Assembly: GCA_000004985.1 (NCBI GenBank) | Contig: GG738880.1 | Strand: one strand, 5' to 3' | Origin: Naegleria gruberi | Taxonomy: Eukaryota | Length of the DNA: 64,000 nucleotides | Notes under the pieces: generated by a model | What the model saw: only the letters and a program-made list of their open reading frames with translations | Database searches by the model: none | What the model was told of the DNA's origin: nothing | In this document: one piece after another, positions 1 to 64,000 of the stretch | Layout: each line of letters begins with the position of its first letter | Position numbering within the stretch: the stretch's first letter is position 1 | Program-made: the position numbers and the translations under genes

Positions 1-1087
1 GGAGATGCATACACATTTTGAGATGAAGGACTTCTGTACTGAACAGGTGATTGATTATTCGTAGTTCTATATTGCACTGCTTGATTATTTTGTGGACTCT
101 TATTAGCGCTTTGGATTGGGTATTGGCTATAGTTTGTTTGAGGTGGATGTTGACTATAGTTGTTTTGTGGGCTCGAATAATTTTGAGGACTGGAATAATT
201 ATTTTGTGGACTATATCCAGTTTGAGGGGAATAATCATTCTGAGTGTAACTTGGTGGTGATGGTTCTGGTTGATTTAGTGTTCTACTATCAATAGTACTC
301 ATCATAATTGGAGTGATTGCAGTTAGGTCACTATCATTTCTCTTTAGTGGAGGTCTTTGAGATGGAACCTCATTAGAGGATGAAATAGTAGGATTTGGAA
401 CCAATAAGGGAGCCCCACTAACAAAATACTGCTTAAATACAACAAAATTATTGCTTTGAGGAATATAGTCAGAGAGTCCGTAGTGTCTTCTAAGGAAACC
501 AATAAGCTTTGGAGATGGTCTGTCGTAGGCAAATCTTTCAGGAGATGTTTTCTCAAAAGCTAGCATTGCTTCAAAGAGTATTTTACCAATACCTTTCCTT
601 TGCACTGCTTCACTAACGTAAAAATCCAAAACACAAAGTGGTTCAATTTCCTTGAAATCTCCAGTCATACTCTGATAATAATTACTAAATAGTGTAGCGA
701 CGCAATACTTACTCTATAGAATAGCTTTTTTCTTCCTACTTTTAAAATTCCAAATGCCTTATTATCTACACTATAAAGATAGAGATTATTATCATTAAAT
801 TGAATTTTTGATGATGTTGTTATTGCTGTAGGAAGAACTTGGGCCTAAAAATCATCACATAATAATAAATATCAATTAGTGTTGCCAATAAAACTAACCT
901 TTGCCGATGCATCACCCATTCTATCAATAACAGAGCAAATTACATTGTAATATTCCGCCTTTTTAGATTTAAGCAATGTAAGGGTTGTTTTGTTCCACAA
1001 TGAAATACAAGGATCATCTATATTGTTGTTGGGATTCAAAGTAAACGCCTTTGAGATACGTTGGATGTTGTGATGACCAAAATCCAT
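1..1087 (-). CDS. ATAT1: alpha-tubulin N-acetyltransferase (aTAT1/MEC-17 family); 3' end runs off the window start
   Basis: Minus-strand exons at 899..1087 ([13 protein letters not shown]...[11 protein letters not shown]), 713..844 ([10 protein letters not shown]...[13 protein letters not shown]) and <1..671 ([79 protein letters not shown]), followed by a long S/P/Q/N-rich tail. Introns at 845..898 (GTTAGT..AG) and 672..712 (GTAAGT..AG). The motifs DFYV.E..QR.G.G..LF, AYDRPS.KL..FL.KHY and NNFVVF are diagnostic of the MEC-17/aTAT1 family. Confidence 0.85.
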
Positions 1088-1603
1088 CTTGATGCTTGTT
1101 TTTAATACAATATGAAGTTGCGCCTTTTTTTAGACGAGAAAGTACAATTTTCTGTTGGCGCGCTTTCAAGTACATTTACACCAATTAGGTTGTTGAGGGT
1201 GGACAAAGTTGCCATTAATGGATGCCTTATGTGTTCATATCACCACAAACTGAAGTGGAATTTAATTTTAAAATCACCTCAACACCTGAAACAATACTAG
1301 GTATTTTTTACTTCCTTATTAAGCAAAATAACATGCAGCAACCACAATGTTATTGTTTAAAAAACAGACTCTCTGGTGGTTAGATCCTAAATGGAATTAT
1401 TGGCCATATGTGAAAATAATTCAAATTGGAATTATAAATTCAACAGCAATATTTGAAACTTTAAGTTTCTTGCTCATATTGCAACCTGAAGTTTCCATTT
1501 GTTTCCACCTTCTTTGGCTTTATCAATATCTCCAAATGAATTAAAGCAATCAATATATTTGTTTTCATCACAAACGAAATACATTCTTAAATATAATTCA
1601 AAA

Positions 1604-1942
1604 TTATTTTTGTGGCCTACTGGTAGTATTTTCCTGATTGTTATTGTTTGAATTATCATCATTTGATACCTCTTCATCCTCCCATTGATTTAATAAATTT
1701 TGGGCGATGAGAGACACTGCTTCGGGATGCAAATATCTTGGATAATAAAAAAACATTTGATATGGCTCGTTTCTCTCCTTCTCCTTTCTAATGTTTTCTT
1801 CAATTTTTAAAGCTTTTTCGGATGATGACTCTTCCTCATTTGTAATATCATTATTATTGGTTTTATTCGATGTGGACGAATTGTTCTCCTCTGGTTCAAG
1901 CGAATAATCAGAGATATTGCTCCTAAAGTTGAGTTTGTTCAT
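1604..1942 (-). CDS. hypothetical small acidic protein
   Basis: ORF 1604..1972; the first ATG gives MNKLNFRS...; segment PYQMFFYYPRYLHPEAVSLIAQNLLNQWEDEE has no homology I can recognise; could be spurious. Confidence 0.25.
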   Translation of the reverse strand: MNKLNFRSNISDYSLEPEENNSSTSNKTNNNDITNEEESSSEKALKIEENIRKEKERNEPYQMFFYYPRYLHPEAVSLIAQNLLNQWEDEEVSNDDNSNNNNQENTTSRPQK

Positions 1943-2242
1943 TTTTTCTCTCTTTGCCGGAGTCCTTTTCAATTACAAACGTTTGATAGACTTGTTGTGA
2001 TACTGCTGTCATTCAAAGTATTCAATCAAGGTTCAAAGCCTGAAGGAGTGAGTAATTCAATAGCCAAATCAAAAACATCCTCCTTAATCCCATAATGAGA
2101 ACTCTTTTTGCTGACCGCACAATTTTATCTGCCTTTACCAGATCTATATTAATAAAAGCTAACCAATTTAGATTCTTCTCCATCCTTGCTCAATTCAGGT
2201 CCAAAAAAACATAACCATCTCTCATATCGAGAATAGAAAAAA

Positions 2243-3688
2243 ATGCAAGTCCCATCATCTTCGACTGCTGGTAATGGAGGTGGAAATAATCATCAACAAC
2301 AACCACTCAATAATGGTGTTAGTGAAACAACAATAGCAAACGCTAAACAACCTTATGTTCATCATTTTAGGATTGCAAAGAAGAAAACAACACTAGAATT
2401 CAAGATGGTTGATGCAAAGGATATCAGAAAGAATATGTATGGAGCACAAAACAGATTAAATCATCAACAACAAGAATTACTACTGAATTCTTTTACTGCT
2501 TCATCAGATATGAATGTATCACCTAATGATCAAATATCAACATCACAACAACAACATTTGACATTACCAGATAATTCTTCATCACCCCAAAACGCAACAA
2601 CATCACAACAACAACATTTTAATCACGACAAATCAAGAAAACCAAGAGCCCCGAGTCTATTTTCAACAAATAGTAAAATTACAAAGAAGCAACAAGCTAA
2701 TAGAAGAAACTCTACTATTATGATATCAGATCCAACTGGTTTTCTCCAACAAGTTTCTCCTACGAATAATAACTATCATCAAGATACAAACAGCTTTTCA
2801 CAATCATCTAGTGTTTTTGTTTCATCTAATAAGAATGTACATCCGGTAAATAACAACAGAAGAAAATCGACAACATCCCTATCAACAAATGAAACTTCTG
2901 CAATTTTCCCACCAACCACTACTAATACAACCACTACTAATCATCCGCAACATTCTCACTCACCTATTTATAATAATACCATCAACTCTCCTCCTTCAAC
3001 ACCTTCCCAACAACAAACGGCACCAACTTCATATTTTACTACAGGTTTTTCATTCGGCAATTCCCAAAAAGATGAATACACACCACCTATGGCTAATACT
3101 TTAACAAGTGGATTTTCTAACTTTAAAAATTCTAATGAAACAAACAGTTTTCAAGACAATTTATATGGAGATGCTTATGTAAGCACTTTAACACCTGAGC
3201 AGAGACGTTATTTAATGCAAGGAGCAAGAAGAACTTTTGCAACTCTTCCAAGTATTGAGGAAATGACTAGGTATGATGAAATGAGAAGAAATTCTATTGA
3301 GGAACTTACTCAAAACTTCTCACAAGTTTCAACATCGGAATCACCAAATAATAATAATAATAATAGCAATAACAATAATCAAAGAAGGCCAAGTACCGAT
3401 TCTCAAAATATGTTGGTTATTTCTGAAAATTTCAGAAATGATCAAAGATTCAGAAGGAGACAAACTTATGCATTTGATACAGAACATTTCTCTAGTTATG
3501 ATAACAGTTGCTTAGAATCATTTAACTTCCCTTGCAAACCTCCAACAAATTTTCAACCCCCTAATTCCACACCAAATAATCATCCTCAATCGAATGGCTC
3601 AGGCTCATCCTATCCCAATAATAATTCTTCTGCAGATAATAACCACCCTTACTACCTTCCTCCATTATCCAAATTAATACACGAATAA
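2243..3688 (+). CDS. hypothetical Q/N/S/T-rich low-complexity protein
   Basis: Uninterrupted 481-codon ORF that begins with ATG; composition is biased toward poly-N, poly-Q and S/T runs; no recognisable domain. Confidence 0.5.
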   Translation: MQVPSSSTAGNGGGNNHQQQPLNNGVSETTIANAKQPYVHHFRIAKKKTTLEFKMVDAKDIRKNMYGAQNRLNHQQQELLLNSFTASSDMNVSPNDQISTSQQQHLTLPDNSSSPQNATTSQQQHFNHDKSRKPRAPSLFSTNSKITKKQQANRRNSTIMISDPTGFLQQVSPTNNNYHQDTNSFSQSSSVFVSSNKNVHPVNNNRRKSTTSLSTNETSAIFPPTTTNTTTTNHPQHSHSPIYNNTINSPPSTPSQQQTAPTSYFTTGFSFGNSQKDEYTPPMANTLTSGFSNFKNSNETNSFQDNLYGDAYVSTLTPEQRRYLMQGARRTFATLPSIEEMTRYDEMRRNSIEELTQNFSQVSTSESPNNNNNNSNNNNQRRPSTDSQNMLVISENFRNDQRFRRRQTYAFDTEHFSSYDNSCLESFNFPCKPPTNFQPPNSTPNNHPQSNGSGSSYPNNNSSADNNHPYYLPPLSKLIHE

Positions 3689-3740
3689 TATTTCTTTTTG
3701 AAAATACTAAAATAATGTCAATTTGTTTGAATTGAAAAAA

Positions 3741-5354
3741 ATGAACACTTTGTGGAGACGATTGTCTATCCTGAATAAATCCTCTAAAATACTAAAATCA
3801 TCTTCATCATCAGCAACTTTAGTAAAATTAAATTCGGGAAGGAATAATTTTAGTACATCATCCAACAAAATTCTCTCAACACAACAAAATAATGATAATA
3901 ATTATACAGTTTTAAGTGTGGATACATCGGGACTTGTTCAAGAGACTTACGATAGTACAATAGTCAAAGAACATGAAACTCCAATGGTAAAACATTTAAA
4001 AAACAAAATTAAAGGAGCAGGACCAATTTCCGTATCAACATTTATTCAAGAAACATTATTGAATCCAATTTATGGTTATTATTACACTGCAAAGAAAACA
4101 TCATTGGACAATTCAAAACAAAATGTGATCGGAAGAGAGGGTGATTTCGTTACTTCACCAGAAATTTCTTCAGTATTCAGTGAAATGATTGGATTGTGGT
4201 GTGTAGATATGTGGACAAAATTAGGAAAGCCAAAGCAAATAGAACTTGTTGAATTAGGTCCTGGTAAAGGTACTTTAATGCACGATTTATTGGATAGTTT
4301 AGTTCAATCTAAAAATTCACCAACTATTGATGCTTTCAGACAATCTGTAAAGAAAGTTACAATGTGTGAAGCTTCAGAGGCTTTAAAGGAGGTACAAAAG
4401 GACAAACTCAAGTCATTTACAGAAACACACGAATTTAATTGGATTGACAGATTTGACAAGTATTCTGACTTTGATAGTAATATGCCTGTACTAATTATTG
4501 CTCATGAATTCTTTGATGCCTTACCTGTATATCATTTTGAGGTGAGTTTTAATTGAGAAGTTGAAAATTTAATTTTGGAATAGTACACTGAAAGAGGTTG
4601 GATGGAAGTATTGGTTGATATTGATGATGCAAAGGATTCACCACATCATTTCAAGTTTGTATTATCACCAGGACCAACAATGGCAACAGCATTTGTTAAC
4701 TTGGTTGAAGGAAAGAAGGATGTTGGTTCTATCAGAGAAGTTTGTGCAATGGGTATTGGATATGTTGAAAAAATTGGTGAAATTTTGAACAATAGAAAAG
4801 GTGGTTCATTAATTATTGACTACGGAAATGATTATCCTATGGGATTCACCCTTCAGGGTATTTATCAACACAGGTTTACTGAAACTCCTTTGGAAAAGCC
4901 AGGTGAAGTTGACTTGTCTACTTTTGTTGATTTTTCAAGTTTGAGGAAGGCAGTTGAAAAATTCAAAAATGTTAAGGTTTATGGACCTCAATACCAAGCA
5001 GACTTTTTACATCAAATGGGAATGGATGCAAGATTTGCCAAATTACTTCAAAATCCAAAACTTTCTCCTGAACAAGTTACATCAATGATAACAGCTTATG
5101 AAAGATTAACACACCCAACTGAAATGGGTCATCACTACAAGGCCATGGCTCTTGCCCATTTACCATCCAACAAGCTCACAGCCACAGGTTTCGATATTAA
5201 TCTCATTCCAAAGAGGGAAGCAACCCCAAACATGAAATCCCAAAGAGTTGCCCCAACACCAACCATTATTCATGGTAATAAGGAGGGTGAAACATCTAGA
5301 ATCAAACCATCTGATAAGAAAACTGTTCCAGCTGATGTTGGTATGTTCATATAA
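3741..5354 (+). CDS. NDUFAF7: NDUFAF7/MidA-family protein arginine methyltransferase (complex I assembly factor 7), mitochondrial
   Basis: Two exons, 3741..4541 and 4584..5354, joined by a 42-nt intron (GTGAGT..TAG). ELGPGKGTLMHDLL, FVTSPEISSVFSEMIG and [16 protein letters not shown]...YTERGWMEVLVDID align with human NDUFAF7 ([28 protein letters not shown]). Confidence 0.85.
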
Positions 5355-5608
5355 ATCAATGACTTTACAAAATTCATCCAAATATGTTAATTTCTGTATG
5401 CCATTCAATTTTGGTCATAATATTGTGCTCTGCAGTTTCTCAATGATCTCACAACTAAGCAAACAACAAACATATCATGTGAACATCTAGCTGTTGCATT
5501 CCGAAGCATATCTATCCGTTTTAATGTCCTAATATTGTTGATCTTGATTTCTTTCATGCTTTGTTCATCTCTATGGAAATTTTCCTTCCCTAACCAAAAC
5601 AAAAGAAA

Positions 5609-5830
5609 ATGTCCTCAGCAGCCAAATCAACAACAACCTCACCAAGCACTGCCACTCTTCCACAAAAGAAGGAAAGAACTGGAGCTGGTCCACAATCAAT
5701 GTGGTATAAATCCTTTATAGTATTTATCTGGTATTTCGGATCATCAGTTGGATTTGTTGGATTGTTTGCATTGTTAGCCTATTATTATGAACATTATTAC
5801 TCGAAGGGAATTGTCAATCCATTCGAATAA
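5609..5830 (+). CDS. small single-pass (tail-anchored type) membrane protein, SERP/RAMP4- or Sec61-beta-like
   Basis: 73 aa: polar K/S/T-rich N-terminus, GP...MWYKSF, then one hydrophobic helix FIVFIWYFGSSVGFVGLFALLAYYY; the layout resembles RAMP4/Sec61beta, but similarity is weak. Confidence 0.35.
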   Translation: MSSAAKSTTTSPSTATLPQKKERTGAGPQSMWYKSFIVFIWYFGSSVGFVGLFALLAYYYEHYYSKGIVNPFE

Positions 5831-6156
5831 ACACCATCCATCATCATTAAATAATTTTCCCTTTATCACCTAATTCCTTCTCTTCTGTAATAGTATGGAT
5901 CATCTTTAACGGTGATCAACAAATTCAAATTAAATAATTAATTTTGTAATTAATAAAGTCTTGATACTACATTCCGTTTTGATATTGAAAAAATTAGCAG
6001 TAAACACAATTACTACTACTCTCATCATTACAGAAATCATCAATTAGATATTTTGTGAATTTGAAATAATTTTCGTATCGATTTGAAATTGCACAAAATC
6101 CTTCAAATTCAAACTGGATACACTGGTGTGAAAACAGAAACAAAAAAACAAACAAA

Positions 6157-6840
6157 ATGGAAATCACAAAGATTAATGATTATATTTTCAAAATTTCTAA
6201 TCAAAAGAGACAAACAAATGAGACTGATGTTTCTTTCGAGTGGTTCATCTTGAGAATGGATTATTCGAGTGCAGAGACAGATGGCTTGATTTATTTTGAC
6301 TTTCTCGTGAGAAATCAAACATTCCTCAAAGTACACCTTCCTCACTATCCGAATGAGGCCTATGAAAACTTGAGCTGGAGTGTGAATAGAATGAAAAGAT
6401 TATCCTCAGCTCACAATTACTTTGTTCTTGTCAAGAGTGAACAAACACCTTCCTATATTGAAAAGGTAAATCAATCAGAACCTGTGTTTGAATTCTTGAA
6501 GGATAAACTCACTATTGGAGTTTGTGGAGGGTTTACTGGTGGTAAGACAGAGTTTGATTTAATGGAGGTGGGTTATGCTCTCGATGAAAAGTTTCAATCT
6601 CATGGTATTGTTTCCAATACTTTAAAATTCATTATTGAGAAGGCCTTTAAAGAAGTTTCCTCCCTAAATCTCATCAAGCTCGTATGTAATGACTATAATG
6701 TGAAGAGTGCAGCTGTTGGAAAGAGACTGGGTTTTACATTCAATGAGGAAGAATCTGAAAAGGCAAGTAAGGAAGATAATGTAGCTCTCCATTGTTTCAC
6801 AATGACCAGAGAAGAAGCAACCAAACTCTTCCAATTGTGA
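6157..6840 (+). CDS. GNAT-family N-acetyltransferase (RimJ/RimL-like)
   Basis: 227-aa ORF; C-terminal block VGYALDEKFQSHGIVSNTLKFIIEKAFKEVSSLNLIKLVCNDYNVKSAAVGKRLGF matches the GNAT acetyl-CoA binding motifs A and B. Confidence 0.7.
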   Translation: MEITKINDYIFKISNQKRQTNETDVSFEWFILRMDYSSAETDGLIYFDFLVRNQTFLKVHLPHYPNEAYENLSWSVNRMKRLSSAHNYFVLVKSEQTPSYIEKVNQSEPVFEFLKDKLTIGVCGGFTGGKTEFDLMEVGYALDEKFQSHGIVSNTLKFIIEKAFKEVSSLNLIKLVCNDYNVKSAAVGKRLGFTFNEEESEKASKEDNVALHCFTMTREEATKLFQL

Positions 6841-6936
6841 AAGCAATATTTTCTAATGAAAGCATTAAACAAGGCCATTATTAAATTTTCCTAAATTTCC
6901 CGCCTTGGAGAATCGTTACATAATTTTTTAAAAAAA

Positions 6937-8034
6937 ATGCAAAGATTTCTCGCTCGAATGATTGGTGCTCATGATGAAACTCCAGAACATCACACACCAA
7001 TGTCCAGTGCCTCTGAGATGAGTGACCACTTCTCACCAGATTTTAACTCCTTCCTCGATACCGTTCCTTCCATAAATTCCAAACATTCTGATTCATCAAC
7101 TGCTGCCTATCCCATCACATCGAAACAGAACCAATTGGTTGTGAATATAGGATCTGTTCCATCATCGAATATACAATCATCGACCACTGCAGCTGTTGCT
7201 CCAATCAGCATTGGTACCAAACTCTTTGACTCGAATGTGAATGTTATGCAACCATCCGATTTGGAATGTCCATCAAACTTGAGAACAGGAGCTTTTACCT
7301 TTGATCCATCTTCATCAATTGTTAGACCTGCTGCTGGAGTGGCCACTGTTCAAACTGATGATCTTTCCAAGCTATTGGCTCAACATTCTAATAGTCTAGT
7401 ACACAATCAAACAACTTTGGAAACAGCCATAACACCAAAGAGAAATTCACACAATTTGGATTCTTTATTATTGGATAGTGAAGATTCAATATCTCAATTT
7501 AGTGTGCAAAGTAGTTGTAATAGTGAAATGACAAGATCTACCAAAAGTAAAATGTCAACTAAGAGTATTCCAAAAACTCCACTTGGCACTTCATCAACAC
7601 GTAAAAGAGAATATTTGGCACTCACTAATAACTTTAATTCATTCTATAATGGCATGATTGAGAATCAAAATACTATTCTAAATGCACTTTCTGAAAAGAA
7701 TCAAGAAATCATCTCTGAAATTGCTCAATCGAGTCAATCCATTAATGATATGGGATTTAAGATTAATGATTTTGTTGCTCAACAAGTTGGTTGTTTGAAA
7801 TTGGATTTGGAAAGGGAAATTTCTCAATTACAATCCATGAATAATCAAGTATTACAACAATTAATTACCAATCAAACTCAACTCATTTCACAAATTCAAT
7901 CCCTTAATCAAACTGCACAAACTAACCAAGAAGAAAACAAAAACTTGAAACTCATGCTCTCTGGATCCATCACTATTGCCATTATTGGATTTTTGGCACA
8001 ATTTATTGTGAATAAATCTTCAAAGAGTTTGTAA
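6937..8034 (+). CDS. hypothetical tail-anchored coiled-coil protein (SNARE-like layout)
   Basis: S/T-rich N-terminal half, heptad-rich Q/N/L coiled coil, and a single C-terminal TM helix ITIAIIGFLAQFIV with a short tail. Confidence 0.5.
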   Translation: MQRFLARMIGAHDETPEHHTPMSSASEMSDHFSPDFNSFLDTVPSINSKHSDSSTAAYPITSKQNQLVVNIGSVPSSNIQSSTTAAVAPISIGTKLFDSNVNVMQPSDLECPSNLRTGAFTFDPSSSIVRPAAGVATVQTDDLSKLLAQHSNSLVHNQTTLETAITPKRNSHNLDSLLLDSEDSISQFSVQSSCNSEMTRSTKSKMSTKSIPKTPLGTSSTRKREYLALTNNFNSFYNGMIENQNTILNALSEKNQEIISEIAQSSQSINDMGFKINDFVAQQVGCLKLDLEREISQLQSMNNQVLQQLITNQTQLISQIQSLNQTAQTNQEENKNLKLMLSGSITIAIIGFLAQFIVNKSSKSL

Positions 8035-8106
8035 TTCTTTGAAGCACTTGCACATTGTAATTCAATTTGCTTTGAGAAATAATTTTTATTTAAAATTTAC
8101 AAAAAA

Positions 8107-9280
8107 ATGTTTAAACAAGTGCTTGGTTTCGGAAAGAGGAAAGGTTAATAATAATTCATTGGGAAAAATTGTAGGCTTGAGATGTTTTAGTACAAGAAAT
8201 AATTTACTATCATCAAATCAAAAGAGAATTTTGTTTTTTGGATCGGATTCATTCTCACTGGAAACACTCAAGTTATTACATTCGGAATTTGTAAAAACCA
8301 ATGAAGCTGATTTGTGTGTTCTTTGTCCACCTGATAGAAAGACAATTAGAAGAAATCAAGCCGAATATAAGGAATGTATTGTCAAGAATTATTGCATGGA
8401 AAATAATATTGATTATTTCCATCCGATTGAAACTGAAAAATCACCAGAGGAGAGAAAGAAAATTCAACGATTGGATATTACAGACATTCCGAGAGAGGAA
8501 CGATTATTTGGAGGAAATCAAGACAATTTTACTCCAAGCTTTGATGTTGGAGTGGTTGTGAGTTTCTCTTACTTCCTTCAGAAGGGATTATTGGATCAAT
8601 TTAAAACAAGGGATGGTCAACATTCTACCATATTTAATATTCACCCTAGTTTATTGCCACGTTATAGAGGACCTGCTCCTATTCATCACGCCTTACTGAA
8701 TGGAGATTCAGAGACTGGTGTCACAATTATGGAATTGGATGATAAGGAATTTGATATTGGTAATATTGTAAAGCAACAAAAATTCAACATTGAAAAAACA
8801 GAAACATTTACTCAACTTCATGATAGGTTGGCAGTACGTGGGGCTGAAATGATGATTGATACAATTCGTGCATGTAATTTTGATTTTACAAAAGTACAAA
8901 GAATCAATCAGGAAAATCTCACTAAAACCATTGCTGCCACTAGAGCTAAGAAGGTCAACTTTGCTATAGGTGAAATTTCTCTTAAGGATGAAAACGTATT
9001 TACCATTTACAATAAGTGGAGGGCTTTGGAGAAAATACACGTCCCATTCCAAAACACAAAGATTTTACTGAAACAATTAGATTATCCAGTAATTGATTCT
9101 TCAGAGGATAATACTCCAATAGGAACATTATATATTGATAGCGACAAATCTCTTTCACTCAAATGTGTTGGTGGTAAATTGAAAATCAAAGCTTTACAAA
9201 TGGAAAATAAGAAGGAAATGTCAGCAAATGATTTCATAAACGGAAATAGAGGAAAACTACCAATGAAATTATTGGCTTAA
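8107..9280 (+). CDS. FMT1: methionyl-tRNA formyltransferase, mitochondrial
   Basis: ILFFGSDSFSLETLKLLH, VVSFSYFLQKGLL and FNIHPSLLPRYRGPAPIHHALLNGDSETGVTIMELDDKEFDIGNIV are the Fmt N-terminal signatures; the C-terminal domain follows. The probable start is ATG 8107 (MFKQVLGFGKRK), a presequence-like exon joined through a putative 31-nt micro-intron 8144..8174 to GLRCFSTRNN...; the 5' end is uncertain (the track ORF starts at 8039 with a non-ATG codon). Confidence 0.8.
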
Positions 9281-9301
9281 TTTATAAAATACAGATGTAT
9301 G

Positions 9302-10330
9302 TTACATGATAGAGTTTTTGATAAGATCGCACCTAGCAGACTCAAATTTCATAGTCATTTCAATAAGTTGCTCCTCCCTTTTGAAGAGCTTTGTTTCTAA
9401 ATCTTGTTTGGCAAGCAACAGTTGTTCATACTTATCTTCCAACTCAACATCTCCTACGTGTTTGTTGTTTTCCTGATACAGGTCAAGAAATATCCTAAAG
9501 GAATCATTTTTCTCCTTTTCAAAGTGACTGCTAAGAATTGAATTTTTTGCTTGATCGAGTAATTGATCTTTTGTCACTCGCTGGTGTTCTAATTGACTCA
9601 GTAAGCATTCAACATTATCCTCGGTTTCCTTATTAATCATTTTCAATTTTTCAAACTTTTCTTCTGATGCTTTCAATTTTGCTCTCAACAATTCCAACTC
9701 CTTTTTTAGTACTTGAGTTTCACTACTATTCGGTGATCGAGAGGTTTCTCTTCTAGGTCTCATATCCACACTGTGCGATATTAAACTTTCCATCTTTTCT
9801 TGTTGCTCCCTTATGTCTGATTCTCTCTTCTTGATTATTGTTTTCAACTTTTTCAACTCTTCCTGTGCCGAGAATAAGGACGTGGAGAGAAAAAAGTTTT
9901 CCTCCTTCTGACAATTTAATAGTAATTTCATATTATCCATTTCTCTCCTTAATTTTGAATTATCATCTCGGAGAGTTATAATTTCCTCACTAATTGATCT
10001 TCTCCTTGTTTCAGGTTCCAAAGTATAACCTTCAGATTGTCCCTTCTTAGAAGCCCATTTGTTATTATTCCTAATAGGTGAATTTGATGATCTACTACCA
10101 CTGCTATTAGATGAGGAACGAATGGGAGATGTTTTATAATTCCTGATGGGGCTATTAACTTCTCTTGTTATTGAATTGGGCACGATCTTACCTCGTGGTG
10201 TGCTACTAGGATTTGATGAGTGGGATTGATTGAGAGAGGAATTATTGCCCCGAGCAGATAATGGAGCTCTAGCTATTGCTGATGATGAAGATGATGAGAA
10301 GGAAGAGCTCTCAATGGTTATTCCAATCAT
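9302..10330 (-). CDS. hypothetical coiled-coil protein with an S-rich N-terminus
   Basis: 342-aa ORF with an ATG start; long heptad-repeat region (LKKLKTIIKKRESDIREQQEKMESL...); no recognisable catalytic domain. Confidence 0.5.
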   Translation of the reverse strand: MIGITIESSSFSSSSSSAIARAPLSARGNNSSLNQSHSSNPSSTPRGKIVPNSITREVNSPIRNYKTSPIRSSSNSSGSRSSNSPIRNNNKWASKKGQSEGYTLEPETRRRSISEEIITLRDDNSKLRREMDNMKLLLNCQKEENFFLSTSLFSAQEELKKLKTIIKKRESDIREQQEKMESLISHSVDMRPRRETSRSPNSSETQVLKKELELLRAKLKASEEKFEKLKMINKETEDNVECLLSQLEHQRVTKDQLLDQAKNSILSSHFEKEKNDSFRIFLDLYQENNKHVGDVELEDKYEQLLLAKQDLETKLFKREEQLIEMTMKFESARCDLIKNSIM

Positions 10331-10510
10331 TTTTTAGTTATTTTAAAAAACTAGTCGTTAAGGCGCCCTTTTTTGAAATTAATGTGGCGCTCGTGATCCT
10401 TAATGATTCTTAGTTTTTAGAAAATTTTGAAAACTTAGAAAAGTCAGGATATGAAATTTGCATTTTCTTAATTTCGAAATAAATTTCATCAAATTAATTA
10501 TTAAATAAAA

Positions 10511-11998
10511 ATGTCATCATCAACCACAGCAACAACTCGGTTTAAATCTAATGAACGTTATAAAGATTCTAAACAATTGGCTGAATGGTTAAAATCTTCA
10601 ACTAAATGTCCTCCTTCTCTTGTGGAAAGTACGTAAACGTTTTATGAAAGTAATCAACAACATCATCATCATAAACTCTAAAAGAATTGGAAGAGTACGG
10701 ATTGGATGAATGGACATTAATGAGTATAAATGATGAAAATCTATTGATGGAAGAGTTGGGAATTAATAAATTACAAGCTAAAGCCCTGATGAAGGTAATA
10801 GCTGACAGTGGAAATGGTAATAGCAATACTGAACAGAAAAATTCATCACAACAACTTGAACAAAACACGAGTCAACAAGCAACAAGTAATGTTGACAACA
10901 TTGGTGAAGAATTGTTGAGGAATAATACGAATGAGAATGGAAATCAGACAAGTGATACTCATCAGCCCAGTAGTTCTACCTCTACAAATATAGCATCTGC
11001 ACCCAATTCTTCAGAGGGTTTATTTATTGAAATGGGTAAGTCTGATTTGCTCATAATGTGAAATAGGTTGACCAACATATTAAATAGGAGGATTGGATGA
11101 TGGTCTAACCAACGAGCCATATACTCCAATTGAGGAAGAGGAAAATGCAGCTAATGACGGAGACAATGAAGCTCAAACAAAACTAGGAGATCGATATTAC
11201 TCTGGGGATGGTGTCGAAAAATCGTTTGAAAAGGCATTGGAATGGTATAGGAAAGCAGCAGCTCAAGGAAATACTACTGCTCAATTTCATATTGGAAAAA
11301 TGTATGAGAAGGGAGAAGGAGTTCCCATATCACCAGAAAAAGCATTCGTTTGGTATAAAACAGCAGCACAATTAGGGGATGCAGCAGCTCAGCATCAAAC
11401 AGGGAAAATGTATTTTTGGGGATTTGGAGTTGAAAAATCAAATGACTTGGCATTTGAGTGGATATCTAAATCAGCCAATCAAGAATATTCACACGCAGAA
11501 TATGATTTGGGAAATTTATATTATGAAGGAAATGGAGTTGAACAATCACTTACAGATGCTTTTAAATGGTATGAAAAGGCAGCTAATCAAGGTGATGCAT
11601 ATGTACAAAATCTTATAGGGGCCATGTATCAGGAAGGTGAAGGAGTAGCTCAGTCATACTCAAAAGCATTTGAATGGTATGAGAAAGCAGCCAATCAAGG
11701 AGAGGTCAATGCTCAATTTCATTTAGCCCTACTGTACCAAGAAGAAGGAGTTCACCAGTCATACGAGAAGTCCTATAACTTACTGGAGAAATTAGCTAGT
11801 TCCAATGATAAGGATGCTCAAATTGCCTTAGGTGATATGCTTTGTGAGGAGGAAAGTGTTAGAGAAATGGCCATTTCATGGTATGAAAAGGCAGCCAATT
11901 TAGGGAATGATGATGCTAAAATCAAACTAGAAGAATTGAAAAAGAAGAGAAAGAGGTTGGCTATAAGAAAACCAAGGAGAGGCAGAAAAAGAAAATAG
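10511..11998 (+). CDS. SAM-domain plus Sel1-repeat (TPR-like) protein
   Basis: Three exons: 10511..10628, 10685..11035 and 11088..11998, with introns 10629..10684 (GTACGT..AAG) and 11036..11087 (GTAAGT..TAG). Exon 2 carries a SAM domain (LEEYGLDEWTLMSINDENLLMEELGINKLQAKALMKVI). Exon 3 has at least six Sel1 repeats (A..G...AQ..LG.MY..G.GV..S...A..WY.KAA). Confidence 0.7.
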
Positions 11999-12359
11999 GT
12001 TCACCTTATAGAAGTCTTGATTTAAGCGAACAAACATTGTTTTAATTGCACATATTAGCTATTTGCTATTCAGCTAAAAAGATTATTGTTTGCAGACTTT
12101 TTATTTTAATAAACATCTCAAACAACTAAGAGAACATAGATGCAGAAACTTAGATGATTATGACATGTTAATATTTGTAATTATAGTAATTTAGAATGAC
12201 GTTTAAGTTAGTTTGTTCTTTCAAATTCGAATCTCCCAGTAATAATAAGCCTTAATAAATCACCAATACAATGTGAAAGAACTTATTAGTAAAAATCTTT
12301 TTCAAAGTTTGGTAAATTTTAAGATCACACTCCGAAAATTTAAATAATATTTAAAAAAA

Positions 12360-13205
12360 ATGAGTGGAGAAGTAGCAAAAGCACTTAATCTTGTCAAACA
12401 AAATCTTGTTCAAACATTAAAGGTAGATATTTTGATAATTACATCCGATGGAAATATTTAATTTTGGATCATTTAGAAATTAAATAGAGGAGAAAATACA
12501 TGCCGATTGGTTGCTGTCAGCAAGACAAAACCTGTGGAATTAATTCAAGAATGTTTGGATGCTGGACAATTACATTTTGGAGAAAATTATATTCAAGAAA
12601 TATGTGAAAAAGCACCAGTAATGTCAAAGGATATTAAATGGCACTTTATTGGACATCTTCAATCAAACAAAATTAAACAACTTGTAGAGAAAGTTGAAAG
12701 TTTATACATGGTAGAAACAGTTGACAGAGTTAAAATTGCTCAAACTTTGGAAAAAGCTTGGGCTGCTACTCAACGTGAAAATAAGCTTAACGTTCTTGTT
12801 CAAATTAATACTTCAAATGAGGAAAGCAAATCTGGAATTACAACAGTTGAGGAATGTGAAGAAGTTGTCAAATATATTCAAGGTAGGTGTTATTTGTTTT
12901 ATTACCAACCATGAAATACCAAACTGTTTCTGCCAAAAGAACAATGTCCACATCTTAGTTTTAGAGGTCTGATGACAATTGGAAGCTTCGAACACAGCCA
13001 AGATCCAGAAAGAAATCCTGACTTTGAAAAATTAGTTTGGTTCAGAGACGAATTATTGAAAAAGATGGAATCTTTGACAAACATTGAAAACTTTGAATTG
13101 AGTATGGGAATGTCACATGACTATGAAATTGCCATCAAGTATGGAAGTACCAATGTTCGTGTGGGAAGCACAATTTTCGGTGCCAGAAATTATGCAAACC
13201 AATAA
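12360..13205 (+). CDS. PLPBP: pyridoxal-phosphate homeostasis protein (YggS/PLPBP/YBL036C family)
   Basis: Three exons: 12360..12422, 12477..12882 and 12967..13205 (introns GTAGAT..TAG and GTAGGT..AG). RLVAVSKTKPVELIQECLDAGQLHFGENYIQE, WHFIGHLQSNKIKQL, LMTIGSFEHS and LSMGMSHDYEIAIKYGSTNVRVGSTIFGAR match yeast YBL036C nearly motif for motif. Confidence 0.85.
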
Positions 13206-13206
13206 A

Positions 13207-15591
13207 TTATTTAAAGTATGAATATTTCACTTTCTGTTGTTCTGGTTGTGAATCATAGAATGGAAGAGATCTCTTCTTTGTTGAAGCTACATCCTCATCT
13301 TGATAATCTTCATACTCAACCACTACATCTTGATTTTGTTGTTGCTGTTGATACATGTATTGTTGTTGGGCATATTGTTGTTGAGCTTGAAGTTGAGCCT
13401 GTTGTTGAGCTGCATACATTTCTTCATCAGATTTAAGAGCAGAGTCTTTCAACATTCTACAAAATGATCTTAATCTTCTATACTTGTTAGTAATATATTC
13501 TATTAATAATTTCCAATCTTCATCCTTCTTTTCAAGAACAAAATATGATTTAGTTGATAAAATCAATTGAACAAATTTCTTATATCCATTAACTCCAGCG
13601 CTACTTTTGAGGGTAATTTGGAAAAGACCCTTCAGACTTGCGTGAATTTGTCTCATATAGGCGTGGAGATGAGGATCTAATTGTGCAATATATTCCATTA
13701 ATATCTTTCTTTGTTCTTGAAGTGCAGGATCTTCAGTTTCAATTTCATCCATCTGTCTCAATACAGTTGTAGTTGTATAAGAATAATAGTAAGAAGTTTC
13801 TTCCATTGGTGTAACTGGAGGTATCCATGATACATATCTCAAGAAAATCATTACAGCTTGTCTGTCTTGGATATTTTCGTTTCTCAAAATATAGGCATAA
13901 ATCTTACCCAAAAGAATATTTGCTTGTATGACTGTTTCCTTTTGGTTTTGGTGTGAAATGGCTGCATAAGACAATAAATGCAGCACGAGTTGCAGATATT
14001 CACTATCAAAATGAATATATTGATCTGTTTCTGCAAGAATGTCTTCAGTAAAGTGCCCAGATTCAGTAGGATCAGATGTTATGAAATTCAAATGATCTAT
14101 TCCTGTCACTCCAACAAGTTTGACGGCATAAGCAATAACTCCACCAATGTTGGCTGGAGTAACAACATCCAAAAGTGATCTAATTATTTCTACAGTTCTG
14201 TTCATGTTTGGATGTTTTTCCACTTCTTCCATTTGTTCCATGAATAATGAAAGAAGATTCACTAATTTTTTGGCTTCTGCATCCTTTCCTTCCTTGTCCT
14301 TGATTCTTGCCAAATGTTCAAAACATTTTCTCAAAAAGGCTTCTTCCTTTGGATTTTCTCCAAAAGCAGAAATGTCAGCACCCTCGTTTTTAATTCTGAG
14401 CTTCTTTTCTTCAAAGAGCTCCTCAAGTAATATTTCAACGAGTGGTCCTTCCTCTTTGGCATCTGTACAAAATTGTTTGACTTCATCAACTAAATCACTA
14501 TTTCTCAAGGAAAGGAGAACAACATTTTTAAGTACAAATATTAATCCAAAGCCAAGCTCTGAATTTTCTACCAGCAAATTGTAAACTTTCTCGTTCATAT
14601 CCAGCACAAACTCTTCTTCTATCGATTCTACTTTCTTATTTACAAGGTTAGTCACATATGATGGTACTCGAAGATAATTCACTAAATTGGATTTTTTCCA
14701 TACTACTTCCAACTCCTTTTCAAATTCAACAATTTTTTCATTAACTGTTGGTTGAGCATCTTCATCTCCATTGTCATCACCAACTGAAAAAGTGGAAGGT
14801 GCTGGCGTTACTATAGTGTTTGCATTATTTTTGAAATTTGTTTCTATTACACATTCCGTAATTTGAAGGAGGATTTTGGCCTTGAAATCTAAAAACTCCT
14901 TTTTAGTTTTCTTTTTGCTTTTCTTTTTAGCTTTAGGTTCTGTTTGTTGTAATAGATAACCTAAAATTTGTTTTATCAGTGTGGAATCCAGCTTTCCGTC
15001 CTTCATAATTTTAGGTTTAATAGAGGCATCATCCAAAAACTTCATAGTTTTAGATTTAATGGTTTGTGATGAGAGTTCATCAAAAACCCTCTTATTATCT
15101 CGCAAAGCAATTTCTTGTACACCAGACCAAAAAACTTTGCCTGTATATGTTTTCCTTGTTAAAACACTTTCCTTTTCGAACACTGTTACTGTTGGAACTA
15201 TATTTTCTATTGATGATGGTTGTGTTGTGTTTGGTGGTAAGTTGTGTTGTTCCTCTGGTTTTTGTTCAAACAAGAAGATGTCATCATTGTGGTCGTTTAC
15301 CTTTTCCAGCAAAAACAGGCCACTGGTATCATGTGATGAATTATTCACTAAATTTGAAGTATTATTACTAGCAAAAACATCCAAACTTTCACCCGATAAC
15401 ATAACCTCTTCTTTATCACTCTTTCCAAATAACAAGGAACCATTACTAGCTGCTATAGAAGAGGTATTCAACAACTCTGTTGGAGGTTGATGCTCCTCTA
15501 TCTTTATCAAAGAAGGATCAACACTCGGTGATGAAGTAAAATCATTCTCCAAACTAGTTGTATGTTGTTGTTGGTGTTCAGTATCGCTCAT
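13207..15591 (-). CDS. hypothetical large protein (helical; Q-rich C-terminus)
   Basis: Continuous 794-aa ORF with an ATG start; it converges on PLPBP with only 1 nt between the two stop codons; no domain recognised. Confidence 0.55.
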   Translation of the reverse strand: MSDTEHQQQHTTSLENDFTSSPSVDPSLIKIEEHQPPTELLNTSSIAASNGSLLFGKSDKEEVMLSGESLDVFASNNTSNLVNNSSHDTSGLFLLEKVNDHNDDIFLFEQKPEEQHNLPPNTTQPSSIENIVPTVTVFEKESVLTRKTYTGKVFWSGVQEIALRDNKRVFDELSSQTIKSKTMKFLDDASIKPKIMKDGKLDSTLIKQILGYLLQQTEPKAKKKSKKKTKKEFLDFKAKILLQITECVIETNFKNNANTIVTPAPSTFSVGDDNGDEDAQPTVNEKIVEFEKELEVVWKKSNLVNYLRVPSYVTNLVNKKVESIEEEFVLDMNEKVYNLLVENSELGFGLIFVLKNVVLLSLRNSDLVDEVKQFCTDAKEEGPLVEILLEELFEEKKLRIKNEGADISAFGENPKEEAFLRKCFEHLARIKDKEGKDAEAKKLVNLLSLFMEQMEEVEKHPNMNRTVEIIRSLLDVVTPANIGGVIAYAVKLVGVTGIDHLNFITSDPTESGHFTEDILAETDQYIHFDSEYLQLVLHLLSYAAISHQNQKETVIQANILLGKIYAYILRNENIQDRQAVMIFLRYVSWIPPVTPMEETSYYYSYTTTTVLRQMDEIETEDPALQEQRKILMEYIAQLDPHLHAYMRQIHASLKGLFQITLKSSAGVNGYKKFVQLILSTKSYFVLEKKDEDWKLLIEYITNKYRRLRSFCRMLKDSALKSDEEMYAAQQQAQLQAQQQYAQQQYMYQQQQQNQDVVVEYEDYQDEDVASTKKRSLPFYDSQPEQQKVKYSYFK

Positions 15592-15821
15592 TTTTTTTCC
15601 ATATTTTTAAAGCAAGCGGTTGAATCGTCGATCTTATTGCGCTTGAATTGTTGTGCTCCACCAACTCCTCGTAAATCATCAGCACAAGGACTTTTGCTAA
15701 TATTTGATGAAACAATAGTACTCAATACTCAATATTATTATCCACATCAAGGAATTAATAGGGTATTTGAAAGAATTTAAAAGGGAATATTTAATAATTT
15801 ATTTTGAAAAATCATTAAAAA

Positions 15822-16733
15822 ATGTGCTTGTTCGGAATTGAAAAGATTACTCAAGGAATTGCCTCTTATTGTTCATCGTTGAATGATGTGAGAGCTGTGG
15901 GCAGTGTTTGTAAATCGAGTCATCAAGCAGTGTTTGTATCTAGTGGATCGGAGAGTGTTATTTGGAAAGTACAGTATGATAGAATTTCCAAGAAGGCTTC
16001 ATCATTGCCATCATCATCGGGTAATAATGAAACATTTAAATCTAAATTAATGAAATTGGTTATCAATGAAAAGTTTACCAAAATGAAATCGGTCTTCTCT
16101 GCAAAGAAGGGTCAATATATTCTCTTACAAGATATTGAATTTCCATCAAAATTTACATTGTTGGAAAAGAATTCTTTATTATTAGTGGATCAACTCTTCA
16201 CCTTTTTAAATGTCAATAATAAGAATAAGGGACATGGTGATAGAATTTCTAAGTGTTTCCTTGTGATTGTTAGATGTTTGGTTGCTGTGAGTCAATTCCA
16301 CTCTTCGGAAAAGTTATTGGATTTATTCAAGAAAGTGGTGAACAAGTTTATTGAATTATTTGGATCTCAATTCCATGATTCATTGGTGGATTTTGCTCCA
16401 AAACATAAGCCAAGATCTGTTCCAAAGGAAAAGGCCCTTGCACTCATCATTGAATTGGAACAAAGTGTTGTAGGAGTATTATCATACTTGATTCTTGTTG
16501 AAAAACTCAATTCAGCAAATCACAAGGCAGGTCTCTTCTCAAATTTATTGGATTATCAGGTTAAAGCTCAAAATGAAGAGTTAAAGTCCACTTTGTGGAA
16601 TGTATTAGTAGAGATTTTCAATAATCATGCATCAACTCTTGAAATTCTGAAGAAAAAGGGTTCCAAAGATATCATTTCAAATTTATCAGTGGAAAGTGAC
16701 GAAAAAACCAAAATATTGAGTGTATTCAATTGA
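15822..16733 (+). CDS. hypothetical protein with an F-box-like N-terminus
   Basis: 303-aa ORF; N-terminal LFGIEKITQGIASYCSSLNDVRAVGSVCKSS resembles an F-box (L.E....I.SYL...D......VCK); the remainder is helical. Confidence 0.45.
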   Translation: MCLFGIEKITQGIASYCSSLNDVRAVGSVCKSSHQAVFVSSGSESVIWKVQYDRISKKASSLPSSSGNNETFKSKLMKLVINEKFTKMKSVFSAKKGQYILLQDIEFPSKFTLLEKNSLLLVDQLFTFLNVNNKNKGHGDRISKCFLVIVRCLVAVSQFHSSEKLLDLFKKVVNKFIELFGSQFHDSLVDFAPKHKPRSVPKEKALALIIELEQSVVGVLSYLILVEKLNSANHKAGLFSNLLDYQVKAQNEELKSTLWNVLVEIFNNHASTLEILKKKGSKDIISNLSVESDEKTKILSVFN

Positions 16734-16786
16734 GTTTGACCATAAACTAATTGATTTTATTCAATGGGTTTGAGTTTATACAAAAT

Positions 16787-17431
16787 TTAATCCGAAGTAT
16801 CCATTTTGTTTGAATTATTGGAAAGCAAAAAGGAGGAGGAAAATACAGCTCTATCTTGTGGAATATCTTTAGATGTTGGTTCAACTTGTTCCTTTACAGC
16901 TGGTGTTCCAACAGATGAAGAAGCAGCCTGATTTGGAACATTGGATTGAGAATAGGTTAGTGTAGTTGTTGGTGTTGTTTGCTTCTTTTCAAATTTATCA
17001 ACATCAATGAGAGCACTGACATCATCGAATGGACAACATTTTAGAATGGCCATTGTTGGAGTTTGTTTCTTCTTCTTATTTGGATATGCTTGAAGTGAGG
17101 AGGAGGGATATGTTTTCTCAACCTCAGTTTCAATTGGAGTATTATTTGCTTGTGCCTTTTCAAAATCTGAAAGTTTCATTGGAGCAGCTGTTGCATTTGA
17201 TGATGTTGAAATGTTATCATTTTCATTTCTACTTGTTTGCTGATTGAGAAATTTACCCAATCCATACTCTTCTGTACAACATTTCTGTGCCAATTCTTTA
17301 GGAGTTGATCTCTTCTTAGATTGATGATGTAACTGTGGACTAGAATCCATAAAGGATGTAAAGAATGATCGATTCTTCTTATCCTTCTTTGCTGGAGCAA
17401 TATTTGAAGTGGAAAGATTGAAAAAGCCCAT
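16787..17431 (-). CDS. hypothetical S/T-rich protein
   Basis: 214-aa ORF with an ATG start; low complexity; no domain. Confidence 0.3.
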   Translation of the reverse strand: MGFFNLSTSNIAPAKKDKKNRSFFTSFMDSSPQLHHQSKKRSTPKELAQKCCTEEYGLGKFLNQQTSRNENDNISTSSNATAAPMKLSDFEKAQANNTPIETEVEKTYPSSSLQAYPNKKKKQTPTMAILKCCPFDDVSALIDVDKFEKKQTTPTTTLTYSQSNVPNQAASSSVGTPAVKEQVEPTSKDIPQDRAVFSSSFLLSNNSNKMDTSD

Positions 17432-17628
17432 TGAATTGATTTGGTTGTTTTTTTACTATTTGTTTCTTGTTCAATGAATAGTTTCTTCAGGAAAGATAAC
17501 ACACTCTGTTCTCAAAATGGAGAATTACATATATAGAGTTGTTACTTTTTTACTTGAGTGAAGTGGGAAGTTTCTCATTTTTAATGAATTTGAACTTTAT
17601 TTACAAAATATTTACAAAATAGTAACAA

Positions 17629-18099
17629 TTATTGAATATCAATTGATCTAGTCTTTTTCTTTGGTTCTTCAACTACTTTTGGAACAGTAACTCTCAAAAC
17701 ACCATGTTCCAAAGCTGCCTTGACCTTATCAAAATCAGCATTTGGTGGTAAATAGACAGTTCTACTGAAAGAACCATGTGATCTTTCAACGCAGTGATAT
17801 CTTTCATTATCTTCCTTCTTTTCCTTTTCAACATGACCACTGACAGTCATGGTTCTATGCTCTTCATCAATATCAATCTTTAAATCATCCTTTGTCATAC
17901 CAGGAACATTACAAACAATTTTAACTTCATTTGTAGTTTCAGAAACATCAGTGGTTGGTTTAAATTCAGGAACTAATCTATCATCAAATCTATCAAATGC
18001 TCTCAAGAATGGATCATCAAAGAAAGTATCAACCCAATTATTGGTTCTGTGTTGTCTGGCCAATTGCTTATTATTGTGATGATTGTTGGAGCTCATTTT
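17629..18099 (-). CDS. small heat shock protein (Hsp20/alpha-crystallin family), copy A
   Basis: MSSNNHHNNKQLARQHRTNNWVDTFFDDPFLRAFDRFDD...VKIVCNVPGMTKDDLKIDIDEEHRTMTVSGHVEKEK...RSHGSFSRTVYLPPNADFDKVKAALEHGVLRVTVPK is a typical alpha-crystallin domain with a C-terminal extension. TATAAA sits about 85 nt upstream (18184..18193). A near-identical inverted copy lies at 63716..>64000. Confidence 0.85.
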   Translation of the reverse strand, partial: KMSSNNHHNNKQLARQHRTNNWVDTFFDDPFLRAFDRFDDRLVPEFKPTTDVSETTNEVKIVCNVPGMTKDDLKIDIDEEHRTMTVSGHVEKEKKEDNERYHCVERSHGSFSRTVYLPPNADFDKVKAALEHGVLRVTVPKVVEEPKKKTRSIDIQ

Positions 18100-18390
18100 C
18101 AGTTGTTGCTTGTTTTGCAGTAGTGATTGTGTATTATTTGTTTTTTTTGTTGTGTATAAAAGGATTAGAGTGTTGTGATTGAATTTATAGTCCTGTATCT
18201 CAAATTCCGAGGAAACTTTTTTGGAAATTTTAAAATTAAAATTTTGTAATTCCGTTACAATACAAATTTGGCTTGCATTCAAAAATGGTTTCCAACAAAG
18301 TTGTGATCTCGATTCCGATGGTGCTTTTTACGGAACTTCCACTGGATAGCAACACCTTGAATCATCCATTCACATACAACAAGTCTTGTC
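17629..18390. repeat. arm A of a long inverted duplication (Hsp20 gene plus about 300 bp of promoter)
   Basis: The reverse complement of 17629..about 18390 matches 64000..about 63400 nearly base for base, with a few substitutions; similarity decays beyond about 18380 and 63420. Confidence 0.8.
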
Positions 18391-18852
18391 CTTCTTCCTC
18401 CAAGCAACTATACAGTATATCCATCAAGGTTTCATTATTTTCCTTGACTATTAATATTTCTATATTTCACAATAGCTCGCAACAATTTAAATCCATTTCA
18501 ATTATTTTATTCTGAAGTATGTTTATAAATTGAAACAAATGTTAAAAATGAATGTCTTAATCATCCTTAAATTAGAAAGACAGTATTGTGAACAATACAT
18601 CCAAAAAGTATCCTAAATCCAAACCGCTTTCCGCAGTTACTTTGAAGAGTGCCTCAAAGATATCGAAAAAAGATGGGAAAATCAATCTGAAAGATATTTA
18701 TTTTACAGAGATAAGCATCAAATTGATGAAGAACAGTTGTTTGCCATTTTGAGTACTGAAAGACAAGCACCTTTAGAATTTGAACCTTGTGATGAAGATG
18801 ATTAAATAAAGGGAATAGAATGCGAAATATTGAATTGGCTGACAATGATAAT

Positions 18853-21800
18853 TTATTGTTTGAGAGCAGAGCCCATTTGTTCTTTCAATTCGAATAATTT
18901 GTTCATTTGTTGATAACTGGATGTAATGAAGAAACGAGAGAAAGTATCATCCAAGTTAACCATCAAAGCACAATACATATCCTTTAAAGTCTCTTTCAAA
19001 TCATCGCTTTCAATCTTGCCACTTTTAATCAATTCGAATTGAGAATTGAATGATTTCTTGATGTGATGAGAAAAATTGATTTCCATTGGAGAATTAGTTG
19101 CCACAAAATTTTCATTCCATTCAGTAAATTCTTTTTCCAGATCTTCCATTGATGGAATATTTCCCCTATTAATTTCCTCAAGAATAGGATAAAGTTTCTT
19201 CCAAAATATTACATTTTCTAATGAATGTTCTGTCTTGGCAAATTGTTCAAAAACTTGACAAAGTATTGGTTGAATAAGAATATCCTTGATTTGATTATCC
19301 TCTTCCACATCTTCATTTCCAATCTGTGAAGTATAACCCTTTTTAGAAGCCAAGTATTCATAAATGGAAATAATTGAAACTAATCCACCAAAACTTAAAA
19401 TCAAAAGTAAATTATAAATCACTTCAAAAATATAGCCAACAATTAAATAGCTCTCTCTTGCATTGAGTGAAGTCTGTGAGGTGAGATAGGAGAAACCCAT
19501 TGCATTGGAAATTACATAGAACGCAATACTAATGAAAAATAAGGCAAATTCCTTTCTGAAGGAAAGATTGTCATTCACAATAAAGTAATTCTTGATTGGG
19601 TTAATGAAGAGTTTCTTATCTGTTTCTTTCAATTTGGAATTCAATTGAACATATCTCAATTCCATATAAATATCCACTGCATAGATAACACAAACAAGTA
19701 ATGAAATGGTCATTACAAATGCAAATAATGAGCTTGACATAATTTTTGTGTAGGTGTCTCCATCAATTGCACTCCTTCCCATCAGTGAAATGAAGATAAC
19801 AAAATAAATAATAATGAATAGAGCAATAACAGCATTCCACACAATAGAGAAAAACTTGTTGGTGAGAATGATCTTGGTCCACTTTAAAAAGGTATCAGTT
19901 TGAGTTTCTTTCTTTTCACTCAAAATGGCCATCAATTCATAAACATATTTGAATGTAATATATCTCAAATTGAACATTAAATAGTTCAATAATGAGAGGC
20001 AATAGAAAGTGCAACTAATCATTGTAAAAACGGATTGGACTATTGAGCTATCTCCACTTCTATCCAATAACATTGAACCAGGAATAATCACGCTAAAAAG
20101 CAGTTCAATAATAAGAGATACCAGGGCAAAGTAAGGAAGATACCATCTGCTCTTTGTTGGATTCCTTCGTGAGGTTATAATTAATCCAACAATTGCAACA
20201 ATAGCCAATACAATCAAAATTGAGCTGACAACAATTTTTCCAATGGTGAGAGGTATGCTACTGTATTTGGTAAATTGAAGGAATGCAGAGAATGTAGTGG
20301 TATGATTACATTGACAGTCAATAATACCATTAGATTGGTCAACCAGAGTTTTACATCCATCTGTTTTCCATAATCTTTCAGTTTCATCGAAATACTTGCA
20401 AGAAATAGTTAGTTGTGTGGAATTGGATTGGATGCTTTCTATGGTGCTCTTATCTACATTAAATTTAATGCTGATAGGGTTAGAGAGATTCGAAACGTTG
20501 AGAACTTGACCATTGGAAATATACTTGAGATCAGTAACCTTGGCCAAATTGACAAATGACGTTCCTGCTAATCCAATTAAATTATTGTAGGAATAGTTAT
20601 TACTCAATACAGATCCAGATATTAAGGAGGCCAACTTTTCAACATTTAAATAGGTAACACTTCCAATAGAAATATCTTTTAAAGTACTTAGCTCACTAGG
20701 AGTTACTACTGTGGTATTTCCATCAGAAACAATTGATTGATTGATATTTCTGGCAACTGACACTATAAAAGAAGCTGTAACCACTTGGAAAATACTATCT
20801 GATTGGGATGAAATTCTAGTGGCCACCATTACCGTTTTCTCAATAATTGAATTACTTTCTGAGCTAATATTGAAATTTTGAGACGAGTAGCAGTTAGAAT
20901 ATGCCATTAATACATTTGACAATGTTGATTCGTATGAAGCACTTGAGGTCTTTAAGGTATTCGAATCCAGTTGACTAAGTTCCTTGGAAATATTAACAGC
21001 TAAATTAGAGATGGTGTTCAGAATAGTCGAACTAACTTGAGATTGGGATGTAATGACAGACAATGCTTCTGTAACTTTGAGAGTTTCATCAGCATTGGAT
21101 GCATTTCTTTGTAAAGTTGAAATAGCGTTAGTGACAAGTTCCAAAACTTGAACAACATTAGTTGACTTGGAATAGGTATCCTTATTAGATGCAATGGTAG
21201 CAACATCACTAATTGGTAAAGTTTTGAGGAAACTTTCAGAAAAAACACTTTCGTATTCCATTACTTGTAAAGTATTGGAAAAGTCAACTGTGAATGATTC
21301 AGTTCCTAACGTGGCTGTTATAGAACATGAATAATTTCCCTTCTTCATGAACTTATCAATTGAAATAATCAATGGATTGGTGAATGATTGGATGTTCAAA
21401 GGTGTATTGAAATATGTGGTCAATTGATTTTTGCATTTCATTTCATAAGTAGCTGATTGGTAAACTGATTTGAATGATTCCGCATAGTTCAGTACTACTT
21501 TAACACTTGTATTAGTGTAAGTGACAGTTGAATAAAACTTTACATCAAATACAGGAGTCAGGCAATCTTTTCCATACCATCCACTTGTACAACCTGAAAT
21601 TACATACTTTCTAATAGTTGAATCTGCAACAATTATAGATCCATCATTAGTAATAGAAAGTGAGTTTGGCTGGAAGAGTATTATTTCATTCTTTCCTGGT
21701 GTTCCAATTATTGTTGAGATAGTATTCGATGATCTATACCATCTTCTAATACATTGATTGGATTTTTCTAAAATAGCCATATCTCCATTAGAAAAGAATG

Positions 21801-23630
21801 CAAAGTGATTTAATCTCATTGAATAAGTTTCTGGTGTTAGATCTGTTTCATTAGAATAAGTAATACAATCAGATTTTCCAAATAAGGTAATAAGTGATTT
21901 GTTTTGCATAATCTTGTACATATTACACAAAACTGAATCATAAAATACAATATTACCATCAATGGGATCTACTGACAAACGGTTAACAGATTTTCCAAAC
22001 AATGTATCGTTACCAACAAACACATCAAGAATTCCATTACTGTCAACTGTAAAAATTGACCCAACACTGCCAATAAATATCTTTGAATCATTCATCATAA
22101 CTGATCCTATTTTGATTGATGAATTAGAAGCCAAGCCCCCATATTGAACTTCATTATGAGCGTGGTATCCTCCAATTATTGTTGTCATTACTCCACTCAC
22201 ATCAATTTTCATCACTGCTGTAGTGTTGGCAAAGTACAGATTATCAGAGTTTTCAAACAATGAAATTGAAGTACCAACAGGTGAATTAATGGCAAGAGTT
22301 TCACCTACAACATAGGAAATGCCAAACGAATCTGTTCTTCCATTACCAGCAATAATAGTAGAAATACCATTCGTATATTTGTGAATGAATGGAACAGCAG
22401 CTTGGTAGGCATATCTCAACTCTCCACTCTGCTTATCCACAATAAATTGTGAAACAGTATTCAAATTGGTATTGTTTGCCAGAGTTGGCTCATTATTTCT
22501 CACAAAATATTTGGTTGAGCATTCTCCTGCAATAACAGCATTTGAAGTTCTATTGTAAATAAATCTTGTTCTTTCTGAAACAATTACATTACCAAATGAA
22601 TCAATCAAATAGGCATATGGTGAATTAATTCCTGTATTATTCAATACAGCTTGTTGAGCAGTATTAATTTCATAAGCTAAAATTGGTTGACCATTAGCAC
22701 TCGACATGTAGAGAGTTTCTCCAAATTTAACTAGTTTAGTTGGATAGAGTGTTGGATCATACACTACAGTTTGCATTTGTCTTGTATTCAAATCGATAGC
22801 TGTAAGTTTTCCAACAATTGCTTCGACCACAAATAATGTATATCCATCTAAAACCAATCCTTGAGGATTTCCAAGTGAAACTTTAGCAGCCCCAACCGTA
22901 TTAATATTACCATCACCTGCTACAGTGGTTATGTTACGATAAATCATATCATACATTCTCACTTTGTTATTGCTTGTATCTGAAATATACATGTATCGTC
23001 CAGTTTCGGATATAGCAAGGCCCATTACACCATTAAATTGAATTGTTTCCATTGGATTATTATCACCACCGTAACCAGAACTACCACAAACTCCAACAAA
23101 ATCCTCAATAATATTCGTCATCAAATTTACCCTTCTAACGCAACTGTTACCAGCATCTAATATGTTTCGAATAAAAACAAAATAAACATTCATGACATAC
23201 CTGCAATATAAACATATCCTCCAAACTCAACAATATCCAAAGGGTTTGCAAGTATGGCCAAAGTAGCCAAAACACCATTTCCATAATATCCATAGGCATA
23301 ACTTCCAGCAAATTGTGAAATTTTTCCATCACTTGAAATTCGTCTAATAACATCATGTCCAGAATCGACAATATAAATCGTATTATTTGAGCCCATTTTC
23401 ACAACCTCTATCGTATCCAAACATGCCATTTTAGCATCCAATCCATCGCCATACTTGTTGAGTGAATTCAATGACATGCCACCAGCAAGTAAAGTGGAAG
23501 TTGTTGAATATTTGAAGGAACCTGAAGGATTGGACTTGGCAGTTGTTGTTATCGAAAGGAGGAGTAACAACAGTGCATGTAGTAGTACAGCCACTGACAG
23601 CAGTGAGATCAATGACGTGGGATTTGGCAT
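18853..23630 (-). CDS. adhesion-GPCR-like receptor: signal peptide, NHL-type beta-propeller, GPS/GAIN motif, 7TM and C-terminal RGS domain
   Basis: Two exons, 23202..23630 and 18853..23157 (44-nt intron, GTATGT..TAG, phase 1). N-terminal signal peptide (LISLLSVAVLLHALLLLLLS). Repeated NHL-like blades (NTIYIVDSGHDVIRRI, YVYIADAGNSCVRRV, RYMYISDTSNNKVRMYD...). S/T-rich stalk. GPS motif CKYFDETERLWKTDGCKTLVDQSNGIIDCQCNHTTTFSAFL at about 20284..20410. Seven hydrophobic helices at about 19345..20275. RGS fold (ENVIFWKKL...INFSHHIKK...MYCALMVNLDDTFSRFFITSSY) at about 18905..19270. Confidence 0.8.
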
Positions 23631-23962
23631 GTATCAAAATGTCAAGTAGTTGTTTTTGATTTTTTTTGGAGTGGATTGAAAGTTTGTTGGGTTGACTGCA
23701 AATTGGTAGGTTCTGGTCTGTTCGTTGGTAGTTTCTGCTGATCACTAGATTTTGATTAAACTGTTTATTTTGATTACCATAGTCTAAAAGTGTACCATTA
23801 CCTATTTACAATATTTAATGATCAATAGTTACATTTCGATATTCACTTTGTAAAAGATTAACAATGAACATTATTAATAATTGCTTCATTAGGTATTTCT
23901 AAAAGATATTTCCCCATTAGTCAATTACAAAGTATTTTATTTACAATTTGATAATTCAATAA

Positions 23963-24313
23963 TTACATTTCAATATGCACCTTGTAAAGTGATGGGAAGT
24001 TTTGATGTGGAATTTGAGCCATCTTTTTAACACAATCACTGATATTTCTCATTTCAGTCATAGCCTTTTGGAATTTCTCTGGAGATTCCCAATGAGCATA
24101 ATTAATATATTGATATTGAGATTTTTCCATATCAAGTGCCTTATGAAGAGAGGTGTGAATGTAACCATCTTGTTTCTTCAAGAATTGAGCACATTCAACC
24201 CAAGCCAATTCAAATTCCTTTTCATCTTTGCTGTCAATATGGAATGGATTCATTAAGATGACATGTTTAGTTTTCATGGATTTCAATGGACAGTTTGGAT
24301 TGTTGAAGAACAT
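23963..24313 (-). CDS. ABM-domain (antibiotic biosynthesis monooxygenase / Dabb-like) protein
   Basis: 116-aa ORF with ATG; HVILMNPF...EFELAWVECAQFLKKQDGYIHTSLH...YQYINYAHWESPEKFQKA fits the ferredoxin-like ABM fold pattern. Confidence 0.5.
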   Translation of the reverse strand: MFFNNPNCPLKSMKTKHVILMNPFHIDSKDEKEFELAWVECAQFLKKQDGYIHTSLHKALDMEKSQYQYINYAHWESPEKFQKAMTEMRNISDCVKKMAQIPHQNFPSLYKVHIEM

Positions 24314-24532
24314 GTTGAGTTGATTAGGGCAGTATTATATCTTAATTAGATTTGCTTGTTTTTTTCAAATTGTTGTTTGATTCAATTGTCCAAAAGTGTT
24401 TCTTTAAATAGTCCGCAAAAATTACTCCACCAAATTTCTCTCCAAGCAAACAGAGGACAGTTTCAAAAAGACTGAGGACATTTTTCATATCTCTCTTATG
24501 TGAGTGGATATTTTTGAAATGATAGGAAGGGA

Positions 24533-26062
24533 TTATTCTTCTCTAATATCCTCTAATTTCTCTAATAACTTGTCAACTGTGAGCTTTTTGTAATTTTCGA
24601 ATATGTCTTTGAAAAATAGAATCAACTCTTTGGAGAGAATTCTCTGGGTTTCTAAGAGTGCTATCTTTTCAGAGAGGCTTTTCTTGGCAGGAATCTCTCC
24701 TGTGGAAACATAGAACATAGTGGCTGCGTATGAATACAAATCCTCTACTTTTGAATGATTTCCTGTTCCAGAGCTATAATCATGCTTTCCTCTAAACGAA
24801 ACAGATTCAACAGTATTTTCAATAACTCTGCCAAAATCTCCCAAAGCTATTGAAATTTCTTCATTTTGTAATTTTTTGATAAACACATTGCATGGTGAAA
24901 TGTCACAATGAATTTTTTCCTTATCATGTAGGTCCTTCATTCCTTTGAGTAATTGCTTTGAAATCTCCAATATCATCTTGTTGGAAAACTTTTTTCGTTC
25001 TAATAATGTTCCGTGTTCAAAATATTCCATGAAATAATACACCTTATTATCCTTAACAAAAATCTTATTGAAATGAATCAAGTAATTGCTGTTGATATTT
25101 GCAATTTTGACTTCCTCTAATGCCTCCCTCACTGTAGCAGTGTGTAATACTCGCACTACTACATTCTCTTTTCCAGTATTCACTTTATAAATTAGAGCAT
25201 CTCCACCTTTTCCCAATTGCACTATATCGCTCTCTCCACATACTAGCAAATCCATAATCACTTTTCTTGGTTCTGTATACATTTTCAGATGAACTACTCG
25301 ATCCTTCTTATTAAGAGGAGCCAATTTTCTAATCATTACTTGAATGTCATTATCATCATTGACAATTATTGAACTATTGTTGAATTCATATTTACATATA
25401 AAATCTATTGTTGACTCTAAAGCTAATTTACTTCTGCATGCTTGTGTGAATGTAGCAAAAGATTCAAGATTTTCCTTTGTAAAACTTGTGTCTACCTTTC
25501 CATCATAATTTGTTTTCAAATTCAAAATTAGTGGGAATTTTTGTTTCGTATCAAGTTTTCTGAACTCACGAGGAACAAAACTAAATTCTGAAATCATCAC
25601 TTTCACATCGTCATCATCACTGACAACTTCCAAACTTGAATTATCTTTTCCCTTCAAAAGAAAACAATCCTCCTCAATTCCAATTAATTCAATCAGTTTC
25701 AAATAACTAATTTCCGTTGATATCCTAATCCACCTGTCCCTAAACAAAATTTCCATACCATTTGGTGATCCGACACTCGCAGTAGAACTATTCGATAGAG
25801 AGGTTGAATATTCTTCATCATTCAAAACTCTAGATATTGATGTTTTACTAGAATTACTACTTCGTATCGTTACACTCGTTGGAGAGCAAGAGAGTGGTGA
25901 TAGACCACCCCCTTCCGATTTTAAATCTAAAATATTCTCATCATCAGCACCTGGGTTGGAAATAATCGTCACCTCTGATGTTGGTAATTTTGAGGTTGTT
26001 TTGAAGAATTTGTTGAGCCACATTTTTTTAAAGTTTCTTTTCGTATTTGAAAGATAAGTCAT
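24533..26062 (-). CDS. protein kinase-like protein (probable pseudokinase) with N-terminal tandem beta-grasp-like repeats
   Basis: 509-aa ORF with ATG. The C-terminal half has the kinase fold (LGKGGDALIYKV, HCDISPCNVFI, LGDFG), but VAIK is replaced by VVRVL and HRD by HCD. Two repeated N-terminal units (DDDVKVMISEFSF / DDNDIQVMIRKLAP). Confidence 0.6.
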   Translation of the reverse strand: MTYLSNTKRNFKKMWLNKFFKTTSKLPTSEVTIISNPGADDENILDLKSEGGGLSPLSCSPTSVTIRSSNSSKTSISRVLNDEEYSTSLSNSSTASVGSPNGMEILFRDRWIRISTEISYLKLIELIGIEEDCFLLKGKDNSSLEVVSDDDDVKVMISEFSFVPREFRKLDTKQKFPLILNLKTNYDGKVDTSFTKENLESFATFTQACRSKLALESTIDFICKYEFNNSSIIVNDDNDIQVMIRKLAPLNKKDRVVHLKMYTEPRKVIMDLLVCGESDIVQLGKGGDALIYKVNTGKENVVVRVLHTATVREALEEVKIANINSNYLIHFNKIFVKDNKVYYFMEYFEHGTLLERKKFSNKMILEISKQLLKGMKDLHDKEKIHCDISPCNVFIKKLQNEEISIALGDFGRVIENTVESVSFRGKHDYSSGTGNHSKVEDLYSYAATMFYVSTGEIPAKKSLSEKIALLETQRILSKELILFFKDIFENYKKLTVDKLLEKLEDIREE

Positions 26063-26158
26063 TATTGGAAATGAACCGAGGTGTTGAATATGATAACATT
26101 GTTAATATCCATGAAATTTGTAATATATTTAAATAATATTAACAAATATTGAAAAAAA

Positions 26159-27589
26159 ATGAAACATTTTAAATCTTGTTTTTCATCATCATTCAAGACA
26201 CTCTCACAACATCAAAGTAATAATAATAATAATGTAGTGGTACTATTAAATAATAGCCAAGGCTTCATCAAGAGAAATATCTATCAGAGACCACAGCCTA
26301 AATTGTATGTTTTTTTAAAAATCATCATCGGAATGAATAATCGGAATGAATAATATTTAATAATATATTTGAAATATAAATTGATGATAATATAGAACAC
26401 TTTTTGATAGAAATCAAGTTAGAAAACATAAAGAATACTCACTTAAATGTACAGATGGAAAGGAAGGAGAATATGATTATGTAAAGGCTATTATTGCCAA
26501 TAGTATTGTGGATAGATTGAGTGTAGGTTTGTTAAATATTATTATTGTGGATTTATCATGTGGTGGATTTAAAGTATTTCTCGAAATCATTAAAGAGTGT
26601 TTGTGAAATTGGATGTGGAAAGGGATTTTTAATTGATAGACTATTGAATAAGACAATTATTGATTTTTTACCACCTGACGAACGTAAAACTGCTTTAGAA
26701 CAAGCAAAGAAAAACAAATCATCAATTGGAGAAACCGAACTTAATTATCCAGTATTGCATTTCCAAGGAATTGAAAATTATACACTTTGTGACCAAAGTC
26801 AATTGCATTTGGATGCTATTCAAATACCGAGTGATTTAGGATTAATTAAAGGAAATACTATCAAGAATATTACTAAAGTGCATTTGGATGAGGATGGTGC
26901 ATCACTGCCGTTTGAGGATAATTCATTGGATTGTGTAGTTGCTGGATTCTATTTGCATTGGGTAAATGATTTACCAGGATTTTTAAAGGAAGTGGAAAGA
27001 GTATTGAAACCTGACGGTGCATTTGTTGGAGCATTACTTGGAGGAAATACTTTATCAGAGTTGAGAACAAGTTTCGTCCTTTCTGAACAGGAAAGAGAAG
27101 GAGGTGTTTCTCCACACGTCTCCCCACTCAGTTCCATTGAGGATGCAGGAAATGTCTTGACAAGAGCAGGTTTTAAATTACCAACAATCGATGCCGAAAC
27201 AATCAAAGTATACTATCCTGATCCATTCACTTTAATGCACCACTTACAAGGAATGGGAGAAAATAATGCCTTATTCAAGAGAAGAACTGTTATTTCCAGA
27301 CAAACATTAATAGGAGCTGCAGCCATTTATGATCACATGTTTAGAGAAAATGATAGAGGAGTGCCAGCAACCTTTGAGGTTATTCACATGATTGGATGGA
27401 AGCATGACGAAAGTCAACCAAAGTAAGTTATTTCCTAAATATTTTGAATTCTAATTATTGTAAAAAAGACCCGCTAAAAGAGGTTCAGGAACTCTATCAA
27501 TGAAAGATTTTGCTAAAGAAATAGGTACACAATTACATGTCGCTGTTGATGATGAATCAAATCCAGGTAGTTCTTGTAGCACAAAATAA
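26159..27589 (+). CDS. NDUFAF5: NDUFAF5 (complex I assembly factor 5; methyltransferase-fold arginine hydroxylase), mitochondrial
   Basis: Four exons: 26159..26304, 26396..26522, 26575..27422 and 27469..27589 (introns GTATGT..TAG 91 nt, GTAGGT..AAG 52 nt, GTAAGT..AAG 46 nt). TLFDRNQVRKHKE...DYVKAIIANSIVDRLS, CEIGCGKGFLIDRLLNK, LHWVNDLPGFLKEVERVLKPDGAFVGALLGGNTLSELRTSFVLSEQEREGGVSPHVSP...HMIGWKHDESQ and the tail KPAKRGSGTLSMKDFAKEIG track human NDUFAF5 along its whole length. Confidence 0.85.
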
Positions 27590-27622
27590 AATTCCTTCCT
27601 CTCTTCAAAATATATAAAAGAC

Positions 27623-28019
27623 CTATTCTAAATTTTTAATCTTCCAATCTGATTCCTTCTCTCCTTTCTCAATTGTAACTTCCAAACTCTTATCATTTAC
27701 CAAAATCTTTGCGATTTTAGTAATGTGTGAAATAAAATCAACCTACCAACATGCAAGCTCTCAAATCTTCCCATTCATTTCTACAACCATTTTCAACACC
27801 CTTTCCTTTCAAAAAAGTATTTGAGTACCAATCATCAAAACAATATTTATAAGCAGCCTCCAACTTTGGACATTCCTTCTCCAAATTTACATTAAAAGTG
27901 TGTTGAGTAATTGTTCCTCTTTCACTATCCTTACGTGTTTCCTCTCTAACATTATAGAATGATGATTCCGATGATGAATTCTCTCCTCCTCCAATAGTAG
28001 CACTTTCTTGTGATGACAT
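27623..28019 (-). CDS. TRIAP1/Mdm35-like twin Cx9C protein (mitochondrial intermembrane space)
   Basis: CPKLEAAYKYCFDDWYSNTFLKGKGVENGCRNEWEDLRACM has two Cx9C pairs and the FLKG motif of TRIAP1/Mdm35. A possible short 3' exon 27623..27706 follows a 40-nt intron (GTAGGT..AAG); that exon is speculative, and the alternative end is MLVG* at 27738. Confidence 0.6.
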
Positions 28020-28214
28020 TTTTTAAAAAAATTAAATTTTATCTTTTCTTTAAAATTGCAATTTGGGAAGATTTAATCTGCAATTTTAAGTTCTATTCCA
28101 ATAGACCTAACTGCCATCATGAATTATTTACATTCACTATTCTAAAATTCAAAGGCTTTTTATCAAAGTTTAAAATTTATTTTTAAATTCAATCAAAAAA
28201 AAATTGAATAAAAA

Positions 28215-29687
28215 ATGCAAAAACTTTCCAACAACAAGAAATTTATTCATCAACTCATTCATCACACTCTCAAGAGTGGTAGTACTACTGTTACATACGG
28301 AGGAGGGAGGCAATCAGCATTATCAATTTTGAATAATTTTAATGGACAACAACAATTTTTCAGAGAATTACAACAATTGAGAAGGTTTTCATCATGCCAA
28401 TTATTAAAATCAACAACAACACCTCCTACTCCTACTCCAACATCAAATCAGAATAATGCTAATAATTCCGTAGCCTCTACTTCCACCAATGAAGCAAAAA
28501 GCACAGAAAACACCACACCACAAGCTAATACTACTACTGCTGCTGAACAAACTCCTCAAGAAACACCAAAACGTTCTAAATATTATGATGTAGACCTTGG
28601 AAGAGAATTAACACAAGAGGAAATTCTTCAAAAACAAAGGAAGAGAAAGTATTTATATGCCTTCCTTGTTTTTGCAGCAATTGGTGGTATTATTACTCTT
28701 GGATTGTACAAGGCAATGATTGAAATTCAAAATTTGACTGTCTTCTCGGATATGGTTGAAACTTTATTTATTAATAATGATAGAGAATTAGTTCTTAATG
28801 CAGAGAGTGCAGTTTTGGAAAGTTTTAAATATTTGGACGAATTCAAATTCTCTGACGAAATGTTACAAAATTTCCACGCAATTTTTGGAGATTTTGAGTC
28901 CATGAAGTCTATTAAACTTTTAGGACCTAATTTTGTTGAACAAACAGTTCACAGACTTTACCTCGTTTCAAAAGAGTATGTGTTAATAGTATTTGAATGA
29001 TTTACATTATTTTATAGAAATATTCCAGGAGGAAAATACGGAGCTTTTGATATGGAATCGAGATTATACTATTTCTTCCCTATTGTTAATAAGGATACAG
29101 GTGCTACTTCTGCATTAAAAGTTACATTTTATGTTAATGATAAACATACAGCTGACCTGAGAGCTAGAAGAGAAAAGACAAAGAAAGATATGGAAGAAAG
29201 ACAAAAGAAAGAAAAGGAAGCTAGATATCAAAAAGAAAAAAGAGATAAAATCAATGATGAAAGAATTAAAAAAGGAGAAGCTCCACTTGAAGAACCAGAA
29301 CCAGAACCAATAGTAGAAGAGCCAAAGGAAGAAAAACCTATTTTTGTTCCACCAGTAATTTTGGAAAGTATTCACTTGTGTGATCCAGCTCAACTTGCTG
29401 AAGCATTCGAAGAAAATTTCTTTGCTCAACATGACAAGCATCATTTATATGGACTTAAGGAATTATCATATTCTTGGCCTTTTGGTCAAACATATAATGG
29501 AGGAAAATCAGAAATTCAAATCTTTAAAAATCCTGAACTTGCTGACAAAATTCCAGTTATAATAACACAGCTTGGTGCCATTAATATGCCTTCACCAATC
29601 CAAAAAGTAGGACATTTTTATTTAGAAAATCTTGACAATGAACGAGTGAAATTGGATTTGAGATCATCTTTACCAACCTCAAATTAA
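28215..29687 (+). CDS. Tim21-like mitochondrial inner-membrane protein with a charged C-terminal extension
   Basis: Two track ORFs, 28215..29000 and 29052..29687, share a frame and are separated by one TGA. A 42-nt GTATGT..TAG intron (28976..29017) removes it. Presequence-like N-terminus, single TM (YLYAFLVFAAIGGIITLGLY), then FSDMVETL...KLLGPNFVEQ...LKVTFYVND, which resembles the Tim21 IMS domain (LLGPN motif). Identity is tentative. Confidence 0.45.
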
Positions 29688-29707
29688 ATACATTTCTATT
29701 TATTCAA

Positions 29708-32555
29708 TTACTGTACATTTTGTAAAAATGAATTTTTTAACAGCTCATCATTACTCTTGGAAATTGTAGTCAAGACATCTGTAAAATACTTCTTGTAAAA
29801 ATCAAATACTTCTGGTTTTGCTTCTTTTAACTGATCCATTAAAGAAAGTAATTTTTCGAAATGTTTCTTTGACTGATTCAGCGTTATGAACAGCTTACTT
29901 TCCACATTTCTTAAATCATCAACTCTAGAACAAACACTCTCCCAATAATTGTCATCTTTTCCAATTAACAAACAGAATAAATGTAGAATACTTACTTTCG
30001 GATCTTGTTGCCTCCTGAAGACTATTCTTGAAAAACTCAACTACATCTGGTTGATTCAAATTTTTAGTGGCATTTGTCTGAATACCTAAATTAGACAAGC
30101 TCTTATCTTGATCCTCCGTGGCAACTGGGGTTGATACTTCTTTCTGTACAATTTGAACACTTGGAACACTTTTGATAACATCTCGTGTCTGTTCACAAAA
30201 ATCTCGTTGTGCTTCAATAATGGTTTCCTCCAAAGCCTCAGAGCAACCCTCAATTAACCCCTTAGACTCCTCAGCTAGAACTACAAATAAATCATCATGT
30301 TCCTTCAAAGTATCTTCTAGATATTCGTTCAACATTTCTATTAGATTTTCTCTGAAGGCTGTTACTCCAAGACTTAAATTATTTTTCATCTCTTCAGTTA
30401 TTGATTCAAACTTTGCAGCTGCCTGCCTATCGGTTTCTGGCTTTCTTTCCTGTATTTGGCGTATCATATCCTCGTTTGCTTTCTCTTCTTTCAGTTTTTT
30501 GATATATTCATCCTTTTCCTTGATTAACTTGACATGGTTTTGGATTTCTGCTGTTTTTTCATCTAAATCCTCTTTTATAATCTTGACATCTCTTAAGAAT
30601 AAAGTTTTTGTGCGCTCCAGCTCTTTAGCCTGCATCTTGATCGACGTTTCCATTAGCTTTAATCGTTCCTTTATATCCAGGCTATAGTCCTCTCCCTCAT
30701 ATTTTACCGGTATTGAATGTAACCAATCATGATAGTCCTCCAACTCCTTTTGTCTTCCTCTTTGATCTTTTTCAATTTCCTCAAGAGTCTCCAATTTTTT
30801 GTAAAATCTTGTGTGTACATTAACCTCATCTGAGTTTAATATGGAAACAGGCCCCATCCCTTTGTTATTAATGAAATCTCTTAATTGCTTATTTTCCTCT
30901 CTTAATTTTGAATTTTCCTCAGTTAAATTTGCAATTCTCTATTTGGATAAGAGGGCAATTATTGATCATACTTACCGAAGAGGCTTTTGAATTTTGTTCA
31001 ACTGTTTTTCTAAGCCTGTCGATTTCTTTTTCATACCTCTTGATTAAAATAGAGTCGTCAATCATTTCATTGACTTTGGCGTTGAGAACTACTCTTTTGG
31101 CTCTGTCTGCGAACTTTAAAGTAGAAAGTGATTCATCATAAGCCAATACTGATGATGAAACAGTAGCAACGAAAACTGTCTTGGTATTTCCTCCAAGTGA
31201 GTCCTGAAGTAGTCTTGTAAGTTTTGAATCTCTAAAAGGTATGTGACTTCTATTACTTTGCATCAATGCTGAGATACAATTACCAAGGGCAGATAAACTC
31301 AAATTGATAGAGTTCATTTCTTGAATTCTTCTATCTCCCATTTTGTTTGAATATATGGTGTTCCATTTTTCCTTATTAAATTTGTGAGATTTTTAATTCT
31401 TTGATTCCAAGTACTTACACTACCAGCCAAATCGACAAGATTTAACTTTGATACCTTGACGAATGCCTCTTCCTGGTTGCTTGGGTTTACAGGCTCTTGC
31501 TCGATAAACATTTGGAAAATTGTATGTGATCTACTTGATCTCTCGTTCATGTCAGTAGAAGAAATACTTCTGTTCTTTGCTCCCTTCTCCATTAAAGCGA
31601 AAATCTCCTCCTCCTTAGATACGCATACTGTAGTCAGATCTTGAACATAAACACCTCTTTTTCTGTCCTCTCTAACATCCAAATGACTAACCTTATCATT
31701 ATAATTTAACAGATCGAAAATTTTCTCATTATAAATCTCCAAATATGAACAATAAACTCTATACTTGATACTCTTTTTTGTTTTTTTAATGTGCTGAATA
31801 ATCTGCTCCACAGATCTAGGTATAATACCTCTTCTTTCATCGTGTAAAATGGTTGACTTGGATTGAATTATCTTTAAACCAAATATAAAATTGAAAACTT
31901 ACCATTGAATTTTCTCCATTAAAATTTTCTGAACTAAAGTCTATTCCCATCATTCTGTTATAAATTGTTATTCCTCATTCCGCCTCAGTCAATTAAAAAC
32001 TTACGTGAATGTTTTTCCTGTACCAGTTTGTCCACTTTATCACATTATTATTGGTACACTTAAAGAGTTGAATACTTACTAAGCAAATATGGTACCATTA
32101 TAACCCTCAGTAACTGCAGCTATGGTATCCCTCACAGATTCATACAATTCACCTTGAGTAGTTTCCTTTGGGAATACATGATCAAAAAACATTTCCGATC
32201 TAGATTTTCCCTTTTTGATTACAACTGTGCTTTCCTACGTGATTTTAGTTTTGGTTACCCTCCAAGAGTTTTAATTCAGACTTACATCAACAACAGATAT
32301 CGATTCCTCATGGTCCTGTTCATAATCCAATTGTGGTCGCACTCTAATAGCAACCTTAATATTTTCTCTATTATCGGAAGGGCTGGATATAGACGATTTG
32401 CTCTTGACCTTTTTTAATTGATCCAACGAAGAACCTCCTTCAACAATCTACACAATGTTAATATTGAAACCGTAGAAAAAGACACTAACCTTTGAGATTG
32501 TATTTACCGAAGAAATGTCCAGTAGTGAAAGAGTGGCCGAAGGGTTCCTCTTCAT
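29708..32555 (-). CDS. kinesin-like protein (N-terminal motor, coiled-coil stalk, globular tail), 9 exons
   Basis: Exons on the minus strand: 32508..32555 ([16 protein letters not shown]), 32286..32447, 32080..32234 ([15 protein letters not shown]...[10 protein letters not shown]), 32005..32034 ([10 protein letters not shown]), 31903..31954, 31419..31871 (GIIPRS...[14 protein letters not shown]...SSRSHTIF...[10 protein letters not shown]), 30976..31371 ([17 protein letters not shown]...[20 protein letters not shown]), 29996..30938 (coiled coil) and 29708..29955. Introns are 37-60 nt, all GT..AG. Confidence 0.8.
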
Positions 32556-33179
32556 TCCTTAATTTTTTAAATGATAAATTTAAAAGTGGCGCCAAACTGC
32601 AGCAATGTGAAGAATCAATAATGATCATATTCAGTAACAGTAACAAACAGCAAGTCAAATTAGATGTCATTGGTTTGTAGGCCATGGTTGATTATTGGTA
32701 TGTTTGAATTGTGTGATAGAATGTAGTTAAAAGTGCAATAGAATGTAAAATTCGATATTGCTCGTTCCTCATCCAATTAATTTGGTGGTTGAGTTGCAAT
32801 AAAGTACTTTAATTATTATTGTGATGTTTCAACTGCTTTTTAATGTTCGGAGGTGTAATTGTTATATTTTGATGATGTAAAACACATTCCTGTGATGGTC
32901 AATCGAAAATACTTTCGTGTAGTCTATTGGTATTGACAGTGAAAAAGTTAAGCACCTTCAATAACCAACTTGCATTAATTTTTCTTACAATCAGAAAAGC
33001 GTGGACGTTAAACGCAGCCACCTGTTCAAACACCGAACAAGTGAGTAATTTTTGTGTTTTGGAGAGGATTTGAAGACTCGACCCTCATCAGCATTCAGCG
33101 CTAAGTTTTGTTGTAAAAGGCGAGTTTTTGCGCTAACTATTAAAAACTTCGTCGAAAAAAAAACAGCCAAAACATCAAA

Positions 33180-34073
33180 ATGGTCTTTGTTAAAATCCAA
33201 AAAACCAAGGCTTACTTCAAGAGATATCAAGTCAAGTTCAGAAGACGTAGAGAAGGTAAGACTGACTACAGAGCCAGACAAAAGTTGATCACTCAAGACA
33301 AGACTAAGTACAATACTCCAAAGTACAGATTCGTTGTCAGAGTTACCAACAAGGACATTGTCTGTCAAATTGTTGCTCCAAAGTTGAAGGGTGATGAAGT
33401 CATCTGTGCTGCTTACTCTCACGAACTCACCAGATTCGGTATTCCAGTCGGTCACACCAACTATGCTTCCGCTTATGCCACTGGTCTTTTGCTCGCCAGA
33501 AGATTGTTGAAGAAGGTCGGTTTGGACACCAGATATGCTGGTATCACTGAAACTGATGGTAGCGTTTTCTTGGTTGAACAAGCTGAAGATGCTCCAAGAC
33601 CATTCAAGGCTTTCCTTGATGTTGGTTTGGTCAGAACTACCACTGGTAACAGAGTTTTCGGTGCTTTGAAGGGTGCTTGTGATGGTGGTTTGTATATTCC
33701 ACACTCCAACCAAAGATTCCCAGGTTTCAACAAGGAAGACGATTCATACAATGCTACTGCTCACCGTGAAAGAATCTATGGTGTCCACGTTGGCAAGTAC
33801 ATGAAGTCATTGAAGGAAGCCAACGAAGAAGAATTCAAGGCTAAGTTCTCTCAATTCATCAAGAATGGTGTTACTGCTGAAAACATTGAAAAGAAGTACA
33901 AGGAAGCTCATGCTGCTATTAGAAAGAACCCAGACGCTGTCAAGACTGAAAAGACTGCTCCAAAGACTCAAAAGAGATTCTCCAAGGAAAAGTTGGACCT
34001 CAAGTCAAGAAAGCAAAGAATCGAATCCAAGAAGGCTAAGCTCATTGAAAAGCTCAATGCTATCCAACAATAA
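33180..34073 (+). CDS. RPL5: 60S ribosomal protein L5 (uL18)
   Basis: Single 297-codon exon; [45 protein letters not shown]...[12 protein letters not shown]...[15 protein letters not shown]...[37 protein letters not shown] is the canonical eukaryotic L5. Codon usage is noticeably GC3-rich compared with its neighbours. Confidence 0.95.
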
Positions 34074-34279
34074 ATTCTCTAACCTCGCAATTTTCAAAAA
34101 CAAACTGTACATAAAACAAACATAAAAATTATAAATTATTAAAAAATTAAGTTCTCTTCTACCTATCACATCACTTGAAAAACTGATAGTGGACTATTCG
34201 AACTGAAGGATGAGAACGTGATTTTCGTCATCTAATCAACTTTCGACATCGAGTTTCGAACTCATAAAGAAAAAAAACA

Positions 34280-35576
34280 ATGCTTCAACGTGACTTTGGT
34301 CATTCAAGTTTCGGAATCAGATCCTTATGCTGCAAATCAAAATTTAGAACCTTTATCTTTATTTTGTGGCTCTTCTTCTTTGTATTCTGTGGATATTATC
34401 TTTATTTAATCTCATCTATTCAGAATGTTAAGGAGGATGTGGAAGATACATTCAATGATGACATTAAATTGGATAATCATCAAACTCTCTCTGTCATTCC
34501 TATTCTAATTTTTACTTACAAGAGACCCGATTACCTAAAGAAAACTATTGATACACTGCTGGAGTAAGTTTACATTAAATCAATGAGAAAGTATTAAAGG
34601 AAATTAATGAAGATACATACCTGAATCTGGATTTGATTTACTCGTCTCTCAAGATGGATATGAGGAACAAGTGACAAAAGCTATCAAAAGATATGGAGGA
34701 AAAATTAAACATCATTTTCAAAGAGAGAGAAATGTAATCATGACTGATAAGAATCCAAACTTTTTATCATATTATGCTATTGCACAACACTACAAATTTG
34801 GAATTGATAGTGTCTTCAAAGCTGATGAAAAATATGATAGAATCATTATTTTGGAGGAGGATTTACAAGTTTCAAATGACTTTTTTGATTACTTTGGCAA
34901 ATTGTCACCTTTATTGGATAGGGATAGTTCTCTATTTTGCATTTCTGCTTGGAACGATAATGGAATGAGTGATTTCGTACAGGATTCTCCCAAAGTATAT
35001 AGATCTGACTTCTTCCCAGGACTTGGTTGGATGATGACACGAAAATTGTGGGAGGAAGATTTTGGTCCAAAGTGGCCATTAGGATTTTGGGATGATTGGA
35101 TCAGAGAAGGTCAAAATAGAAGGGGAAGAGCTTGTATAAGGCCTGAAATCTCTAGAACATTCACATTTGGATCTGTGGGAGGAGCAAGTTCCAATCAGTT
35201 TTCAAACTTCCTCAGTAGAATTAAATTGAATAGTGAAAAGGTTGACTGGGAACATTTTGATATTAATTCACTCAGAAAATCCAATTATGACAGGAATTTA
35301 ATTCAAGAAGTCAACTCGGCTACTCTTGTTAATAGTGTTGCAGAATTACTCAATAAGGAGAGAAGGAATGAGAATATTCGATTGATATATTCTAACAGTG
35401 AGGAGTATTTGGACATTGCCAGACAATTAGGAATTATGGATGATATCAAATCAGGAGTACCAAGAGGAGCCTATTTAGGAATTGTAACAGTAAAGTGGAG
35501 ATCCAATACTTTACACATTACAACCAAATCACTCAAACCAGTAACATATAGAAACTCTTCACCTTACAAATTGTGA
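34280..35576 (+). CDS. MGAT1: alpha-1,3-mannosyl-glycoprotein 2-beta-N-acetylglucosaminyltransferase (GnT-I, GT13), type II membrane protein
   Basis: Exons 34280..34563 and 34613..35576 (49-nt intron GTAAGT..AAG). N-terminal TM anchor, IPILIFTYKRPDYLKKTIDTLLEYIPESGFDLLVSQDGYEEQVTKAIKRYG, YYAIAQHYKFGIDSVF, IIILEEDLQVSNDFFDYF, FCISAWNDNG, DFFPGLGWMM, FWDDWIR....RGRACIRPEISRT and MDDIKSGVPRG align with human MGAT1 throughout. Confidence 0.9.
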
Positions 35577-35962
35577 CAATTATTTGGAGCATTTTAAAAT
35601 AACTCCCATTGGTCTTGGATATATTCCTACTCATCCCTTAATACAGTAACACCCACAGTTAGAAGCAGTAATTTCTACCATGAAACAGAATTTAATAACA
35701 ATCCCAATAATGAGATTCAAAAAAGTTACTACTCTATAATCTCCTGTACATTCGCTTCTCACGATCAGTACTGGTAAAACCTCAAAAAATGGGACGTTAC
35801 TGAAAAATTATTTTAAAAAAAAGAACACGATTGAGGTGTGCAACACTAGAGCGCAAAATTTACGACTATTTTTTTTCTAAGGATTTTTCTTCATCAAAAT
35901 CCAAACAAGTTTAATAAGAACAACAACAACAATAATATTGGAGGATTTAATTGTACATAGGG

Positions 35963-36971
35963 ATGATCGTATTACCATCACAAGCCGAAGGAAGGGAAAT
36001 GAAGATGAGTTTCAGACCATCAGCAAAGAATGATTCATCGGCCTTTGTTGCTGCTCTTCATAAGGAACCTTCTGCTGATAAAGTAAAAAAGGAATCAAAG
36101 AAGAATATAGACTCGATAAGACATGTTATACGCGAAGAGGATAAAAAGATTGATATATCATTGACTTCAGTTGATGGCCCTTTATTTGTAAGTGTTGGTT
36201 AAATACCAAAAAGGCGATAAGGAATTAATTCTCTTACTATTATTTAGAATCATGCTGTTAAGAGACATTTCATCAAACCACCAGTAACTCAATCATTGGA
36301 TCGATCAGCAGGAAAGAAGAGAGTGGAAATTACAAAGGAGGAACGTTATGAAAGAGCTGGTGTTTCCACACTGAAGGAAGAAGCACAATTCCATAAAAAG
36401 ATCTTTAAAGAACAACCAGAACGTAGGGATAAACCACAAGGAAAGGCAGTTGTGAGAGCCACACCAGATCCTCAAGTTGCTGGTAAAATATCCTGCCCTT
36501 CTGAAAAGGAATCAAGAAGAAAATTATTTGCCGATAAGAACACTGTTGCAAAGAAGGAATATGACTTTAAGGACAGTAGAAAGAGGATTTCAAGTCCAAA
36601 ATATAAAAGCATTACAGCTCCATTCCCAGTCAGAGGTGGAGGAATGATGCCAGAGGATGCAAAGATTGGTATTAAGGTGCATTCTTCAACCAAACCAAAA
36701 GATCACGGAGATGTTATTTCATATACATTTGGTAAGTGATTTGATTTTTCAATATTAACATTTATTGATAAAAGCATCCATGAAGGATAAGGAACAAAAG
36801 CCAACGGCTCCTAATAAGGAAAGATTAGCTTACGAAAAGTTGATAACAGAATGCGGAAAACAACAAGCTCAAGAGAATAGTGCAGTCTACAATTATTTAA
36901 AATCAAGGAGATCAGCTAGCTCACTAGCTTTAACAGAGCATTTATATGATCACAAAGGTCCAGTTGTGTAG
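35963..36971 (+). CDS. hypothetical K/E/R-rich protein, three-exon model
   Basis: Proposed exons 35963..36187, 36248..36731 and 36775..36971 join three track ORFs through GTAAGT..TAG (60 nt) and GTAAGT..AAG (43 nt) introns with consistent phases; the protein is charged and disordered; no domain recognised. Confidence 0.35.
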
Positions 36972-37040
36972 AATAATACTAGGAATTTCTTCAAAATGTA
37001 AAATAAAATTATTGAATGTTGCTAATTGAATACTGATTAT

Positions 37041-38085
37041 TTAATAAGTATCAATATATTTAGCTCTAGCATCAGCTCTAGCTAACCATCCCTTCAAGAA
37101 CTTGTTATTGGCAGTACCTGGTCTTCCCCAATACAAATAATCCTTTCTGTGTCTTTCGTTCAAAAGTCTAGCGAATGCCTTAGCATCTTGATTCTTGTAT
37201 CCACCGAGTTCATTGAGGTATTGTCTTGATCTACCAGTACCAGAGTTGACAGCAATATCAGCACAGACATAGAAAGCAGGTTGTGGCAAGTTAGCACATC
37301 CTCCTGGAGTGAAATAATTAGTAGTGTACAATTTGGCAGCACATGTCTTATAAACAGCAATATTCTTATTGTAAGCATAGTAACAGAAATCAGCTGGATG
37401 ACCAGTGTAACCACTAGCCAATGGAGCAAAGATTCCATTTCTATTATTCCAACATTCACTATTGTATTTAAGAAATAATATTAATTGTCAGATGTCAACA
37501 GTTCAGTAAACTAATAAATTTCAATTGAAACACTTACGCTGGAATAACACCCATACAAGTGTAACCAATCTTTCCTTGGAATGAATTTCCAGAATCACTA
37601 GCCCAATTTTGACACTTTCCTTCACTCTTGAAAATTTCAGCCAAAGCTTCAGCAGCCTTATCACCAGTCTTACTATCACGTCCACCGGCAGTTGATGATG
37701 AACCAGTATTAGTATTACTATTAGAACATGCCATCTTTAAAAATTGAGCAGAAACCCATTGATTGTCACCAATACGAGCCCATTTAGTTCCATCCTTATC
37801 AGTAGTTTCATAGACAGTGACAGGAACATTATTTCCCAAAGTCTTGACGAGGTTTCCACCAGGACTTGTTCTAACGTTCAATGCGGAGGCAACATTGGTA
37901 CAACGAGATTCTGGAGCGAAGGCTTGTTGATCAGCCAATGATTGGACATTCTTTTCGAGTAATTGTTGTTTAATTTCTTGGATCAAAGCTTTGGCTAATT
38001 TCTTCTCTAATGAGAGAGCACTTGTCAAACCAAGAATGACACACAAGAAGGTGGTGATGAGGAGAATCACGGAGAGCTTTTGCAT
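37041..38085 (-). CDS. secreted bacterial-type cell-wall hydrolase: signal peptide, SH3b domain, GH108-family (zliS-like) N-acetylmuramidase with PG_binding_3-type region
   Basis: Exons 37538..38085 and 37041..37458, joined by a 79-nt GTAAGT..TAG intron. Signal peptide MQKLSVILLITTFLCVILGLTSA; SH3b-like ALNVRTSPGGNLVKTLGNNVPVTVYETTDKDGTKWARIGDNQWVSAQFL; G/S/T linker; GH108 signature SEGKCQNWASDSGNSFQGKIGYTCMGV (compare hEGGyvddpkDpGGaTnmGVt); and LPQPAFYVCADIAVNSGTGRSRQYL (compare LP.GLDLLVFDAAVNHG.RRA..LLQ). Confidence 0.75.
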
Positions 38086-38256
38086 TTTTTTTTGTGATGA
38101 GAAAATTGATACTATTTTTAAGAATTTTGGTTATCATAATGATTATCAAAACTATTGGAAAGATCAGTAAATTGAGATTTGAGAAATACAACAAATTTTA
38201 GTGTTTGTAAATTAGACTCTAAAAATATATTAAGAAAATTTTCAAAGTGAATGTAA

Positions 38257-38330
38257 GCCTTCCTAGCTCAGTTGGCAGTAGCGCTGTCCTAGTAAGACAG
38301 AGGTCTTGGGTTCGATTCCCAAGGGAGGCA
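38257..38330 (+). tRNA. tRNA-Thr (anticodon AGU)
   Basis: GCCTTCCTAGCTCAGTTGGCAGTAGCGCTGTCCTAGTAAGACAGAGGTCTTGGGTTCGATTCCCAAGGGAGGCA folds as a cloverleaf: 7-bp acceptor stem (one G-U), D-arm GCTC/GAGC-type, anticodon stem CTGTC/GACAG with loop CTAGTAA (anticodon AGT), T-arm TTGGG/CCCAA with TTCGATT loop; 74 nt, no intron. Confidence 0.85.
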
Positions 38331-38383
38331 TAGTTTTTGCATTTTCTATATTTTTACAAATGGGTTTATTCATATTTTACAAT

Positions 38384-39218
38384 TTAGAAAGAAGTCCAAC
38401 CTCCATCCACAGTCATAACACTTCCATTCACAAAACTGGCATCATCAGACACCAAAAACAATGCAACCTTTGCCAATTCTTCTGGTTGACCAAGTCTAGG
38501 AATCAACTTAGTTCCCAAATACATTTTTCCAGCTCCCAATGGATGAGGTGACTTGATTTCAATTCCAGTAGCAACACTTCCAGGTGCAATAACATTACAT
38601 CTGATCTTATCACTGTAATGGAATGCAACATTCTTACTCATTCCAACTAATGCATGCTTACTTGCAGTGTAGGCAATTCCAGCTCTACCACCATGTAATC
38701 CACCAACTGAGGCAATGTTTACAATGGATCCATTACCTTTTTCAAGGAAAATTGGAATTGCTTTTCTCATGGTTCTCATTGGAGCTGTTGTGTTAACAGA
38801 CATGACTTTCTCCCACAATTCATCTGAAATATCGTGACATGGAACAAAGTTGTCCATGATACCTGCATTATTGACCAAGATATCTAGTGTTCCAAACTTG
38901 TTGATTGTTTCTTCGAAGAGTTTGTCCACTTCTTCTTGTTTGGATACATCACATTTGTGTCCAAAAGCTACACCTCCTAATTTTTCAATTTCTTCAACAG
39001 TTTCTTGAATTCTTTGTTCAACAACATCAGTAACCACAACCTTGCATCCTTCTTCAGCATATGTAAGGGCGATAGCCTTTCCCATTCCTTTAATAAAACC
39101 ATAAATTAACACATGGACACAGTTCCATTAAAACAGTAAAATAAAAAACAAACTTACCAGAGCCAGATCCAGTAACAATGGCAACTCTTCCTTGCAATTT
39201 CTTTGTTTCAGTACTCAT
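38384..39218 (-). CDS. short-chain dehydrogenase/reductase (FabG-like classical SDR)
   Basis: Exons 39158..39218 (MSTETKKLQGRVAIVTGSGSG) and 38384..39087, joined by a 70-nt GTAAGT..AAG intron that splits the TGxxxGxG cofactor motif. LVNNAGI, catalytic S...YTASKHAL (YxxxK) and PG..ATG motifs are all present. Confidence 0.85.
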
Positions 39219-39344
39219 TATTAAACAGTTATTGGTTGGTGTATATTTCTTGTTGTTTTTTTATTGATTGTCATTAAATTGAAAAGCATTTCAATTTAAT
39301 GCTGATTCCTTACACCGATAACAGCGATACAAAGAAGAGGACTT

Positions 39345-39496
39345 GAACTTCTCAAACAATTTGTCCATCAACCTTCACAGGCCATGGTTAGAACCAATGA
39401 ATACTTTTTGATGTTGTTCATAACCTCGAGGAGAGTATGGTTTGATGTTGTTGGTGATTTCATTCGAAGGTTGATGGACAAATTGTTTGAGAAGTT
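39345..39496. repeat. 31-bp perfect inverted repeat (stem) flanking a 90-nt spacer
   Basis: AACTTCTCAAACAATTTGTCCATCAACCTTC at 39345..39375 is exactly reverse-complementary to 39466..39496; it lies at the 3' end and UTR of the AIF-like gene. Confidence 0.8.
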
Positions 39497-40922
39497 GGCA
39501 AACTGAATTAGTTGACTGAATTATCAAATTCTAATAACTTTACATACCTTTTTGGGATTGAAGTATTGAGCAATAAACCAATTTGGTTTCTTTTACATTA
39601 GTTACATCGCCAATGGCAAACATATTTTTGAATGGTTGGTCGTTTTCATCTAAAACTTGTAAATGATTATTAACTTGGATGAAACCGTTCGAATCCAAAC
39701 TATTTGGAAATTCGTCTCTTAACATTTCAGATTGTGGTTTCAATCCAGTGCACAGAAAACAAACATCACATTCAATATCAATGAATGTATTCAATTGACT
39801 ATTCTGAATTCTAAAAGTTGTTGAATTTGATTGAGAAACAATCTCACTCCATAGGTGAATCTTTACATTTCTCATTGTTTCGAATACTTCACTAACTTTC
39901 TTACTTGCTTCTTCACTAGAAGGTTTCATAATTCTGTCAGATCTTTGAATAATATGAATAGTCTTTTCAGGATACTTTTCAGCAATAGAGCCTGCAATTT
40001 CACAGCCAACAAAACCTCCACCCACAATACAAATATCTTTCAGAGATGAGTTTCTGATAAATTCATGAGAATCGAGAATGCTTTGGGAATTGTAACAATT
40101 TACAAACTTGATTTGATTGTCAGAGCGGAGAGTTGGTAAATTGAAACGACATGTACATCCAGTACCAATCAATACGAAATCATATTCTATAGTTTCAGTG
40201 ATTTCCTCAGTTGACTTGGAATGAATTCGATAATGAATGAGGGATTTGTCAATTTTTGAAACCTTTCCAGCAATACAATTTGCTCTTGGAAGAGTGTTTG
40301 CATGATTAACAGATAAATGTTCAGCCACTGCCTTATCTTTGACCATAAAAGGAAAACCAGGAGCAAAATCCAAAGCTCCGTTGAGATCAATAATTGTGAC
40401 ATCAAATAAATCTCTGATGGTTTTATCCTTACATGCAGTGTAGCCACCGAAACCACCTCCAACAATAACTAATCTAGGTTTCATTGAAAGTTTAAATAGG
40501 TTTCTGTCAATTTTGGAAGAATCGTTTGGTTTGAAAAGGTTTAGAACAATTGAAACTAAACCTTGCAATGGATGAAATAGTCCTAAATTGGATGTTTCAG
40601 CAATGGGTTCTATCCAATTCATAATGCACATAATCTTCACTACAAGATAGAATTGACTTTCAGAAATGTCAAAAGTCTTTTCCATTAAATCCATCAAATC
40701 ACCCAAATAAAAGCAGTAATGTTGTAGTTGACCAAACCATTCAATTCTTCTTGAGTGCATTTTCAAACCACTTTCAAACCTTCTCATTCTGTAAATTGAG
40801 AATTCCTTCAAAACCTTGACAAACTCTCCATTCATTATTTCTTCAATTTGTTCTCTTGTCAAATTGGTTTCTGACTTTAAATATTCGAAACCCTTCTTGA
40901 TTACTTCTTGTTGTGTTTGCAT
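39375..40922 (-). CDS. AIF/AMID(FSP1)-like FAD-dependent pyridine nucleotide-disulfide oxidoreductase with an N-terminal extension
   Basis: Main exon 39548..40922 (track ORF 39540..40922): about 140-aa N-terminal region of unknown function, then RLVIVGGGFGGYTACK, ICIVGGGFVGCEIAGS and FAIGDVTNV (Pyr_redox_2). A possible 3' exon 39375..39502 follows a 45-nt GTATGT..CAG intron (adds VCQLLKQFVHQPSNEITNNIKPYSPRGYEQ...). That exon overlaps the 31-bp inverted repeat, so the 3' end is uncertain. Confidence 0.7.
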
Positions 40923-41478
40923 TTTTTTGTTTCTTTGTTTAATTGATCAATGGCTTTTGCTGACTTTAAAGAAACTGAAAGGTTGACTAAACTCCATGAA
41001 CCCCAAATCCATTCGAAACGGAGAAATAATTGAAATGAACGCTTCTCAGAAAAATTACTTTTATTGAAAGTTTGTTTGCCAATGAAGTTGACTGACGAAT
41101 AAAAGAGGAAATAATGTTGGATTGCAATGGAGTCCATTACGTATTTAACTTTATTCCAAACACCATTTTACCATTTCCATTGAAATGCTGCGACTCCTTT
41201 TTTAGTGTATTGACATTCTCAAGTGAGGCCAAGTGTTGGATTGATGTTGGTGAATGAACAGTAGGGCCGAATGATATAGAGAGGCATGTGAACTCAATAG
41301 AAGAGTTTGTAGTCTTAAGTTGTGTAAATTCAGTTGTGAATTTGGGAGGATTTGTTCAAAATCTCAAAATTCATTCTTTGAGAATTCTATGCTTTATTGA
41401 ATGATTTTTAAGAAATGGAATATTGAATTTCTCTGAAGATTGTAAAATCTTTATTGTACAATAAATATGAAATGTTGC

Positions 41479-42342
41479 TTAGTGTGAAATGTTGCATTCC
41501 TTGATAATTTGCTCAGCTTCCTTTAGTGCTTGCTGTTCTGGAATGTGGTAGAGATTTTGAAGAGCTGAGGAAATTTCTTTTTGAGCTTGTTTTGAATTGA
41601 CCTTTTCACATAATTTCACAATTTCAACAAGAGGAGATGATTTTCTTGGAGATGTTGGTGATGTACTAATAGTACTTGCTTCATTCTTAACACCTTCTTG
41701 CAAGGAGTGTGTTAAAACCTTCTCAAAGAAAGTGGTCTTGGAATTTGTTGAAACTCTTTCCTTTTCCTTCAATATTTCCTCAGAATCTTGTGCAGTTTGT
41801 TGAAGTGGTGTAAGCTTTGGGAAAGCCATTTCGTATTTTCCAACAAAAATGTTTCCAAATGTTTCACTAATTTCCTTTTCATGTTTTTCAATCCAACCAA
41901 TGGAAGAACTATTTGTTAATTTGTAATGTTTGTTATTTACAATAAGAACAAGTGGTATTTGTCGTGAAAATACATGTTCATAGATGAGTTGAATAGTTGC
42001 CACATCATTCTTTGTAACTTTCTTATCGGAAATAACACAAATTAACATGTGAATTCCAAAATCTAATTTTTGAATGGTTTGTTTTAATTGTTTGTAGGCA
42101 TTGAAGGTGGTAACAACTTGGTCAGTGATGGATTCACTCTCAGCTGCAAACCAGCCCAAAATATCGAATAATTCATATTCTATTCCATTGTATGAACAGT
42201 TGACACTAGAAATATTGGCATGAGCAGAAGTATCTCCAATTGTAAGAGAAGAATTGGTTATTTGGTTGATAATTGTTGACTTTCCAACACCTGTAGGACC
42301 AATAATGAGAAGTTTCTTTGTTTGAGTGGTGGCAGATGGCAT
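41479..42342 (-). CDS. P-loop GTPase (AIG1/GIMAP- or MMR_HSR1-like G domain) with a C-terminal S/T-rich tail
   Basis: 287-aa ORF with ATG; LLIIGPTGVGKSTIIN (G1), a DILG-type G3, and LVLIVNNKHYK as a loose NKxD-like G4; the family assignment is tentative. Confidence 0.55.
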   Translation of the reverse strand: MPSATTQTKKLLIIGPTGVGKSTIINQITNSSLTIGDTSAHANISSVNCSYNGIEYELFDILGWFAAESESITDQVVTTFNAYKQLKQTIQKLDFGIHMLICVISDKKVTKNDVATIQLIYEHVFSRQIPLVLIVNNKHYKLTNSSSIGWIEKHEKEISETFGNIFVGKYEMAFPKLTPLQQTAQDSEEILKEKERVSTNSKTTFFEKVLTHSLQEGVKNEASTISTSPTSPRKSSPLVEIVKLCEKVNSKQAQKEISSALQNLYHIPEQQALKEAEQIIKECNISH

Positions 42343-42514
42343 TGTTTTTTTTGATGTGTTTTTGAAAAGATAACAAAAAGTGCGAACAATTTAAAAAGGA
42401 TCTTTTTGAGTTGGGAACTTTTTTGGAAGTTATCACAATGTCTAAATTTTTACTAAAAGAGCTTAAGTGAATAAAGCAATCGAAAAATAAAAATGGTGTT
42501 TATTTACAAGGTTT

Positions 42515-43590
42515 TTATTTGAAGAAAATGTTGTATCTCATTGAGAATGATGGACTTGCTATTGGTGAGAGCCCTTCTTCTTTATCTGAAGGTAGAATGA
42601 GAGATGTCTCAGGGTCAAATCTTGGTAGGATGAAACTATCCACTAGTCCTTTAATCTCAGACTCATTAAGGAATGACTCTTCTTTGTTGACTTTTCTTAT
42701 TGGTGTAACATGTGGCGTCTCAGTGATGTTGTTTCTCTCCATCAAGTCAAGAATAATATTATTAGCTGAGGTTAAATCACTGAGAGATTCATTCATTTCC
42801 TCATCAAGATCCTTCATTGTTGTCTCACCATAGAGTTGAATGTTAGAATCTACAATTTCTCTGCTGATTTGAGCAATCTCATCCTCAACAAAATGTTGAT
42901 ATTGAGACTTTACACTTCTCCTTAAAACTTAGGACAGATTATATTTACGTTAACTTACTTTGTCTCGCTATCGCTGATGGCATTCTTCAATTCTGTTTTC
43001 AATTGATCCTTAAAGGTGTCTTTCTTCTTATCCTTCTTTGTAAGGATTGGAGAAGGTAAGAGATCGACATTTTCCTTTTCCTCGTTCGTTTTCAAATTGT
43101 TGCTGGTTGATTGAACAATAATTGGAGGATCAACTGTTGAAACTCTTGATGATTTTCCTCTTTGGAATATCTTGGATTTTTCCTCAATAAACTTGTAAAG
43201 TGGAATGATGGTAATGATGATCATAATGTTTACACTTACATTTGTAATGTCCTTGAGTGACTTTCTCTTGGGTTTCTTCCTGACTGGAGTACTAATATCC
43301 TCCATGATTTCTTCCTTTGGTTTGTTGTCTTTCTTCTTCTTTACCTTCTTGATTTGAGGTTCTTCATCATCAAAGGCTTTTTTCCTTTTGTTAGATTTCA
43401 AAGATGACGAGGGAGGAGGTTGAATAGTTTCACTTGCTGATGGTAAACTAGGTGGTTGAGTTACTAATAGAGATTGAAAGGAAACATCATTAGATTGACT
43501 ACTTGATGATTGAGTATTAATAGCACTTTGTGATGATTGACCCTTAATCTTGCTTTTAAATTGCTCAATTTTTGATTTTGGACCTTTCAT
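42515..43590 (-). CDS. hypothetical K-rich protein with one internal TM helix
   Basis: Exons 42959..43590 and 42515..42920, joined by a putative 38-nt GTAAGT..AAG intron (phase 2); basic and S-rich N-terminus, helix VSVNIMIIITIIPLYKFI; no domain recognised. Confidence 0.4.
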
Positions 43591-43642
43591 GGTGGTGTTG
43601 AGTGTTTTTTTTAGGTTGACTTATTAAAATTTGGAGGGAAAT

Positions 43643-44374
43643 TTATTTCTTCTTTGGAGGAGGAACAAGTGGATTGTATCTTTGCTTTACAGGTTTGATT
43701 GCTTTAACAGCATTAATCAATTCTTCAAAATTAAATCTATGAGGTTCCTTATTAAAAACTTCAACAAATGTATGATATAAATTGTCATCCAAATAGAATT
43801 TGTACATAAATCTAGCAAGATCCCTTCCTTCAGCCTTGTTAATATGTGTATCATTGGTTTCTCCTCTCATTAAAACAATTCCTTTGTTTTGAGCAAATTC
43901 CGTATAATGTGATAAAGACATTTGAGGTGAAGCCCATTCTCCTTTTTGTTTAAAATCTCTCATTGCAGTGAATAATACATGTTCCGTTTGGAATTGTAAG
44001 ACAACTGTTTGAAAACCAATATTCTTGAAAACTGGTAAGACAAACATTGGACATTCCTTTGACCTGTGTTTTAAAACTTGATATTGAGAATATGGGACAA
44101 CTTCAGCTAGAATATGTGGATTCATTTCGTGATGTTCTCTCCATATTCTTGTAATTGCTTCCGGACTTTCTCTCTCCACAAGTGGAACTTTAAGAATTTG
44201 ATCCAAAGACTTTGGTCCTGGTGTAACAAATCTAACATTCTCTCTTGTTTGATTAAAAACTCCACATATTGATGATGTAAATTTTGTTTTAAGTAATTTT
44301 GATGATGATGTTTTTGATTGAGTGAGACCAGCCACCGATGGTTTTACTAGTGATTTTGTGATGTTCTTCAACAT
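43643..44374 (-). CDS. ATP11: ATP synthase mitochondrial F1 complex assembly factor 1 (ATP11/ATPAF1 family)
   Basis: CPMFVLPVFKNIGFQTVVLQFQTEHVLFTAM and KGIVLMRGETNDTHINKAEG align with human ATPAF1 ([51 protein letters not shown]); N-terminal presequence-like region. Confidence 0.8.
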   Translation of the reverse strand: MLKNITKSLVKPSVAGLTQSKTSSSKLLKTKFTSSICGVFNQTRENVRFVTPGPKSLDQILKVPLVERESPEAITRIWREHHEMNPHILAEVVPYSQYQVLKHRSKECPMFVLPVFKNIGFQTVVLQFQTEHVLFTAMRDFKQKGEWASPQMSLSHYTEFAQNKGIVLMRGETNDTHINKAEGRDLARFMYKFYLDDNLYHTFVEVFNKEPHRFNFEELINAVKAIKPVKQRYNPLVPPPKKK

Positions 44375-44942
44375 TTTTTTAAATTGTTGTTCCTATAAAT
44401 AATAATTAAATTATTGTGATGAAGTTAATAAATATAATAATTAAAATATTTGCTAATTGTGTGTAGGTTATGAATAATAAACTCATCAACAAAGCCAGGC
44501 TTGAATATTAAATCCATCAAAATATTATTCCATAACACTGTTGTTACCTGTTCACCAAATCCAAATATTATTTCTCCACTTTTCCATAACGTACATTCAA
44601 AGGTGCTTGTTGTTTTGTTATTTAATGAAGGGACCAACATTTGAAACACACAAGTGGAGATGATTCTTACATGGATTCCCAACAGTGTTGTCTATTGAGT
44701 CTCTTGTATTTTGACCTTTTTGTAATACAATTCAACAGCCAAGACTTAAGAGGCTCTTGGTATTTGTAACAGACATAAAAAAAGCGGTACTTTGAAAAAA
44801 AAATTGTGGTGTACAGATTCGGTACCGTTTGCGCTTCTCTCTCCACCGAATATTGTATATTCATTCTGTTATTGTTGTTGTTATAATATCATCATCATAC
44901 AATTAGTTTTTGTATATATAATTAATTTTCCATCATCAAAAA

Positions 44943-46844
44943 ATGTCTGACCATAACGACGAATTCTTCGATGAAGAAGAAGAAGAATTACACGAAAATG
45001 AAGCCTTCACAAGTATTTGGGATCTCGTTCCTGGTTATACCCAATCACCACTTGATTCCATGCTTGAAAATGAAGAGAATACAACTCTTGAGCAAGTTTT
45101 GGATGAAGATACTATCATTCAAGAATTAAAGTCAGCAAATCATAAAGTCATCGCTTTCCTTAGCAAGGACGAGAATATTGACAAGCTTATACAATACATC
45201 ATCACCGAAGAATATTTGCAACCAGGTCAAACATTAACATCAGCAGATCTTGAAAGAGAAGAAGAGGAATCACTTAAAAGAACTTACAAATATCCATTCA
45301 TCACTTCAGAAATTTTCAACTGTGAGAACGAAGAAATTATTATTCCTATTGTTAAAACCAAAGAAAGAACCATTAATCTCTTCTCCTACCTTCTTAACAA
45401 GGATGAAAACAAGACACCAAAGAATCCATCTCTTTCCCAATACTTTGTTAAAGCTGTTTCAACCCTTTTGCAAAAGTACTATAAGGACATTGTTGATTCC
45501 TTGATGGATAAGCACAGCGAAGAGTTTAACATTTTAAAGTTATTTTTCACAGAACACATTGGATTATGTGATATGGACTCTCTCATCTTGAGAGTTTTAG
45601 GATTCGAAACATCAGAAGATAGCTTTGATCAAGATGCTTTTGGTGGATTTGCTACACAACAAAGAATTCGTGAATTGTTCTTAATGAAGCAAAGAGGAAA
45701 TGATCAAGAACTCCAACAAAAGAGAAAGCAAGTTAGAGAGTGGGCACTTAATAATAACTTCTTTGATTTGATTTTGAAAAAGCTCGAACAAAGTTTAGAT
45801 AATGAAGAAGTTCAAAGAAATACCTTCAGTCTCCTCTCCCAAATTGTAGAAAAGGGATACAATAATTCCAACGAATTGACAATCACCTTGTTATCTGAAA
45901 AACATTTGAATACTATTTTGGATATTATTTTTAAGAATTTGAACTCCACGATATTGGTACACGCAATACCTTTCTTACGTGTTGTTATCTCCGCCAATGA
46001 AGATTCAGAGGAATCCGATGCTGACGAATCAGATGACGAGACTGTTAATAGGGGTTCTAGCCATATCTTCATTTCCAAAGTCATTCCAATAATTCTCTCC
46101 CGTACAAAACAATTCCTTTCTCTCCTTAATGATACAGAGTTTGTTTCTAACATCTCAAAGCTTGAACTTTCTCATGCTGTTTTGGATCCACCACTCGGTG
46201 AAACTAGATTGAAGATTGTTGAACATTTACTTACAATTTTCAAAGTTACACAATCTAATACTGAATATCAAAAAGAATTAGCTTCTCTAGGTGTTATGGG
46301 AGTTCTTATTGATTTATTCTTCAAATATGAATTCAATTCCATGCTTCACTGTCTTGTTTTTGATATGATCAAGATTGTTCTCACAGGAACTAATTCAGAA
46401 ATGAAGATGTCTCTTTTGGTTGATACTGAATTATGTCAAAAGATCTTAAAGGCCCATGAAAAGAATAAGGCTGTTATTCAAAAACCAAAGGGTGCTAGCT
46501 TAGGTTTGATGGGATTTGTCATTGAAATTTCTAATTTACTGAAGAAACTCAGTGAAATTAATCCTGATATTGCTAAGCATTTGTCCTCCATTGAAGGATG
46601 GAAAGAATTTACCTCTGGATTTTTACAAGAGAGAAATATCCAAAATGAAAAACAATTAGGTGGACCAGTTCCAATTGGTACTTTTGGAGGTGCTAGCTAT
46701 ATGGGAGAAGATGATGACGATGATGATTATGGTTATGATGAAGATGATAGTTCAGACTCTGATGAAGAAGTTATCGTAAGAAGAGGATCCGATTCAGACT
46801 CTGATGAAGATGATGATGGTGAAGTCATTAGAAAACACTATTAA
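44943..46844 (+). CDS. SAPS-domain protein (PP6/Sit4 phosphatase regulatory subunit)
   Basis: 633-aa single ORF. N-terminus FFDEEEEELHENEAFTSIWDLVPGYTQSPLDSMLENEENTTLEQVLDEDTIIQELKSANHKVIAFL matches the start of the SAPS family. Acidic D/E/S C-terminus. Confidence 0.85.
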   Translation: MSDHNDEFFDEEEEELHENEAFTSIWDLVPGYTQSPLDSMLENEENTTLEQVLDEDTIIQELKSANHKVIAFLSKDENIDKLIQYIITEEYLQPGQTLTSADLEREEEESLKRTYKYPFITSEIFNCENEEIIIPIVKTKERTINLFSYLLNKDENKTPKNPSLSQYFVKAVSTLLQKYYKDIVDSLMDKHSEEFNILKLFFTEHIGLCDMDSLILRVLGFETSEDSFDQDAFGGFATQQRIRELFLMKQRGNDQELQQKRKQVREWALNNNFFDLILKKLEQSLDNEEVQRNTFSLLSQIVEKGYNNSNELTITLLSEKHLNTILDIIFKNLNSTILVHAIPFLRVVISANEDSEESDADESDDETVNRGSSHIFISKVIPIILSRTKQFLSLLNDTEFVSNISKLELSHAVLDPPLGETRLKIVEHLLTIFKVTQSNTEYQKELASLGVMGVLIDLFFKYEFNSMLHCLVFDMIKIVLTGTNSEMKMSLLVDTELCQKILKAHEKNKAVIQKPKGASLGLMGFVIEISNLLKKLSEINPDIAKHLSSIEGWKEFTSGFLQERNIQNEKQLGGPVPIGTFGGASYMGEDDDDDDYGYDEDDSSDSDEEVIVRRGSDSDSDEDDDGEVIRKHY

Positions 46845-46953
46845 ATTGTAATTTCAACCTTATAAAATTTTAAACTATCAATTATTGTAGATTTTCTAAG
46901 AATAACTGAAAAACCTCAATACAACAACCAATTTTGATTTCCCTCCAAAAAAA

Positions 46954-48584
46954 ATGTCATCAGCAGATATCTATGTAACGACTAGTGATTTGAAGAAGGA
47001 TTATATGGCCTTCAGTTTCATGTGTGATAGACAACCAAAGGAAGAGGTAATTTATGGTATTCATCACTTTATTGAGGGAAAGGAAAATATAACTACTAAG
47101 GAAGAAGATACTCCACCTCCTGCTTCCGAAAGAGAATATCAAGGAATTTCCGATGAGGAAGATGAACAAGATAATGAAAGCAAAAAACAGGCATCATTGG
47201 AACTTTCTGAAACTGATAAAAGAAATAATGTTTTAAAAAGGATGCAAGTGGATAGTTTTTCAGATCTTGACTCGGAAGAAGCTTCAAAAATTCAGACAGA
47301 AATTGTTATTTACAGATCGAATCCTCGGTTGGACATTGTGGATATGGTTTCTCTTTCGAAATCTATTACATTTGTTCCGTTTGATTTTGTTAATCTCAAG
47401 TATGTATTGAGTAGTTGTTTATTTCTAAAACATTTTTGTTTAGATTGATTTCGTGTGGATTGAGTTCGGCTTCTCTACGAGTTCTTGGCCTAGCCCTAAC
47501 TCATAAAAAGACTTTGAGATATTTGAGTGTGGAAATGAACCCTCTAAAAGAGACTCATGAGGCTAGAGATGATAAATTAATGCACGATATTCCAGCTCTT
47601 GGAAAGCTCTATAATACTATCCTTCCAAGAGTGAAAGAGGAACCTGAGGAGGAAAAGAAAAAAACAGTAAAAAAGGATAAAAAAGCAGAGGAAGTTTCAC
47701 CAGAAGTTAAATCATTCCTGGAAAAGTATTGTGGACCAAATTCGAGCCCATTTGCTCCATTATTCATGACAAGTGCCAAATATCTATCACTGAGAGGAAA
47801 CAATCTTTCTGATGATGACGCTGTTTGTATTGCGGAATTACTGAAAAGTGACAGTGAGATTTTCTCCCTTAATTTATGGGGAAATCGTATTGGAGATGTT
47901 GGAGGAGTAGCTCTCGCTAAGAGTTTGAGAACAAATCAAAAATTGCTTTCACTAAGCTTGGCTATGAATAGAATTGGAGATGAAACATTCATGGAAATAT
48001 GTAAAACAATGGCTCCTCTTGATATTTATGATGAGAATGAGTTCCAGACAATCAGAGAAAATGCCTATTTGAGTTTTTATGGAGCTCAAAATATACAAAG
48101 AGATCAAAGTACCAATTCTCTACTGATACCAGCAGTTCCTCCTCATTTACAACCTCCTGAAACTAATGATAAGAAAAAGAAACCACCATCCAAACCAGTC
48201 AAGGTAAATCCAAACGAGAAGGAACTGATAGAATGGGACAGTAAAACATCTCGATATACCTATGAAGAAGTGGTGGAACCACCAAAGACATTAGGTGTAA
48301 AAACTGCCTCTAAATCCAATTCCAAACAAAATGTTACAACTGTTACTGAACCAAAGGTCGCTGAGCCTCTAAAACCAATTTACAAAATACCTGGAAATAG
48401 CTTATTAAGAAATATCAATCTGAGTGCTAATATTGACGTAACAGATGATGGAGCTCAATACTTTGTTGACGCTCCAATAGGCATCAGTTCAAATCTATGT
48501 AGAATATCTCTCAGTGATACCTCTGTTTCATTGCCAGTCTTTGAAAGACTTGTCAGTAAACTTCTTTCTGGCAAGGAAGAATAA
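46954..48584 (+). CDS. leucine-rich repeat (RNI-like) protein
   Basis: Exons 46954..47399 and 47444..48584 (44-nt GTATGT..TAG intron, phase 2); RNI-type LRRs: LSLRGNNLSDDDAVCIAELLKSDSEIFSLNLWGNRIGDVGGVALAKSLRTNQKLLSLSLAMNRIGDE. Confidence 0.7.
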
Positions 48585-48669
48585 ATTTCACAAATATTGT
48601 AACGAAACTGCAATTTTTCTTACATTCCTAATAGGCAAGTTCTCCTTATAGAGAGAATACCGAAAAAAA

Positions 48670-49686
48670 ATGAAAAATTCATCATCTTCCTCACTACACT
48701 CTCTGAATTCAGAGCAGACAATCGGAAGACAACACGAAGAAGGTTTATCGACCAGTTCCGAACAGGAATTATATAATCGTCCCGTAGGAGGAACAGAATT
48801 TAATGCAGAGTTTAATAATATTAGTAATTTATCAATTGTGGAGATGGATCAAATGATTGAACATTTTAAAAAACAAATTTCCTATCTGGAAAAACAAAGA
48901 GAAAGAAAGATTACGGCCATGTGTGGAAAGAATGTTGGCTCGTCATTAAATTTCTCGTCCATTATTAAAATGTACATTCAGAAAATTGTGCCTAATGCCT
49001 TTTCCGAATCGAGATTTTATAATTTATTTATGGTGGAATTGTTGGAAATGGTAATAACTCAGACAATTGTTCTGTTTGGAGTTGTTTGTTTTTGGAGGGG
49101 TATTTGGGGTTTGGCTGATTTTTATATTCATTATGAGGATAATAATAGTACTTTGAGACTTGGGTGGACAACTTTAATGATTGGAGTGGTTGGTTCATTT
49201 ATTACTCAAACAGGTTCTGTTTTGGTTACTAGATTGGGAATATTAAATTTACTGGTTTCAAATTTTGAAAGTGATGCCAAATTGGAGACTGCTCAGGCAT
49301 CTTACTCTGCAGATAGAGGGACAACTTCTCAAGTTGGTAAGAAGCATGCAAGTTTGTGGATTCGTCTTGCCATGAAGCTCTATACCTATATTGTTGCCAT
49401 CTCAATTATTTTGTGTTGGAAGGGATCTTGGATGGTTATGGATGGATATTTTGAGAAATGGTTCAAAGATACATTTGTCACTAATTGGATTTCTCATATT
49501 ATTGCTGCCCTAGTTTTGATTTGGTTCTATACATTCAGAAGTGTTTTGTCACCAGCTTCTATGGATAGAGAAAATCATTTCGAATCACTTATTGTTTCAA
49601 AGTGGAGTGGTTTGTCAAGACCACTCGTCAAGGAATGGGCCAAGAGCTTTATTTCTAAAAACAAGGATTTTGCAGAAAATGCTTAG
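48670..49686 (+). CDS. hypothetical multi-pass membrane protein with an internal duplicated motif
   Basis: 338-aa ORF with ATG; two similar units, each with paired TM helices and a W(R/K)G(I/S)W....D(F/G)Y motif (FWRGIWGLADFY / CWKGSWMVMDGYF). Confidence 0.5.
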   Translation: MKNSSSSSLHSLNSEQTIGRQHEEGLSTSSEQELYNRPVGGTEFNAEFNNISNLSIVEMDQMIEHFKKQISYLEKQRERKITAMCGKNVGSSLNFSSIIKMYIQKIVPNAFSESRFYNLFMVELLEMVITQTIVLFGVVCFWRGIWGLADFYIHYEDNNSTLRLGWTTLMIGVVGSFITQTGSVLVTRLGILNLLVSNFESDAKLETAQASYSADRGTTSQVGKKHASLWIRLAMKLYTYIVAISIILCWKGSWMVMDGYFEKWFKDTFVTNWISHIIAALVLIWFYTFRSVLSPASMDRENHFESLIVSKWSGLSRPLVKEWAKSFISKNKDFAENA

Positions 49687-49704
49687 AGTTTTACCCATAG
49701 TGAT

Positions 49705-51067
49705 CTAGAGATCATCGACACTACTCTCTGCATTTCCTGCATTTCTTAGAATACTTTTCATTAATAAATCAAAGCTTTGAGAATCTTTTCCATTCACAAA
49801 CTCCTCTGCATTATTAAGAACCAACGTAGCTCTAGAATCCTTAACCATCTGATAAGGATGTAAGACATAAGATCTAATGGTATTTCCACCGAATTGGTTT
49901 GCTTCACTCTCAAGTCTGGCAACATCTTTGATTTCTTTCACTTTTTTCACTCTTTCTATTTCTTGGAGTCTGGAACGAAGCTGATTGATAGCTTGATCCT
50001 TGTTTTGATGTTGTGATCTTCCTGCAATACATTGAACTTTAACACCAGTTGGAATGTGTGTGATTCTCACACCAGATTCTGTCTTGTTGGCGTGTTGTCC
50101 ACCCTTTGTCGCTGTTTGAAGAGTAAACTAAATTATGATATTACGAACTTACCAGCCCTTATTGTGTCTATTTTCAAATCCTTCTCGGGCAATTGTTGAA
50201 ATATTGAGCTAGTATCGTCTCCATCTGCTGCAGGGTATACTCGAACACTGCTGAATGATGTCTGTCTTTTATGCTAATCGTGGTTGAATATTAAACTCAA
50301 TATTGGATACTTACATCGGCATTGAAAGGTGACAACCTGACAAGCCTATGGACGCCTTGCTCATGCTTAAGATATCCATAGGCATATCTTCCAGATATGA
50401 ACAATAAAGCACTTCTTATTCCTGTTTCCTTGAAAGAAGTGTCTTCCAATGTAACCTCAAAGGAAGATAATTCAGAACCTCTTAAACAATTTATATACAT
50501 ATTCAATAACATTTGAGACCAGTCAGATGCATCCTCTCCACCAGCACCCGTGTGAATTTCCAAATAACAATCCTTTGAATCATGTGGACCAGACAAAAAT
50601 GACTCAATTTCCTTTTTTTCTAAAACATTTATCAGATCACTCAACGATTTTTGAATATATTCAATCATTTCCTTATCATTTTCCATTTCAGAGAGCTTTA
50701 ATAATTCCTCATTATTGTTGATATCAGCAATAGTGTTATCAATAAAATTCAACTGATCTTCCAACATATTTTGCTTCCTAATAATATTTTGTGCATTAGA
50801 GTCACTCCAAAAATCAGGAGAACTTGTCACCTTCTTTAATTTTGAATATTCATCTTGAATAGAATCTCTATTCCAATTATGAATTATATTTGAATAGATT
50901 GTTCTTGCACTTTCAATCAGTGCATTGTTACTAATAATATTATCGGAACATAATTTAATATTTTGATGATAATTCCTCCTCGGAGCCTGTACACACTCCA
51001 TCAAGCTAAACCTATTTTTGCAGCAACAAGTTTTCTGCAATGATCTTCTAAGAATCAATTTGTACAT
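49705..51067 (-). CDS. organellar peptide chain release factor 2 (prfB-type, SPF motif)
   Basis: Three exons: 50315..51067, 50153..50273 and 49705..50111; two 41-nt introns (both GTAAGT, with ..TAG and ..CAG acceptors). GVHRLVRLSPFNAD (SPF is the RF2 tripeptide), HKRQTSFSSVRVYP, GGQHANKTESGVRITHIPTGVKVQC..RSQHQNKDQA and IRSYVLHPYQMVKD closely match bacterial RF2. N-terminal presequence-like region MYKLILRRSLQK... Confidence 0.85.
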
Positions 51068-51137
51068 TTTTTTAAATATAATATTTAATAAATATTATGA
51101 TGATGAATATTATAATAATAAATATTAATAATTATGT

Positions 51138-52094
51138 TCAGCTTTCTTCATCAGAAGACTGTTCACTACCATTAGAATTAAAATAACTATTATTAGGATT
51201 ATTTAAAAGTTTCATCAATTGAGCCAAAGTAGTAACATGTGAAACTTGAATAATGGCAAATATTATATCGAATAAACACAAATAAATAACAAATAATCCA
51301 GGATGATTATCGAATAGAGTAATAGATTCCGAATCAATTCTAATTGCTTGTTGACTTTCATATACTTTCTTTTGTAAAATAATATCCATAATTTGCTTCA
51401 CTTCTTGTTGATTCGTTTTGAATTTCATATCAAAGTGTTTCTCAATAATTTGATCCTGTTCTGTTTCAATAATATTTTGATCTGGAAAGTAAACTCCAAC
51501 TTTAACATTATCAAAAATCTTCTTCTTACTAGTGAAGAGATTTTCCTGCTCGAAAAAGTCAATCAATTCAAAGTATTCATTCTCCTTCTTGTAGAGTTTT
51601 GAACGTCTGTAGTAATTTTCATTGCTCACATAATTTGCAATATGAATATAGAGGAGAGGTAAAACAATGATCAGCACGAGAGAAATCTTCTTCTTCAAAT
51701 TCATATTCTTAAAGACTCTACCGAGGATGGTTGGTTGGGTGGAATGAACAAATGAATAGTACATGAGCATACTTTGGAAAACTCTGAGACCCAGAACGAA
51801 TATCGAATCATCAAGATAGAAGGAATAAATTCCCTCTATCAGAAGGATCCTATTGGTAAAATGTACAGATTCATAGAGTTCTTTTCGTAGAGTATTGTTT
51901 TGATTATCCATTGTGATGTGATTATCAAATTGATTAGAGGGATCAGAATTGGAAAGTGGTGATTCAAGACCTGATGATGAGTTTTCGGAATTATCTTCCA
52001 TGTCAACAATGTGATGATCTTCATCACTGTTTGGATGGAGAACAATTCGATGATTAATGGAGGGATGTTGTGATGACATTTTTTTGAAAATCAA
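51138..52094 (-). CDS. hypothetical membrane protein
   Basis: 318-aa ORF with ATG; acidic and S-rich N- and C-termini; at least three hydrophobic helices (ILLIEGIYSFYL, ISLVLIIVLPLLYIHIA, GLFVIYLCLFDIIFAIIQV). Confidence 0.45.
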   Translation of the reverse strand: MIFKKMSSQHPSINHRIVLHPNSDEDHHIVDMEDNSENSSSGLESPLSNSDPSNQFDNHITMDNQNNTLRKELYESVHFTNRILLIEGIYSFYLDDSIFVLGLRVFQSMLMYYSFVHSTQPTILGRVFKNMNLKKKISLVLIIVLPLLYIHIANYVSNENYYRRSKLYKKENEYFELIDFFEQENLFTSKKKIFDNVKVGVYFPDQNIIETEQDQIIEKHFDMKFKTNQQEVKQIMDIILQKKVYESQQAIRIDSESITLFDNHPGLFVIYLCLFDIIFAIIQVSHVTTLAQLMKLLNNPNNSYFNSNGSEQSSDEES

Positions 52095-52146
52095 TTATTT
52101 GCAATATTTATTTAATATTTAATATAAATAATATTTAAATTAATAA

Positions 52147-53808
52147 TTAATTTTTGGATGGTCTAATTGAAACTTCCAAATCATCATCGGATTCATCACT
52201 AAGAATTTCTGCCATTTGAACTATTGGTTTCTTGTTACTTGGTACTTCTGATCTATTTGGATCATTGGTTGTAAAGAATGGTAAAAAGTATTCCTTATCT
52301 AACTTGTCAATGGATGATTCTTCCTCATTGTGGTCCAGTGTTGGAATTTCTCTGGTTGGAGTGTTTGAATTATTGCTTTCAGTGTCATTTCTATACAAGT
52401 ATCTGATAAGTGGTGAGATACCTCCCCCAAAAACGAGAATTGACAATAACACGACCACAAGAGTTGTGGTTACTATGGTATTTTTGTATTCTGTTTCAGT
52501 AAGACTCAATGCAAGGGCAAGAGAAATAACACCACGCATTCCACACCATGTCAATATAAGTTGTGAATTTTTAGATATTTTGGCATCGAAAAAGTTATTG
52601 AGAATGTATGTAATTGGGAAAATATTTGCAATTCTTCCTAAAATGCAAAGAATAATTGCCAAGAAAATCATTCCAAAGTGGAATCTATGAGTGTAAGTAA
52701 ATGTTGCTAATCCCAGATATAAAAATACTATTGTCTCACAAATGTATGAGAACATCATTAGGGCCTGATCGATGGTAATACTAGTTTTCTTACTCAAATT
52801 GAGTCTCGTATAGTGACTGTTCACAATTGAGGATGATAGCAGAGCAAGGATTCCTGATAATTCCAAACCTTCAGATAAAAAGTAAGGGAGAACGGAGGTG
52901 ATAACCATTAGGGTAATTTCCAATGAAGGATATTTGTAAAATTGGAGGTATTTAAAGATTAATGCAGAAAGAAGAGCGATCACCACTCCAATAATTAAAG
53001 ATCCAAAGAATGACAATAATAAATGGTTCATAAAGCTAATGGCGGATGAAGAGAATGAAATGGTTTTCGCTGATGGAAATCTAGCATATGTATCAAAGGA
53101 TCTAAATAAAAGCATTGCTGCAACATCGTTCAATGTACTTTCTCCAAATACTAAAATAGATATTTTACCAGTTCTCTTCTCCCCAAAGTCTTCCTTAATT
53201 CCACTGAATACTGTTAAAGCAGCAATAGGATCCACACTAGAAATAAGACTTGCAAATGCAAATGAATCAATCCAAGGTATTATCCCAAATATTCCAATTC
53301 CTATACCGATTACTAATGTAGATATAATTGTTCCAGCTATTGCATACCATAGAATACTAATAATATTTCCAAAGAAGTTTCCTTTTGATAAATTATACCC
53401 AGACTCGAAAATAATAGGAGGAAGTAAAAAGAGGAAGAAAATGTCACTTTCTAATTTAAAAATGTTTCCACTTTCAATACCAAAGTAGCTAATAACTAAA
53501 CCCATTATCATTCCGATAGCTATTGTAATTATACTATCGGGAAGAAAATTAATTTTAAATTGAAGAAAGAAATAAGTAGCAAAGATGATGACCAGCATGG
53601 TTGCAGTTATGAGAAAAACATTCACCGATTCTTGCCTACTTTCGTTACTTGTATTTACAGGTTGTGGTGGTGTGGTTTCTGGTTTCTTTTCTGTAGCTGG
53701 TTTTTCTTCTTCTCCGAAGACAGCACTGCTTTGTACGAAGAGTATACAAGCAATCAGCAGTAGCACAACAAGAGTGAAGAGAATCCTCCTACTGTATTGC
53801 ATTGCCAT
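52147..53808 (-). CDS. Na+/H+ exchanger (CPA1/NHE family)
   Basis: 553 aa; 10-12 TM helices; FLFLLPPIIFESGYNL is the NHE signature (LLPPII.E.G); hydrophilic C-terminal tail. Confidence 0.8.
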   Translation of the reverse strand: MAMQYSRRILFTLVVLLLIACILFVQSSAVFGEEEKPATEKKPETTPPQPVNTSNESRQESVNVFLITATMLVIIFATYFFLQFKINFLPDSIITIAIGMIMGLVISYFGIESGNIFKLESDIFFLFLLPPIIFESGYNLSKGNFFGNIISILWYAIAGTIISTLVIGIGIGIFGIIPWIDSFAFASLISSVDPIAALTVFSGIKEDFGEKRTGKISILVFGESTLNDVAAMLLFRSFDTYARFPSAKTISFSSSAISFMNHLLLSFFGSLIIGVVIALLSALIFKYLQFYKYPSLEITLMVITSVLPYFLSEGLELSGILALLSSSIVNSHYTRLNLSKKTSITIDQALMMFSYICETIVFLYLGLATFTYTHRFHFGMIFLAIILCILGRIANIFPITYILNNFFDAKISKNSQLILTWCGMRGVISLALALSLTETEYKNTIVTTTLVVVLLSILVFGGGISPLIRYLYRNDTESNNSNTPTREIPTLDHNEEESSIDKLDKEYFLPFFTTNDPNRSEVPSNKKPIVQMAEILSDESDDDLEVSIRPSKN

Positions 53809-54096
53809 TTTTTTGAAGAGTTTTATTATATAAATTATTACGAATTACAAATTCGAAACAAGACACACTGTGGATTTGTGGTTTGACCTCTCAATTTCTT
53901 AGCTTGTTTTGAGCTGATTGTTCACAAGTTACAAGTTGACTGTGTCTGTTAAAATTTAAGCAACGAATTTTGAGAGAAGTTTCTTTCTTCATCCTTAAAT
54001 GAGCATCCCGCCAAAATTAAAACTACAGTTATTATTCTGCCGTTAAGTTGTCTCGAAACATTTTAAAAAAATTAGAACGAGTGTATTGTTGGCGTG

Positions 54097-56748
54097 ATGA
54101 CTGATACTGATCAACAACTTCCCTCATCATCAAACAATACAGGGGGTGAAGGTTTTACAAGTCCGGAAGATGAATTGGATTGGGGAACTCTTTGTTCTCC
54201 AAATGGTTTGGAACATGAATTGATGACTTATGCTCCTTTAAAAAAGCTTTTGAACACAATTATTAAGAAAGTTTCATCACAAGATAAAAAACTTAGCTCT
54301 GTTGATGATAAAGTCTCGGACGCTGCAAAGCAAGCTTTGGATGCAAATGAAAAAGCTAAAAAGCTGAAAAGTCAGATAGATGCTTCAGAGCAGGAAAAGA
54401 TGGGTGATAAGGAAACGAACGACCTAAATGCTAAAACAGAAGCAGAGAAACATGAAAAGAGGCATAAGGATTTAATGGACAAAATCGGTGATTTGGAAAA
54501 ACAATTACAAGATTTAAAGAAGCAAAATGAAGATTTAAAACATAAGAATTCAGAATCCGAAGACAAGTTAAAGAGATTAGTTGGAGATGCATTAAAGACA
54601 ATGCAAACAATGAGTCAAATACCTCCTCAACCAACAAACACTAGTTCAGATGATGAAAAAAGAAACATTACAAGTAGTTCCAACAGAAGACCATTTACTC
54701 CAGAAGAGAACAAGAGAAACATTCAAGATGTTGAGGTGTTTAGTACCCCTGAGGTTGAAAAAACTGTACAACTCTACAAACCAGCAGATGATGAAGATAA
54801 TAGTACTTTGCAATCAGTGATTTTGTCTCTTCCAAAACATGGTAAGGTAACCCAATTTGATGACGAGGCTTCACCAACAGATGACATGTCAAATACTGAT
54901 ACTAATACTTCCAACAAACCAAAGAGTAGACCTACCTCTACAGCATCAGGTAAAAGAGGAAAAGATCTCAAAGATAGCAAGGAAAGACCTCCATCATCAC
55001 CTCAAAAGAAGATTAACTTTGCTCCAGCAGCTGTCACAGATCCTAATCATAGAATTAATTTTTCAGCAGACACTCAAACAGAAGGTGTTGTTGATCCATT
55101 CAAGTACAATGTTTATGATGTTAAAAATGATTTGGATAGAGCTCAAGTTTCTAGGGTAAAGGGAGTGTTATTGTCACAACTAAATGATTTGCAAAGAGAA
55201 TTGGATGATGCAAAGAAGAAGGAAAAGGATGATGTTGATTTGCTTTTGGATCAAATTCTAGGTATCAAAAATCAAGTCAATTCTATTAACAAAAAACTGG
55301 ACTTGGCTCAAAAATTAAAGGGACAAGATAAGAATACATCCACCGATAATCTTTATGAAGAAGGCTTGCTTGACGTTCAATTAGATGAAGGTAAAAATGT
55401 TAAAGTATTCATTCCACCAAAAACTGAAGAATTGGATTCATCAGTTACTGATTCAATTAATGAATTACTTGGAAAGATTGATTACTTGGAAAATAGGTTA
55501 GCTGATGCAACAAGGAGAATCGACGATTTGGAAAATAGACCTCAACCAGCCTTTTTTGATGACCACGAAGAATTAGAGAAACCAGAAAAATCAAATACAC
55601 CTTTCATGAATACAAGGGAAACAGTGGATGCATCAACCTCTCCATTCCAAAAGAAAAAGGAAGATACTGACAACCGAACAGGCACTCCTTCCGAAAGACC
55701 TGAATCAAGCAGTGATGATTTTGTTAGCAATAAGGACTTGAAGAAACTGGAGAAGAAGCTCATGTATTACATTACAACACATGATATGTCCAATGATTTG
55801 AATAATCAAATTCAAGAGCTAATCAAGCAATTAGAGTCAGTAGAAGATAGACTTGCTCAGAAATGTGACATCGCTTCCACTCCGAATCATCAACAATTTA
55901 AAGACATTGAAGACATGGTTTTGAAAAAGGCAGACAGAGAGGAAGTACATAACATGATTGAAAAGCTTAAGAATGATTCTGACAAACAACCAACCATCGT
56001 TCAAAGACCATTCTCTCCACAAGAGGACAGAAACCCATCTTCACCGAACACTAAGGTTGAATCATCAGGAATTGATCAAGCTGATTTGAAGAAGATTAAG
56101 GATGCTTTGAACAATTTATCTTCTCAACTCTCACAACTTTCCAAGATGAAAGCAGACAAGATAGATGTATTTAAAGAACTTAGTGAGAAGAAGGAACAAA
56201 TTGATAGACTGGATCAAACCAAGTCAGATGCAAATATTGTTGCCAGAAAGGCTGAAAGAGAATATGTTGATTCATTATTTAACAAGTTGAAGAAGGACTT
56301 GGAAAACTCAATTTCCATGACCAATACTCACACAGCAGACCTTTTGGCAAAAGATCTCGAATTCCTGAAAAGGTTGATCGAAGATAAGGCTGATAGCGAT
56401 GAAATAAGAAGGATTAAGGAATACCTAAACCAAGCATTTGATAACAAGACTGAAAAGGATGGAGATGGCCTTGCATCTAGTCAAGCTTTCAAATGTCTCT
56501 CATGTAATAGAGCATTGAAAGGAATGAAGATGAGACCACAATCTCTTAACTTTGATAATTTTATCAGTCACTTACCACCTCCAAAACAAAAAGTCAATCC
56601 AAGAAAACAATTTTTGAATGACTCTCTGACAAAATCGTCTGTTCAAATTCCTTCCTCAATACTAGATGATGGAAGAAAGAATAGGTCTGCAGCAGAACAT
56701 TTACCAGAACTTAAAAAGTCTGGAACTGCTGCTAGTAGTAATTTGTAA
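54097..56748 (+). CDS. hypothetical large coiled-coil protein
   Basis: About 884 aa, predominantly heptad-repeat K/E/D/L-rich segments; C-terminal FKCLSCNRALKGMK could be a small zinc-ribbon; no enzymatic domain. Confidence 0.55.
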   Translation: MTDTDQQLPSSSNNTGGEGFTSPEDELDWGTLCSPNGLEHELMTYAPLKKLLNTIIKKVSSQDKKLSSVDDKVSDAAKQALDANEKAKKLKSQIDASEQEKMGDKETNDLNAKTEAEKHEKRHKDLMDKIGDLEKQLQDLKKQNEDLKHKNSESEDKLKRLVGDALKTMQTMSQIPPQPTNTSSDDEKRNITSSSNRRPFTPEENKRNIQDVEVFSTPEVEKTVQLYKPADDEDNSTLQSVILSLPKHGKVTQFDDEASPTDDMSNTDTNTSNKPKSRPTSTASGKRGKDLKDSKERPPSSPQKKINFAPAAVTDPNHRINFSADTQTEGVVDPFKYNVYDVKNDLDRAQVSRVKGVLLSQLNDLQRELDDAKKKEKDDVDLLLDQILGIKNQVNSINKKLDLAQKLKGQDKNTSTDNLYEEGLLDVQLDEGKNVKVFIPPKTEELDSSVTDSINELLGKIDYLENRLADATRRIDDLENRPQPAFFDDHEELEKPEKSNTPFMNTRETVDASTSPFQKKKEDTDNRTGTPSERPESSSDDFVSNKDLKKLEKKLMYYITTHDMSNDLNNQIQELIKQLESVEDRLAQKCDIASTPNHQQFKDIEDMVLKKADREEVHNMIEKLKNDSDKQPTIVQRPFSPQEDRNPSSPNTKVESSGIDQADLKKIKDALNNLSSQLSQLSKMKADKIDVFKELSEKKEQIDRLDQTKSDANIVARKAEREYVDSLFNKLKKDLENSISMTNTHTADLLAKDLEFLKRLIEDKADSDEIRRIKEYLNQAFDNKTEKDGDGLASSQAFKCLSCNRALKGMKMRPQSLNFDNFISHLPPPKQKVNPRKQFLNDSLTKSSVQIPSSILDDGRKNRSAAEHLPELKKSGTAASSNL

Positions 56749-56949
56749 ATAAAATCTCTAAGTATTGAATTATTATTTACGGCAGAGTCAATGATGAAAT
56801 GAATCACATTAAGATGGCTAGAAATAAAATTTACAGAAAAGGGAAAATTAGGGGCAAAGGTAGGTATGGTTTAATTTACAAATTCATTACATTACAGATT
56901 AATTACACAAGTCCTCAAAATACATTTCCGAGGAGTTTCAATAATAAAT

Positions 56950-57414
56950 CTACTTCTTTAAATTTTCTTTGATTAATTGTTTTAAATTTTGTAATTCTTG
57001 TTGTACTTCCAGTCTTCCTTTTCTTTCTTCGTCTAAACTCTTTTCAAGCATTTCTATTTTTTTCTTACTCTCTTCATCTAATGCACTCCTGTTGGACCTA
57101 TTGGACAAATTGGAGCGTTGAGAATTGATTGAATTATTCGATTTATAGGACTTTACCGAAGATCTAGTGGAGAACATTTCATCTTCATCTTGTTGGGATC
57201 GCTGAGAGAAGTCACCACCATTCTTTTTTCTATCTACAGGGGATAACAAATGTGGAAGTCCTTGGGATTTAAATCCTGGAGGAACATTTGAAGGAGCCTT
57301 AGAATTATTCATTTCTCTTGCCAAAACATAAGAATTAATAAAACTGAGAGCAGCCTTATCCTCGTGAACGCATCTTTCCTTCCATGCTTGAGCTTCTCTA
57401 ATATGATTCGACAT
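56950..57414 (-). CDS. hypothetical small coiled-coil protein
   Basis: 154-aa ORF with ATG; N-terminal MSNHIREAQAWKERCVHEDKAALSFINSY; C-terminal coiled coil. Confidence 0.35.
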   Translation of the reverse strand: MSNHIREAQAWKERCVHEDKAALSFINSYVLAREMNNSKAPSNVPPGFKSQGLPHLLSPVDRKKNGGDFSQRSQQDEDEMFSTRSSVKSYKSNNSINSQRSNLSNRSNRSALDEESKKKIEMLEKSLDEERKGRLEVQQELQNLKQLIKENLKK

Positions 57415-58233
57415 TGTTTTCTATTCCGTAGTGCTACTGCAATATAATAAATTAAAGAATTTGTGTCAGCTCAATGAGAGAGGTTGAAAAAACAATTGTT
57501 GTTATTTTTTTTGAGTTGTTCATGAAGCCAAGCTGTAGATGCCTTCTAAAAGAGAAGTCATTCAAGCGAGCGAGCCACACACTGCAAGAGACAAAAATAA
57601 TAGAACATCACAACCACTTGAATGTTGCTTCTCGCAACAACGAGAGTTGATTTTTGCCTGACTCATCTCAATCCATTAAAGGCTTCGTTGATTGCCTACT
57701 GGAGTGGAGTTCCATAGAGTCAATTAACATTGAAGGCTCCGTAAGAGAGATATTATTTGACCACCAGAGAATGGTATTGTCTCTATTAATTGATGATATA
57801 AAGTTGATGGATGTTGGTGTTTACAAAATATCTCATAACAATATAGATTATTAGATTTGTAATATAAATTACACTTGAAGGAGAGTATTGAATGGTGAAA
57901 TGAATGGCTTATTTTGGATACTGATCAATGTATTCAAATATGGACAAGAGTTTTTTCTTTTATGAATTGTTGCAGAGTTTTAAACATTTCACAATTCAGA
58001 TAATGAAAATCAAGCTATGGTTATTTAAATTGTTGTAATCTTGGGACTGTTGCTATCCACTTAAAGATTACCTCTAAAAAGGAACAAGTCCTCCAATAGC
58101 AACTAACCAAGTAGTTCCTGTGCTATCTTCGAGAATGTATATATATTCGAAAGGAAGTAAGTGTGATGTTACCAAATCGATTAACCTTCCGTCTTTAGAT
58201 GGTTCCCTCATTGAGTTCATTCAAAACAAAAAA

Positions 58234-61200
58234 ATGTCTAATCCACTCAATTCATTTCGAATGGGAACTCAATCATCACCAACAACTGCACAAAAAACCA
58301 ATACTGTGAATATGCTAAGTGAGAATGAACAATTTCCTGTGGAGATTAACACTGCCTCAGAAATTGAGAGTTCTACCTTCAAAAGTCAATCAGAAGCAAG
58401 TCCTACTGCAAATGAACAATCTCCCTCTACAGTTTCTAAACTCAAAAGCTTTTTCAAAAAGAGAAGACACTCCACACCCAATAATTCTACGTTAACCACT
58501 GAAGAACCAAGCATTAATAATCGTACTAGTAGTGAACAAACTCCAACCTCACCAGCATTCACATTTCAAAACGATAAACTCTCACTCCATGTAACTTTCA
58601 AAGAGGATCACAACAAGCAGAATAGAATTCGCTCATCACCAGTTCCTTTGTCAACCCTCAATGCAATTTTAGCTTCAAACCCTCTCGATGAAGCATTTGA
58701 GAATCTGCAAGGAGAGAAATCCTCTCCCAACGATAATAAGGCAAAGAGTAAAAAACCGCGGCATAACTACAGTAAATTCTCCAGGAGGAAGAAGAAACAT
58801 CACCTCAATCAAGAAGGGGAAGGAATGAATGATACTAATACTCTTATGGAACCTCCTACTACGTAGTAATTTAATAATCAGTAGTGGCGCACAGAATTGT
58901 CGAACAGCCGATCCATTATTTGAGGACATGCTTCGAAATCCGACCCAAGTATCTTCTTCAGCCACCAGCAACGACACTTCATTTGCCTCTAATTTAAAAA
59001 AAACAGAACCTCCAACTTCAACAGCTATTGTTCCCAACAATAATACATCACCACTCCATCAAGGCGATCAGTGTATCAATTTCGGAGCAGCAACAACAAA
59101 CAATATAGTAAATTGTACTACAACAACAAATTTGAGAGGAGGAACTCAACAAACAATTGCGATGGCAATGGATAAAGTTGAACCTGTTTCAAGTGGTTTT
59201 GGTGTTGGATTGGTTGATACGGAAAATTTTGTAAATACAAAACAAGTTGGCAATCAGAGAATGATTTCGACAACCACCTCTCCTGTGGTTATTAAAAAAG
59301 AAGGAACCAAACAATTAGATAACATGATTGAGGATTTTCTATTAACTAAAAGTTCAAGTTCGACTGCTCATGACGAAATTACTCCAAATAGAAATGCAAT
59401 TATTGAAGAAGAGGAAAGTAGTGATGAGGATTATAGTGACGAGGATAACAGTGACCATAGCGATGAAGAATCTAATGAAGAAGAAGAAAGATCTTCAGAA
59501 TCTGAAGATCTTGAGGAAACAAAACCAAATTTAGATACTAGTACGTTGAGTCAAACAAATAATGAGAATCAAGCAGGAACTGATGTAGATGATCCTCTAG
59601 CTGTTAAAACAATGATTTCACCTCAAGATTTACAAACCATTTCATATGAGGTAAATGAGAAATTGAATGAATCTGTACAAAAAGAATTCGATCTCAGTAA
59701 GGAGGAACAAGTATTGGATTCATTCTTGTGTGCCTACTATGAAAGCAAAATGCCTCAACAAGGTAAAATGTACATTACTCAAAATTACATTTGTTTTTCA
59801 TCCAATATTTTTGGGTATAAGATTTGTGTAAGTATTTGGAAAGTAGATTAGTAATTAATTATTATCAAATTATTATCAGTTAGTTATTTCTTTCAGTGAT
59901 GTTAAAAGCATTGAAAAAAAGATGACAGCAATGATAATTCCTAACGCTATTGAGATTTTCCTTAAAGATGGTTCTTCACACTTTTTTGGATCGTTTGTAT
60001 TCAGAGATAATGTTTACAAGGTTTTACTTGCCCTTTATTCATTGCATGCAAAGGCAAGAGGAAACATTTTAATAAGTCTTCGATCAGCTAATAATGTCTT
60101 GCAAGCTGTTAATACTCCTAACATCAAACCACCAAATCTCACTACCGATTCTTCCTATGTCACTGAAGAGGATGACAATGAAGATGAGGAAGAAGAGTTA
60201 GAAACTGAAGATGAAACTGAAGAAGAAGATGAAAGCGAAGAAGAAGAGAATACCTCCGAGAGTGATGAGCCAATTGTAATCAATAAGGTTACAAATATTC
60301 CAGTCGAATCTATGGCAAAAGGTGCTGCCGATACCAACCAATCCCAACCAAAAGCTAATGGAGAGGCCTCAAAGAGCAAAGCTAATAATGGAGGTGAGGA
60401 AAAAGAAAATGGAAATCAAACTAATGGAAATAATGAAGAAAAGAGAGCAAATGATAACTCAGAAAATAATAATGGCAACAATAATGGAAACAACCCAAAC
60501 AATAATCAAAACAATGCTCCGAATGGAAATGGAGAAGAGCAAGAAGAAGAGGAAGAAGAAGAAGAATGTCAGCTGCCAGAAGAGGAAGAGAAAATAACTG
60601 GAATTAATGATCTTCCTGGTGGTGAATTCTTTGCTGATCCAGACAAATTCAAACCAAAAGAAATTGCCGCAGAAGTACTTCCAGTCAGTATTTTTGATGC
60701 TTGGTTCTTGCTTAAATCAGATAATACCAACTTCCAACTCGAACATCACAAGTCCAGAGAAGAAACAAGTGTACAATATTCTTCATATGTTAAACTTGCT
60801 GGTTCTCCTGGCTTGATGAGAAAGGTGGCCTTCATAGCCAAAGTTAATAACTCCCTTGGGCCAAAGAGTACTAGAATTGAATGCGTAGAAAGAGCTGTTC
60901 TCTGTAAAGGAAAGAAGAGAATAATCAACCAAACCTCATCTAGTAGTTTAGATGTTCCATTCAGTGATACATTCAAAATTCAAAACTATTGGATTTTCGA
61001 GGATATCGATGGAAAGTCTTGCACTCTTAAAATCTATAGTGGAGTTCACTTTTTGAAATCATCCCTCCTTAGATGGAAAATTGAAGATGCTGGTGATAAG
61101 GAATCAAAACAGGCCTTAACTGTTTGGTTAGCTCAAGCTAAGGAAGCTGTTGCTAATGCCAAATCAGCTGGTAATTTGCATTCCCTCAAAAAGGGAAAGC

Positions 61201-61763
61201 CTCGTAAAAAGAAGGCAACTACCAAAGATACAAAGAAACGATCAAAGAGAAAGACTTCAGAAGTTAAACCACAGGCTACTGCCGTCGCTTTTGCAACTGA
61301 AAATCCTTTTGCAAGTACATCTGCTCCAGCACCTGAGATTGAATTAGATTTAATGACTAAGACTCTCAATTTTGTGTTTGGAATACCAGGGTATCTTTCT
61401 GCTAACATCACTTTACCTGCCTGGCTGTTACTAACTGTTATAATAGCCTTATTATTCTTACTATTTTCGCAGCAATATACAATCATACAGACAATGAAAC
61501 AAGTAGAATATAATGTACAGACCTACAAACAACAGACAATACTTTTCGAACAAGAACTTAATCATTTGGTATTCAATTTAGCTAATGTTAATGCAACAGC
61601 ATTGTCAGAAAACAGTCAGAACCTACAAAATCAAATAGCTAATTGGTTGACTGCAAGGAATGAGCTCTATAAGATGCATATAGACAATGACTTGCTGCAT
61701 TCATTACTGTATGAGTTATCTGAAATTAAGAAAATTATGCACAAAAAAGATGGGAATGGTTGA
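58234..61763 (+). CDS. GRAM plus VASt domain sterol-transfer protein (LAM/GRAMD1/Aster-like), tail-anchored
   Basis: Built from track ORFs 58120..58866, 58829..59851 and 59922..61763. GRAM domain FLCAYYESKMPQQGKMYITQNYICFSSNIFGYKIC | LVISFSDVKSIEKKMTAMIIPNAIEIFLKDGSSHFFGSFVFRDNVY is split by a 52-nt intron 59828..59879 (GTAAGT..CAG). Acidic tract. VASt domain (FFADPDKFKPKEIAAEVLPVSIFDAWFLL...NYWIFEDIDGKSCTLKIYSGVHFLKSS). C-terminal TM LPAWLLLTVIIALLFLLF. The junction between the first two ORFs (about 58770..58910) is unresolved. Confidence 0.7.
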
Positions 61764-61785
61764 ATAAACGACTAAGCAATGAGTT

Positions 61786-62847
61786 TTATCCAGTCTTTTT
61801 GTGTTCCTTATGCTTTTGATAGGAAACAAATATATCATACATTAAACCAATGAAAACAATAAGAACACCAGACCATTGAACGCCAGACATGTGGTGACCA
61901 AAAGTGAAAACAGACCACAAAATGGTAAAGAATTTTCTGGTTGTTGTAATGATAGAGAGCTCAAGAGTTCCAAAACTTGCAATGCACCAAAAGATGAAAA
62001 TTTGTCCAAGAGCCATAGTAATACAGAAGATGGCAATATGTTGAATAATCTCTGGATGATTCATACAGAATTCAACTGCTGGGAAGAATTGACCAGTATA
62101 AAACATAGCAATACCAACAAAAATACTGGCATATAAATTCATATTAAGCATCAAGTCATCACTTGTTGGCTTATGTTCCAATGTTCTCATAAGATCTTGA
62201 ATAGAGTTTGTGAAACCATCAGCTGCCAATGAGACAATCAATAATAATAATCCGTAAGTGTTGTTCTCATTTTCACTGTCTTCCTTGTGCTTATGTCCAA
62301 ATCTATCAATCATAAATACTGAAATACCAACTGTTGTCATGAGGACAGCAACAATTCTTGAGAAGGAATATTGTTTTTTAGCAACTAGCATACCCATAAT
62401 CATAACTGGAATCATTTTACAAGATTTAGCCAAAACTTGAGTTGGGTAATTAACATAAATTAAAGCAGCATTACTTGAACTAGAGGCAATAACGTATGCC
62501 AATGAAGCTCCAATATAATAATATCTTGGAACAACACTCTTTCTTCCACGTTCACTAGGGTATAACCTAAGTTTACCAAAAGCAGTAATATAATTTAAAA
62601 CACATTGTAAAAACACCAAAAATAGAGGAAAGTTAAAATAACTATCACCGTAAGGTCTTCTAGTAATTTGCTCTTGATAGGATGACATGGCCATAAAAGT
62701 GGCATAAATACCAACTACAACTTGAATCAACTCAAAAGATGACTTGAGGAAAGACTTGTGATGATCGGAACGATTATGTGCTGTATTTGGACTCTTTCCA
62801 GTCTCCACATCTTCTTGGTTCATTGATTGAGCAAAATGTCCTTCCAT
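61786..62847 (-). CDS. nucleotide-sugar/PAPS transporter of the SLC35B (UAA/HUT1) family
   Basis: Track ORF 61786..62862; first ATG at 62847 (MEGHF...); about 10 TM helices; C-terminal KHKEHKKTG is a di-lysine ER-retrieval-like tail typical of SLC35B members; family assignment is moderately confident. Confidence 0.6.
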   Translation of the reverse strand: MEGHFAQSMNQEDVETGKSPNTAHNRSDHHKSFLKSSFELIQVVVGIYATFMAMSSYQEQITRRPYGDSYFNFPLFLVFLQCVLNYITAFGKLRLYPSERGRKSVVPRYYYIGASLAYVIASSSSNAALIYVNYPTQVLAKSCKMIPVMIMGMLVAKKQYSFSRIVAVLMTTVGISVFMIDRFGHKHKEDSENENNTYGLLLLIVSLAADGFTNSIQDLMRTLEHKPTSDDLMLNMNLYASIFVGIAMFYTGQFFPAVEFCMNHPEIIQHIAIFCITMALGQIFIFWCIASFGTLELSIITTTRKFFTILWSVFTFGHHMSGVQWSGVLIVFIGLMYDIFVSYQKHKEHKKTG

Positions 62848-63465
62848 CGGAAAGTTTGCCACAGAAACACTTCTCGGTAATTCCTCATCATCAAAATTTA
62901 CTATTATTCATACAAAAAATTAAAACAACATTTATAATGATTATAATCATCCCCACATTACAATAAACCTACCATTTGTATATTCCGTATTGTTATCGAC
63001 TCGTTGTGTTTGTTGCGTGTGTCTTTTATTTATACCAACATGATTCACTCGTTGTTGCATTTTTTTTTTCGGAATGTTTTGATAATTGATGTTTTCTTCT
63101 TGCTGTTTTGCGCACGTGTCTTTTTTCATACCAAATTTTAAAGCCATTTTCTGTTATGTTAAGAGGAAGAGCCATTTAGGTGATATGAATGAGTGAGGAA
63201 TTGATTTGGTGGATATGGATTGACTTGAAAATGGTTCTGTTTCGAATAATAAACGAATTGATAAAGAGTAAACTTTATTGAGTGAATGAGAAATATTAAA
63301 TAGGCAAGGAATGAAGAACCTTGATCATTTGAATCCTAACACTTGTTGGACAATTGCATGAATTGATATAGAAACTGATCCATAGTACAATTACCACCTT
63401 AATCAAATGAGTGACTCTAGTCTCTAGAATATTTGAATGGCTGGTTCAAGGCGATGCAATTCCAA

Positions 63466-63476
63466 TGGAAGTTCCG
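63466..63476. promoter_or_regulatory. palindromic TGGAAGTTCCG element in the Hsp20 promoter (candidate heat-shock-type element)
   Basis: A perfect GGAAnTTCC palindrome about 240 nt upstream of the copy B ATG; the same element (CGGAACTTCCA, 18331..18341) sits about 232 nt upstream of copy A. The spacing is GAAnTTC, not canonical GAAnnTTC, so function is uncertain. Confidence 0.2.
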
Positions 63477-63715
63477 TAAAAAGCACAATCGGAATCGAGA
63501 TCACAACATGTTGGAAACCATTTTTGAATGCAAGCTAAATTTGTTTGTATTGTAAACGGAATTACAAAATTTTAATTTTAAAATTTCCAAAAAAGTTTCC
63601 TCGGAATTTGAGATACAGGACTATAAATTCAATCACAACACTCTAATCCTTATTTTACACAACAAAAAAAACAAATAATACACAATCACTACTGCAAAAC
63701 AAGCAATATCTGAAA

Positions 63716-64000
63716 ATGAGCTCCAACAATCATCACAATAATAAGCAATTGGCCAGACAACACAGAACCAATAATTGGGTTGATACTTTCTTTGATGATC
63801 CATTCTTGAGAGCATTTGATAGATTTGATGATAGATTAGTTCCTGAATTTAAACCAACTACTGATGTTTCTGAAACTGCAAATGAAGTTAAAATTGTTTG
63901 TAATGTTCCTGGTATGACAAAGGATGATTTAAAGATTGATATTGATGAAGAGCATAGAACCATGACTGTCAGTGGTCATGTTGAAAAGGAAAAGAAGGAA
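63716..64000 (+). CDS. small heat shock protein (Hsp20 family), copy B; 3' end runs off the window
   Basis: MSSNNHHNNKQLARQHRTNNWVDTFFDDPFLRAFDRFDDRLVPEFKPTTDVSETANEVKIVCNVPGMTKDDLKIDIDEEHRTMTVSGHVEKEKKE is identical to copy A except T to A at one residue; TATAAA at 63632..63637. Confidence 0.85.
   Translation, partial: MSSNNHHNNKQLARQHRTNNWVDTFFDDPFLRAFDRFDDRLVPEFKPTTDVSETANEVKIVCNVPGMTKDDLKIDIDEEHRTMTVSGHVEKEKKE

What the first reader, a model, noticed from the sequence alone, without database searches (positions are those of the whole stretch)
17629..18390. Two near-identical Hsp20 genes in inverted orientation about 45 kb apart, bracketing the window
The sHSP CDS plus about 300 bp of upstream sequence, including a TATAAA box and the palindrome TGGAAGTTCCG, occur at 17629..18390 on the minus strand and again at 63400..>64000 on the plus strand. 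Sequence differences are few, so the duplication is recent or kept alike by gene conversion. The intervening 45 kb is single-copy. Such long-range inverted pairs can mediate inversion of the intervening segment. They can also be the inner edges of a larger palindrome. The second copy runs off the window, so the full extent is unknown.
Basis: seen in the sequence. Interest (0 to 1): 0.6.

Follow-up and report, generated by a model that had tools for sequence, protein, structure and literature searches.

The report
Inverted heat-shock gene pair, Naegleria
Two almost identical copies of a small heat-shock protein gene, each with its promoter, face away from each other 45 kb apart in the amoeba Naegleria gruberi. 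They belong to a three-copy family, appear to be kept alike by gene conversion, and lie at points where gene order has been rearranged relative to related amoebae; this is a real but familiar kind of genome feature.

Summary
Window 18376..17812 (-) matches 63430..64000 (+): 549 of 564 ungapped positions are identical, with 5 indels. It is the only long repeat in the window.

The window is eukaryotic, from Naegleria gruberi NEG-M. Copy A is the annotated sHSP EFC42357. Copy B matches EFC42293/EFC42295, two further genes that encode identical proteins. From the accession numbering I infer that this third copy (C) lies just past the window, on B's strand.

Differences cluster at the promoter-distal edge: 10/119 plus 4 indels there, against 5/445 in the core (permutation p<0.0002). 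Between strains the CDS changes at least as fast as its flanks. This points to an older duplication whose core was recently homogenised by gene conversion.

Downstream neighbours are not duplicated, so there is no larger palindrome. Each arm is 0.75-0.95 kb.

Gene order in N. lovaniensis, N. fowleri and Willaertia magna places the block left of A next to the block just inside B. Both copies therefore sit at synteny breakpoints. One 45-kb inversion bounded by A and B, plus a small local flip, reproduces the N. gruberi order. This is parsimonious but unproven, because the far side of B is unseen.

It is an ordinary kind of feature and a new instance of it.

The parts
17629..18096 (-). sHSP copy A, complete CDS (155 aa) = N. 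gruberi EFC42357.1 / XP_002675101.1 / D2VLB4
   Evidence: Translation. Pfam HSP20 E=1.2e-24 over residues 51-155. 100% identical to P0011. PDB relatives are plant class I sHSP, wheat Hsp16.9 and S. pombe Hsp16 at E 1e-17 to 1e-19.
17812..18376 (-). Arm A of the inverted repeat, as far as it can be compared before the window ends on the B side. The true arm probably runs on to between 17629 and 17432.
   Evidence: The full-length protein P0012 shows that the whole CDS is duplicated. The 214-aa gene starting at 17431 is not duplicated.
63430..64000 (+). Arm B of the inverted repeat, cut by the window end
63716..64000 (+). sHSP copy B, first 95 codons. It matches P0012 (EFC42293.1/EFC42295.1, D2VLE0), including T55A.
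   Evidence: Assignment of B to EFC42293 comes from strand-wise accession numbering and is an inference.
18097..18376 (-). Promoter and 5'UTR of A. TATAAA at 18189..18184; GGAAGTTCC at 18340..18332; CGGAA at 18317, 18254 and 18209. The stretch 18256..18160 is 100% identical in A, B and the related strain.
63430..63715 (+). Promoter and 5'UTR of B. TATAAA at 63622..63627; GGAAGTTCC at 63467..63475; CGGAA at 63490, 63557 and 63602.
18423..18461 (-). Weak extra homology block upstream of arm A, pairing with 63289..63325
   Evidence: Local alignment score 40. 0 of 500 shuffles and 5 of 969 real-sequence controls reach it.
63289..63325 (+). Weak extra homology block upstream of arm B
9302..15591 (-). 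Synteny block 1 ('K block'): a 342-aa ORF, an Ala_racemase_N-like gene and the 794-aa gene K. It is inverted relative to N. lovaniensis and ends about 2 kb outside copy A.
   Evidence: tblastn against L008, L009 and L016.
44943..56748 (+). Synteny block 2: SAPS, LRR, Fuseless, RF-1, Na/H exchanger and DUF4795. It has the same orientation as in N. lovaniensis, N. fowleri and Willaertia.
58829..62847 (.). Synteny block 3: GRAM/VASt gene (+) and SLC35B1-like transporter (-). It is flipped relative to all three outgroups and ends about 0.6-0.9 kb inside copy B.
18377..63429 (.). Single-copy 45-kb interval between the arms, the candidate inverted segment
   Evidence: No other repeat. Signed block order discussed in the full report.

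Best explanation
The window is nuclear DNA of the amoeboflagellate Naegleria gruberi NEG-M. The feature is a 0.75-0.95 kb unit comprising a complete, intronless small heat-shock protein gene (alpha-crystallin/HSP20 family, 155 aa), its 5'UTR and about 280-430 bp of promoter. The unit is present in at least three copies on one 416-kb scaffold. Copy A is on the minus strand at 17.6-18.4 kb. Copy B is on the plus strand from 63.4 kb. Copy C is inferred to lie a little further right, on the same strand as B.

Shown:
- A and B are true divergently oriented duplicates with unique flanks.
- Their differences are concentrated at the promoter-distal edge, while the proximal promoter, 5'UTR and CDS are about 99% identical.
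- Both copies lie at boundaries of synteny blocks relative to N. lovaniensis, N. fowleri and Willaertia magna.
- None of those species has an sHSP gene at the corresponding places.

Inferred:
1. The duplication is considerably older than the near-identity of its core suggests. The core has been homogenised recently by non-allelic gene conversion between the copies, as in other multi-copy heat-shock genes. This keeps several co-regulated, identical chaperone genes available for a burst of expression under stress.
2. A and B are the two ends of a roughly 45-kb inversion fixed in the N. gruberi lineage. Together with a small in-place flip of the GRAM/VASt-SLC35B block, it converts the ancestral order (block 2, block 3, block 1) into the observed one (-1, +2, -3).

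The inverted duplicate could have arisen in two ways. It could have been produced by the inversion itself, through staggered breaks around a single sHSP gene. Alternatively it could have existed beforehand and mediated the inversion by non-allelic homologous recombination. I cannot separate these and rate them about equal. Either way, the pair is now a substrate for further conversion and, potentially, for re-inversion.
For: Organism and copies:
- The A protein is 100% identical to N. gruberi EFC42357.
- B's visible part, including T55A, equals EFC42293/EFC42295, which are two genes encoding one protein sequence.
- Eight neighbouring ORFs are exact N. gruberi proteins on the same 416,450-bp scaffold.

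Family: Pfam HSP20 E=1e-24; PDB sHSPs at E 1e-17 to 1e-19.

Repeat.

Mosaic divergence:
- 10/119 mismatches plus 4 indels in 18376-18257.
- 0/97 mismatches in 18256-18160.
- 3 mismatches plus 1 indel in the remaining 5'UTR, and 2/285 in the CDS.
- Maximum chi-square 43.3, permutation p<0.0002; Fisher p=1.4e-4.
- A further weak homologous block lies upstream.
- Between strains the CDS is not unusually constrained. A differs from L001 at 4/468 CDS positions (from the alignment), against 40 mismatches plus gaps over 6.6 kb, 99.15% identity overall. Selection alone therefore does not explain 0.7% divergence between A and B in the CDS.
- At 14 of 15 A/B differences the related strain carries the A state.

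Synteny:
- In N. lovaniensis and N. fowleri the order is DUF4795(+), SLC35B(+), x, GRAM/VASt(-), m, Mob1, K(+), Ala-racemase-like(-), 312aa(+).
- In Willaertia the order is SAPS, LRR, ..., SLC35B(+), ..., GRAM/VASt(-), ..., Mob1.
- In the window, K and its block lie at 9.3-15.6 kb in inverted orientation, 2 kb from A. GRAM/VASt-SLC35B lie at 58.8-62.85 kb in flipped orientation, under 1 kb from B.
- No sHSP is present in those outgroup loci, and the N. fowleri sHSP genes lie on other contigs with unrelated neighbours.

No larger palindrome.
Against: - The right flank of B, including copy C, is outside the window and could not be fetched. N. gruberi DNA is not in the contig collection.
- The outgroup genes m and Mob1, which lie between GRAM/VASt and K, are not in the window. 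If they sit to the right of B/C, the big inversion's right end lies beyond B. B would then mark only the small flip's breakpoint.
- The left end of the big inversion is bounded only to 15.6-48.6 kb. The gene next to A (RGS protein) has no detectable orthologue in the other species.
- A related strain shows the same arrangement at both junctions, so there is no sign of ongoing flipping.
- The conversion argument rests on two sequences and about 570 bp. Strong constraint on promoter, UTR and codon usage combined with an intermediate-age duplication is not excluded.
- Placement of copy C on the plus strand is inferred from accession numbering, not seen.
Confidence: 0.62

Rival explanations
1. This is a single recent dispersed duplication with no gene conversion. 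The unit was copied once not long ago, and the higher divergence at the distal promoter simply reflects relaxed constraint there. The CDS, UTR and core promoter are held by purifying selection and codon bias.
For: Overall identity is high, at 97.3% of ungapped columns. The most conserved stretch (18256-18160) carries the TATA box and CGGAA motifs, which are also conserved in N. fowleri sHSP promoters, so it is plausibly constrained.
Against: Only 1 synonymous difference occurs in 95 codons, against about 8% mismatches plus 4 indels in the adjacent 120 bp. Beyond that lie an unalignable 46 vs 104 nt stretch and a weak 82% block. Between strains the CDS accumulates changes at least as fast as the flanks, including 2 non-synonymous changes. 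Constraint is therefore too weak to hide a tenfold older age.
Confidence: 0.2
2. The repeats and the rearrangements are unrelated. The sHSP copies happen to lie near synteny breaks in a genome that is heavily rearranged relative to its distant congeners.
For: N. gruberi is distant from the other species. Several small genes differ at the junctions: a and b replace m and Mob1, and gene x is missing. This points to multiple events. The left breakpoint is only loosely bounded.
Against: This is the only long inverted repeat in 64 kb. Its right arm begins 0.6-0.9 kb from the end of block 3, and its left arm lies 2 kb from the end of block 1. Swapping the interval between the arms restores the S/G-K neighbourhood seen in N. 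lovaniensis and N. fowleri. By rough geometry, the chance that an arm falls within the last 1.2 kb of the window is about 2%.
Confidence: 0.22
3. This is an assembly artefact: a collapsed or misjoined repeat, or a haplotig inserted in inverted orientation.
For: None specific. B runs off the window, so its 3' junction is unseen.
Against: The copies differ at 15 positions and 5 indels and have unique flanks. An independent metagenome contig from a 99.15% identical strain crosses A with both flanks, and another covers B's inner flank to 117 bp from the repeat. The reference annotation carries three separate gene models. The window end is not a contig end.
Confidence: 0.02
4. The pair forms the inner edges of a much larger palindrome whose arms extend outward through the downstream genes.
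For: B's downstream sequence is not visible.
Against: The 214-aa, 303-aa and 794-aa genes downstream of A are each the only N. gruberi member of their 90% protein cluster. A's 3' flank (17811-16700) has no second match in the window.
Confidence: 0.03

Closest known systems
Inversion-associated inverted duplications at Drosophila breakpoints (staggered-break model; Ranz et al. 2007, PMC1885836)
   Same: Non-repetitive genic sequence of about 1 kb is present once at each end of a segment, in inverted orientation. The segment is rearranged relative to sister species, and there is apparent breakpoint re-use.
   Different: Here the ancestral single-copy state at a breakpoint was not found. There is no sHSP at the two visible ancestral junctions in three outgroups, and the third junction is unseen. 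A third, direct copy also exists. The organism is a heterolobosean amoeba, where no such analysis has been published in the literature I could search (in PMC9928731 N. gruberi was left out of the synteny analysis).
Multi-copy heat-shock genes evolving in concert, such as dipteran hsp70 inverted pairs (PMC3071340 and PMC3924832, known to me only from the titles and abstracts listed; details from general knowledge)
   Same: Stress-inducible chaperone genes are duplicated together with their promoters. Some copies are in inverted orientation. Coding and proximal regulatory regions are nearly identical, while flanks diverge, which is attributed to gene conversion.
   Different: The gene family is sHSP, not hsp70. 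The spacing is 45 kb rather than a few kb. Heat inducibility is not demonstrated here, and no canonical HSE is present.
Cytosolic class I-type small heat-shock proteins (wheat Hsp16.9 1gme, pea 18.1 5ds2, S. pombe Hsp16 3w1z)
   Same: An alpha-crystallin domain covers residues about 51-155, with sequence matches at E 1e-17 to 1e-19. A C-terminal I-x-I motif (IDI) is present, and the protein is about 17.9 kDa.
   Different: Sequence identity is only moderate. The N-terminal arm (MSSNNHHNNKQ...) is specific to Naegleria and Willaertia. There are no biochemical data.
Inversions mediated by non-allelic homologous recombination between inverted segmental duplications (general mechanism; my own knowledge)
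   Same: The arms are inverted and about 99% identical over at least 445 bp, long enough for homologous recombination. They flank a unique segment.
   Different: Both orientations have not been observed. The two strains available share one arrangement.

Membership tests
Small heat-shock protein (HSP20 / alpha-crystallin, PF00011) | Alpha-crystallin domain detected above the curated threshold | tested here: met
   PF00011 at 86.8 bits against a cut-off of 20.8, residues 51-155. PDB sHSP matches at E down to 7e-19.
Small heat-shock protein (HSP20 / alpha-crystallin, PF00011) | Small size (12-43 kDa) and a C-terminal I/V-x-I/V anchoring motif | tested here: met
   155 aa, with C-terminus ...KKKTRSIDIQ containing I-D-I (read directly).
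Small heat-shock protein (HSP20 / alpha-crystallin, PF00011) | Stress-inducible expression and holdase activity | not testable with these tools
   No expression or biochemical data. A literature search found nothing on N. gruberi sHSPs.
Canonical HSF-type heat-shock promoter | Arrays of inverted nGAAn units (GAAnnTTC / TTCnnGAA) upstream of the TATA box | tested here: not met
   Neither GAAnnTTC nor TTCnnGAA occurs within 450 bp upstream of A or B. Instead there are GGAAnTTCC, TTCCnnGGAA and repeated CGGAA, at 4 per 280 bp against a window mean of 0.28. The arrangements TTCCG-N8-13-C(C/G)GAA and TCGG(A/G)A about 20 bp upstream of the TATA box recur in both N. fowleri sHSP promoters.
Paralogues under concerted evolution (interlocus gene conversion) | Mosaic divergence: a nearly identical tract embedded in older, more diverged homology | tested here: met
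   Maximum chi-square p<0.0002; 10/119 plus 4 indels against 5/445; a weak distal block also present.
Paralogues under concerted evolution (interlocus gene conversion) | Copies cluster by genome rather than by locus when several strains or species are compared | tested here: inconclusive
   Only the A orthologue of one related strain was recovered (L001). It groups with A at 14 of 15 sites. B and C of that strain were not found.
Inversion bounded by inverted repeats (NAHR or staggered-break origin) | Arms in inverted orientation, highly identical, flanking unique sequence | tested here: met
Inversion bounded by inverted repeats (NAHR or staggered-break origin) | The segment between the arms is inverted relative to the ancestral order, with breakpoints at the arms | tested here: inconclusive
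   The block order -1,+2,-3 against +2,+3,+1 in outgroups fits an A-B inversion plus a local flip. The right arm is under 1 kb from block 3 and the left arm 2 kb from block 1. However, the left breakpoint is bounded only to 15.6-48.6 kb, and B's outer flank is unseen.
Inversion bounded by inverted repeats (NAHR or staggered-break origin) | Staggered-break model only: the duplicated sequence is single-copy at one breakpoint in the uninverted arrangement | tested here: inconclusive
   There is no sHSP at the D|S or G|m junctions in N. lovaniensis, N. fowleri or W. magna. The third ancestral junction (left of the RGS gene) could not be located.
Inversion bounded by inverted repeats (NAHR or staggered-break origin) | NAHR switch only: both orientations exist among individuals or strains | tested here: inconclusive
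   The one related strain available has the same junctions on both sides (L001, L007). No long reads are available.
Large palindrome | Arms extend outward through neighbouring genes | tested here: not met
   The downstream genes of A have no N. gruberi paralogue at 90% identity or more.

The most novel reading that the evidence does not exclude
The A/B pair, with C, could be a live recombination switch. On this reading the 45-kb segment, which carries about 30 genes, still flips between two orientations in N. gruberi populations through recombination within the sHSP repeats, and conversion keeps the arms competent. In addition, the promoters may use a non-canonical, CGGAA-based heat-shock element shared across Naegleria.
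Probability: 0.1. Interest if true: 0.55.

Novelty: new member of a known kind. Interest (0 to 1): 0.33.

Why it matters
It gives a concrete, checkable example of two processes in a free-living heterolobosean. The first is concerted evolution of a stress-gene family. The second is gene duplicates sitting at evolutionary rearrangement breakpoints. N. gruberi was left out of the synteny analysis in the Naegleria pangenome paper I read (PMC9928731), and my searches found no other treatment of it.

It also flags a candidate lineage-specific heat-shock promoter motif, and an apparently unannotated transporter gene next to copy B.

None of this overturns current understanding. The genes themselves are already in the reference annotation.

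Tried and rejected
- Exact-protein look-ups for copy A and for P0011/P0012, to fetch N. gruberi DNA beyond 64000. Nothing is on record.
- A metagenome scan for sHSP relatives. It returned only distant hits at 27-38% identity.
- Synteny of the N. fowleri sHSP loci with the A or B flanks. No neighbours are shared, so this could not date the duplication.
- A search for orthologues of the RGS gene next to A, to pin the left breakpoint. None was detectable in other Naegleria.
- A search for the N. gruberi Mob1/m orthologue through 90% clusters, to learn what lies right of B. It is not in the cluster.
- An accession-number search of the literature found nothing.
- The Logan contig L011 appeared to break inside the sHSP gene. 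Its end is an Illumina adapter, so it is uninformative.
- Rejected readings: a bacterial or phage context (GC 33.7%, TATA box, Naegleria proteins); a transposon-borne gene (no sharp termini, and identity decays gradually); a canonical HSE.

Full report
**Observation.** Reading both regions and searching the whole window for repeats confirms an inverted repeat. A gapped alignment defines it as A 18376..17812 on the minus strand against B 63430..64000 on the plus strand. There are 564 ungapped columns with 15 mismatches and 5 indel events. The match ends only because the window ends. Apart from low-complexity acidic stretches, nothing else of 40 nt or more is repeated in the 64 kb, so the 45 kb between the arms is single-copy. 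Copy A has a complete 155-codon ORF at 17629..18096. Copy B starts at 63716 and shows 95 codons, with one synonymous and one non-synonymous (T55A) difference.

**What and whose gene it is.** The protein matches Pfam HSP20 at 86.8 bits. Its solved relatives are plant class I sHSPs, wheat Hsp16.9 and S. pombe Hsp16. It ends with an I-x-I motif. The window is not prokaryotic: GC is 33.7%, and the best homologues come from Naegleria fowleri (72% and 66%) and Willaertia magna.

Cluster look-ups identify the source as Naegleria gruberi NEG-M. Copy A is 100% identical to EFC42357.1/XP_002675101.1. Eight neighbouring ORFs are exact N. gruberi proteins on one 416,450-bp scaffold. The visible part of B, including T55A, equals a second protein, P0012. 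That protein is deposited twice, as EFC42293.1 and EFC42295.1, so the family has at least three members.

The accession numbers of the window's genes run separately for plus-strand genes (42281, 42290 ...) and minus-strand genes (42355-42358, 42370, 42371), while UniProt numbers are positional. From this I infer three things:
- B is EFC42293.
- The third copy C (EFC42295) lies to the right of B on the same strand, with one plus-strand gene between them.
- The SLC35B-like gene next to B is unannotated.

**Extent of the repeat.** P0012 is full-length and differs from A only at T55A and V139I, so the whole CDS is duplicated. The 214-aa, 303-aa and 794-aa genes downstream of A are each the sole N. 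gruberi member of their 90% cluster. A's 3' flank has no second match in the window. The arms are therefore about 0.75-0.95 kb, and there is no larger palindrome.

On the promoter side, strong identity ends at 18376/63430. A collinear 39-nt block at 82% identity lies further upstream, at 18461-18423 against 63289-63325. It reaches a score attained by 0 of 500 shuffles and 5 of 969 real-sequence controls.

**Recent copy or gene conversion?** Divergence is far from uniform:

| Segment (A coordinates) | Differences from B |
|---|---|
| 18376-18257 (distal promoter) | 10/119 mismatches, 4 indels |
| 18256-18160 (proximal promoter) | 0/97 |
| Rest of the 5'UTR | 3 mismatches, 1 indel |
| CDS | 2/285 |

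The maximum chi-square statistic is 43.3 with permutation p<0.0002, and Fisher's test gives p=1.4e-4.

A metagenome contig from a closely related strain provides a yardstick. L001 is 99.15% identical to the window over 6.6 kb and spans A with both flanks. Between the strains the sHSP CDS differs at 4/468 sites, two of them non-synonymous. This is no slower than the flanks, so purifying selection does not explain why A and B differ by only 0.7% in the CDS. In the distal promoter, A and L001 differ by a single 1-nt indel, whereas A and B differ by about 8% plus indels.

The simplest reading is an old duplication whose core was homogenised by interlocus gene conversion at about the time the strains diverged. 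The identical B and C proteins point the same way. A moderately old duplication with strong constraint remains possible. I rate conversion at about 0.7.

**Surroundings and comparative gene order.** I used the SLC35B1-like gene beside B as a handle and fetched the orthologous loci:
- N. lovaniensis: L008, L016.
- N. fowleri: L009.
- Willaertia magna: L010.

tblastn of all window ORFs against these loci gives the following orders.
- N. lovaniensis and N. fowleri: Fuseless, RF-1, ..., Na/H exchanger, DUF4795(+) | SLC35B(+), x, GRAM/VASt(-) | m, Mob1 | K(+), Ala-racemase-like(-), 312aa(+).
- Willaertia: SAPS, LRR, ... SLC35B(+) ... GRAM/VASt(-) ... m, Mob1.
- The window has three blocks, in this order:
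  - Block 1 (312aa-like, Ala-racemase-like, K) lies at 9.3-15.6 kb in reverse orientation. Two unrelated small genes follow, then copy A.
  - Block 2 (SAPS ... DUF4795) lies at 44.9-56.7 kb in the ancestral orientation.
  - Block 3 (GRAM/VASt, SLC35B) lies at 58.8-62.85 kb and is flipped. Copy B follows.

The signed order is therefore -1,+2,-3 against the ancestral +2,+3,+1. Two inversions are needed to convert one into the other: a small in-place flip of block 3, and a large one whose ends fall right of block 1 and right of block 3. Exchanging the interval between A and B restores K to within a few kb of SLC35B and GRAM/VASt, as in N. lovaniensis and N. fowleri.

None of the outgroup loci contains an sHSP gene. 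The two N. fowleri sHSP genes lie on other contigs with unrelated neighbours. Both A and B therefore occupy N. gruberi-specific positions that coincide with synteny-block boundaries.

**Limits of the inversion inference.**
- The left breakpoint is bounded only to 15.6-48.6 kb. The RGS gene beside A has no detectable orthologue.
- B's outer flank is unseen.
- The outgroup genes m and Mob1 are absent from the window. If they lie right of B/C, B marks the breakpoint of the small flip rather than of the large inversion.
- The related strain shares the window's arrangement at both junctions (L001 across A; L007 to 117 bp from B), so no polymorphism is seen.

I put about 0.8 on 'both copies lie at evolutionary breakpoints' and about 0.5 on 'A and B are the two ends of one inversion'. 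Two origins fit equally well. One is duplication by staggered breaks during the inversion, which is the prevalent mechanism in Drosophila, where it accounts for 17 of 29 inversions (PMC1885836). The other is pre-existing inverted copies recombining by NAHR.

**Promoter.** No canonical HSF element (GAAnnTTC or TTCnnGAA) occurs within 450 bp of either ATG. The promoters instead carry four CGGAA/TTCCG motifs per 280 bp. This is the highest density in the window, where the mean is 0.28; 7 of the 8 windows with four or more fall in these promoters.

Two arrangements recur in both diverged N. fowleri sHSP promoters:
- TTCCG-N8-13-C(C/G)GAA.
- A TCGG(A/G)A element about 20 bp upstream of the TATA box.

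Its function is untested.

**Comparison with known systems and verdict.** The gene is an ordinary member of the sHSP family and is already annotated. Multi-copy heat-shock genes kept alike by conversion are well documented, as are inverted duplicates at inversion breakpoints. I found no published treatment of N. gruberi sHSP genes. I also found none on N. gruberi synteny with other Naegleria; the pangenome paper explicitly left N. gruberi out of its synteny analysis.

This is therefore a new instance of a known kind. Interest is modest.

Noticed in passing
window 61786..62847 (-): An intact 353-aa SLC35B1/UAA-type nucleotide-sugar transporter ORF. It is 100% identical to an ENA metagenome protein and 68%/59% identical to the N. 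lovaniensis and N. fowleri orthologues. No N. gruberi protein matched it, and the positional UniProt and EFC numbering leaves no slot for it, so it appears to be unannotated in the NEG-M reference.
   Followed up: partly
window 58829..62847 vs L008/L009/L010/L016: The GRAM/VASt-SLC35B block is flipped in place relative to N. lovaniensis, N. fowleri and Willaertia. The roughly 600-aa gene between the two (plus an RCC1-like gene in Willaertia) is missing in N. gruberi, where the two ORFs are only 23 bp apart.
   Followed up: partly
window 18097..18376 and 63430..63715; L002 and L004 upstream of 10001: A non-canonical motif set is shared by N. gruberi and N. fowleri sHSP promoters: CGGAA/TTCCG repeats, TTCCG-N8-13-C(C/G)GAA, and TCGG(A/G)A about 20 bp upstream of the TATA box. 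No GAAnnTTC heat-shock element is present in the N. gruberi promoters.
   Followed up: partly
window ~47121..47400: This is the only other 280-bp stretch in the window with four or more CGGAA/TTCCG motifs. It lies inside the LRR-protein gene.
   Followed up: no
window 38257..38330 (+): A tRNA-Thr(AGT) gene, the only RNA gene detected in the window.
   Followed up: no
L001, L007, L011 (ENA ERZ929261 / run ERR1078381, PRJEB11402): This metagenome contains a N. gruberi-like amoeba 99.15-99.4% identical to the window. The Logan contig from the same run begins with an Illumina adapter (AGACGTGTGCTCTTCCGATCT) fused to the sHSP CDS.
   Followed up: partly
window 18853..23193 (-): The RGS/GPS/NHL-repeat protein gene next to copy A (EFC42358; 1577 aa as annotated, with a 1446-aa ORF here) has no detectable orthologue in N. 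fowleri, N. lovaniensis or Willaertia among 8000 scored candidates.
   Followed up: no
window 15822..17431: Two small genes lie between K and copy A: a 303-aa gene (+) and a 214-aa gene (-). They have no counterpart in the outgroup loci, where 'm' and Mob1 occupy the equivalent position next to K. Mob1 and m are not in the window.
   Followed up: partly

What the first reader, a model, noticed from the sequence alone, without database searches (positions are those of the whole stretch)
18853..23630. Receptor fusing an NHL beta-propeller ectodomain, a GPS/GAIN autoproteolysis motif, a 7TM core and an intracellular RGS domain
The reconstructed protein has four parts. First, a cleavable signal peptide and several NHL-type blades, then an S/T-rich stalk. 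Second, a textbook GPS motif, CKYFDETERLWKTDGCKTLVDQSNGIIDCQCNHTTTFSAFL, immediately before TM1, as in adhesion GPCRs. Third, seven hydrophobic helices. Fourth, a C-terminal RGS fold (ENVIFW...INFSHHIKK...DDTFSRFFITSSY). 7TM-RGS chimeras are known from plants (AtRGS1) and fungi (GprK class), where the receptor carries its own GAP for Galpha. Adhesion-type GAIN/GPS receptors are known mainly from animals and a few protists. I do not know of a described receptor that combines an aGPCR-type NHL-GAIN ectodomain with a built-in RGS. It would be a self-terminating adhesion receptor. The P1 residue of the GPS is T rather than L (HT|T instead of HL|T). This may make the receptor non-cleavable.
Basis: partly seen in the sequence, partly recalled or inferred. 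Interest (0 to 1): 0.9.

Follow-up and report, generated by a model that had tools for sequence, protein, structure and literature searches.

The report
Naegleria NHL–GAIN–7TM–RGS surface receptor gene
This is a real Naegleria gruberi gene for a surface protein that joins two NHL propellers, a self-cleaving-type GAIN/GPS domain, seven membrane helices and an internal RGS (G-protein off-switch) domain, but the gene is already annotated and this receptor type was described in Naegleria fowleri in 2022.

Summary
A two-exon gene on the minus strand (23630..18853, one 44-nt GT..AG intron) encodes a 1577-aa protein. It has a signal peptide, two six-bladed NHL-type propellers, a full GAIN domain with a GPS motif, seven TM helices and a C-terminal RGS domain. 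Pfam scores for GPS, RGS, NHL and TEN_NHL all pass the gathering cut-offs, and AlphaFold models and fold searches agree.

The novelty claim fails. The window is Naegleria gruberi NEG-M, and the spliced protein is identical to the public model XP_002675102.1 ("RGS-domain-containing protein"). It belongs to a large heterolobosean family (210 representatives). Bosch et al. 2022 described that family in N. fowleri as "7TM RGS" proteins, several with GPS motifs and adhesion-like ectodomains, and showed that four of the RGS domains have GAP activity.

New details found here:
- The NHL ectodomain is a variant not mentioned in that paper.
- H-T|T is the family-wide GPS triad (88 of 104) and fits the canonical H-X-S/T. 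It is not a sign of lost cleavage.
- The 7TM core is a GPCR fold but shows no detectable sequence relation to the secretin/adhesion 7tm_2 family.

Most likely function: a ligand- or force-modulated GAP for Naegleria Gα subunits. Interest is modest.

The parts
18853..23630 (-). Whole gene (ATG to stop), 1577-aa product, identical to N. gruberi XP_002675102.1 / EFC42358.1
23201..23630 (-). Exon 1 (430 nt; residues 1-143 plus the first base of codon 144)
23157..23200 (-). 44-nt intron, GTATGT...TAG. If retained, it gives a stop after residue 146.
   Evidence: The same splice is used in the public model.
18853..23156 (-). Exon 2 (4304 nt including the stop), covering the NHL region through the RGS domain in one frame
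23538..23630 (-). Signal peptide or N-terminal hydrophobic segment (residues 1-31)
   Evidence: Hydropathy peak of 2.82. It is a helix at 8-27 in the model. Cleavage was not tested.
22507..23507 (-). NHL-type beta-propeller 1 (residues ~42-360, six four-stranded blades). The span includes the intron.
   Evidence: phmmer match to a teneurin-like protein NHL region, E 2e-25, and to SOQ1 and NHLRC2. AF2 model. Foldseek matches to tandem-propeller ectodomains.
21592..22494 (-). NHL-type beta-propeller 2 (residues ~365-665, six blades)
   Evidence: Pfam TEN_NHL at 434-499 and NHL at 639-656. TRIM2/3 NHL matches at 593-659. AF2 model.
21262..21591 (-). Cys-containing EGF-like linker (GCTSGWYGKDC) and a small beta-sandwich (residues 666-775)
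   Evidence: Sequence. Strands in both models. Low-to-moderate confidence; no Pfam hit.
20815..21255 (-). GAIN subdomain A, helical (residues 778-924).
20272..20793 (-). GAIN subdomain B, beta-sandwich (residues 932-1105)
20275..20403 (-). GPS motif (residues 1062-1104): CKYFDETERLWKTDGCKTLVDQSNGIIDCQCNHTTTFSAFLQ
   Evidence: Pfam GPS, 32.9 bits. Family invariants C1063, W1073, G1077, C1078, C1091, C1093, H1095, T1096, T1097, F1102.
20296..20304 (-). Predicted autoproteolysis triad H1095-T1096|T1097. The tethered-peptide-like strand TTFSAFLQF follows it.
   Evidence: The H-X-S/T rule comes from PMC13062082. Cleavage itself was not tested.
19348..20265 (-). Seven-helix membrane core (residues 1108-1413; TM1 1113-1137, TM2 1148-1172, TM3 1182-1204, TM4 1243-1270, TM5 1283-1306, TM6 1346-1368, TM7 1380-1410)
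18856..19302 (-). Cytosolic RGS domain (residues 1429-1577; Pfam match 1434-1560)
   Evidence: Pfam RGS, 30.2 bits. Foldseek TM-score (target-normalised) 0.72-0.79 to RGS8, RGS16 and RGS4. Gα-contact residues conserved.

Best explanation
**What it is.** This is one real, already annotated Naegleria gruberi gene. It encodes a member of the heterolobosean '7TM RGS' receptor family. The N-terminus is outside the cell and carries two NHL propellers (a likely ligand- or surface-binding module) followed by a complete GAIN domain. The GPS strand of the GAIN domain leads directly into TM1. The C-terminus is cytosolic and carries an RGS domain with an intact Gα-binding surface.

**How it most likely works (inferred).** The RGS domain acts as a membrane-anchored GTPase-activating protein that keeps one or more Naegleria Gα subunits switched off. 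Some Naegleria Gα subunits exchange nucleotide quickly and activate themselves. Binding or mechanical pull on the NHL/GAIN ectodomain would be transmitted through the GAIN strand and the 7TM bundle. That signal would change the access, orientation or surface residence of the RGS domain, and so set the Gα-GTP level. This is AtRGS1-like logic with an adhesion-receptor-type input.

**Shown versus inferred.** The gene model, the domain architecture, the topology, family membership and conservation of the catalytic and contact residues are shown here. GAP activity is inferred from N. fowleri relatives. GPS cleavage and ectodomain-to-RGS coupling are inferred.
For: **Gene model and public identity.**

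**Domains.** Pfam hits are above the gathering scores. The AF2 model of residues 740-1577 has mean pLDDT 81.9 and shows GAIN A, GAIN B, seven helices and a helical RGS domain. GAIN matches to CD97, BAI3, Gpr126, ADGRL3 and CELSR1, and RGS matches to RGS8, RGS16 and RGS4, support this.

**Topology.** Seven hydrophobic segments, the positive-inside rule (20 versus 5 K+R) and 23 versus 2 glycosylation sequons.

**RGS4 contact residues.** These are conserved in this protein and across the 40 aligned family members:
- E83: 40/40
- S85: 36/40
- E87: 40/40
- N88: 40/40
- N128: 40/40
- D163: 39/40
- R167: 40/40

**Family.** There are 210 representatives at E<=1e-3, and many align from the GPS motif to the RGS domain. 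Of 30 members scanned, 29 have RGS and 24 have GPS, with varied ectodomains: EGF, NHL, RCC1, REJ, malectin. The same NHL-GPS-7TM-RGS order occurs in an N. gruberi paralogue, in N. fowleri, and on an environmental contig. N. lovaniensis has it too, but interrupted.

**Published biochemistry.** N. fowleri has 28 7TM RGS proteins, several with GPS motifs. Four RGS domains accelerate GTP hydrolysis on specific Gα subunits, some of which self-activate (PMC9283941).
Against: - There is no expression, localisation, cleavage or GAP data for this gene.
- The signal peptide and topology rest on hydropathy and charge rules only.
- No ligand for the NHL propellers is known.
- The N-terminal model has only moderate confidence (pLDDT 70.7).
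- Conservation of the GPS strand could reflect GAIN folding rather than agonist function.
Confidence: 0.6

Rival explanations
1. Self-terminating GPCR. The 7TM core is a genuine exchange factor that activates Gα when the ectodomain or tethered peptide is engaged. The fused RGS then rapidly shuts off the same Gα, giving brief, sharp signals.
Against: There is no sequence relation to any GPCR family with known G-protein coupling. The known 7TM-RGS precedent, AtRGS1, acts as a GAP and not as an exchange factor (as cited). The invariant cytosolic motifs are family-specific and are not known coupling motifs.
Confidence: 0.25
2. Adhesion or scaffold protein in which the RGS domain mainly anchors or localises Gα or other partners rather than acting as a regulated GAP, or whose main role is ectodomain-mediated adhesion or shedding.
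For: Some RGS domains have lost GAP activity and act as scaffolds (PMC3971589). The ectodomain is large (about 1100 aa), and GAIN domains allow shedding.
Against: All the RGS4 Gα-contact and catalytic-support residues are conserved under apparent purifying selection across 40 family members. Related N. fowleri domains are active GAPs.
Confidence: 0.1
3. Annotation artefact or decaying gene: two neighbouring genes read as one, or a pseudogene.
For: In N. lovaniensis the orthologous locus is split by a 6.4-kb transposon-like insert and annotated as two genes. No transcript evidence was available here.
Against: In this window a single 4.3-kb exon with no stop runs from the NHL region to the RGS domain. 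The architecture is collinear in a 51%-identical paralogue (1572 aa), in N. fowleri (1782 aa) and on an environmental contig. All domain hallmarks are intact.
Confidence: 0.03

Closest known systems
Naegleria fowleri '7TM RGS' proteins (Bosch et al. 2022, J Biol Chem, PMC9283941)
   Same: Same family by sequence: N. fowleri FDP41_008291 matches at E 7e-85 and 42% identity. Same layout: large ectodomain, GPS motif, seven TM helices and a C-terminal RGS. The paper already calls them reminiscent of adhesion GPCRs and shows GAP activity for four RGS domains.
   Different: The paper names EGF-like repeats and lectin or carbohydrate-binding ectodomains. NHL propellers are not mentioned in its text or held supplements. 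This is the N. gruberi gene, which has not been studied itself.
Animal adhesion GPCRs (class B2; e.g. CD97/ADGRE5, latrophilins, BAI3, GPR126, GPR128/ADGRG7)
   Same: A complete GAIN domain (subdomains A and B) sits immediately before TM1. The GPS has four Cys, the W, the G-C pair, the H-X-T triad and a hydrophobic tethered-peptide-like strand. There is a modular adhesion-type ectodomain. H-T-T also occurs in GPR128-type receptors among the hits.
   Different: The 7TM core is not 7tm_2 by any sequence test. Its best structural matches are class C and class A receptors, not class B2. It carries a cytosolic RGS domain, which no animal adhesion GPCR has.
Arabidopsis AtRGS1 and other plant/protist 7TM-RGS proteins
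   Same: Seven TM helices followed by a cytosolic RGS domain. The likely logic is a receptor-like GAP acting on self-activating Gα (as cited in PMC9283941 and PMC3971589).
   Different: From my own knowledge, AtRGS1 has no large ectodomain and no GAIN/GPS. Homology of the two 7TM cores was not tested here.
Polycystin-1 / sea-urchin REJ-type GPS proteins
   Same: A GAIN/GPS domain sits next to the first TM helix. Five of 30 family members also carry REJ domains.
   Different: This protein has seven TM helices, not eleven. It has no PLAT or polycystin channel domains by Pfam, and it has an RGS tail.

Membership tests
Naegleria/heterolobosean 7TM RGS family | Sequence homology across 7TM plus RGS to described members | tested here: met
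   phmmer gives N. fowleri FDP41_008291 at E 7e-85, N. lovaniensis C9374_007572 at E 3e-99 and the N. gruberi paralogue at E 2e-167. There are 210 representatives at E<=1e-3.
Naegleria/heterolobosean 7TM RGS family | Seven predicted TM helices with a C-terminal cytosolic RGS domain | tested here: met
   Seven hydropathy segments and seven model helices, positive-inside loops, and Pfam RGS at 30.2 bits against a cut-off of 23.9.
Naegleria/heterolobosean 7TM RGS family | GAP activity on Naegleria Gα subunits | not testable with these tools
   Only residue conservation could be checked. Biochemistry exists for N. fowleri relatives.
Adhesion GPCR (class B2) | GAIN domain with GPS motif directly before TM1 | tested here: met
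   [not shown]
Adhesion GPCR (class B2) | Secretin/adhesion-type 7TM core (Pfam 7tm_2) | tested here: not met
   [not shown]
Adhesion GPCR (class B2) | Catalytic H-X-S/T triad plus the His-positioning aromatic and the Gly-Cys pair | tested here: met
   H1095-T1096-T1097, Y1065 two residues after the first Cys, and G1077-C1078. These are conserved family-wide. The criteria come from PMC13062082. The match of Y1065 to F803 of latrophilin-1 is by motif position only; the latrophilin-1 motif was recalled from memory and not aligned with a tool.
Adhesion GPCR (class B2) | Autoproteolysis and tethered-agonist activation | not testable with these tools
   Needs protein expression and mutants.
RGS domain (GAP-competent, R4-like surface) | All-helical RGS fold | tested here: met
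   Foldseek TM-score (target-normalised) 0.72-0.79 to RGS8, RGS16, RGS1 and RGS4. The model has seven helices of four or more residues at 1428-1576.
RGS domain (GAP-competent, R4-like surface) | Gα switch-contact residues (RGS4 S85, E87, N88, N128, D163, S164, R167) | tested here: met
   The equivalents here are S1455, E1457, N1458, N1504, D1547, T1548 and R1551, from an alignment with RGS4. The RGS4 sequence was verified against 1agr_E.
NHL-repeat beta-propeller | NHL repeat signature and six-bladed propeller | tested here: met
   Pfam NHL at 25.6 bits (cut-off 20) and TEN_NHL at 28.3 bits (cut-off 27.1). phmmer to a teneurin-like protein at E 2e-25. The AF2 model shows 12 four-stranded blades in two propellers, with pLDDT 70.7.
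AtRGS1-type plant 7TM-RGS | Homologous 7TM core and short N-terminus | not tested
The 1100-aa ectodomain clearly differs from what I know of AtRGS1.
Polycystin-1/REJ family | Eleven TM helices with PLAT and polycystin channel domains after the GPS | tested here: not met
   Seven TM segments, and no PLAT or PKD_channel Pfam hit.

The most novel reading that the evidence does not exclude
The GAIN domain here is a working autoprotease, and its tethered strand (T1097-TFSAFLQF) acts on a 7TM core that is not of the secretin/adhesion type to switch a built-in RGS GAP. That would make it a mechanosensitive 'adhesion-RGS' receptor that signals by releasing or imposing a brake on self-activating Gα. 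It would show that coupling between GAIN and a 7TM core arose or was reused outside the animal 7tm_2 lineage, in a distant eukaryotic branch.
Probability: 0.25. Interest if true: 0.65.

Novelty: new member of a known kind. Interest (0 to 1): 0.3.

Why it matters
The gene confirms that Heterolobosea build many receptors from a GAIN/GPS domain, a private 7TM core and a fused RGS domain, with interchangeable ectodomains. Here the ectodomain is two NHL propellers.

For adhesion-GPCR biology the family is a natural experiment. It pairs the GAIN and tethered-strand module with a different 7TM core, and its output is a GAP rather than G-protein activation.

The strictly conserved H-T|T triad offers a test of how the P1 residue affects self-cleavage.

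For Naegleria biology, including the pathogen N. fowleri, these receptors are candidate surface sensors upstream of Gα signalling.

None of this is new in kind. The architecture was published in 2022 and the gene is already annotated.

Tried and rejected
- **Word-index homologue searches.** Searches with the GPS-7TM-RGS part and with a two-sequence profile each returned a single hit and missed the identical public protein. The exhaustive representative search was needed to find it.
- **Exact look-ups.** The neighbouring kinase ORF was not on record. Six of ten long window ORFs were not on record either, presumably because their public models differ.
- **Classifying the 7TM core.** Four routes found nothing: Pfam at E<=10 on 16 isolated cores, a family profile against all PDB sequences, hhalign against five 7tm_2 cores, and a Pfam scan of 30 full-length relatives. 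I therefore rejected filing the protein as an adhesion GPCR.
- **Short 7TM-RGS hits.** I tried to learn whether the 400-500-aa hits are plant RGS1-like. They are unnamed JGI proteins or N. gruberi proteins, so this was uninformative.
- **Earlier surveys.** Anantharaman et al. 2011 and Bradford et al. 2013 could not be read because they are not held.
- **Fused gene or pseudogene.** Considered and rejected because the ORF is continuous and the architecture is collinear in relatives.
- **Polycystin-type protein.** Considered and rejected because there are seven TM helices and no PLAT or channel domains.
- **BLASTP against RGS4.** It aligned only the first motif, so a family MAFFT alignment was used instead.
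Full report
**Source of the window.** Four long intronless ORFs in the window are identical to Naegleria gruberi NEG-M proteins (EFC42276, EFC42284, EFC42287, EFC42290) from one 416,450-bp scaffold. The window is about 33% G+C throughout.

**The gene.** It lies on the minus strand.
- The ATG is at 23630. Exon 1 runs to 23201.
- A 44-nt intron, GTATGTCATG...ACATATTAG, occupies 23200..23157.
- Exon 2 runs from 23156 to the stop codon at 18853-18855.
- Splicing joins ...YVYIA|DAGNSCVRRV, a typical NHL blade motif. Without splicing the frame stops after 146 residues.
- The second exon is one uninterrupted 4.3-kb reading frame from the NHL region to the RGS domain, so the RGS part cannot be a separate gene.
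- The 1577-aa product is identical, residue for residue, to the public model EFC42358.1 / XP_002675102.1 / UniProt D2VLB5, named 'RGS-domain-containing protein'.

**Domains.** Pfam gives four hits, all above the gathering scores:

| Pfam family | Bits | Cut-off | Residues |
|---|---|---|---|
| GPS | 32.9 | 22.5 | 1062-1100 |
| RGS | 30.2 | 23.9 | 1434-1560 |
| TEN_NHL | 28.3 | 27.1 | 434-499 (best stretch) |
| NHL | 25.6 | 20 | 639-656 (best stretch) |

PDB sequence search matches the NHL region of a teneurin-like protein (E 2e-25), plus SOQ1, NHLRC2 and TRIM2/3 NHL domains, and weakly several RGS proteins.

- An AlphaFold model of residues 1-803 (eight-sequence alignment, pLDDT 70.7) shows a signal-like helix. 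It is followed by twelve four-stranded blades arranged as two six-bladed propellers (about 42-360 and 365-665), a Cys-containing linker and a small beta-sandwich. Its best Foldseek matches are tandem-propeller ectodomains, including the teneurin-like protein and LRP6.
- A model of residues 740-1577 (40-sequence alignment, pLDDT 81.9) shows a helical GAIN subdomain A (778-924) and a beta-sandwich GAIN subdomain B ending in the GPS strand (932-1105). Seven long helices and a helical RGS domain follow.
- Foldseek puts the inactive CD97 GAIN+7TM structure first (E 6e-8), followed by the BAI3, Gpr126 and CD97 GAIN domains. RGS8, RGS16, RGS1 and RGS4 match with target-normalised TM-scores of 0.72-0.79.

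**Topology.**
- Hydropathy finds the N-terminal segment and exactly seven membrane segments.
- Loops predicted to be cytosolic carry 20 Lys+Arg against 5 in the outside loops.
- The ectodomain has 23 N-glycosylation sequons against 2 in the rest of the protein.
- This fits an N-out, C-in orientation with the RGS domain in the cytosol. No dedicated signal-peptide or topology predictor was available.

**The GPS.** The motif is CKYFDETERLWKTDGCKTLVDQSNGIIDCQCNH|TTTFSAFLQ, with the triad H1095-T1096-T1097. The canonical triad is H-X-S/T. Efficient cleavage also needs an aromatic residue that stacks on the His, and a Gly-Cys pair (PMC13062082).
- This protein has Tyr1065 two residues after the first Cys, and G1077-C1078. 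I equate Tyr1065 with Phe803 of latrophilin-1 by motif position only; the latrophilin-1 motif was recalled from memory and not aligned. That paper reports that F803Y keeps cleavage.
- Among 104 hits of the representative search with a recognisable GPS, the triad is HTT in 88, HLT in 8, HAT in 6, HMT in 1 and HTG in 1.
- His is present in 104/104 and Thr+1 in 103/104. The aromatic is Tyr or Phe in 94/104, and Phe at P3' in 102/104.
- HTT also occurs in GPR128 (ADGRG7)-type 7tm_2 receptors among the weaker hits.
- Thr at P1 is therefore the conserved family state and gives no reason to expect a dead site. Whether it cleaves remains untested.

- No Pfam 7TM hit in this protein or in 30 relatives.
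- None at E<=10 on 16 isolated cores.
- No PDB chain at E<=10 with a family profile.
- hhalign probability 0.1 against five adhesion-GPCR 7tm_2 cores.

The family has its own invariant cytosolic-face motifs: P-x-K-S-R after TM1, N-D-x-L-x-F-R-x-E before TM6 and F-G-G in TM7. The defining 7TM feature of adhesion GPCRs is thus tested and not met. Only the GAIN/GPS half is of adhesion type.

**The RGS domain.** I aligned 40 family RGS domains with RGS4, after verifying the RGS4 sequence against PDB 1agr_E. The Gα-contact residues are kept:

| RGS4 residue | Residue here | Family conservation |
|---|---|---|
| E83 | E1453 | 40/40 |
| S85 | S1455 | 36/40 |
| E87 | E1457 | 40/40 |
| N88 | N1458 | 40/40 |
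| N128 | N1504 | 40/40 |
| D163 | D1547 | 39/40 |
| S164 | T1548 | Thr in 39/40 |
| R167 | R1551 | 40/40 |

This predicts a working GAP surface.

**The family.**
- An exhaustive HMMER search with the GPS-7TM-RGS part finds 210 representatives at E<=1e-3 and 43 at E<=1e-30. Many are 1000-2600 aa long and align from the GPS motif to the RGS domain.
- Named members come from N. gruberi (a 51%-identical paralogue, EFC41538.1), N. fowleri, N. lovaniensis and Willaertia magna. Others are environmental.
- Of 30 members scanned with Pfam, 29 have RGS and 24 have GPS.
- Ectodomains vary: EGF (10 members), NHL (7), RCC1-like propellers (6), REJ (5), and also malectin, PKD and others.
- The NHL-GAIN-7TM-RGS order is collinear in the paralogue, in N. 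fowleri FDP41_008291 and on an environmental contig.

**Literature.**
- Bosch et al. 2022 (PMC9283941) report 28 '7TM RGS' proteins in N. fowleri.
- They state that a number of these carry GPCR proteolytic site motifs and EGF-like or lectin ectodomains 'reminiscent of the adhesion GPCRs'.
- They show that the RGS domains of three 7TM RGS proteins and of an RGS-RhoGEF accelerate GTP hydrolysis on specific Gα subunits, some of which self-activate.
- NHL is not mentioned in the text or in the held supplements.
- De Mendoza et al. 2014 note that 7TM-RGS architectures are widespread in bikonts (PMC3971589).

What remains new is one ectodomain variant and the details above.

**Mechanism.**
- Most likely (about 0.45-0.5 for the mechanism; about 0.95 for identity and architecture), the protein is a surface sensor whose output is a membrane-anchored GAP on Naegleria Gα. 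The ectodomain would modulate it through the GAIN strand and the 7TM bundle, as proposed for AtRGS1.
- A scaffold-only role (about 0.1) is disfavoured by residue conservation.
- A gene-model artefact (about 0.03) is disfavoured by the continuous ORF.

**Verdict.** The receptor is a new member of a known, published kind, and interest is modest (0.3).

Noticed in passing
L001 3479-9926 (N. lovaniensis PYSW02000030.1, locus fetched): The N. lovaniensis orthologue is split in two. The NHL half ends at 3479 and the GAIN-7TM-RGS half resumes at 9926. The 6.4-kb insert is bounded by 31-nt inverted repeats (3479-3509 and 9896-9926, 90% complementary). It carries a DDE_Tnp_1/DDE_Tnp_4 transposase gene at 7166-8263. 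This looks like a DNA transposon inside the receptor gene, and the public annotation calls the halves as separate genes of 997 and 764 aa.
   Followed up: partly
[not shown]
   Followed up: partly
proteins P0113 and P0125 from the representative search: Among the weaker hits, GPS motifs occur fused to protein kinases. P0113 has LRR repeats, two GPS stretches, a TM-like segment and a kinase domain. P0125 has a GPS motif and a kinase domain. The organisms are unknown.
   Followed up: no
proteins P0143 and P0156 (GPR128/ADGRG7-type): These 7tm_2 adhesion GPCRs of GPR128 type also carry H-T-T at the GPS (CQCNHTTNFAVLM). Thr at P1 is therefore not confined to the Naegleria family. Their organisms were not looked up. 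I found no statement on whether ADGRG7 is cleaved.
   Followed up: partly
window 17629-18090 (-), 23963-24313 (-), 24533-26062 (-), 8396-9280 (+): The flanking genes are unrelated to G-protein signalling: an HSP20 small heat-shock protein, an ABM-domain protein, a protein kinase and a formyltransferase. No Gα or second 7TM-RGS gene was seen among the neighbouring ORFs scanned.
   Followed up: partly
window-wide (ORFs at 13207-15591, 24533-26062, 39540-40922, 41479-42342, 52147-53808, 59922-61763): Six of ten long ATG-to-stop ORFs have no exactly matching protein in the public collection, although the scaffold is annotated. Their public models probably differ in start or introns, or are missing.
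   Followed up: no
L002 4243-6591 (environmental contig, JGI 3300002220): The environmental NHL-GPS-7TM-RGS homologue sits next to a retroelement integrase gene (Integrase_H2C2 and rve domains).
   Followed up: no

What the first reader, a model, noticed from the sequence alone, without database searches (positions are those of the whole stretch)
37041..39218. Bacterial-type secreted SH3b-GH108 muramidase with a spliceosomal intron, next to a tRNA-Thr and a FabG-like SDR (HGT-like islet)
The gene 37041..38085 encodes a signal peptide, a bacterial SH3 (SH3b) domain, a G/S/T linker and a GH108-family lysozyme-like domain, with E-G..D.G....G.T..GV and FxxDxAVNxG signatures. This domain architecture belongs to bacteria and phages and is not part of the usual eukaryotic repertoire. 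It carries a 79-nt GT..AG intron and a eukaryotic secretion signal, so it is a domesticated nuclear gene rather than contamination. It lies directly beside a tRNA-Thr gene. tRNA loci are classic integration hotspots. It also lies beside an SDR whose closest resemblance is to bacterial FabG-like reductases, which is likewise intron-bearing. The product could be a digestive or defensive peptidoglycan hydrolase, for example for bacterivory.
Basis: partly seen in the sequence, partly recalled or inferred. Interest (0 to 1): 0.8.

Follow-up and report, generated by a model that had tools for sequence, protein, structure and literature searches.

The report
Bacterial-type lysozyme gene in Naegleria
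A bacteria-eating amoeba (Naegleria gruberi) carries a real, intron-containing nuclear gene for a secreted cell-wall-cutting enzyme of a bacterial type. It was probably acquired from bacteria long ago. The neighbouring tRNA and reductase genes are not part of one transferred block.

Summary
On the minus strand, 38085..37041 encodes a 321-aa protein: signal peptide, bacterial SH3 domain, Ser/Thr/Gly linker and a divergent GH108 lysozyme domain. A 79-nt GT..AG intron interrupts it. The spliced product is identical to the annotated Naegleria gruberi protein XP_002675106.1 (NAEGRDRAFT_80430, "predicted protein").

The gene is nuclear. It is flanked by housekeeping genes and uses host-like codons. 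It has paralogues and orthologues in N. gruberi, N. fowleri and N. lovaniensis, and a homologue in Percolomonas.

It belongs to a small cysteine-rich GH108-like subfamily (39 representatives among 1.84 billion). Other members occur in a cnidarian, an anaerobic fungus and filamentous cyanobacteria, where the gene lies beside mobile-element genes. An ancient bacterial origin is therefore likely, but the donor was not a proteobacterium or a phage.

The "islet" idea fails:
- The reductase most resembles Bacillales enzymes (57-61% identity) and has a different phyletic spread.
- It is absent from both N. lovaniensis lysozyme loci.
- tRNA adjacency is expected by chance, because N. gruberi has 924 tRNA genes.

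Verdict: a new member of a known kind, of modest interest.

The parts
37041..38085 (-). Whole gene NAEGRDRAFT_80430 (two exons, one intron). It encodes a 321-aa secreted SH3b + GH108-like muramidase.
   Evidence: Searches give the splice model. One search shows exact identity to XP_002675106.1. One search gives the Pfam hits.
37538..38085 (-). Exon 1 (residues 1-183, first two bases of codon 183). It covers the signal peptide, a helical segment, SH3b, the linker and the start of the catalytic domain.
37459..37537 (-). Spliceosomal intron, 79 nt, GTAAGT...TAG, phase 2, between GVIPA and ECW.
   Evidence: The N. gruberi paralogue 74668 has an intron at the same position and phase. The N. lovaniensis genes have no intron here.
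37041..37458 (-). Exon 2 (residues 183-321 plus the stop codon at 37041..37043).
38017..38085 (-). Predicted signal peptide, MQKLSVILLITTFLCVILGLTSA (residues 1-23).
   Evidence: Read directly from the sequence: a basic n-region, a hydrophobic core and a small-residue TSA motif. Homologues have equivalent N-termini. No dedicated predictor was run.
37735..37914 (-). Bacterial-type SH3 (SH3b) domain, residues ~58-117.
37660..37728 (-). Low-complexity Ser/Thr/Asn/Gly linker, residues ~120-142.
   Evidence: pLDDT is below 50 for residues 124-140. The composition is read from the sequence.
37044..37659 (-). GH108-like catalytic domain plus a short C-terminal helical region, residues 143-321. The intron lies inside this span.
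37621..37623 (-). Codon of Glu155, the predicted general acid in the SEGKC motif, which corresponds to the GH108 EGGY motif.
   Evidence: Invariant in the 51-sequence alignment together with Asp164 and Thr176. These correspond to SagA Glu17/Asp26/Thr31 (PMC8334348).
38257..38330 (+). Nuclear tRNA-Thr(AGU) gene. It lies 171 nt upstream of the lysozyme ATG (divergent) and 53 nt beyond the SDR stop (convergent). It is a neighbour, not part of the lysozyme gene.
   Evidence: A-box, B-box and a T5 terminator are read.
38384..39218 (-). Neighbouring classical SDR gene, NAEGRDRAFT_69731. Exon 1 is 39218..39158, the 70-nt intron is 39157..39088 and exon 2 is 39087..38384. The product is 254 aa.
   Evidence: The public model XP_002675107.1 (233 aa) lacks exon 1.

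Best explanation
This is the Naegleria gruberi nuclear gene NAEGRDRAFT_80430.

Proposed mechanism:
- The signal peptide sends the product into the secretory or phago-lysosomal route.
- The SH3b domain is inferred to dock the enzyme on bacterial cell wall.
- The divergent GH108 (T4-lysozyme-like) domain is inferred to cleave the MurNAc-GlcNAc backbone of peptidoglycan. It would use Glu155 as the acid and Asp164/Thr176 to position the water, as in SagA, TtsA and T4 lysozyme.
- Four cysteines are invariant across the subfamily (C158, C177, C236, C247), and eukaryote-like members carry further ones. Together they suggest disulfide stabilisation for an extracellular or acidic compartment.
- The most likely role is killing or digesting bacterial prey.

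Proposed origin: the gene descends from a bacterial GH108-like autolysin, acquired before the Naegleria species diverged. It was then duplicated, it gained introns independently in different lineages, and its codon usage became fully host-like.

The adjacent tRNA-Thr and SDR genes are unrelated neighbours. The SDR is probably a separate acquisition from Bacillales-like bacteria.

Shown here: gene structure, domains, fold, conserved catalytic residues, nuclear context and phyletic distribution. Inferred: enzymatic activity, cellular location, direction of transfer and donor.
For: Gene model:
- Exact match to the public annotation.

Domains and structure:
- Pfam GH108 passes its cut-off.
- AlphaFold model: mean pLDDT 89.4.
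- Other GH108 structures follow: 2ikb, 2nr7, 6v3z.
- E155, D164 and T176 are invariant across 51 subfamily and canonical GH108 sequences. They equal the SagA catalytic triad (PMC8334348).

Nuclear status:
- Neighbouring genes are RPL5, GNT-I, an AIF-like oxidoreductase, ATP11 and SAPS.
- GC3 is 0.295 against 0.21-0.45 for neighbours, and the CAI-like score lies at the top of the neighbours' range.
- Independent metagenome contigs at 98.6-98.7% identity span both junctions.
- Orthologues sit on 0.65-0.69 Mb N. lovaniensis scaffolds.

Vertical descent within the genus:
- Naegleria clade: 99% bootstrap.
- N. gruberi subclade: 86%.
- N. fowleri/N. lovaniensis clade: 100%.

Bacterial ancestry:
- Canonical GH108 is a bacterial and phage family.
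- The subfamily is small: 39 representatives at E<=1e-30.
- It includes Kamptonema and Phormidium proteins at 54% identity. One sits next to an overlapping M23 peptidase gene, an integrase, a Tn3 transposase and a relaxase.
- In the rooted NJ tree the eukaryote-like sequences nest inside a bacterial grade.
- Intron positions differ between lineages, and one relative is intronless. This is what an ancestrally intronless gene would show.
Against: - No enzymatic or expression data exist for this gene.
- The GH108 EGGY motif is altered to EGKC. A 7-residue insertion separates Asp164 from Thr176.
- The canonical C-terminal PG_binding_3 domain is largely missing.
- Deep branches of the tree are unresolved: monophyly of all eukaryote-like sequences has 36% bootstrap. 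The number of transfers and the donor cannot be fixed.
- Many subfamily members are unnamed metagenomic sequences. I judged them bacterial or eukaryotic from sequence features only.
- The tree is neighbour-joining, not maximum likelihood.
Confidence: 0.72

Rival explanations
1. The lysozyme and the SDR form one horizontally transferred islet that integrated at the tRNA-Thr gene, used as an integration hotspot.
For: - Two genes with bacterial affinities flank one tRNA within 2.2 kb.
- A tRNA also lies 445 bp upstream of the N. lovaniensis gene 002860.
- A tRNA-Arg lies 75 nt beyond the stop of the SDR homologue in L011.
Against: - The closest bacterial relatives differ: cyanobacteria-like for the lysozyme and Bacillales for the SDR.
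- The ages differ. The lysozyme occurs in three Naegleria species, and Percolomonas has a homologue. No named Naegleria SDR orthologue is among the best 120 hits.
- Neither N. lovaniensis lysozyme locus has an SDR or the window's flanks.
- No tRNA was found in ten other loci that carry a homologue of the lysozyme or the SDR: L012, L013, L014, L015, L016, L038-L042. Five of these are from eukaryote-like contigs with at least 2.9 kb of sequence.
- N. gruberi has 924 tDNAs (PMC2888827) for about 15,700 genes (gene number from my own knowledge). About 6% of spacers therefore hold one. Leaving out the discovery locus, two hits in six loci has P of about 0.1.
- The break of metagenome contigs exactly at the tRNA is explained by the tRNA being a repeat.
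Confidence: 0.06
2. The region is bacterial contamination or a chimeric assembly, not amoeba DNA.
For: Both proteins have bacterial-type domains. The SDR is 57-61% identical to Paenibacillus proteins.
Against: - Both genes carry GT..AG introns.
- GC content and codon usage are host-like.
- The genes are embedded among eukaryotic housekeeping genes.
- Independent contigs at 98.6-98.7% identity bridge 36551-38339 and 38257-39712.
- Orthologues with introns lie on large scaffolds of N. lovaniensis.
Confidence: 0.01
3. The gene is an ancient, vertically inherited eukaryotic lysozyme family that most eukaryotes lost. The cyanobacterial copies would then be acquisitions from eukaryotes.
For: - Members occur in Heterolobosea, a cnidarian (an intron-bearing gene on a 37-Mb chromosome) and an anaerobic fungus.
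- The eukaryote-like sequences cluster together in the NJ tree.
- The cyanobacterial copies lie in mobile-element contexts.
Against: - The distribution is extremely patchy: 39 representatives in 1.84 billion.
- Several distinct bacterial clades form a grade between canonical bacterial/phage GH108 and the eukaryote cluster.
- Intron positions are not shared, even between Naegleria paralogue lineages.
- The SH3b and GH108 domains are otherwise prokaryotic (established knowledge).
Confidence: 0.08
4. The protein is not an antibacterial muramidase. It acts on another glycan, for example chitosan-like polymers or the amoeba's own cyst wall, or it serves as a non-catalytic cell-wall-binding lectin.
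For: - The active-site loop carries a 7-residue insertion, and EGGY has become EGKC.
- PG_binding_3 is reduced.
Against: - The Glu/Asp/Thr triad is invariant.
- The catalytic domain is fused to SH3b, a domain typical of cell-wall hydrolases.
- Bacterial relatives pair or fuse with M23 peptidoglycan endopeptidases.
Confidence: 0.12

Closest known systems
GH108 N-acetylmuramidases (Pfam PF05838): Brucella abortus SagA (7dnp), Salmonella Typhi TtsA, coliphage N4 gp61
   Same: - The Pfam hit is above the cut-off.
- The Glu/Asp/Thr catalytic triad is conserved.
- The C-terminal 'F.KGWL.R' helix is conserved.
   Different: - Only about 18-21% identity to SagA.
- EGKC replaces EGGY.
- A 7-residue insertion lies between the catalytic Asp and Thr.
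- Four or more conserved cysteines are present.
- The PG_binding_3 domain is truncated.
- The protein is fused to an N-terminal SH3b domain and a eukaryotic signal peptide.
- It is encoded with an intron in a eukaryotic nucleus.
Cysteine-rich GH108-like subfamily found here: Kamptonema/Phormidium WP_007358322 and WP_449415976, Hydractinia XP_057302257, Piromyces finnis ORX50339, Percolomonas MMETSP0758, and the Naegleria paralogues
   Same: - Shared motifs SEGxCQNW..D.GN..G..GYTC.G and DIAVNSGxGRS.
- 47-76% identity over the 180-aa domain among the named members listed; the Piromyces protein (ORX50339) is more divergent and was found only by the profile search (E 2.3e-33).
- The same invariant cysteines.
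   Different: - Bacterial members have an N-terminal membrane anchor or an M23 fusion, and lie in mobile-element contexts.
- Cnidarian and fungal members carry Cys-rich N-terminal modules instead of SH3b.
- SH3b fusions were seen only in eukaryote-like sequences, including the named heteroloboseans.
Known cases of bacterial cell-wall hydrolases domesticated by eukaryotes. GH108 in Neocallimastigomycota comes from bioRxiv 10.1101/487215. The Trichomonas NlpC/P60 structures 6bim and 6biq appeared in the fold searches. GH25 lysozymes, Tae/Dae amidases and the horizontal origin of the Trichomonas enzymes are from my own knowledge.
   Same: The theme is the same: a secreted peptidoglycan hydrolase of bacterial origin, adapted with a eukaryotic signal peptide and introns, in an organism that eats or fights bacteria. 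The Trichomonas NlpC enzymes also carry bacterial SH3 domains.
   Different: The catalytic family or the host lineage differs. I found no paper in the searchable library that describes GH108-type enzymes in Heterolobosea.
Bacillales classical SDRs, NCBIfam NF005559 'glucose 1-dehydrogenase' subfamily (for the neighbouring gene)
   Same: - 57-61% identity over 98% of the length to Paenibacillus, Geobacillus and Heyndrickxia SDRs.
- The protein passes the NF005559 cut-off, 239.8 against 215 bits.
   Different: - It has a 70-nt spliceosomal intron and host codon usage.
- It falls below all FabG equivalog cut-offs, so 'FabG-like' describes a resemblance only.

Membership tests
GH108 / Pfam Glyco_hydro_108 (PF05838) | Sequence match to the family profile above the curated gathering score | tested here: met
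   42.8 bits against a cut-off of 21.2, E 7.9e-11, profile positions 2-85 of 85.
GH108 / Pfam Glyco_hydro_108 (PF05838) | Catalytic Glu in the N-terminal EGGY-type motif, plus the T4-lysozyme-like Asp and Thr (SagA Glu17/Asp26/Thr31) | tested here: met
   E155, D164 and T176 are invariant in the 51-sequence alignment that includes canonical GH108 proteins. The residues are defined in PMC8334348. The motif reads EGKC rather than EGGY, and the Asp-Thr spacing is 7 residues longer.
GH108 / Pfam Glyco_hydro_108 (PF05838) | Lysozyme-like alpha-helical fold of solved GH108 proteins | tested here: met
GH108 / Pfam Glyco_hydro_108 (PF05838) | C-terminal PG_binding_3 (PF09374) domain, usual in canonical members | tested here: not met
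   No PF09374 hit in the window protein at E<=1. Relatives match only profile positions ~42-76 of 76. This is a common accompaniment of the catalytic family, not a defining feature.
GH108 / Pfam Glyco_hydro_108 (PF05838) | N-acetylmuramidase activity on peptidoglycan | not testable with these tools
   Needs a biochemical assay.
Bacterial SH3 (SH3b; Pfam SH3_3 PF08239) | Profile match above the gathering score | tested here: inconclusive
   25.9 bits against a cut-off of 27. The N. fowleri and N. lovaniensis orthologues carry precomputed PF08239 hits. The relatives P0011 and L039 score 67 bits.
Bacterial SH3 (SH3b; Pfam SH3_3 PF08239) | SH3b beta-barrel fold | tested here: met
Horizontally acquired (bacterium-to-eukaryote) gene | The recipient copy is integrated in the nuclear genome: introns, host composition, eukaryotic neighbours, independent assemblies | tested here: met
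Horizontally acquired (bacterium-to-eukaryote) gene | Eukaryotic sequences nested within bacterial diversity with strong support | tested here: inconclusive
   The topology of the NJ tree agrees. The subfamily separates from canonical GH108 at 98% bootstrap, but the eukaryote-like clan has only 36%. No maximum-likelihood tool was available.
FabG (3-oxoacyl-ACP reductase) - neighbouring SDR | Score above the NCBIfam FabG equivalog or subfamily cut-offs | tested here: not met
   NF004198: 215.5 against 296. NF009466: 209 against 222. TIGR01830: 189.9 against 297.75. Only NF005559 ('glucose 1-dehydrogenase' subfamily) passes, 239.8 against 215.
tRNA-targeted integration island | Association with tRNA genes beyond chance, and co-inheritance of the flanking cargo | tested here: not met
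   tRNAs lie next to homologues in 2 of 6 further eukaryote-like loci. The expected rate is ~10% per gene, from 924 tDNAs. The cargo genes are not linked in N. lovaniensis.

The most novel reading that the evidence does not exclude
The window gene may represent an undescribed, cysteine-rich GH108-like lysozyme class that distant eukaryotes have domesticated repeatedly. Those eukaryotes are heterolobosean amoebae, a hydrozoan cnidarian, anaerobic gut fungi and several unidentified protists. The source would be membrane-anchored autolysins carried on cyanobacterial mobile elements. Each lineage added its own targeting module, either SH3b or a Cys-rich domain. If so, this is a convergently recruited antibacterial effector family, comparable to the GH25 and Tae/Dae cases.
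Probability: 0.4. Interest if true: 0.55.

Novelty: new member of a known kind. Interest (0 to 1): 0.35.

Why it matters
Naegleria are bacterivores, and N. fowleri is a lethal human pathogen. Knowing which enzymes they use to break bacterial walls bears on feeding, on their interactions with intracellular bacteria such as Legionella, and on enzyme discovery.

The case adds a heterolobosean example, and a distinct GH108-like clade, to the short list of bacterial cell-wall hydrolases taken over by eukaryotes. Independent intron gain in the paralogues gives a small, clean illustration of how a transferred gene is domesticated.

The result does not change any general principle. The gene is already in public annotation as a predicted protein.

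Tried and rejected
1. tRNA as an integration hotspot.
   - I scanned 16 related loci for tRNAs and confirmed the hits with Rfam.
   - Two further adjacencies looked striking at first. They lose significance once the 924 tDNAs of N. gruberi are taken into account.
   - One ARAGORN call in L001 (7400-7476) did not pass Rfam.
2. Strain-specific insertion of the SDR.
   - Metagenome contig L009 loses similarity to the window exactly at the tRNA.
   - Contig L010 from the same sample carries the SDR and overlaps L009 by the tRNA. This is an assembly break at a repeat, not an indel.
3. Phage vector. The viral-contig scan found only canonical GH108 at 24-41% identity.
4. Bacterial donor by genome scan. 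GTDB genomes gave only one subfamily member, an 'Actinomycetota' MAG on a 9-kb contig. The cyanobacterial members came from the protein search instead.
5. Organism identification through the single-exon 460-aa neighbour failed: it is not on record. The exact look-up of the spliced protein succeeded.
6. The Foldseek afdb50 library was unavailable.
7. Literature searches for the locus tags, for GH108 in Naegleria, and for GH108 plus eukaryote HGT returned nothing specific. The exception is GH108 transcripts in anaerobic fungi.
8. My first SDR splice coordinates were off by two bases and gave a frameshift. They were corrected.
Full report
**What is in the sequence**

The window is AT-rich (about 33% G+C throughout). 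On the minus strand an ATG at 38085 opens a reading frame that stops inside a GTAAGT...TAG element.

Removing 37537..37459 (79 nt, phase 2) joins the frame to 37458..37041 and gives a 321-aa protein. That protein is, residue for residue, XP_002675106.1 / EFC42362.1 / NAEGRDRAFT_80430 / UniProt D2VLC4, a "predicted protein" of Naegleria gruberi on a 416-kb scaffold.

The junction is also supported by comparison. An intronless relative (P0005) reads GVIPQECWENRN where the spliced window protein reads GVIPA|ECWNNRN.

ARAGORN and Rfam both find one tRNA in the 64 kb, tRNA-Thr(AGU) at 38257..38330 on the plus strand. A T5 run follows 4 nt downstream.

The next gene on the minus strand is a classical SDR. 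Its correct structure is exon 1 39218..39158, a 70-nt intron 39157..39088, and exon 2 39087..38384, giving 254 aa. The public model (XP_002675107.1, 233 aa) starts in exon 2 and lacks the TGSGSG dinucleotide-binding motif.

**Domains and structure**

Pfam results:
- Glyco_hydro_108: E 7.9e-11, 42.8 bits against a cut-off of 21.2, residues 149-256.
- SH3_3: 25.9 bits, just under its cut-off of 27, residues 67-117.
- PG_binding_3: no hit.

An AlphaFold2 model built on a 51-sequence alignment is confident (mean pLDDT 89.4). It shows an N-terminal helix, a seven-stranded barrel (residues 59-112), a disordered linker (124-140) and an all-helical domain (143-320).

Foldseek agrees.

In the 51-sequence alignment, which includes canonical GH108 proteins, E155, D164, T176 and G179 are invariant. 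These correspond to the Glu17/Asp26/Thr31 catalytic residues of SagA and Glu11/Asp20/Thr26 of T4 lysozyme (PMC8334348).

Differences from canonical GH108:
- EGKC replaces EGGY.
- Seven extra residues lie between the Asp and the Thr.
- Four cysteines are invariant across the subfamily.
- The C-terminal region is shortened. In relatives it matches only the last third of PG_binding_3.

**A nuclear gene, not a contaminant**
- The flanking genes encode ribosomal protein L5, GlcNAc-transferase I, an AIF-like flavoprotein, ATP11 and a SAPS-domain protein.
- GC3 is 0.295 for the lysozyme and 0.271 for the SDR, inside the 0.21-0.45 range of the neighbours. Their codon-adaptation scores against the neighbours are among the highest.
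- Two contigs of an unrelated metagenome (ERZ929261) match 36551-38339 and 38257-39712 at 98.6-98.7% identity. They confirm both junctions independently and overlap only in the tRNA, a repeat.

**Relatives**

The single-sequence search found N. fowleri (68% identity), two N. lovaniensis proteins (68% and 54%), a Percolomonas cosmopolitus transcript (38% over the full length, with the same SH3b + GH108 architecture) and unnamed environmental sequences. A second N. gruberi paralogue is NAEGRDRAFT_74668.

A profile search and cluster look-ups added:
- filamentous cyanobacteria (Kamptonema spp. and Phormidium nigroviride; 245 aa; 54% identity over the domain; two copies per genome);
- an 'Actinomycetota' MAG protein on a bacterial-looking contig;
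- Hydractinia symbiolongicarpus XP_057302257, an intron-bearing gene on a 37-Mb chromosome;
- Piromyces finnis ORX50339.

GH108 transcripts in Neocallimastix and Piromyces have already been listed among horizontally acquired CAZymes (bioRxiv 10.1101/487215).

An exhaustive HMMER scan of 1.84 billion representatives found 39 with E<=1e-30, 119 with E<=1e-10 and 1788 with E<=1e-3. This is a small, sharply separated subfamily within a large bacterial and phage family. Viral contigs and GTDB genomes hold almost only distant canonical GH108 at 24-41% identity.

In Phormidium the gene overlaps an upstream M23 peptidase gene. It lies beside a DDE transposase, an integrase, a Tn3 transposase and a relaxase. 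One environmental protein is an M23-GH108-like fusion.

**Phylogeny and introns**

I built a neighbour-joining tree of 70-71 domain sequences, rooted on canonical GH108. It places all eukaryote-like sequences inside a grade of bacterial, largely cyanobacteria-like clades.

Bootstrap support:

| Group | Support |
|---|---|
| Subfamily against the outgroup | 98% |
| Naegleria clade | 99% |
| N. gruberi subclade (80430, 74668, two environmental sequences) | 86% |
| N. fowleri/N. lovaniensis clade (two paralogue pairs) | 100% |
| All eukaryote-like sequences together | 36% |

Inheritance is therefore vertical within the genus, with separate duplications. The deeper history, one transfer or several, is unresolved.

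Intron positions:
- The two N. gruberi paralogues share the intron at GV(I/T)P(A/S)|ECW, in the same phase.
- N. lovaniensis 004067 instead has two introns around a 10-nt micro-exon (DFQ|GKIG|YTC).
- N. lovaniensis 002860 has one intron 20 codons before the stop.
- The environmental relative P0005 has none.

This pattern fits an ancestrally intronless gene that gained introns lineage by lineage.

**The neighbours**

The SDR's best named matches are all Bacillota (Paenibacillus, Geobacillus, Heyndrickxia, Cohnella), at 57-61% identity over 98% of its length. Only three unnamed sequences are closer. One belongs to the cluster that contains the N. gruberi protein itself. The other two (76% and 68%) are intronless copies on eukaryote-looking contigs. 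No named Naegleria or other eukaryotic protein appears among the best 120.

By NCBIfam the SDR passes only the 'glucose 1-dehydrogenase' subfamily model and fails every FabG model. It is probably a separate acquisition, possibly younger than the lysozyme, from a different donor group.

Neither N. lovaniensis lysozyme locus carries an SDR or any of the window's flanking genes.

**The tRNA**

I found a Rfam-confirmed tRNA 445 bp upstream of N. lovaniensis 002860, and a tRNA-Arg 75 nt past the SDR homologue in L011. I found none in ten other loci.

N. gruberi has 924 tDNAs (PMC2888827). With about 15,700 genes (my own knowledge), roughly 6% of spacers hold a tRNA and about 11% of genes abut one. 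Excluding the discovery locus, two of six eukaryote-like loci gives P of about 0.1. There is no evidence for a tRNA-linked integration mechanism.

**Most likely mechanism**

The protein is probably a secreted or phagosome-delivered muramidase. The SH3b domain would anchor it to bacterial cell wall. The GH108-like domain would hydrolyse the glycan strand through the Glu155/Asp164/Thr176 machinery. Disulfides would stabilise it outside the cytosol.

This fits a bacterivorous amoeba. A pangenome study notes that Naegleria has several lysozyme genes, without naming this family (PMC9928731). Activity, substrate and location are inferred, not shown.

**Novelty**

The gene is in public annotation, and its orthologues carry automatic names ("SH3b domain-containing protein", [quoted passage not shown]). 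Domestication of bacterial cell-wall hydrolases by eukaryotes is an established theme.

I found no paper on GH108-type enzymes in Heterolobosea, and none that recognises the cysteine-rich subfamily shared with cnidarians, anaerobic fungi and cyanobacteria. I rate it a new member of a known kind, interest 0.35.

Noticed in passing
window 39158-39218 (exon 1) and 39088-39157 (intron) of the SDR gene: The public gene model for NAEGRDRAFT_69731 (XP_002675107.1, 233 aa) starts at a Met in exon 2. It omits a 61-nt first exon that encodes MSTETKKLQGRVAIVTGSGSG, the NAD(P)-binding glycine motif. The 254-aa spliced model aligns end to end with the 252-aa bacterial SDRs.
   Followed up: yes
window 39346-39376 and 39466-39496: A perfect 31-nt inverted repeat with an 89-nt spacer lies in the spacer between the SDR start and the stop of the AIF-like gene. 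In the 98.7%-identical metagenome contig L010, the arm at 39345-39375 is replaced by about 194 nt. The structure is therefore polymorphic between strains. It may be a small hairpin element or a MITE remnant.
   Followed up: partly
L009, L010, L016 (ENA metagenome ERZ929261, project PRJEB11402): An environmental metagenome contains a N. gruberi-like strain at about 98.6% nucleotide identity to the window. Contig L009 joins the lysozyme/tRNA-Thr region to an unrelated DUF4116 gene exactly at the tRNA. This is most simply a mis-join or an alternative tRNA-Thr locus at a repeated tRNA.
   Followed up: partly
L039 (JGI metagenome contig Ga0074193_1000550, 59.6 kb), gene at 4563-5522: A contig with densely packed, intronless ORFs encodes a 2xSH3b + GH108-like protein (53% identical to the window's catalytic domain), next to a GH1 glycosidase and a RabGAP-TBC protein. 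It is an unidentified gene-dense eukaryote or a giant virus.
   Followed up: partly
L013 (Phormidium nigroviride JBSLHB010000001.1), genes at 403-1176 and 1173-1910: The cyanobacterial homologue overlaps an upstream M23 peptidase gene by 4 bp. It lies beside a DDE transposase, a tyrosine integrase, a Tn3-type transposase and a relaxase, a mobile-element context. A separate environmental protein (P0242) is an M23-GH108-like fusion.
   Followed up: partly
L014 8500-8720 (N. lovaniensis PYSW02000020.1): The N. lovaniensis paralogue 004067 contains a 10-nt micro-exon (GGTAAAATTG) between two GTAAGT...AG introns in the active-site loop region.
   Followed up: no
L001 7400-7476 and 7483-7556 (N. lovaniensis): ARAGORN calls two tandem tRNA-like sequences upstream of the lysozyme orthologue. 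Only the second (tRNA-Ala UGC) passes the Rfam threshold. The first resembles it and may be a degenerate tRNA copy.
   Followed up: partly
L067 (Hydractinia symbiolongicarpus CM055238.1, 26.54 Mb), gene at 6001-8137: A hydrozoan carries an intron-bearing member of the same subfamily, fused to a Cys-rich N-terminal module. It lies next to ankyrin/SAM and retrotransposon genes. The Pfam GH108 score (18.9 bits) falls below the cut-off, so standard annotation calls it 'uncharacterized'.
   Followed up: partly
P0244 (947 aa, environmental): A Naegleria-like gene call joins a long Cys-rich N-terminal region to a partial GH108-like domain that lacks the catalytic Glu region. It is probably a merged gene model rather than a real fusion.
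   Followed up: no

What the first reader, a model, noticed from the sequence alone, without database searches (positions are those of the whole stretch)
39345..39496. 31-bp perfect inverted repeat forming a long hairpin at the 3' end of the AIF-like oxidoreductase gene
AACTTCTCAAACAATTTGTCCATCAACCTTC at 39345..39375 is exactly reverse-complementary to 39466..39496, with a 90-nt loop. A perfect 31-bp stem is far beyond chance. One arm overlaps the candidate terminal exon of the minus-strand oxidoreductase gene, and the other would sit in its 3' UTR. The transcript could therefore fold into a stable stem-loop, with possible roles in RNA stability or localisation control or as a small-RNA precursor. 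The structure could also be the paired terminal inverted repeats of a miniature transposon remnant. It additionally casts doubt on the 3' exon model of that gene.
Basis: seen in the sequence. Interest (0 to 1): 0.5.

Follow-up and report, generated by a model that had tools for sequence, protein, structure and literature searches.

The report
Mutation scar: deletion plus inverted copy
The perfect 31-bp hairpin is a recent mutational scar in the Naegleria gruberi reference strain: 194 bp at the end of an FSP1-like oxidoreductase gene were lost and patched with a back-to-front copy of nearby coding sequence, which cuts 33 conserved residues off the protein.

Summary
The repeat is real: arms 39346-39376 and 39466-39496, 31/31 complementary, 89-nt spacer. 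It is the only one of its kind in 64 kb. The window is Naegleria gruberi. The repeat lies in the last exon of a minus-strand FSP1/AIFM2-like gene. The upstream arm (mRNA sense) and the whole spacer are conserved coding sequence, and family homology stops exactly where the downstream arm begins. An independent contig from a sister strain (L004, ~98.7% identical) is collinear on both sides. In place of the downstream arm it has 194 nt that continue the ORF into the family's conserved tail (…GSNHGLWLSGSKLLFTSSYLPWLMETTMILRGKIMNKDTN*). The window allele is therefore derived: a 194-bp deletion plus a 31-nt insertion, of which 30 nt are an exact inverted copy of sequence 90-120 nt upstream. The junction turns Trp TGG into TGA. 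This is the signature of a template switch, either at a replication fork or by snap-back synthesis during end joining. A pre-existing 10-bp inverted repeat probably nucleated it: one copy abuts the template and the other lies in the deleted DNA (p≈3e-4). It is not a MITE and not a conserved RNA element. A neat but ordinary case.

The parts
39466..39496 (-). Upstream arm in mRNA sense (AACTTCTCAAACAATTTGTCCATCAACCTTC). This is ancestral coding sequence (codons QLLKQFVHQPS of the last exon) and served as the template for the copy.
   Evidence: It aligns in frame with FSP1/AIFM2 structures and with the Naegleria family profile. It is identical in sister strain L004 at 217-247.
39377..39465 (-). 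The 89-nt spacer, which forms the hairpin loop. It is ordinary conserved coding sequence (NEITNNIKPYSPRGYEQHQKVFIGSNHGL).
   Evidence: The family profile aligns through it and ends at ...NHGL (26.6 bits, E 2.4e-10). It is collinear with L004, with 3 substitutions.
39346..39376 (-). Downstream arm in mRNA sense (GAAGGTTGATGGACAAATTGTTTGAGAAGTT). This is the derived reverse-complement copy. Its first G is shared with the ancestral allele, giving 1 nt of junction microhomology.
   Evidence: It is absent from L004 (no reverse-complement copy of the arm). Family homology breaks exactly at its inner edge.
39345..39375 (-). The 31-nt insertion specific to this strain (AAGGTTGATGGACAAATTGTTTGAGAAGTTC). 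Of these, 30 nt are an exact inverted copy of 39467-39496 and one is an extra C. It replaces 194 nt present in the sister strain (L004 338-531).
   Evidence: blastn breakpoints and base-by-base junction mapping.
39375..39377 (-). The present stop codon TGA. It was created at the left junction from the ancestral Trp codon TGG (TG plus the first inserted A).
   Evidence: L004 reads ...CAT GGC CTG TGG CTA... (HGLWL) where the window reads ...CAT GGC CTG TGA AGG. P0140, P0141 and P0290 also have W at this position.
39457..39466 (-). CGAATGAAAT, directly abutting the 3' edge of the copied template. In the ancestral-type allele its perfect inverted partner ATTTCATTCG lies inside the deleted segment (L004 458-467). 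It is the candidate fold-back priming site.
   Evidence: the repeat finder pair I10 on L004. Shuffle test: p = 3e-4 anchored exactly, 1.5e-3 allowing +/-2 nt. The stem also appears in the minimum-energy fold of the ancestral RNA.
39375..39502 (-). The last exon coding sequence as it now stands: 41 whole codons after the split Val codon, then TGA. It is truncated by 33 codons relative to the sister strain.
   Evidence: Translation, homology and the full-length L004 exon.
39503..39547 (-). A 45-nt phase-1 intron (GTATGT...TTCAG) separating the main exon from the last exon.
   Evidence: The sequence. The frame is continuous with homologues across the junction (...ILQSQK|VCQLLK...). The intron is conserved in L004.
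39548..40922 (-). The main exon of the gene. It has an N-terminal extension shared with Naegleria paralogues and a Pyr_redox_2 (FSP1/AIFM2-like) oxidoreductase domain.
   Evidence: A 460-codon ORF, Pfam PF07992 at E 6.8e-33, PDB FSP1/AIFM2 at E 5e-20 and paralogues P0140 and P0148.

Best explanation
The hairpin is the footprint of one recent, strain-specific rearrangement in the N. gruberi reference strain. It is not an evolved element. The ancestral gene, still present in a sister strain, ended with a conserved 33-residue tail followed by its 3' UTR. In the lineage of the sequenced strain, 194 bp were lost: the tail codons, the stop codon and about 92 nt of UTR. The gap was bridged by 31 nt of new DNA. 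Thirty of these were synthesised by a DNA end that turned back and copied the same strand 90-120 nt upstream, so they are the exact reverse complement of codons QLLKQFVHQP(S). One extra C follows. This is what template switching at a replication fork produces, and also what snap-back synthesis during microhomology-mediated (Pol-theta-type) end joining produces. Shown here: the two alleles, their polarity, both breakpoints, the templated origin of the insert, and the TGG-to-TGA change. Inferred: the enzymology, and the role of a pre-existing 10-bp inverted repeat. One copy of that repeat abuts the template and the other lies in the deleted DNA, and it probably brought the strands together. If it served as the primer, a further 130-bp loss or a second switch within the same event is needed to reach the present sequence. 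Consequences: the protein is truncated at ...GSNHGL, and the mRNA accidentally gains a 31-bp stem spanning the stop codon.
For: (1) The window is N. gruberi (100% identical annotated proteins). (2) L004 is an independent assembly of the same locus from sample ERR1078381. It matches window 39712-39376 at 98.5% and 39344-38257 at 98.7%. Its positions 338-531 (194 nt) have no counterpart in the window, and window 39375-39345 has no counterpart in L004. (3) L004 carries only one arm. (4) L004's extra DNA continues the ORF as WLSGSKLLFTSSYLPWLMETTMILRGKIMNKDTN*. This matches the tail profile of Naegleria paralogues and orthologues (23 bits, E 2.8e-9; whole C-terminus 58.7 bits, E 2.3e-20). In the window no frame downstream of the TGA scores above 0.6 bits. 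The L004 state is therefore ancestral. (5) The profile alignment in the window ends at the codon before the TGA, which is the inner edge of the derived arm. (6) The insert is 30/30 identical to the reverse complement of 39467-39496. (7) A 10-bp perfect inverted repeat in L004 (247-256 / 458-467) abuts the template edge exactly, p = 3e-4. (8) The ancestral RNA is unstructured (z = +0.27) and the derived RNA is strongly structured (z = -6.7). (9) Such events are documented to create perfect hairpins in one step (PMC5453318, PMC8794818) and to give deletion plus inverted templated insertion at repaired breaks (PMC5728401, PMC2943611, PMC4912351).
Against: Only one comparison allele is available, and it comes from a short metagenome contig. 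At the final left junction only 1 nt (G:C) of primer microhomology is visible. The right junction fits a GTT microhomology only if a GA-to-C difference is also assumed (printout). Using the 10-bp repeat as primer does not give the observed product in one step. I could not verify the window allele with independent reads of the reference strain, so a cloning or assembly origin, or heterozygosity, is not excluded. I did not test whether Naegleria has a Pol theta orthologue.
Confidence: 0.85

Rival explanations
1. The hairpin is a selected RNA element in the mRNA 3' end: a stability or localisation signal, a Dicer substrate or a small-RNA precursor.
For: The stem is very stable in the sense transcript. 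A sub-threshold Rfam match to a miRNA-precursor model exists (39 bits). Template switching is a documented route to new miRNA hairpins (PMC10710096, PMC8794818).
Against: The second arm is absent in a ~98.7%-identical sister strain, which instead has the conserved protein tail. One arm is constrained coding sequence. The Rfam hit is far below the gathering score of 90 and is to a plant family. The stem spans the stop codon, so translating ribosomes would melt it. Making it destroyed 33 conserved codons.
Confidence: 0.05
2. The window allele is an artefact of cloning or assembly of the reference genome, for example a rearrangement in an E. coli shotgun clone, and does not exist in the amoeba.
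For: No independent read-level confirmation was possible. The only other assembly of the locus has the long allele. E. coli also performs template switching at quasi-palindromes (established knowledge).
Against: The structure has clean single-base junctions and a local templated insert, which is typical of in-vivo events. A consensus assembly normally rests on several independent clones (an inference, since I could not see coverage). The flanks are otherwise normal.
Confidence: 0.07
3. The repeat arms are the terminal inverted repeats of a MITE or transposon remnant inserted at the gene's 3' end.
For: A perfect short inverted repeat flanking about 90 nt superficially resembles a MITE.
Against: The interior and one arm are the gene's own conserved coding sequence, in frame with homologues. 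The flanks GACTTG / GCAAAC show no target-site duplication. There is no other copy in 64 kb with up to 3 mismatches or in the fetched loci. The sister strain has the 'interior' but only one 'TIR'.
Confidence: 0.01
4. Reverse polarity: the window allele is ancestral and the sister strain gained 194 nt.
For: With two alleles alone, polarity is formally ambiguous.
Against: The 194 nt encode, in frame, the tail conserved in N. gruberi paralogues and in N. lovaniensis and N. fowleri proteins (E 2.8e-9). An insertion could not create that by chance.
Confidence: 0.01

Closest known systems
Short template-switch mutations (four-point replication model; Loytynoja & Goldman 2017, PMC5453318; Monttinen & Loytynoja 2022, PMC8794818)
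   Same: A stretch of derived sequence is the exact reverse complement of sequence about 100 nt away at the same locus. A perfect hairpin stem is created in a single event. The ancestral state lacking it is observable in a close relative.
   Different: The return point lies 194 nt downstream of the departure point, so the event also deletes DNA. The 30-nt copy is at the long end of typical events. One non-templated base is present.
Snap-back synthesis-dependent MMEJ / polymerase-theta-mediated end joining (PMC5728401, PMC2943611, PMC4912351, PMC5068794)
   Same: A deletion with a short insertion at a single junction. The insertion is templated in cis from the same strand in inverted orientation. 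The result becomes part of a new, longer inverted repeat. An inverted 'primer repeat' sits next to the template.
   Different: In the reporter assays the primer repeats are usually 1-4 nt and less than 25 bp apart, and inserts are a few nt. Here the fold-back spans 89 nt (201 nt if the 10-bp repeat was used) and the insert is 30 nt. The 10-bp candidate primer is not retained in the product. The enzyme was not identified in Naegleria.
Quasi-palindrome correction (Ripley-type mutations; quasi-palindrome fragility, PMC3855049)
   Same: A pre-existing short inverted repeat (10 bp) is extended into a longer perfect one by copying one arm's flank.
   Different: Classical correction keeps length and both original arms. 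Here one original arm and 184 further nt are lost.
MITEs and miRNA-like hairpin genes
   Same: A perfect stem of about 30 bp with a loop of about 90 nt.
   Different: No target-site duplication, no copies elsewhere, a coding interior, and no conservation even between strains. Neither family's defining features are met.

Membership tests
Template-switch mutation (TSM) | The derived segment is an exact reverse complement of nearby sequence at the same locus | tested here: met
   30/30 nt of the insert equal the reverse complement of window 39467-39496, 89-90 nt away.
Template-switch mutation (TSM) | An ancestral or outgroup state without the copy is observed, which fixes the polarity | tested here: met
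   L004 has one arm only and carries the family-conserved tail. The tail profile scores E 2.8e-9 in L004 against no more than 0.6 bits in the window.
Template-switch mutation (TSM) | The whole change is explained by one departure and one return of the nascent strand | tested here: inconclusive
   One switch out (after L004 337), a copy of 246 to 217, and a return at 532 explain everything except one extra C. The significant 10-bp repeat hints at a more complex path.
Snap-back SD-MMEJ / Pol-theta end joining | A deletion plus an insertion at one junction, with the insertion templated in cis in inverted orientation | tested here: met
   A 194-bp deletion and a 31-nt insertion with clean breakpoints.
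Snap-back SD-MMEJ / Pol-theta end joining | An inverted primer repeat at the 3' end, adjacent to the template | tested here: inconclusive
   Only a G:C pair (1 nt) is visible at the final junction. A perfect 10-nt primer repeat exists (L004 458-467 against 247-256) but is not retained in the product.
Snap-back SD-MMEJ / Pol-theta end joining | [quoted passage not shown] | tested here: inconclusive
   GTT (L004 527-529) could pair with the insert's end ...AAGTT, but the product then needs GA to C (printout). The difference may be a strain polymorphism.
Snap-back SD-MMEJ / Pol-theta end joining | A Pol theta (POLQ) orthologue is present in the organism | not tested
   No search was run. The whole genome is not available through these tools.
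MITE / transposon remnant | Terminal inverted repeats enclosing non-host sequence, flanked by a target-site duplication | tested here: not met
   The interior and one arm are host coding sequence. The flanks GACTTG and GCAAAC are not duplicated.
MITE / transposon remnant | Multiple copies in the genome | tested here: not met
   No other copy in 64 kb with up to 3 mismatches or in 8 fetched loci. The whole genome could not be searched.
Conserved structured RNA / miRNA precursor | A match to a curated family at its gathering score, or conservation of the stem in relatives | tested here: not met
   The best Rfam hit is 39.1 bits against a gathering score of 90. The stem is absent in the sister strain.
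Conserved structured RNA / miRNA precursor | Small RNAs processed from the stem | not testable with these tools
   No read data are accessible.
FSP1/AIFM2-type NAD(P)H oxidoreductase (the host gene) | A Pyr_redox_2 two-dinucleotide-binding fold with GxGxxG motifs and a GD motif | tested here: met
   PF07992 at E 6.8e-33. PDB 7xpi AIFM2 at E 4.9e-20, aligned over residues 4-325.
FSP1/AIFM2-type NAD(P)H oxidoreductase (the host gene) | A complete C-terminal tail as in Naegleria family members | tested here: not met
   The window allele ends at ...GSNHGL. The tail is present in L004, P0140, P0141, P0142 and P0290.

The most novel reading that the evidence does not exclude
The rearrangement has just created a new 31-bp double-stranded RNA stem inside an expressed mRNA. 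Naegleria's RNAi machinery may process it into small RNAs that silence the host gene or its paralogues. That would catch the birth of a hairpin-RNA locus by template switching within a protein-coding gene, with both the 'before' and 'after' alleles still segregating.
Probability: 0.04. Interest if true: 0.6.

Novelty: new member of a known kind. Interest (0 to 1): 0.3.

Why it matters
The main value is as a clean natural example. Both alleles are in hand and both breakpoints are resolved to the base. The template is identified, and a statistically supported 10-bp inverted repeat is the likely nucleation site. This illustrates how a single template-switch or snap-back event can create a long perfect hairpin and truncate a gene in a free-living protist. 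In practical terms, it flags that the N. gruberi reference carries a truncated allele of one FSP1-like paralogue. I also found no protein model for that gene in the public collections I searched. Gene models and functional inferences for this family should therefore use the long allele. It also warns that perfect local inverted repeats at gene ends need not be regulatory elements or transposons.

Tried and rejected
(1) I thought the frame after the TGA (RLMDKLFEKFKSSSLYRCYRCK) and the -1 frame (WPVKVDGQIV) resembled the FSP1 or family tail, which would suggest readthrough, a frameshift or recoding. Profile searches gave no more than 0.6 bits in every frame, so I dropped this.
(2) A tiny intron removing the TGA (GTGAAG...TTCAAG, 25-37 nt) gives GLPLLCIAVIGVRNQH*, which has no homology to the family. 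Rejected.
(3) An alternative genetic code or selenocysteine at the TGA: other ORFs in the window are long under the standard stop codons, and the sister strain simply has TGG there. Rejected.
(4) Exact-protein look-ups meant to reach the annotated N. gruberi contig or other assemblies across the hairpin failed.
(5) The closest non-paralogous homologue locus, L003, has no equivalent hairpin and needs a 1-nt frame correction. It was useful only for the tail consensus.
(6) A metagenome scan with a 22-mer shared by both alleles returned two unrelated contigs that share only those 22 nt.
(7) L005 and L006 (SDR homologues at 70-74% nt identity) do not carry the FSP1-like gene upstream, with no profile hit, so there is no deeper synteny.
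(8) The sequence alignment to solved FSP1 structures stops before the tail, so the lost residues could not be mapped onto a structure. I did not run a structure prediction.
(9) I could not derive a single-step path that uses the 10-bp repeat as primer and yields the observed product. The models I considered need an extra 130-bp loss or a return into the hairpin loop.

Full report
OBSERVATION

The repeat exists. Arms 39346-39376 and 39466-39496 are 31/31 complementary and are separated by 89 nt. The finding's left arm was off by one base. No other copy with up to 3 mismatches occurs in the window, and no shuffle produced one. In all 64 kb it is the only perfect inverted repeat of at least 18 nt with arms within 500 nt; the runners-up are 74-89% complementary. 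The minus-strand RNA of 39320-39520 folds at -60.1 kcal/mol, with z = -6.7 against dinucleotide shuffles.

CONTEXT

The window is about 33% G+C, gene-dense, and has short GT..AG introns.
- A Na+/H+ exchanger ORF is 100% identical to a Naegleria gruberi predicted protein on a 416-kb contig.
- Neighbouring ORFs equal EFC42365.1 and EFC42367.1.

The repeat sits between two minus-strand genes. One is a short-chain dehydrogenase (38384-39218, Pfam adh_short_C2 at 1e-62). The other is a gene whose 460-codon main exon (39548-40922) carries a Pyr_redox_2 domain (E 6.8e-33) and is most similar to solved FSP1/AIFM2 structures (E 5e-20).

A 45-nt phase-1 intron (39503-39547) joins this exon to a last exon. 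That exon reads VCQLLKQFVHQPSNEITNNIKPYSPRGYEQHQKVFIGSNHGL, followed by TGA. FSP1 structures align across the splice junction and through the first arm (…ILQSQK-VCQLLKQFVHQPS against …LHANIVVSNIINSLTHKPL). The arm at 39466-39496 is therefore bona fide coding sequence.

FAMILY COMPARISON

The word-indexed search found few relatives. The exhaustive search found a small family with the same architecture. Its named members are N. gruberi paralogues (P0140 = NAEGRDRAFT_71358, P0148 = NAEGRDRAFT_53307), an N. lovaniensis protein (P0141) and N. fowleri proteins (P0290, P0291). All of them continue after the motif G-P-N-H-G-L with a conserved tail, W/F/L-[IV]-K-G-x-x-[LV]-L-L-N-S…K-E…, of about 32-50 residues.

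A profile of the close members aligns to the window's last exon from the first arm through the whole spacer (26.6 bits, E 2.4e-10). It stops exactly at …NHGL, the codon before the TGA and the inner edge of the second arm. No frame downstream scores above 0.6 bits against tail-only profiles. My earlier visual impressions of tail-like sequence after the stop were therefore wrong.

THE DECISIVE COMPARISON

The dehydrogenase starts 128 nt from the repeat. I used it to look for other assemblies of the locus. P0293 (99% identical) lies on ENA contig k127_364238 of sample ERR1078381 (locus L004, 1615 nt). Other contigs of that sample are 99% identical to the window elsewhere (L001, L002), so it holds a sister strain of N. 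gruberi.

The blastn comparison gives:
- L004 1-337 matches window 39712-39376 at 98.5%.
- L004 532-1615 matches window 39344-38257 at 98.7%.
- L004 338-531 (194 nt) has no counterpart in the window.
- Window 39375-39345 (31 nt) has no counterpart in L004.

L004 contains the first arm (217-247) but no reverse-complement copy of it. Its ORF runs straight on as …KVFIGSNHGLWLSGSKLLFTSSYLPWLMETTMILRGKIMNKDTN*. This matches the family tail profile (23.0 bits, E 2.8e-9; whole C-terminus 58.7 bits, E 2.3e-20). Because the outgroups share the tail, the L004 state is ancestral and the window state is derived.

ANATOMY OF THE EVENT (mRNA sense)

- Ancestral: …AACCATGGCCTGTG|GCTATCAGG…(194 nt)…GCTGTTGA|AAGTCCTC…
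- Derived: …AACCATGGCCTGTG|AAGGTTGATGGACAAATTGTTTGAGAAGTT C|AAGTCCTC…

The 31-nt insert consists of 30 nt identical to the reverse complement of window 39467-39496, plus one C. The G before the insert pairs with the C that ends the template, which is why the repeat measures 31. TG plus the first inserted A converts the Trp codon TGG into TGA.

The deletion removes 33 tail codons, the original stop and about 92 nt of 3' UTR. The ancestral-type RNA has no unusual stability (z = +0.27). The hairpin is therefore new.

MECHANISM

An inverted, locally templated patch at a deletion junction is the known product of a nascent 3' end that leaves its template, copies the same or the opposite strand backwards for a few tens of nucleotides, and then returns. 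Two literatures describe this:
- Replication template-switch mutations, which create perfect hairpins in a single step (PMC5453318, PMC8794818, PMC10710096).
- The snap-back mode of synthesis-dependent MMEJ / Pol-theta end joining. [quoted passage not shown]

I cannot discriminate between the two.

One additional observation bears on initiation. In L004 a perfect 10-bp inverted repeat pre-exists. CGAATGAAAT (247-256) begins at the very base where the copied template ends, and ATTTCATTCG (458-467) lies inside the deleted DNA (pair I10). In 200,000 shuffles of the deleted segment, a match this long anchored at that base occurred with frequency 3e-4, or 1.5e-3 allowing +/-2 nt. It is also the stem predicted in the ancestral RNA fold. 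It very probably brought the two regions together.

If the 3' end …ATTTCATTCG itself primed the copy, the immediate product would retain 338-467 and have a 40-bp stem. A further 130-bp loss would then be needed, either long-palindrome processing or a return of the strand into the hairpin loop. If instead the end at G337 primed directly, only 1 nt of microhomology was used, and the 10-bp stem acted only by folding the template. At the right junction a GTT microhomology is possible but requires a GA-to-C difference. These steps are inference.

ALTERNATIVES

- MITE: refuted. The interior and one arm are the gene's own conserved coding sequence, there is no target-site duplication and there are no other copies.
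- Conserved RNA element: not supported. It is absent from a sister strain, and the only Rfam hit is 39 bits against a threshold of 90, to a plant miRNA family.
- Recoding, readthrough or a mini-intron: rejected. The sister strain has a plain TGG.
- Artefact of the reference assembly: not excluded, since I had no read access. I give it about 7%.
- Reverse polarity: refuted by the outgroups.

CONSEQUENCE AND SIGNIFICANCE

The reference allele encodes a protein lacking a tail that is conserved across Naegleria species and paralogues, so its function is probably impaired. That is an inference. The rest of the ORF is intact, as expected for a recent event. No protein model for this gene appeared in the collections searched, although its neighbours are there.

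The case is a well-resolved natural example of a known mutational process. It is not a new kind of element, and I score interest at 0.3. The most novel reading still open is that the newborn 31-bp stem is processed into small RNAs. I give that about 4%.

Noticed in passing
window 39273-39300: A 12-bp perfect stem with a 4-nt loop (ATTAAATTGAAA agca TTTCAATTTAAT) lies in the short spacer between the oxidoreductase 3' end and the dehydrogenase start codon. It is conserved in the sister strain as an 11-bp stem (L004 577-602). It could be a genuine 3'-end or terminator-like element or a promoter element.
   Followed up: no
window 38384-39218 (minus strand): The nearest named relatives of the short-chain dehydrogenase are Bacillota (Paenibacillus, Heyndrickxia, Geobacillus) SDRs at 56-60% identity over the full length. 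The only closer hits are unnamed environmental sequences. Its first ~21 codons are separated from the rest by an apparent intron of about 67 nt. It is a candidate bacterial gene transfer into Naegleria that later acquired an intron.
   Followed up: partly
window 39375-40922 (minus strand): No protein identical or near-identical to this FSP1-like gene was found in the 5.8-billion-cluster collection or among the 50% representatives; the best hit is a 47% paralogue. Neighbouring N. gruberi genes are present. The gene may be unannotated or mis-modelled in the reference annotation.
   Followed up: partly
window 40520-40922 and proteins P0140, P0141, P0142, P0144, P0148, P0151: All close family members share an N-terminal extension of about 120-270 residues ahead of the oxidoreductase domain, with motifs such as QKPYSGVKM…WF…HCF. 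This is an unusual fusion for FSP1/AIF-type enzymes and appears expanded in Naegleria, with at least three N. gruberi paralogues. I did not run it against Pfam.
   Followed up: no
L003 1370-1530: The homologue on Logan contig SRR15442435_19 needs a 1-nt frame correction just before …VGPSHGL to read its conserved tail. This is either an assembly indel or an independent disruption at almost the same spot of the gene.
   Followed up: no
window 37041-38085 (minus strand): Two adjacent ORFs read like a secreted protein: a signal-peptide-like start, an SH3b-like segment and a lysozyme- or muramidase-like C-terminus (…GTGRSRQYLNELGG…). They are probably one gene with an intron. This rests on my reading of the translation only and was not tested against any library.
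   Followed up: no
L007 419-440 and L008 212-233: Two JGI metagenome contigs share an exact 22-mer (TTGGTTCTAACCATGGCCTGTG) with the locus but nothing else. This is apparently a chance match in one unrelated organism sampled twice.
   Followed up: yes
window 18853-23193 (minus strand): A 1446-residue ORF combines a GPS (GPCR proteolysis site) motif with a C-terminal RGS domain. It looks like an adhesion-GPCR-like receptor fused to an RGS domain.
   Followed up: no
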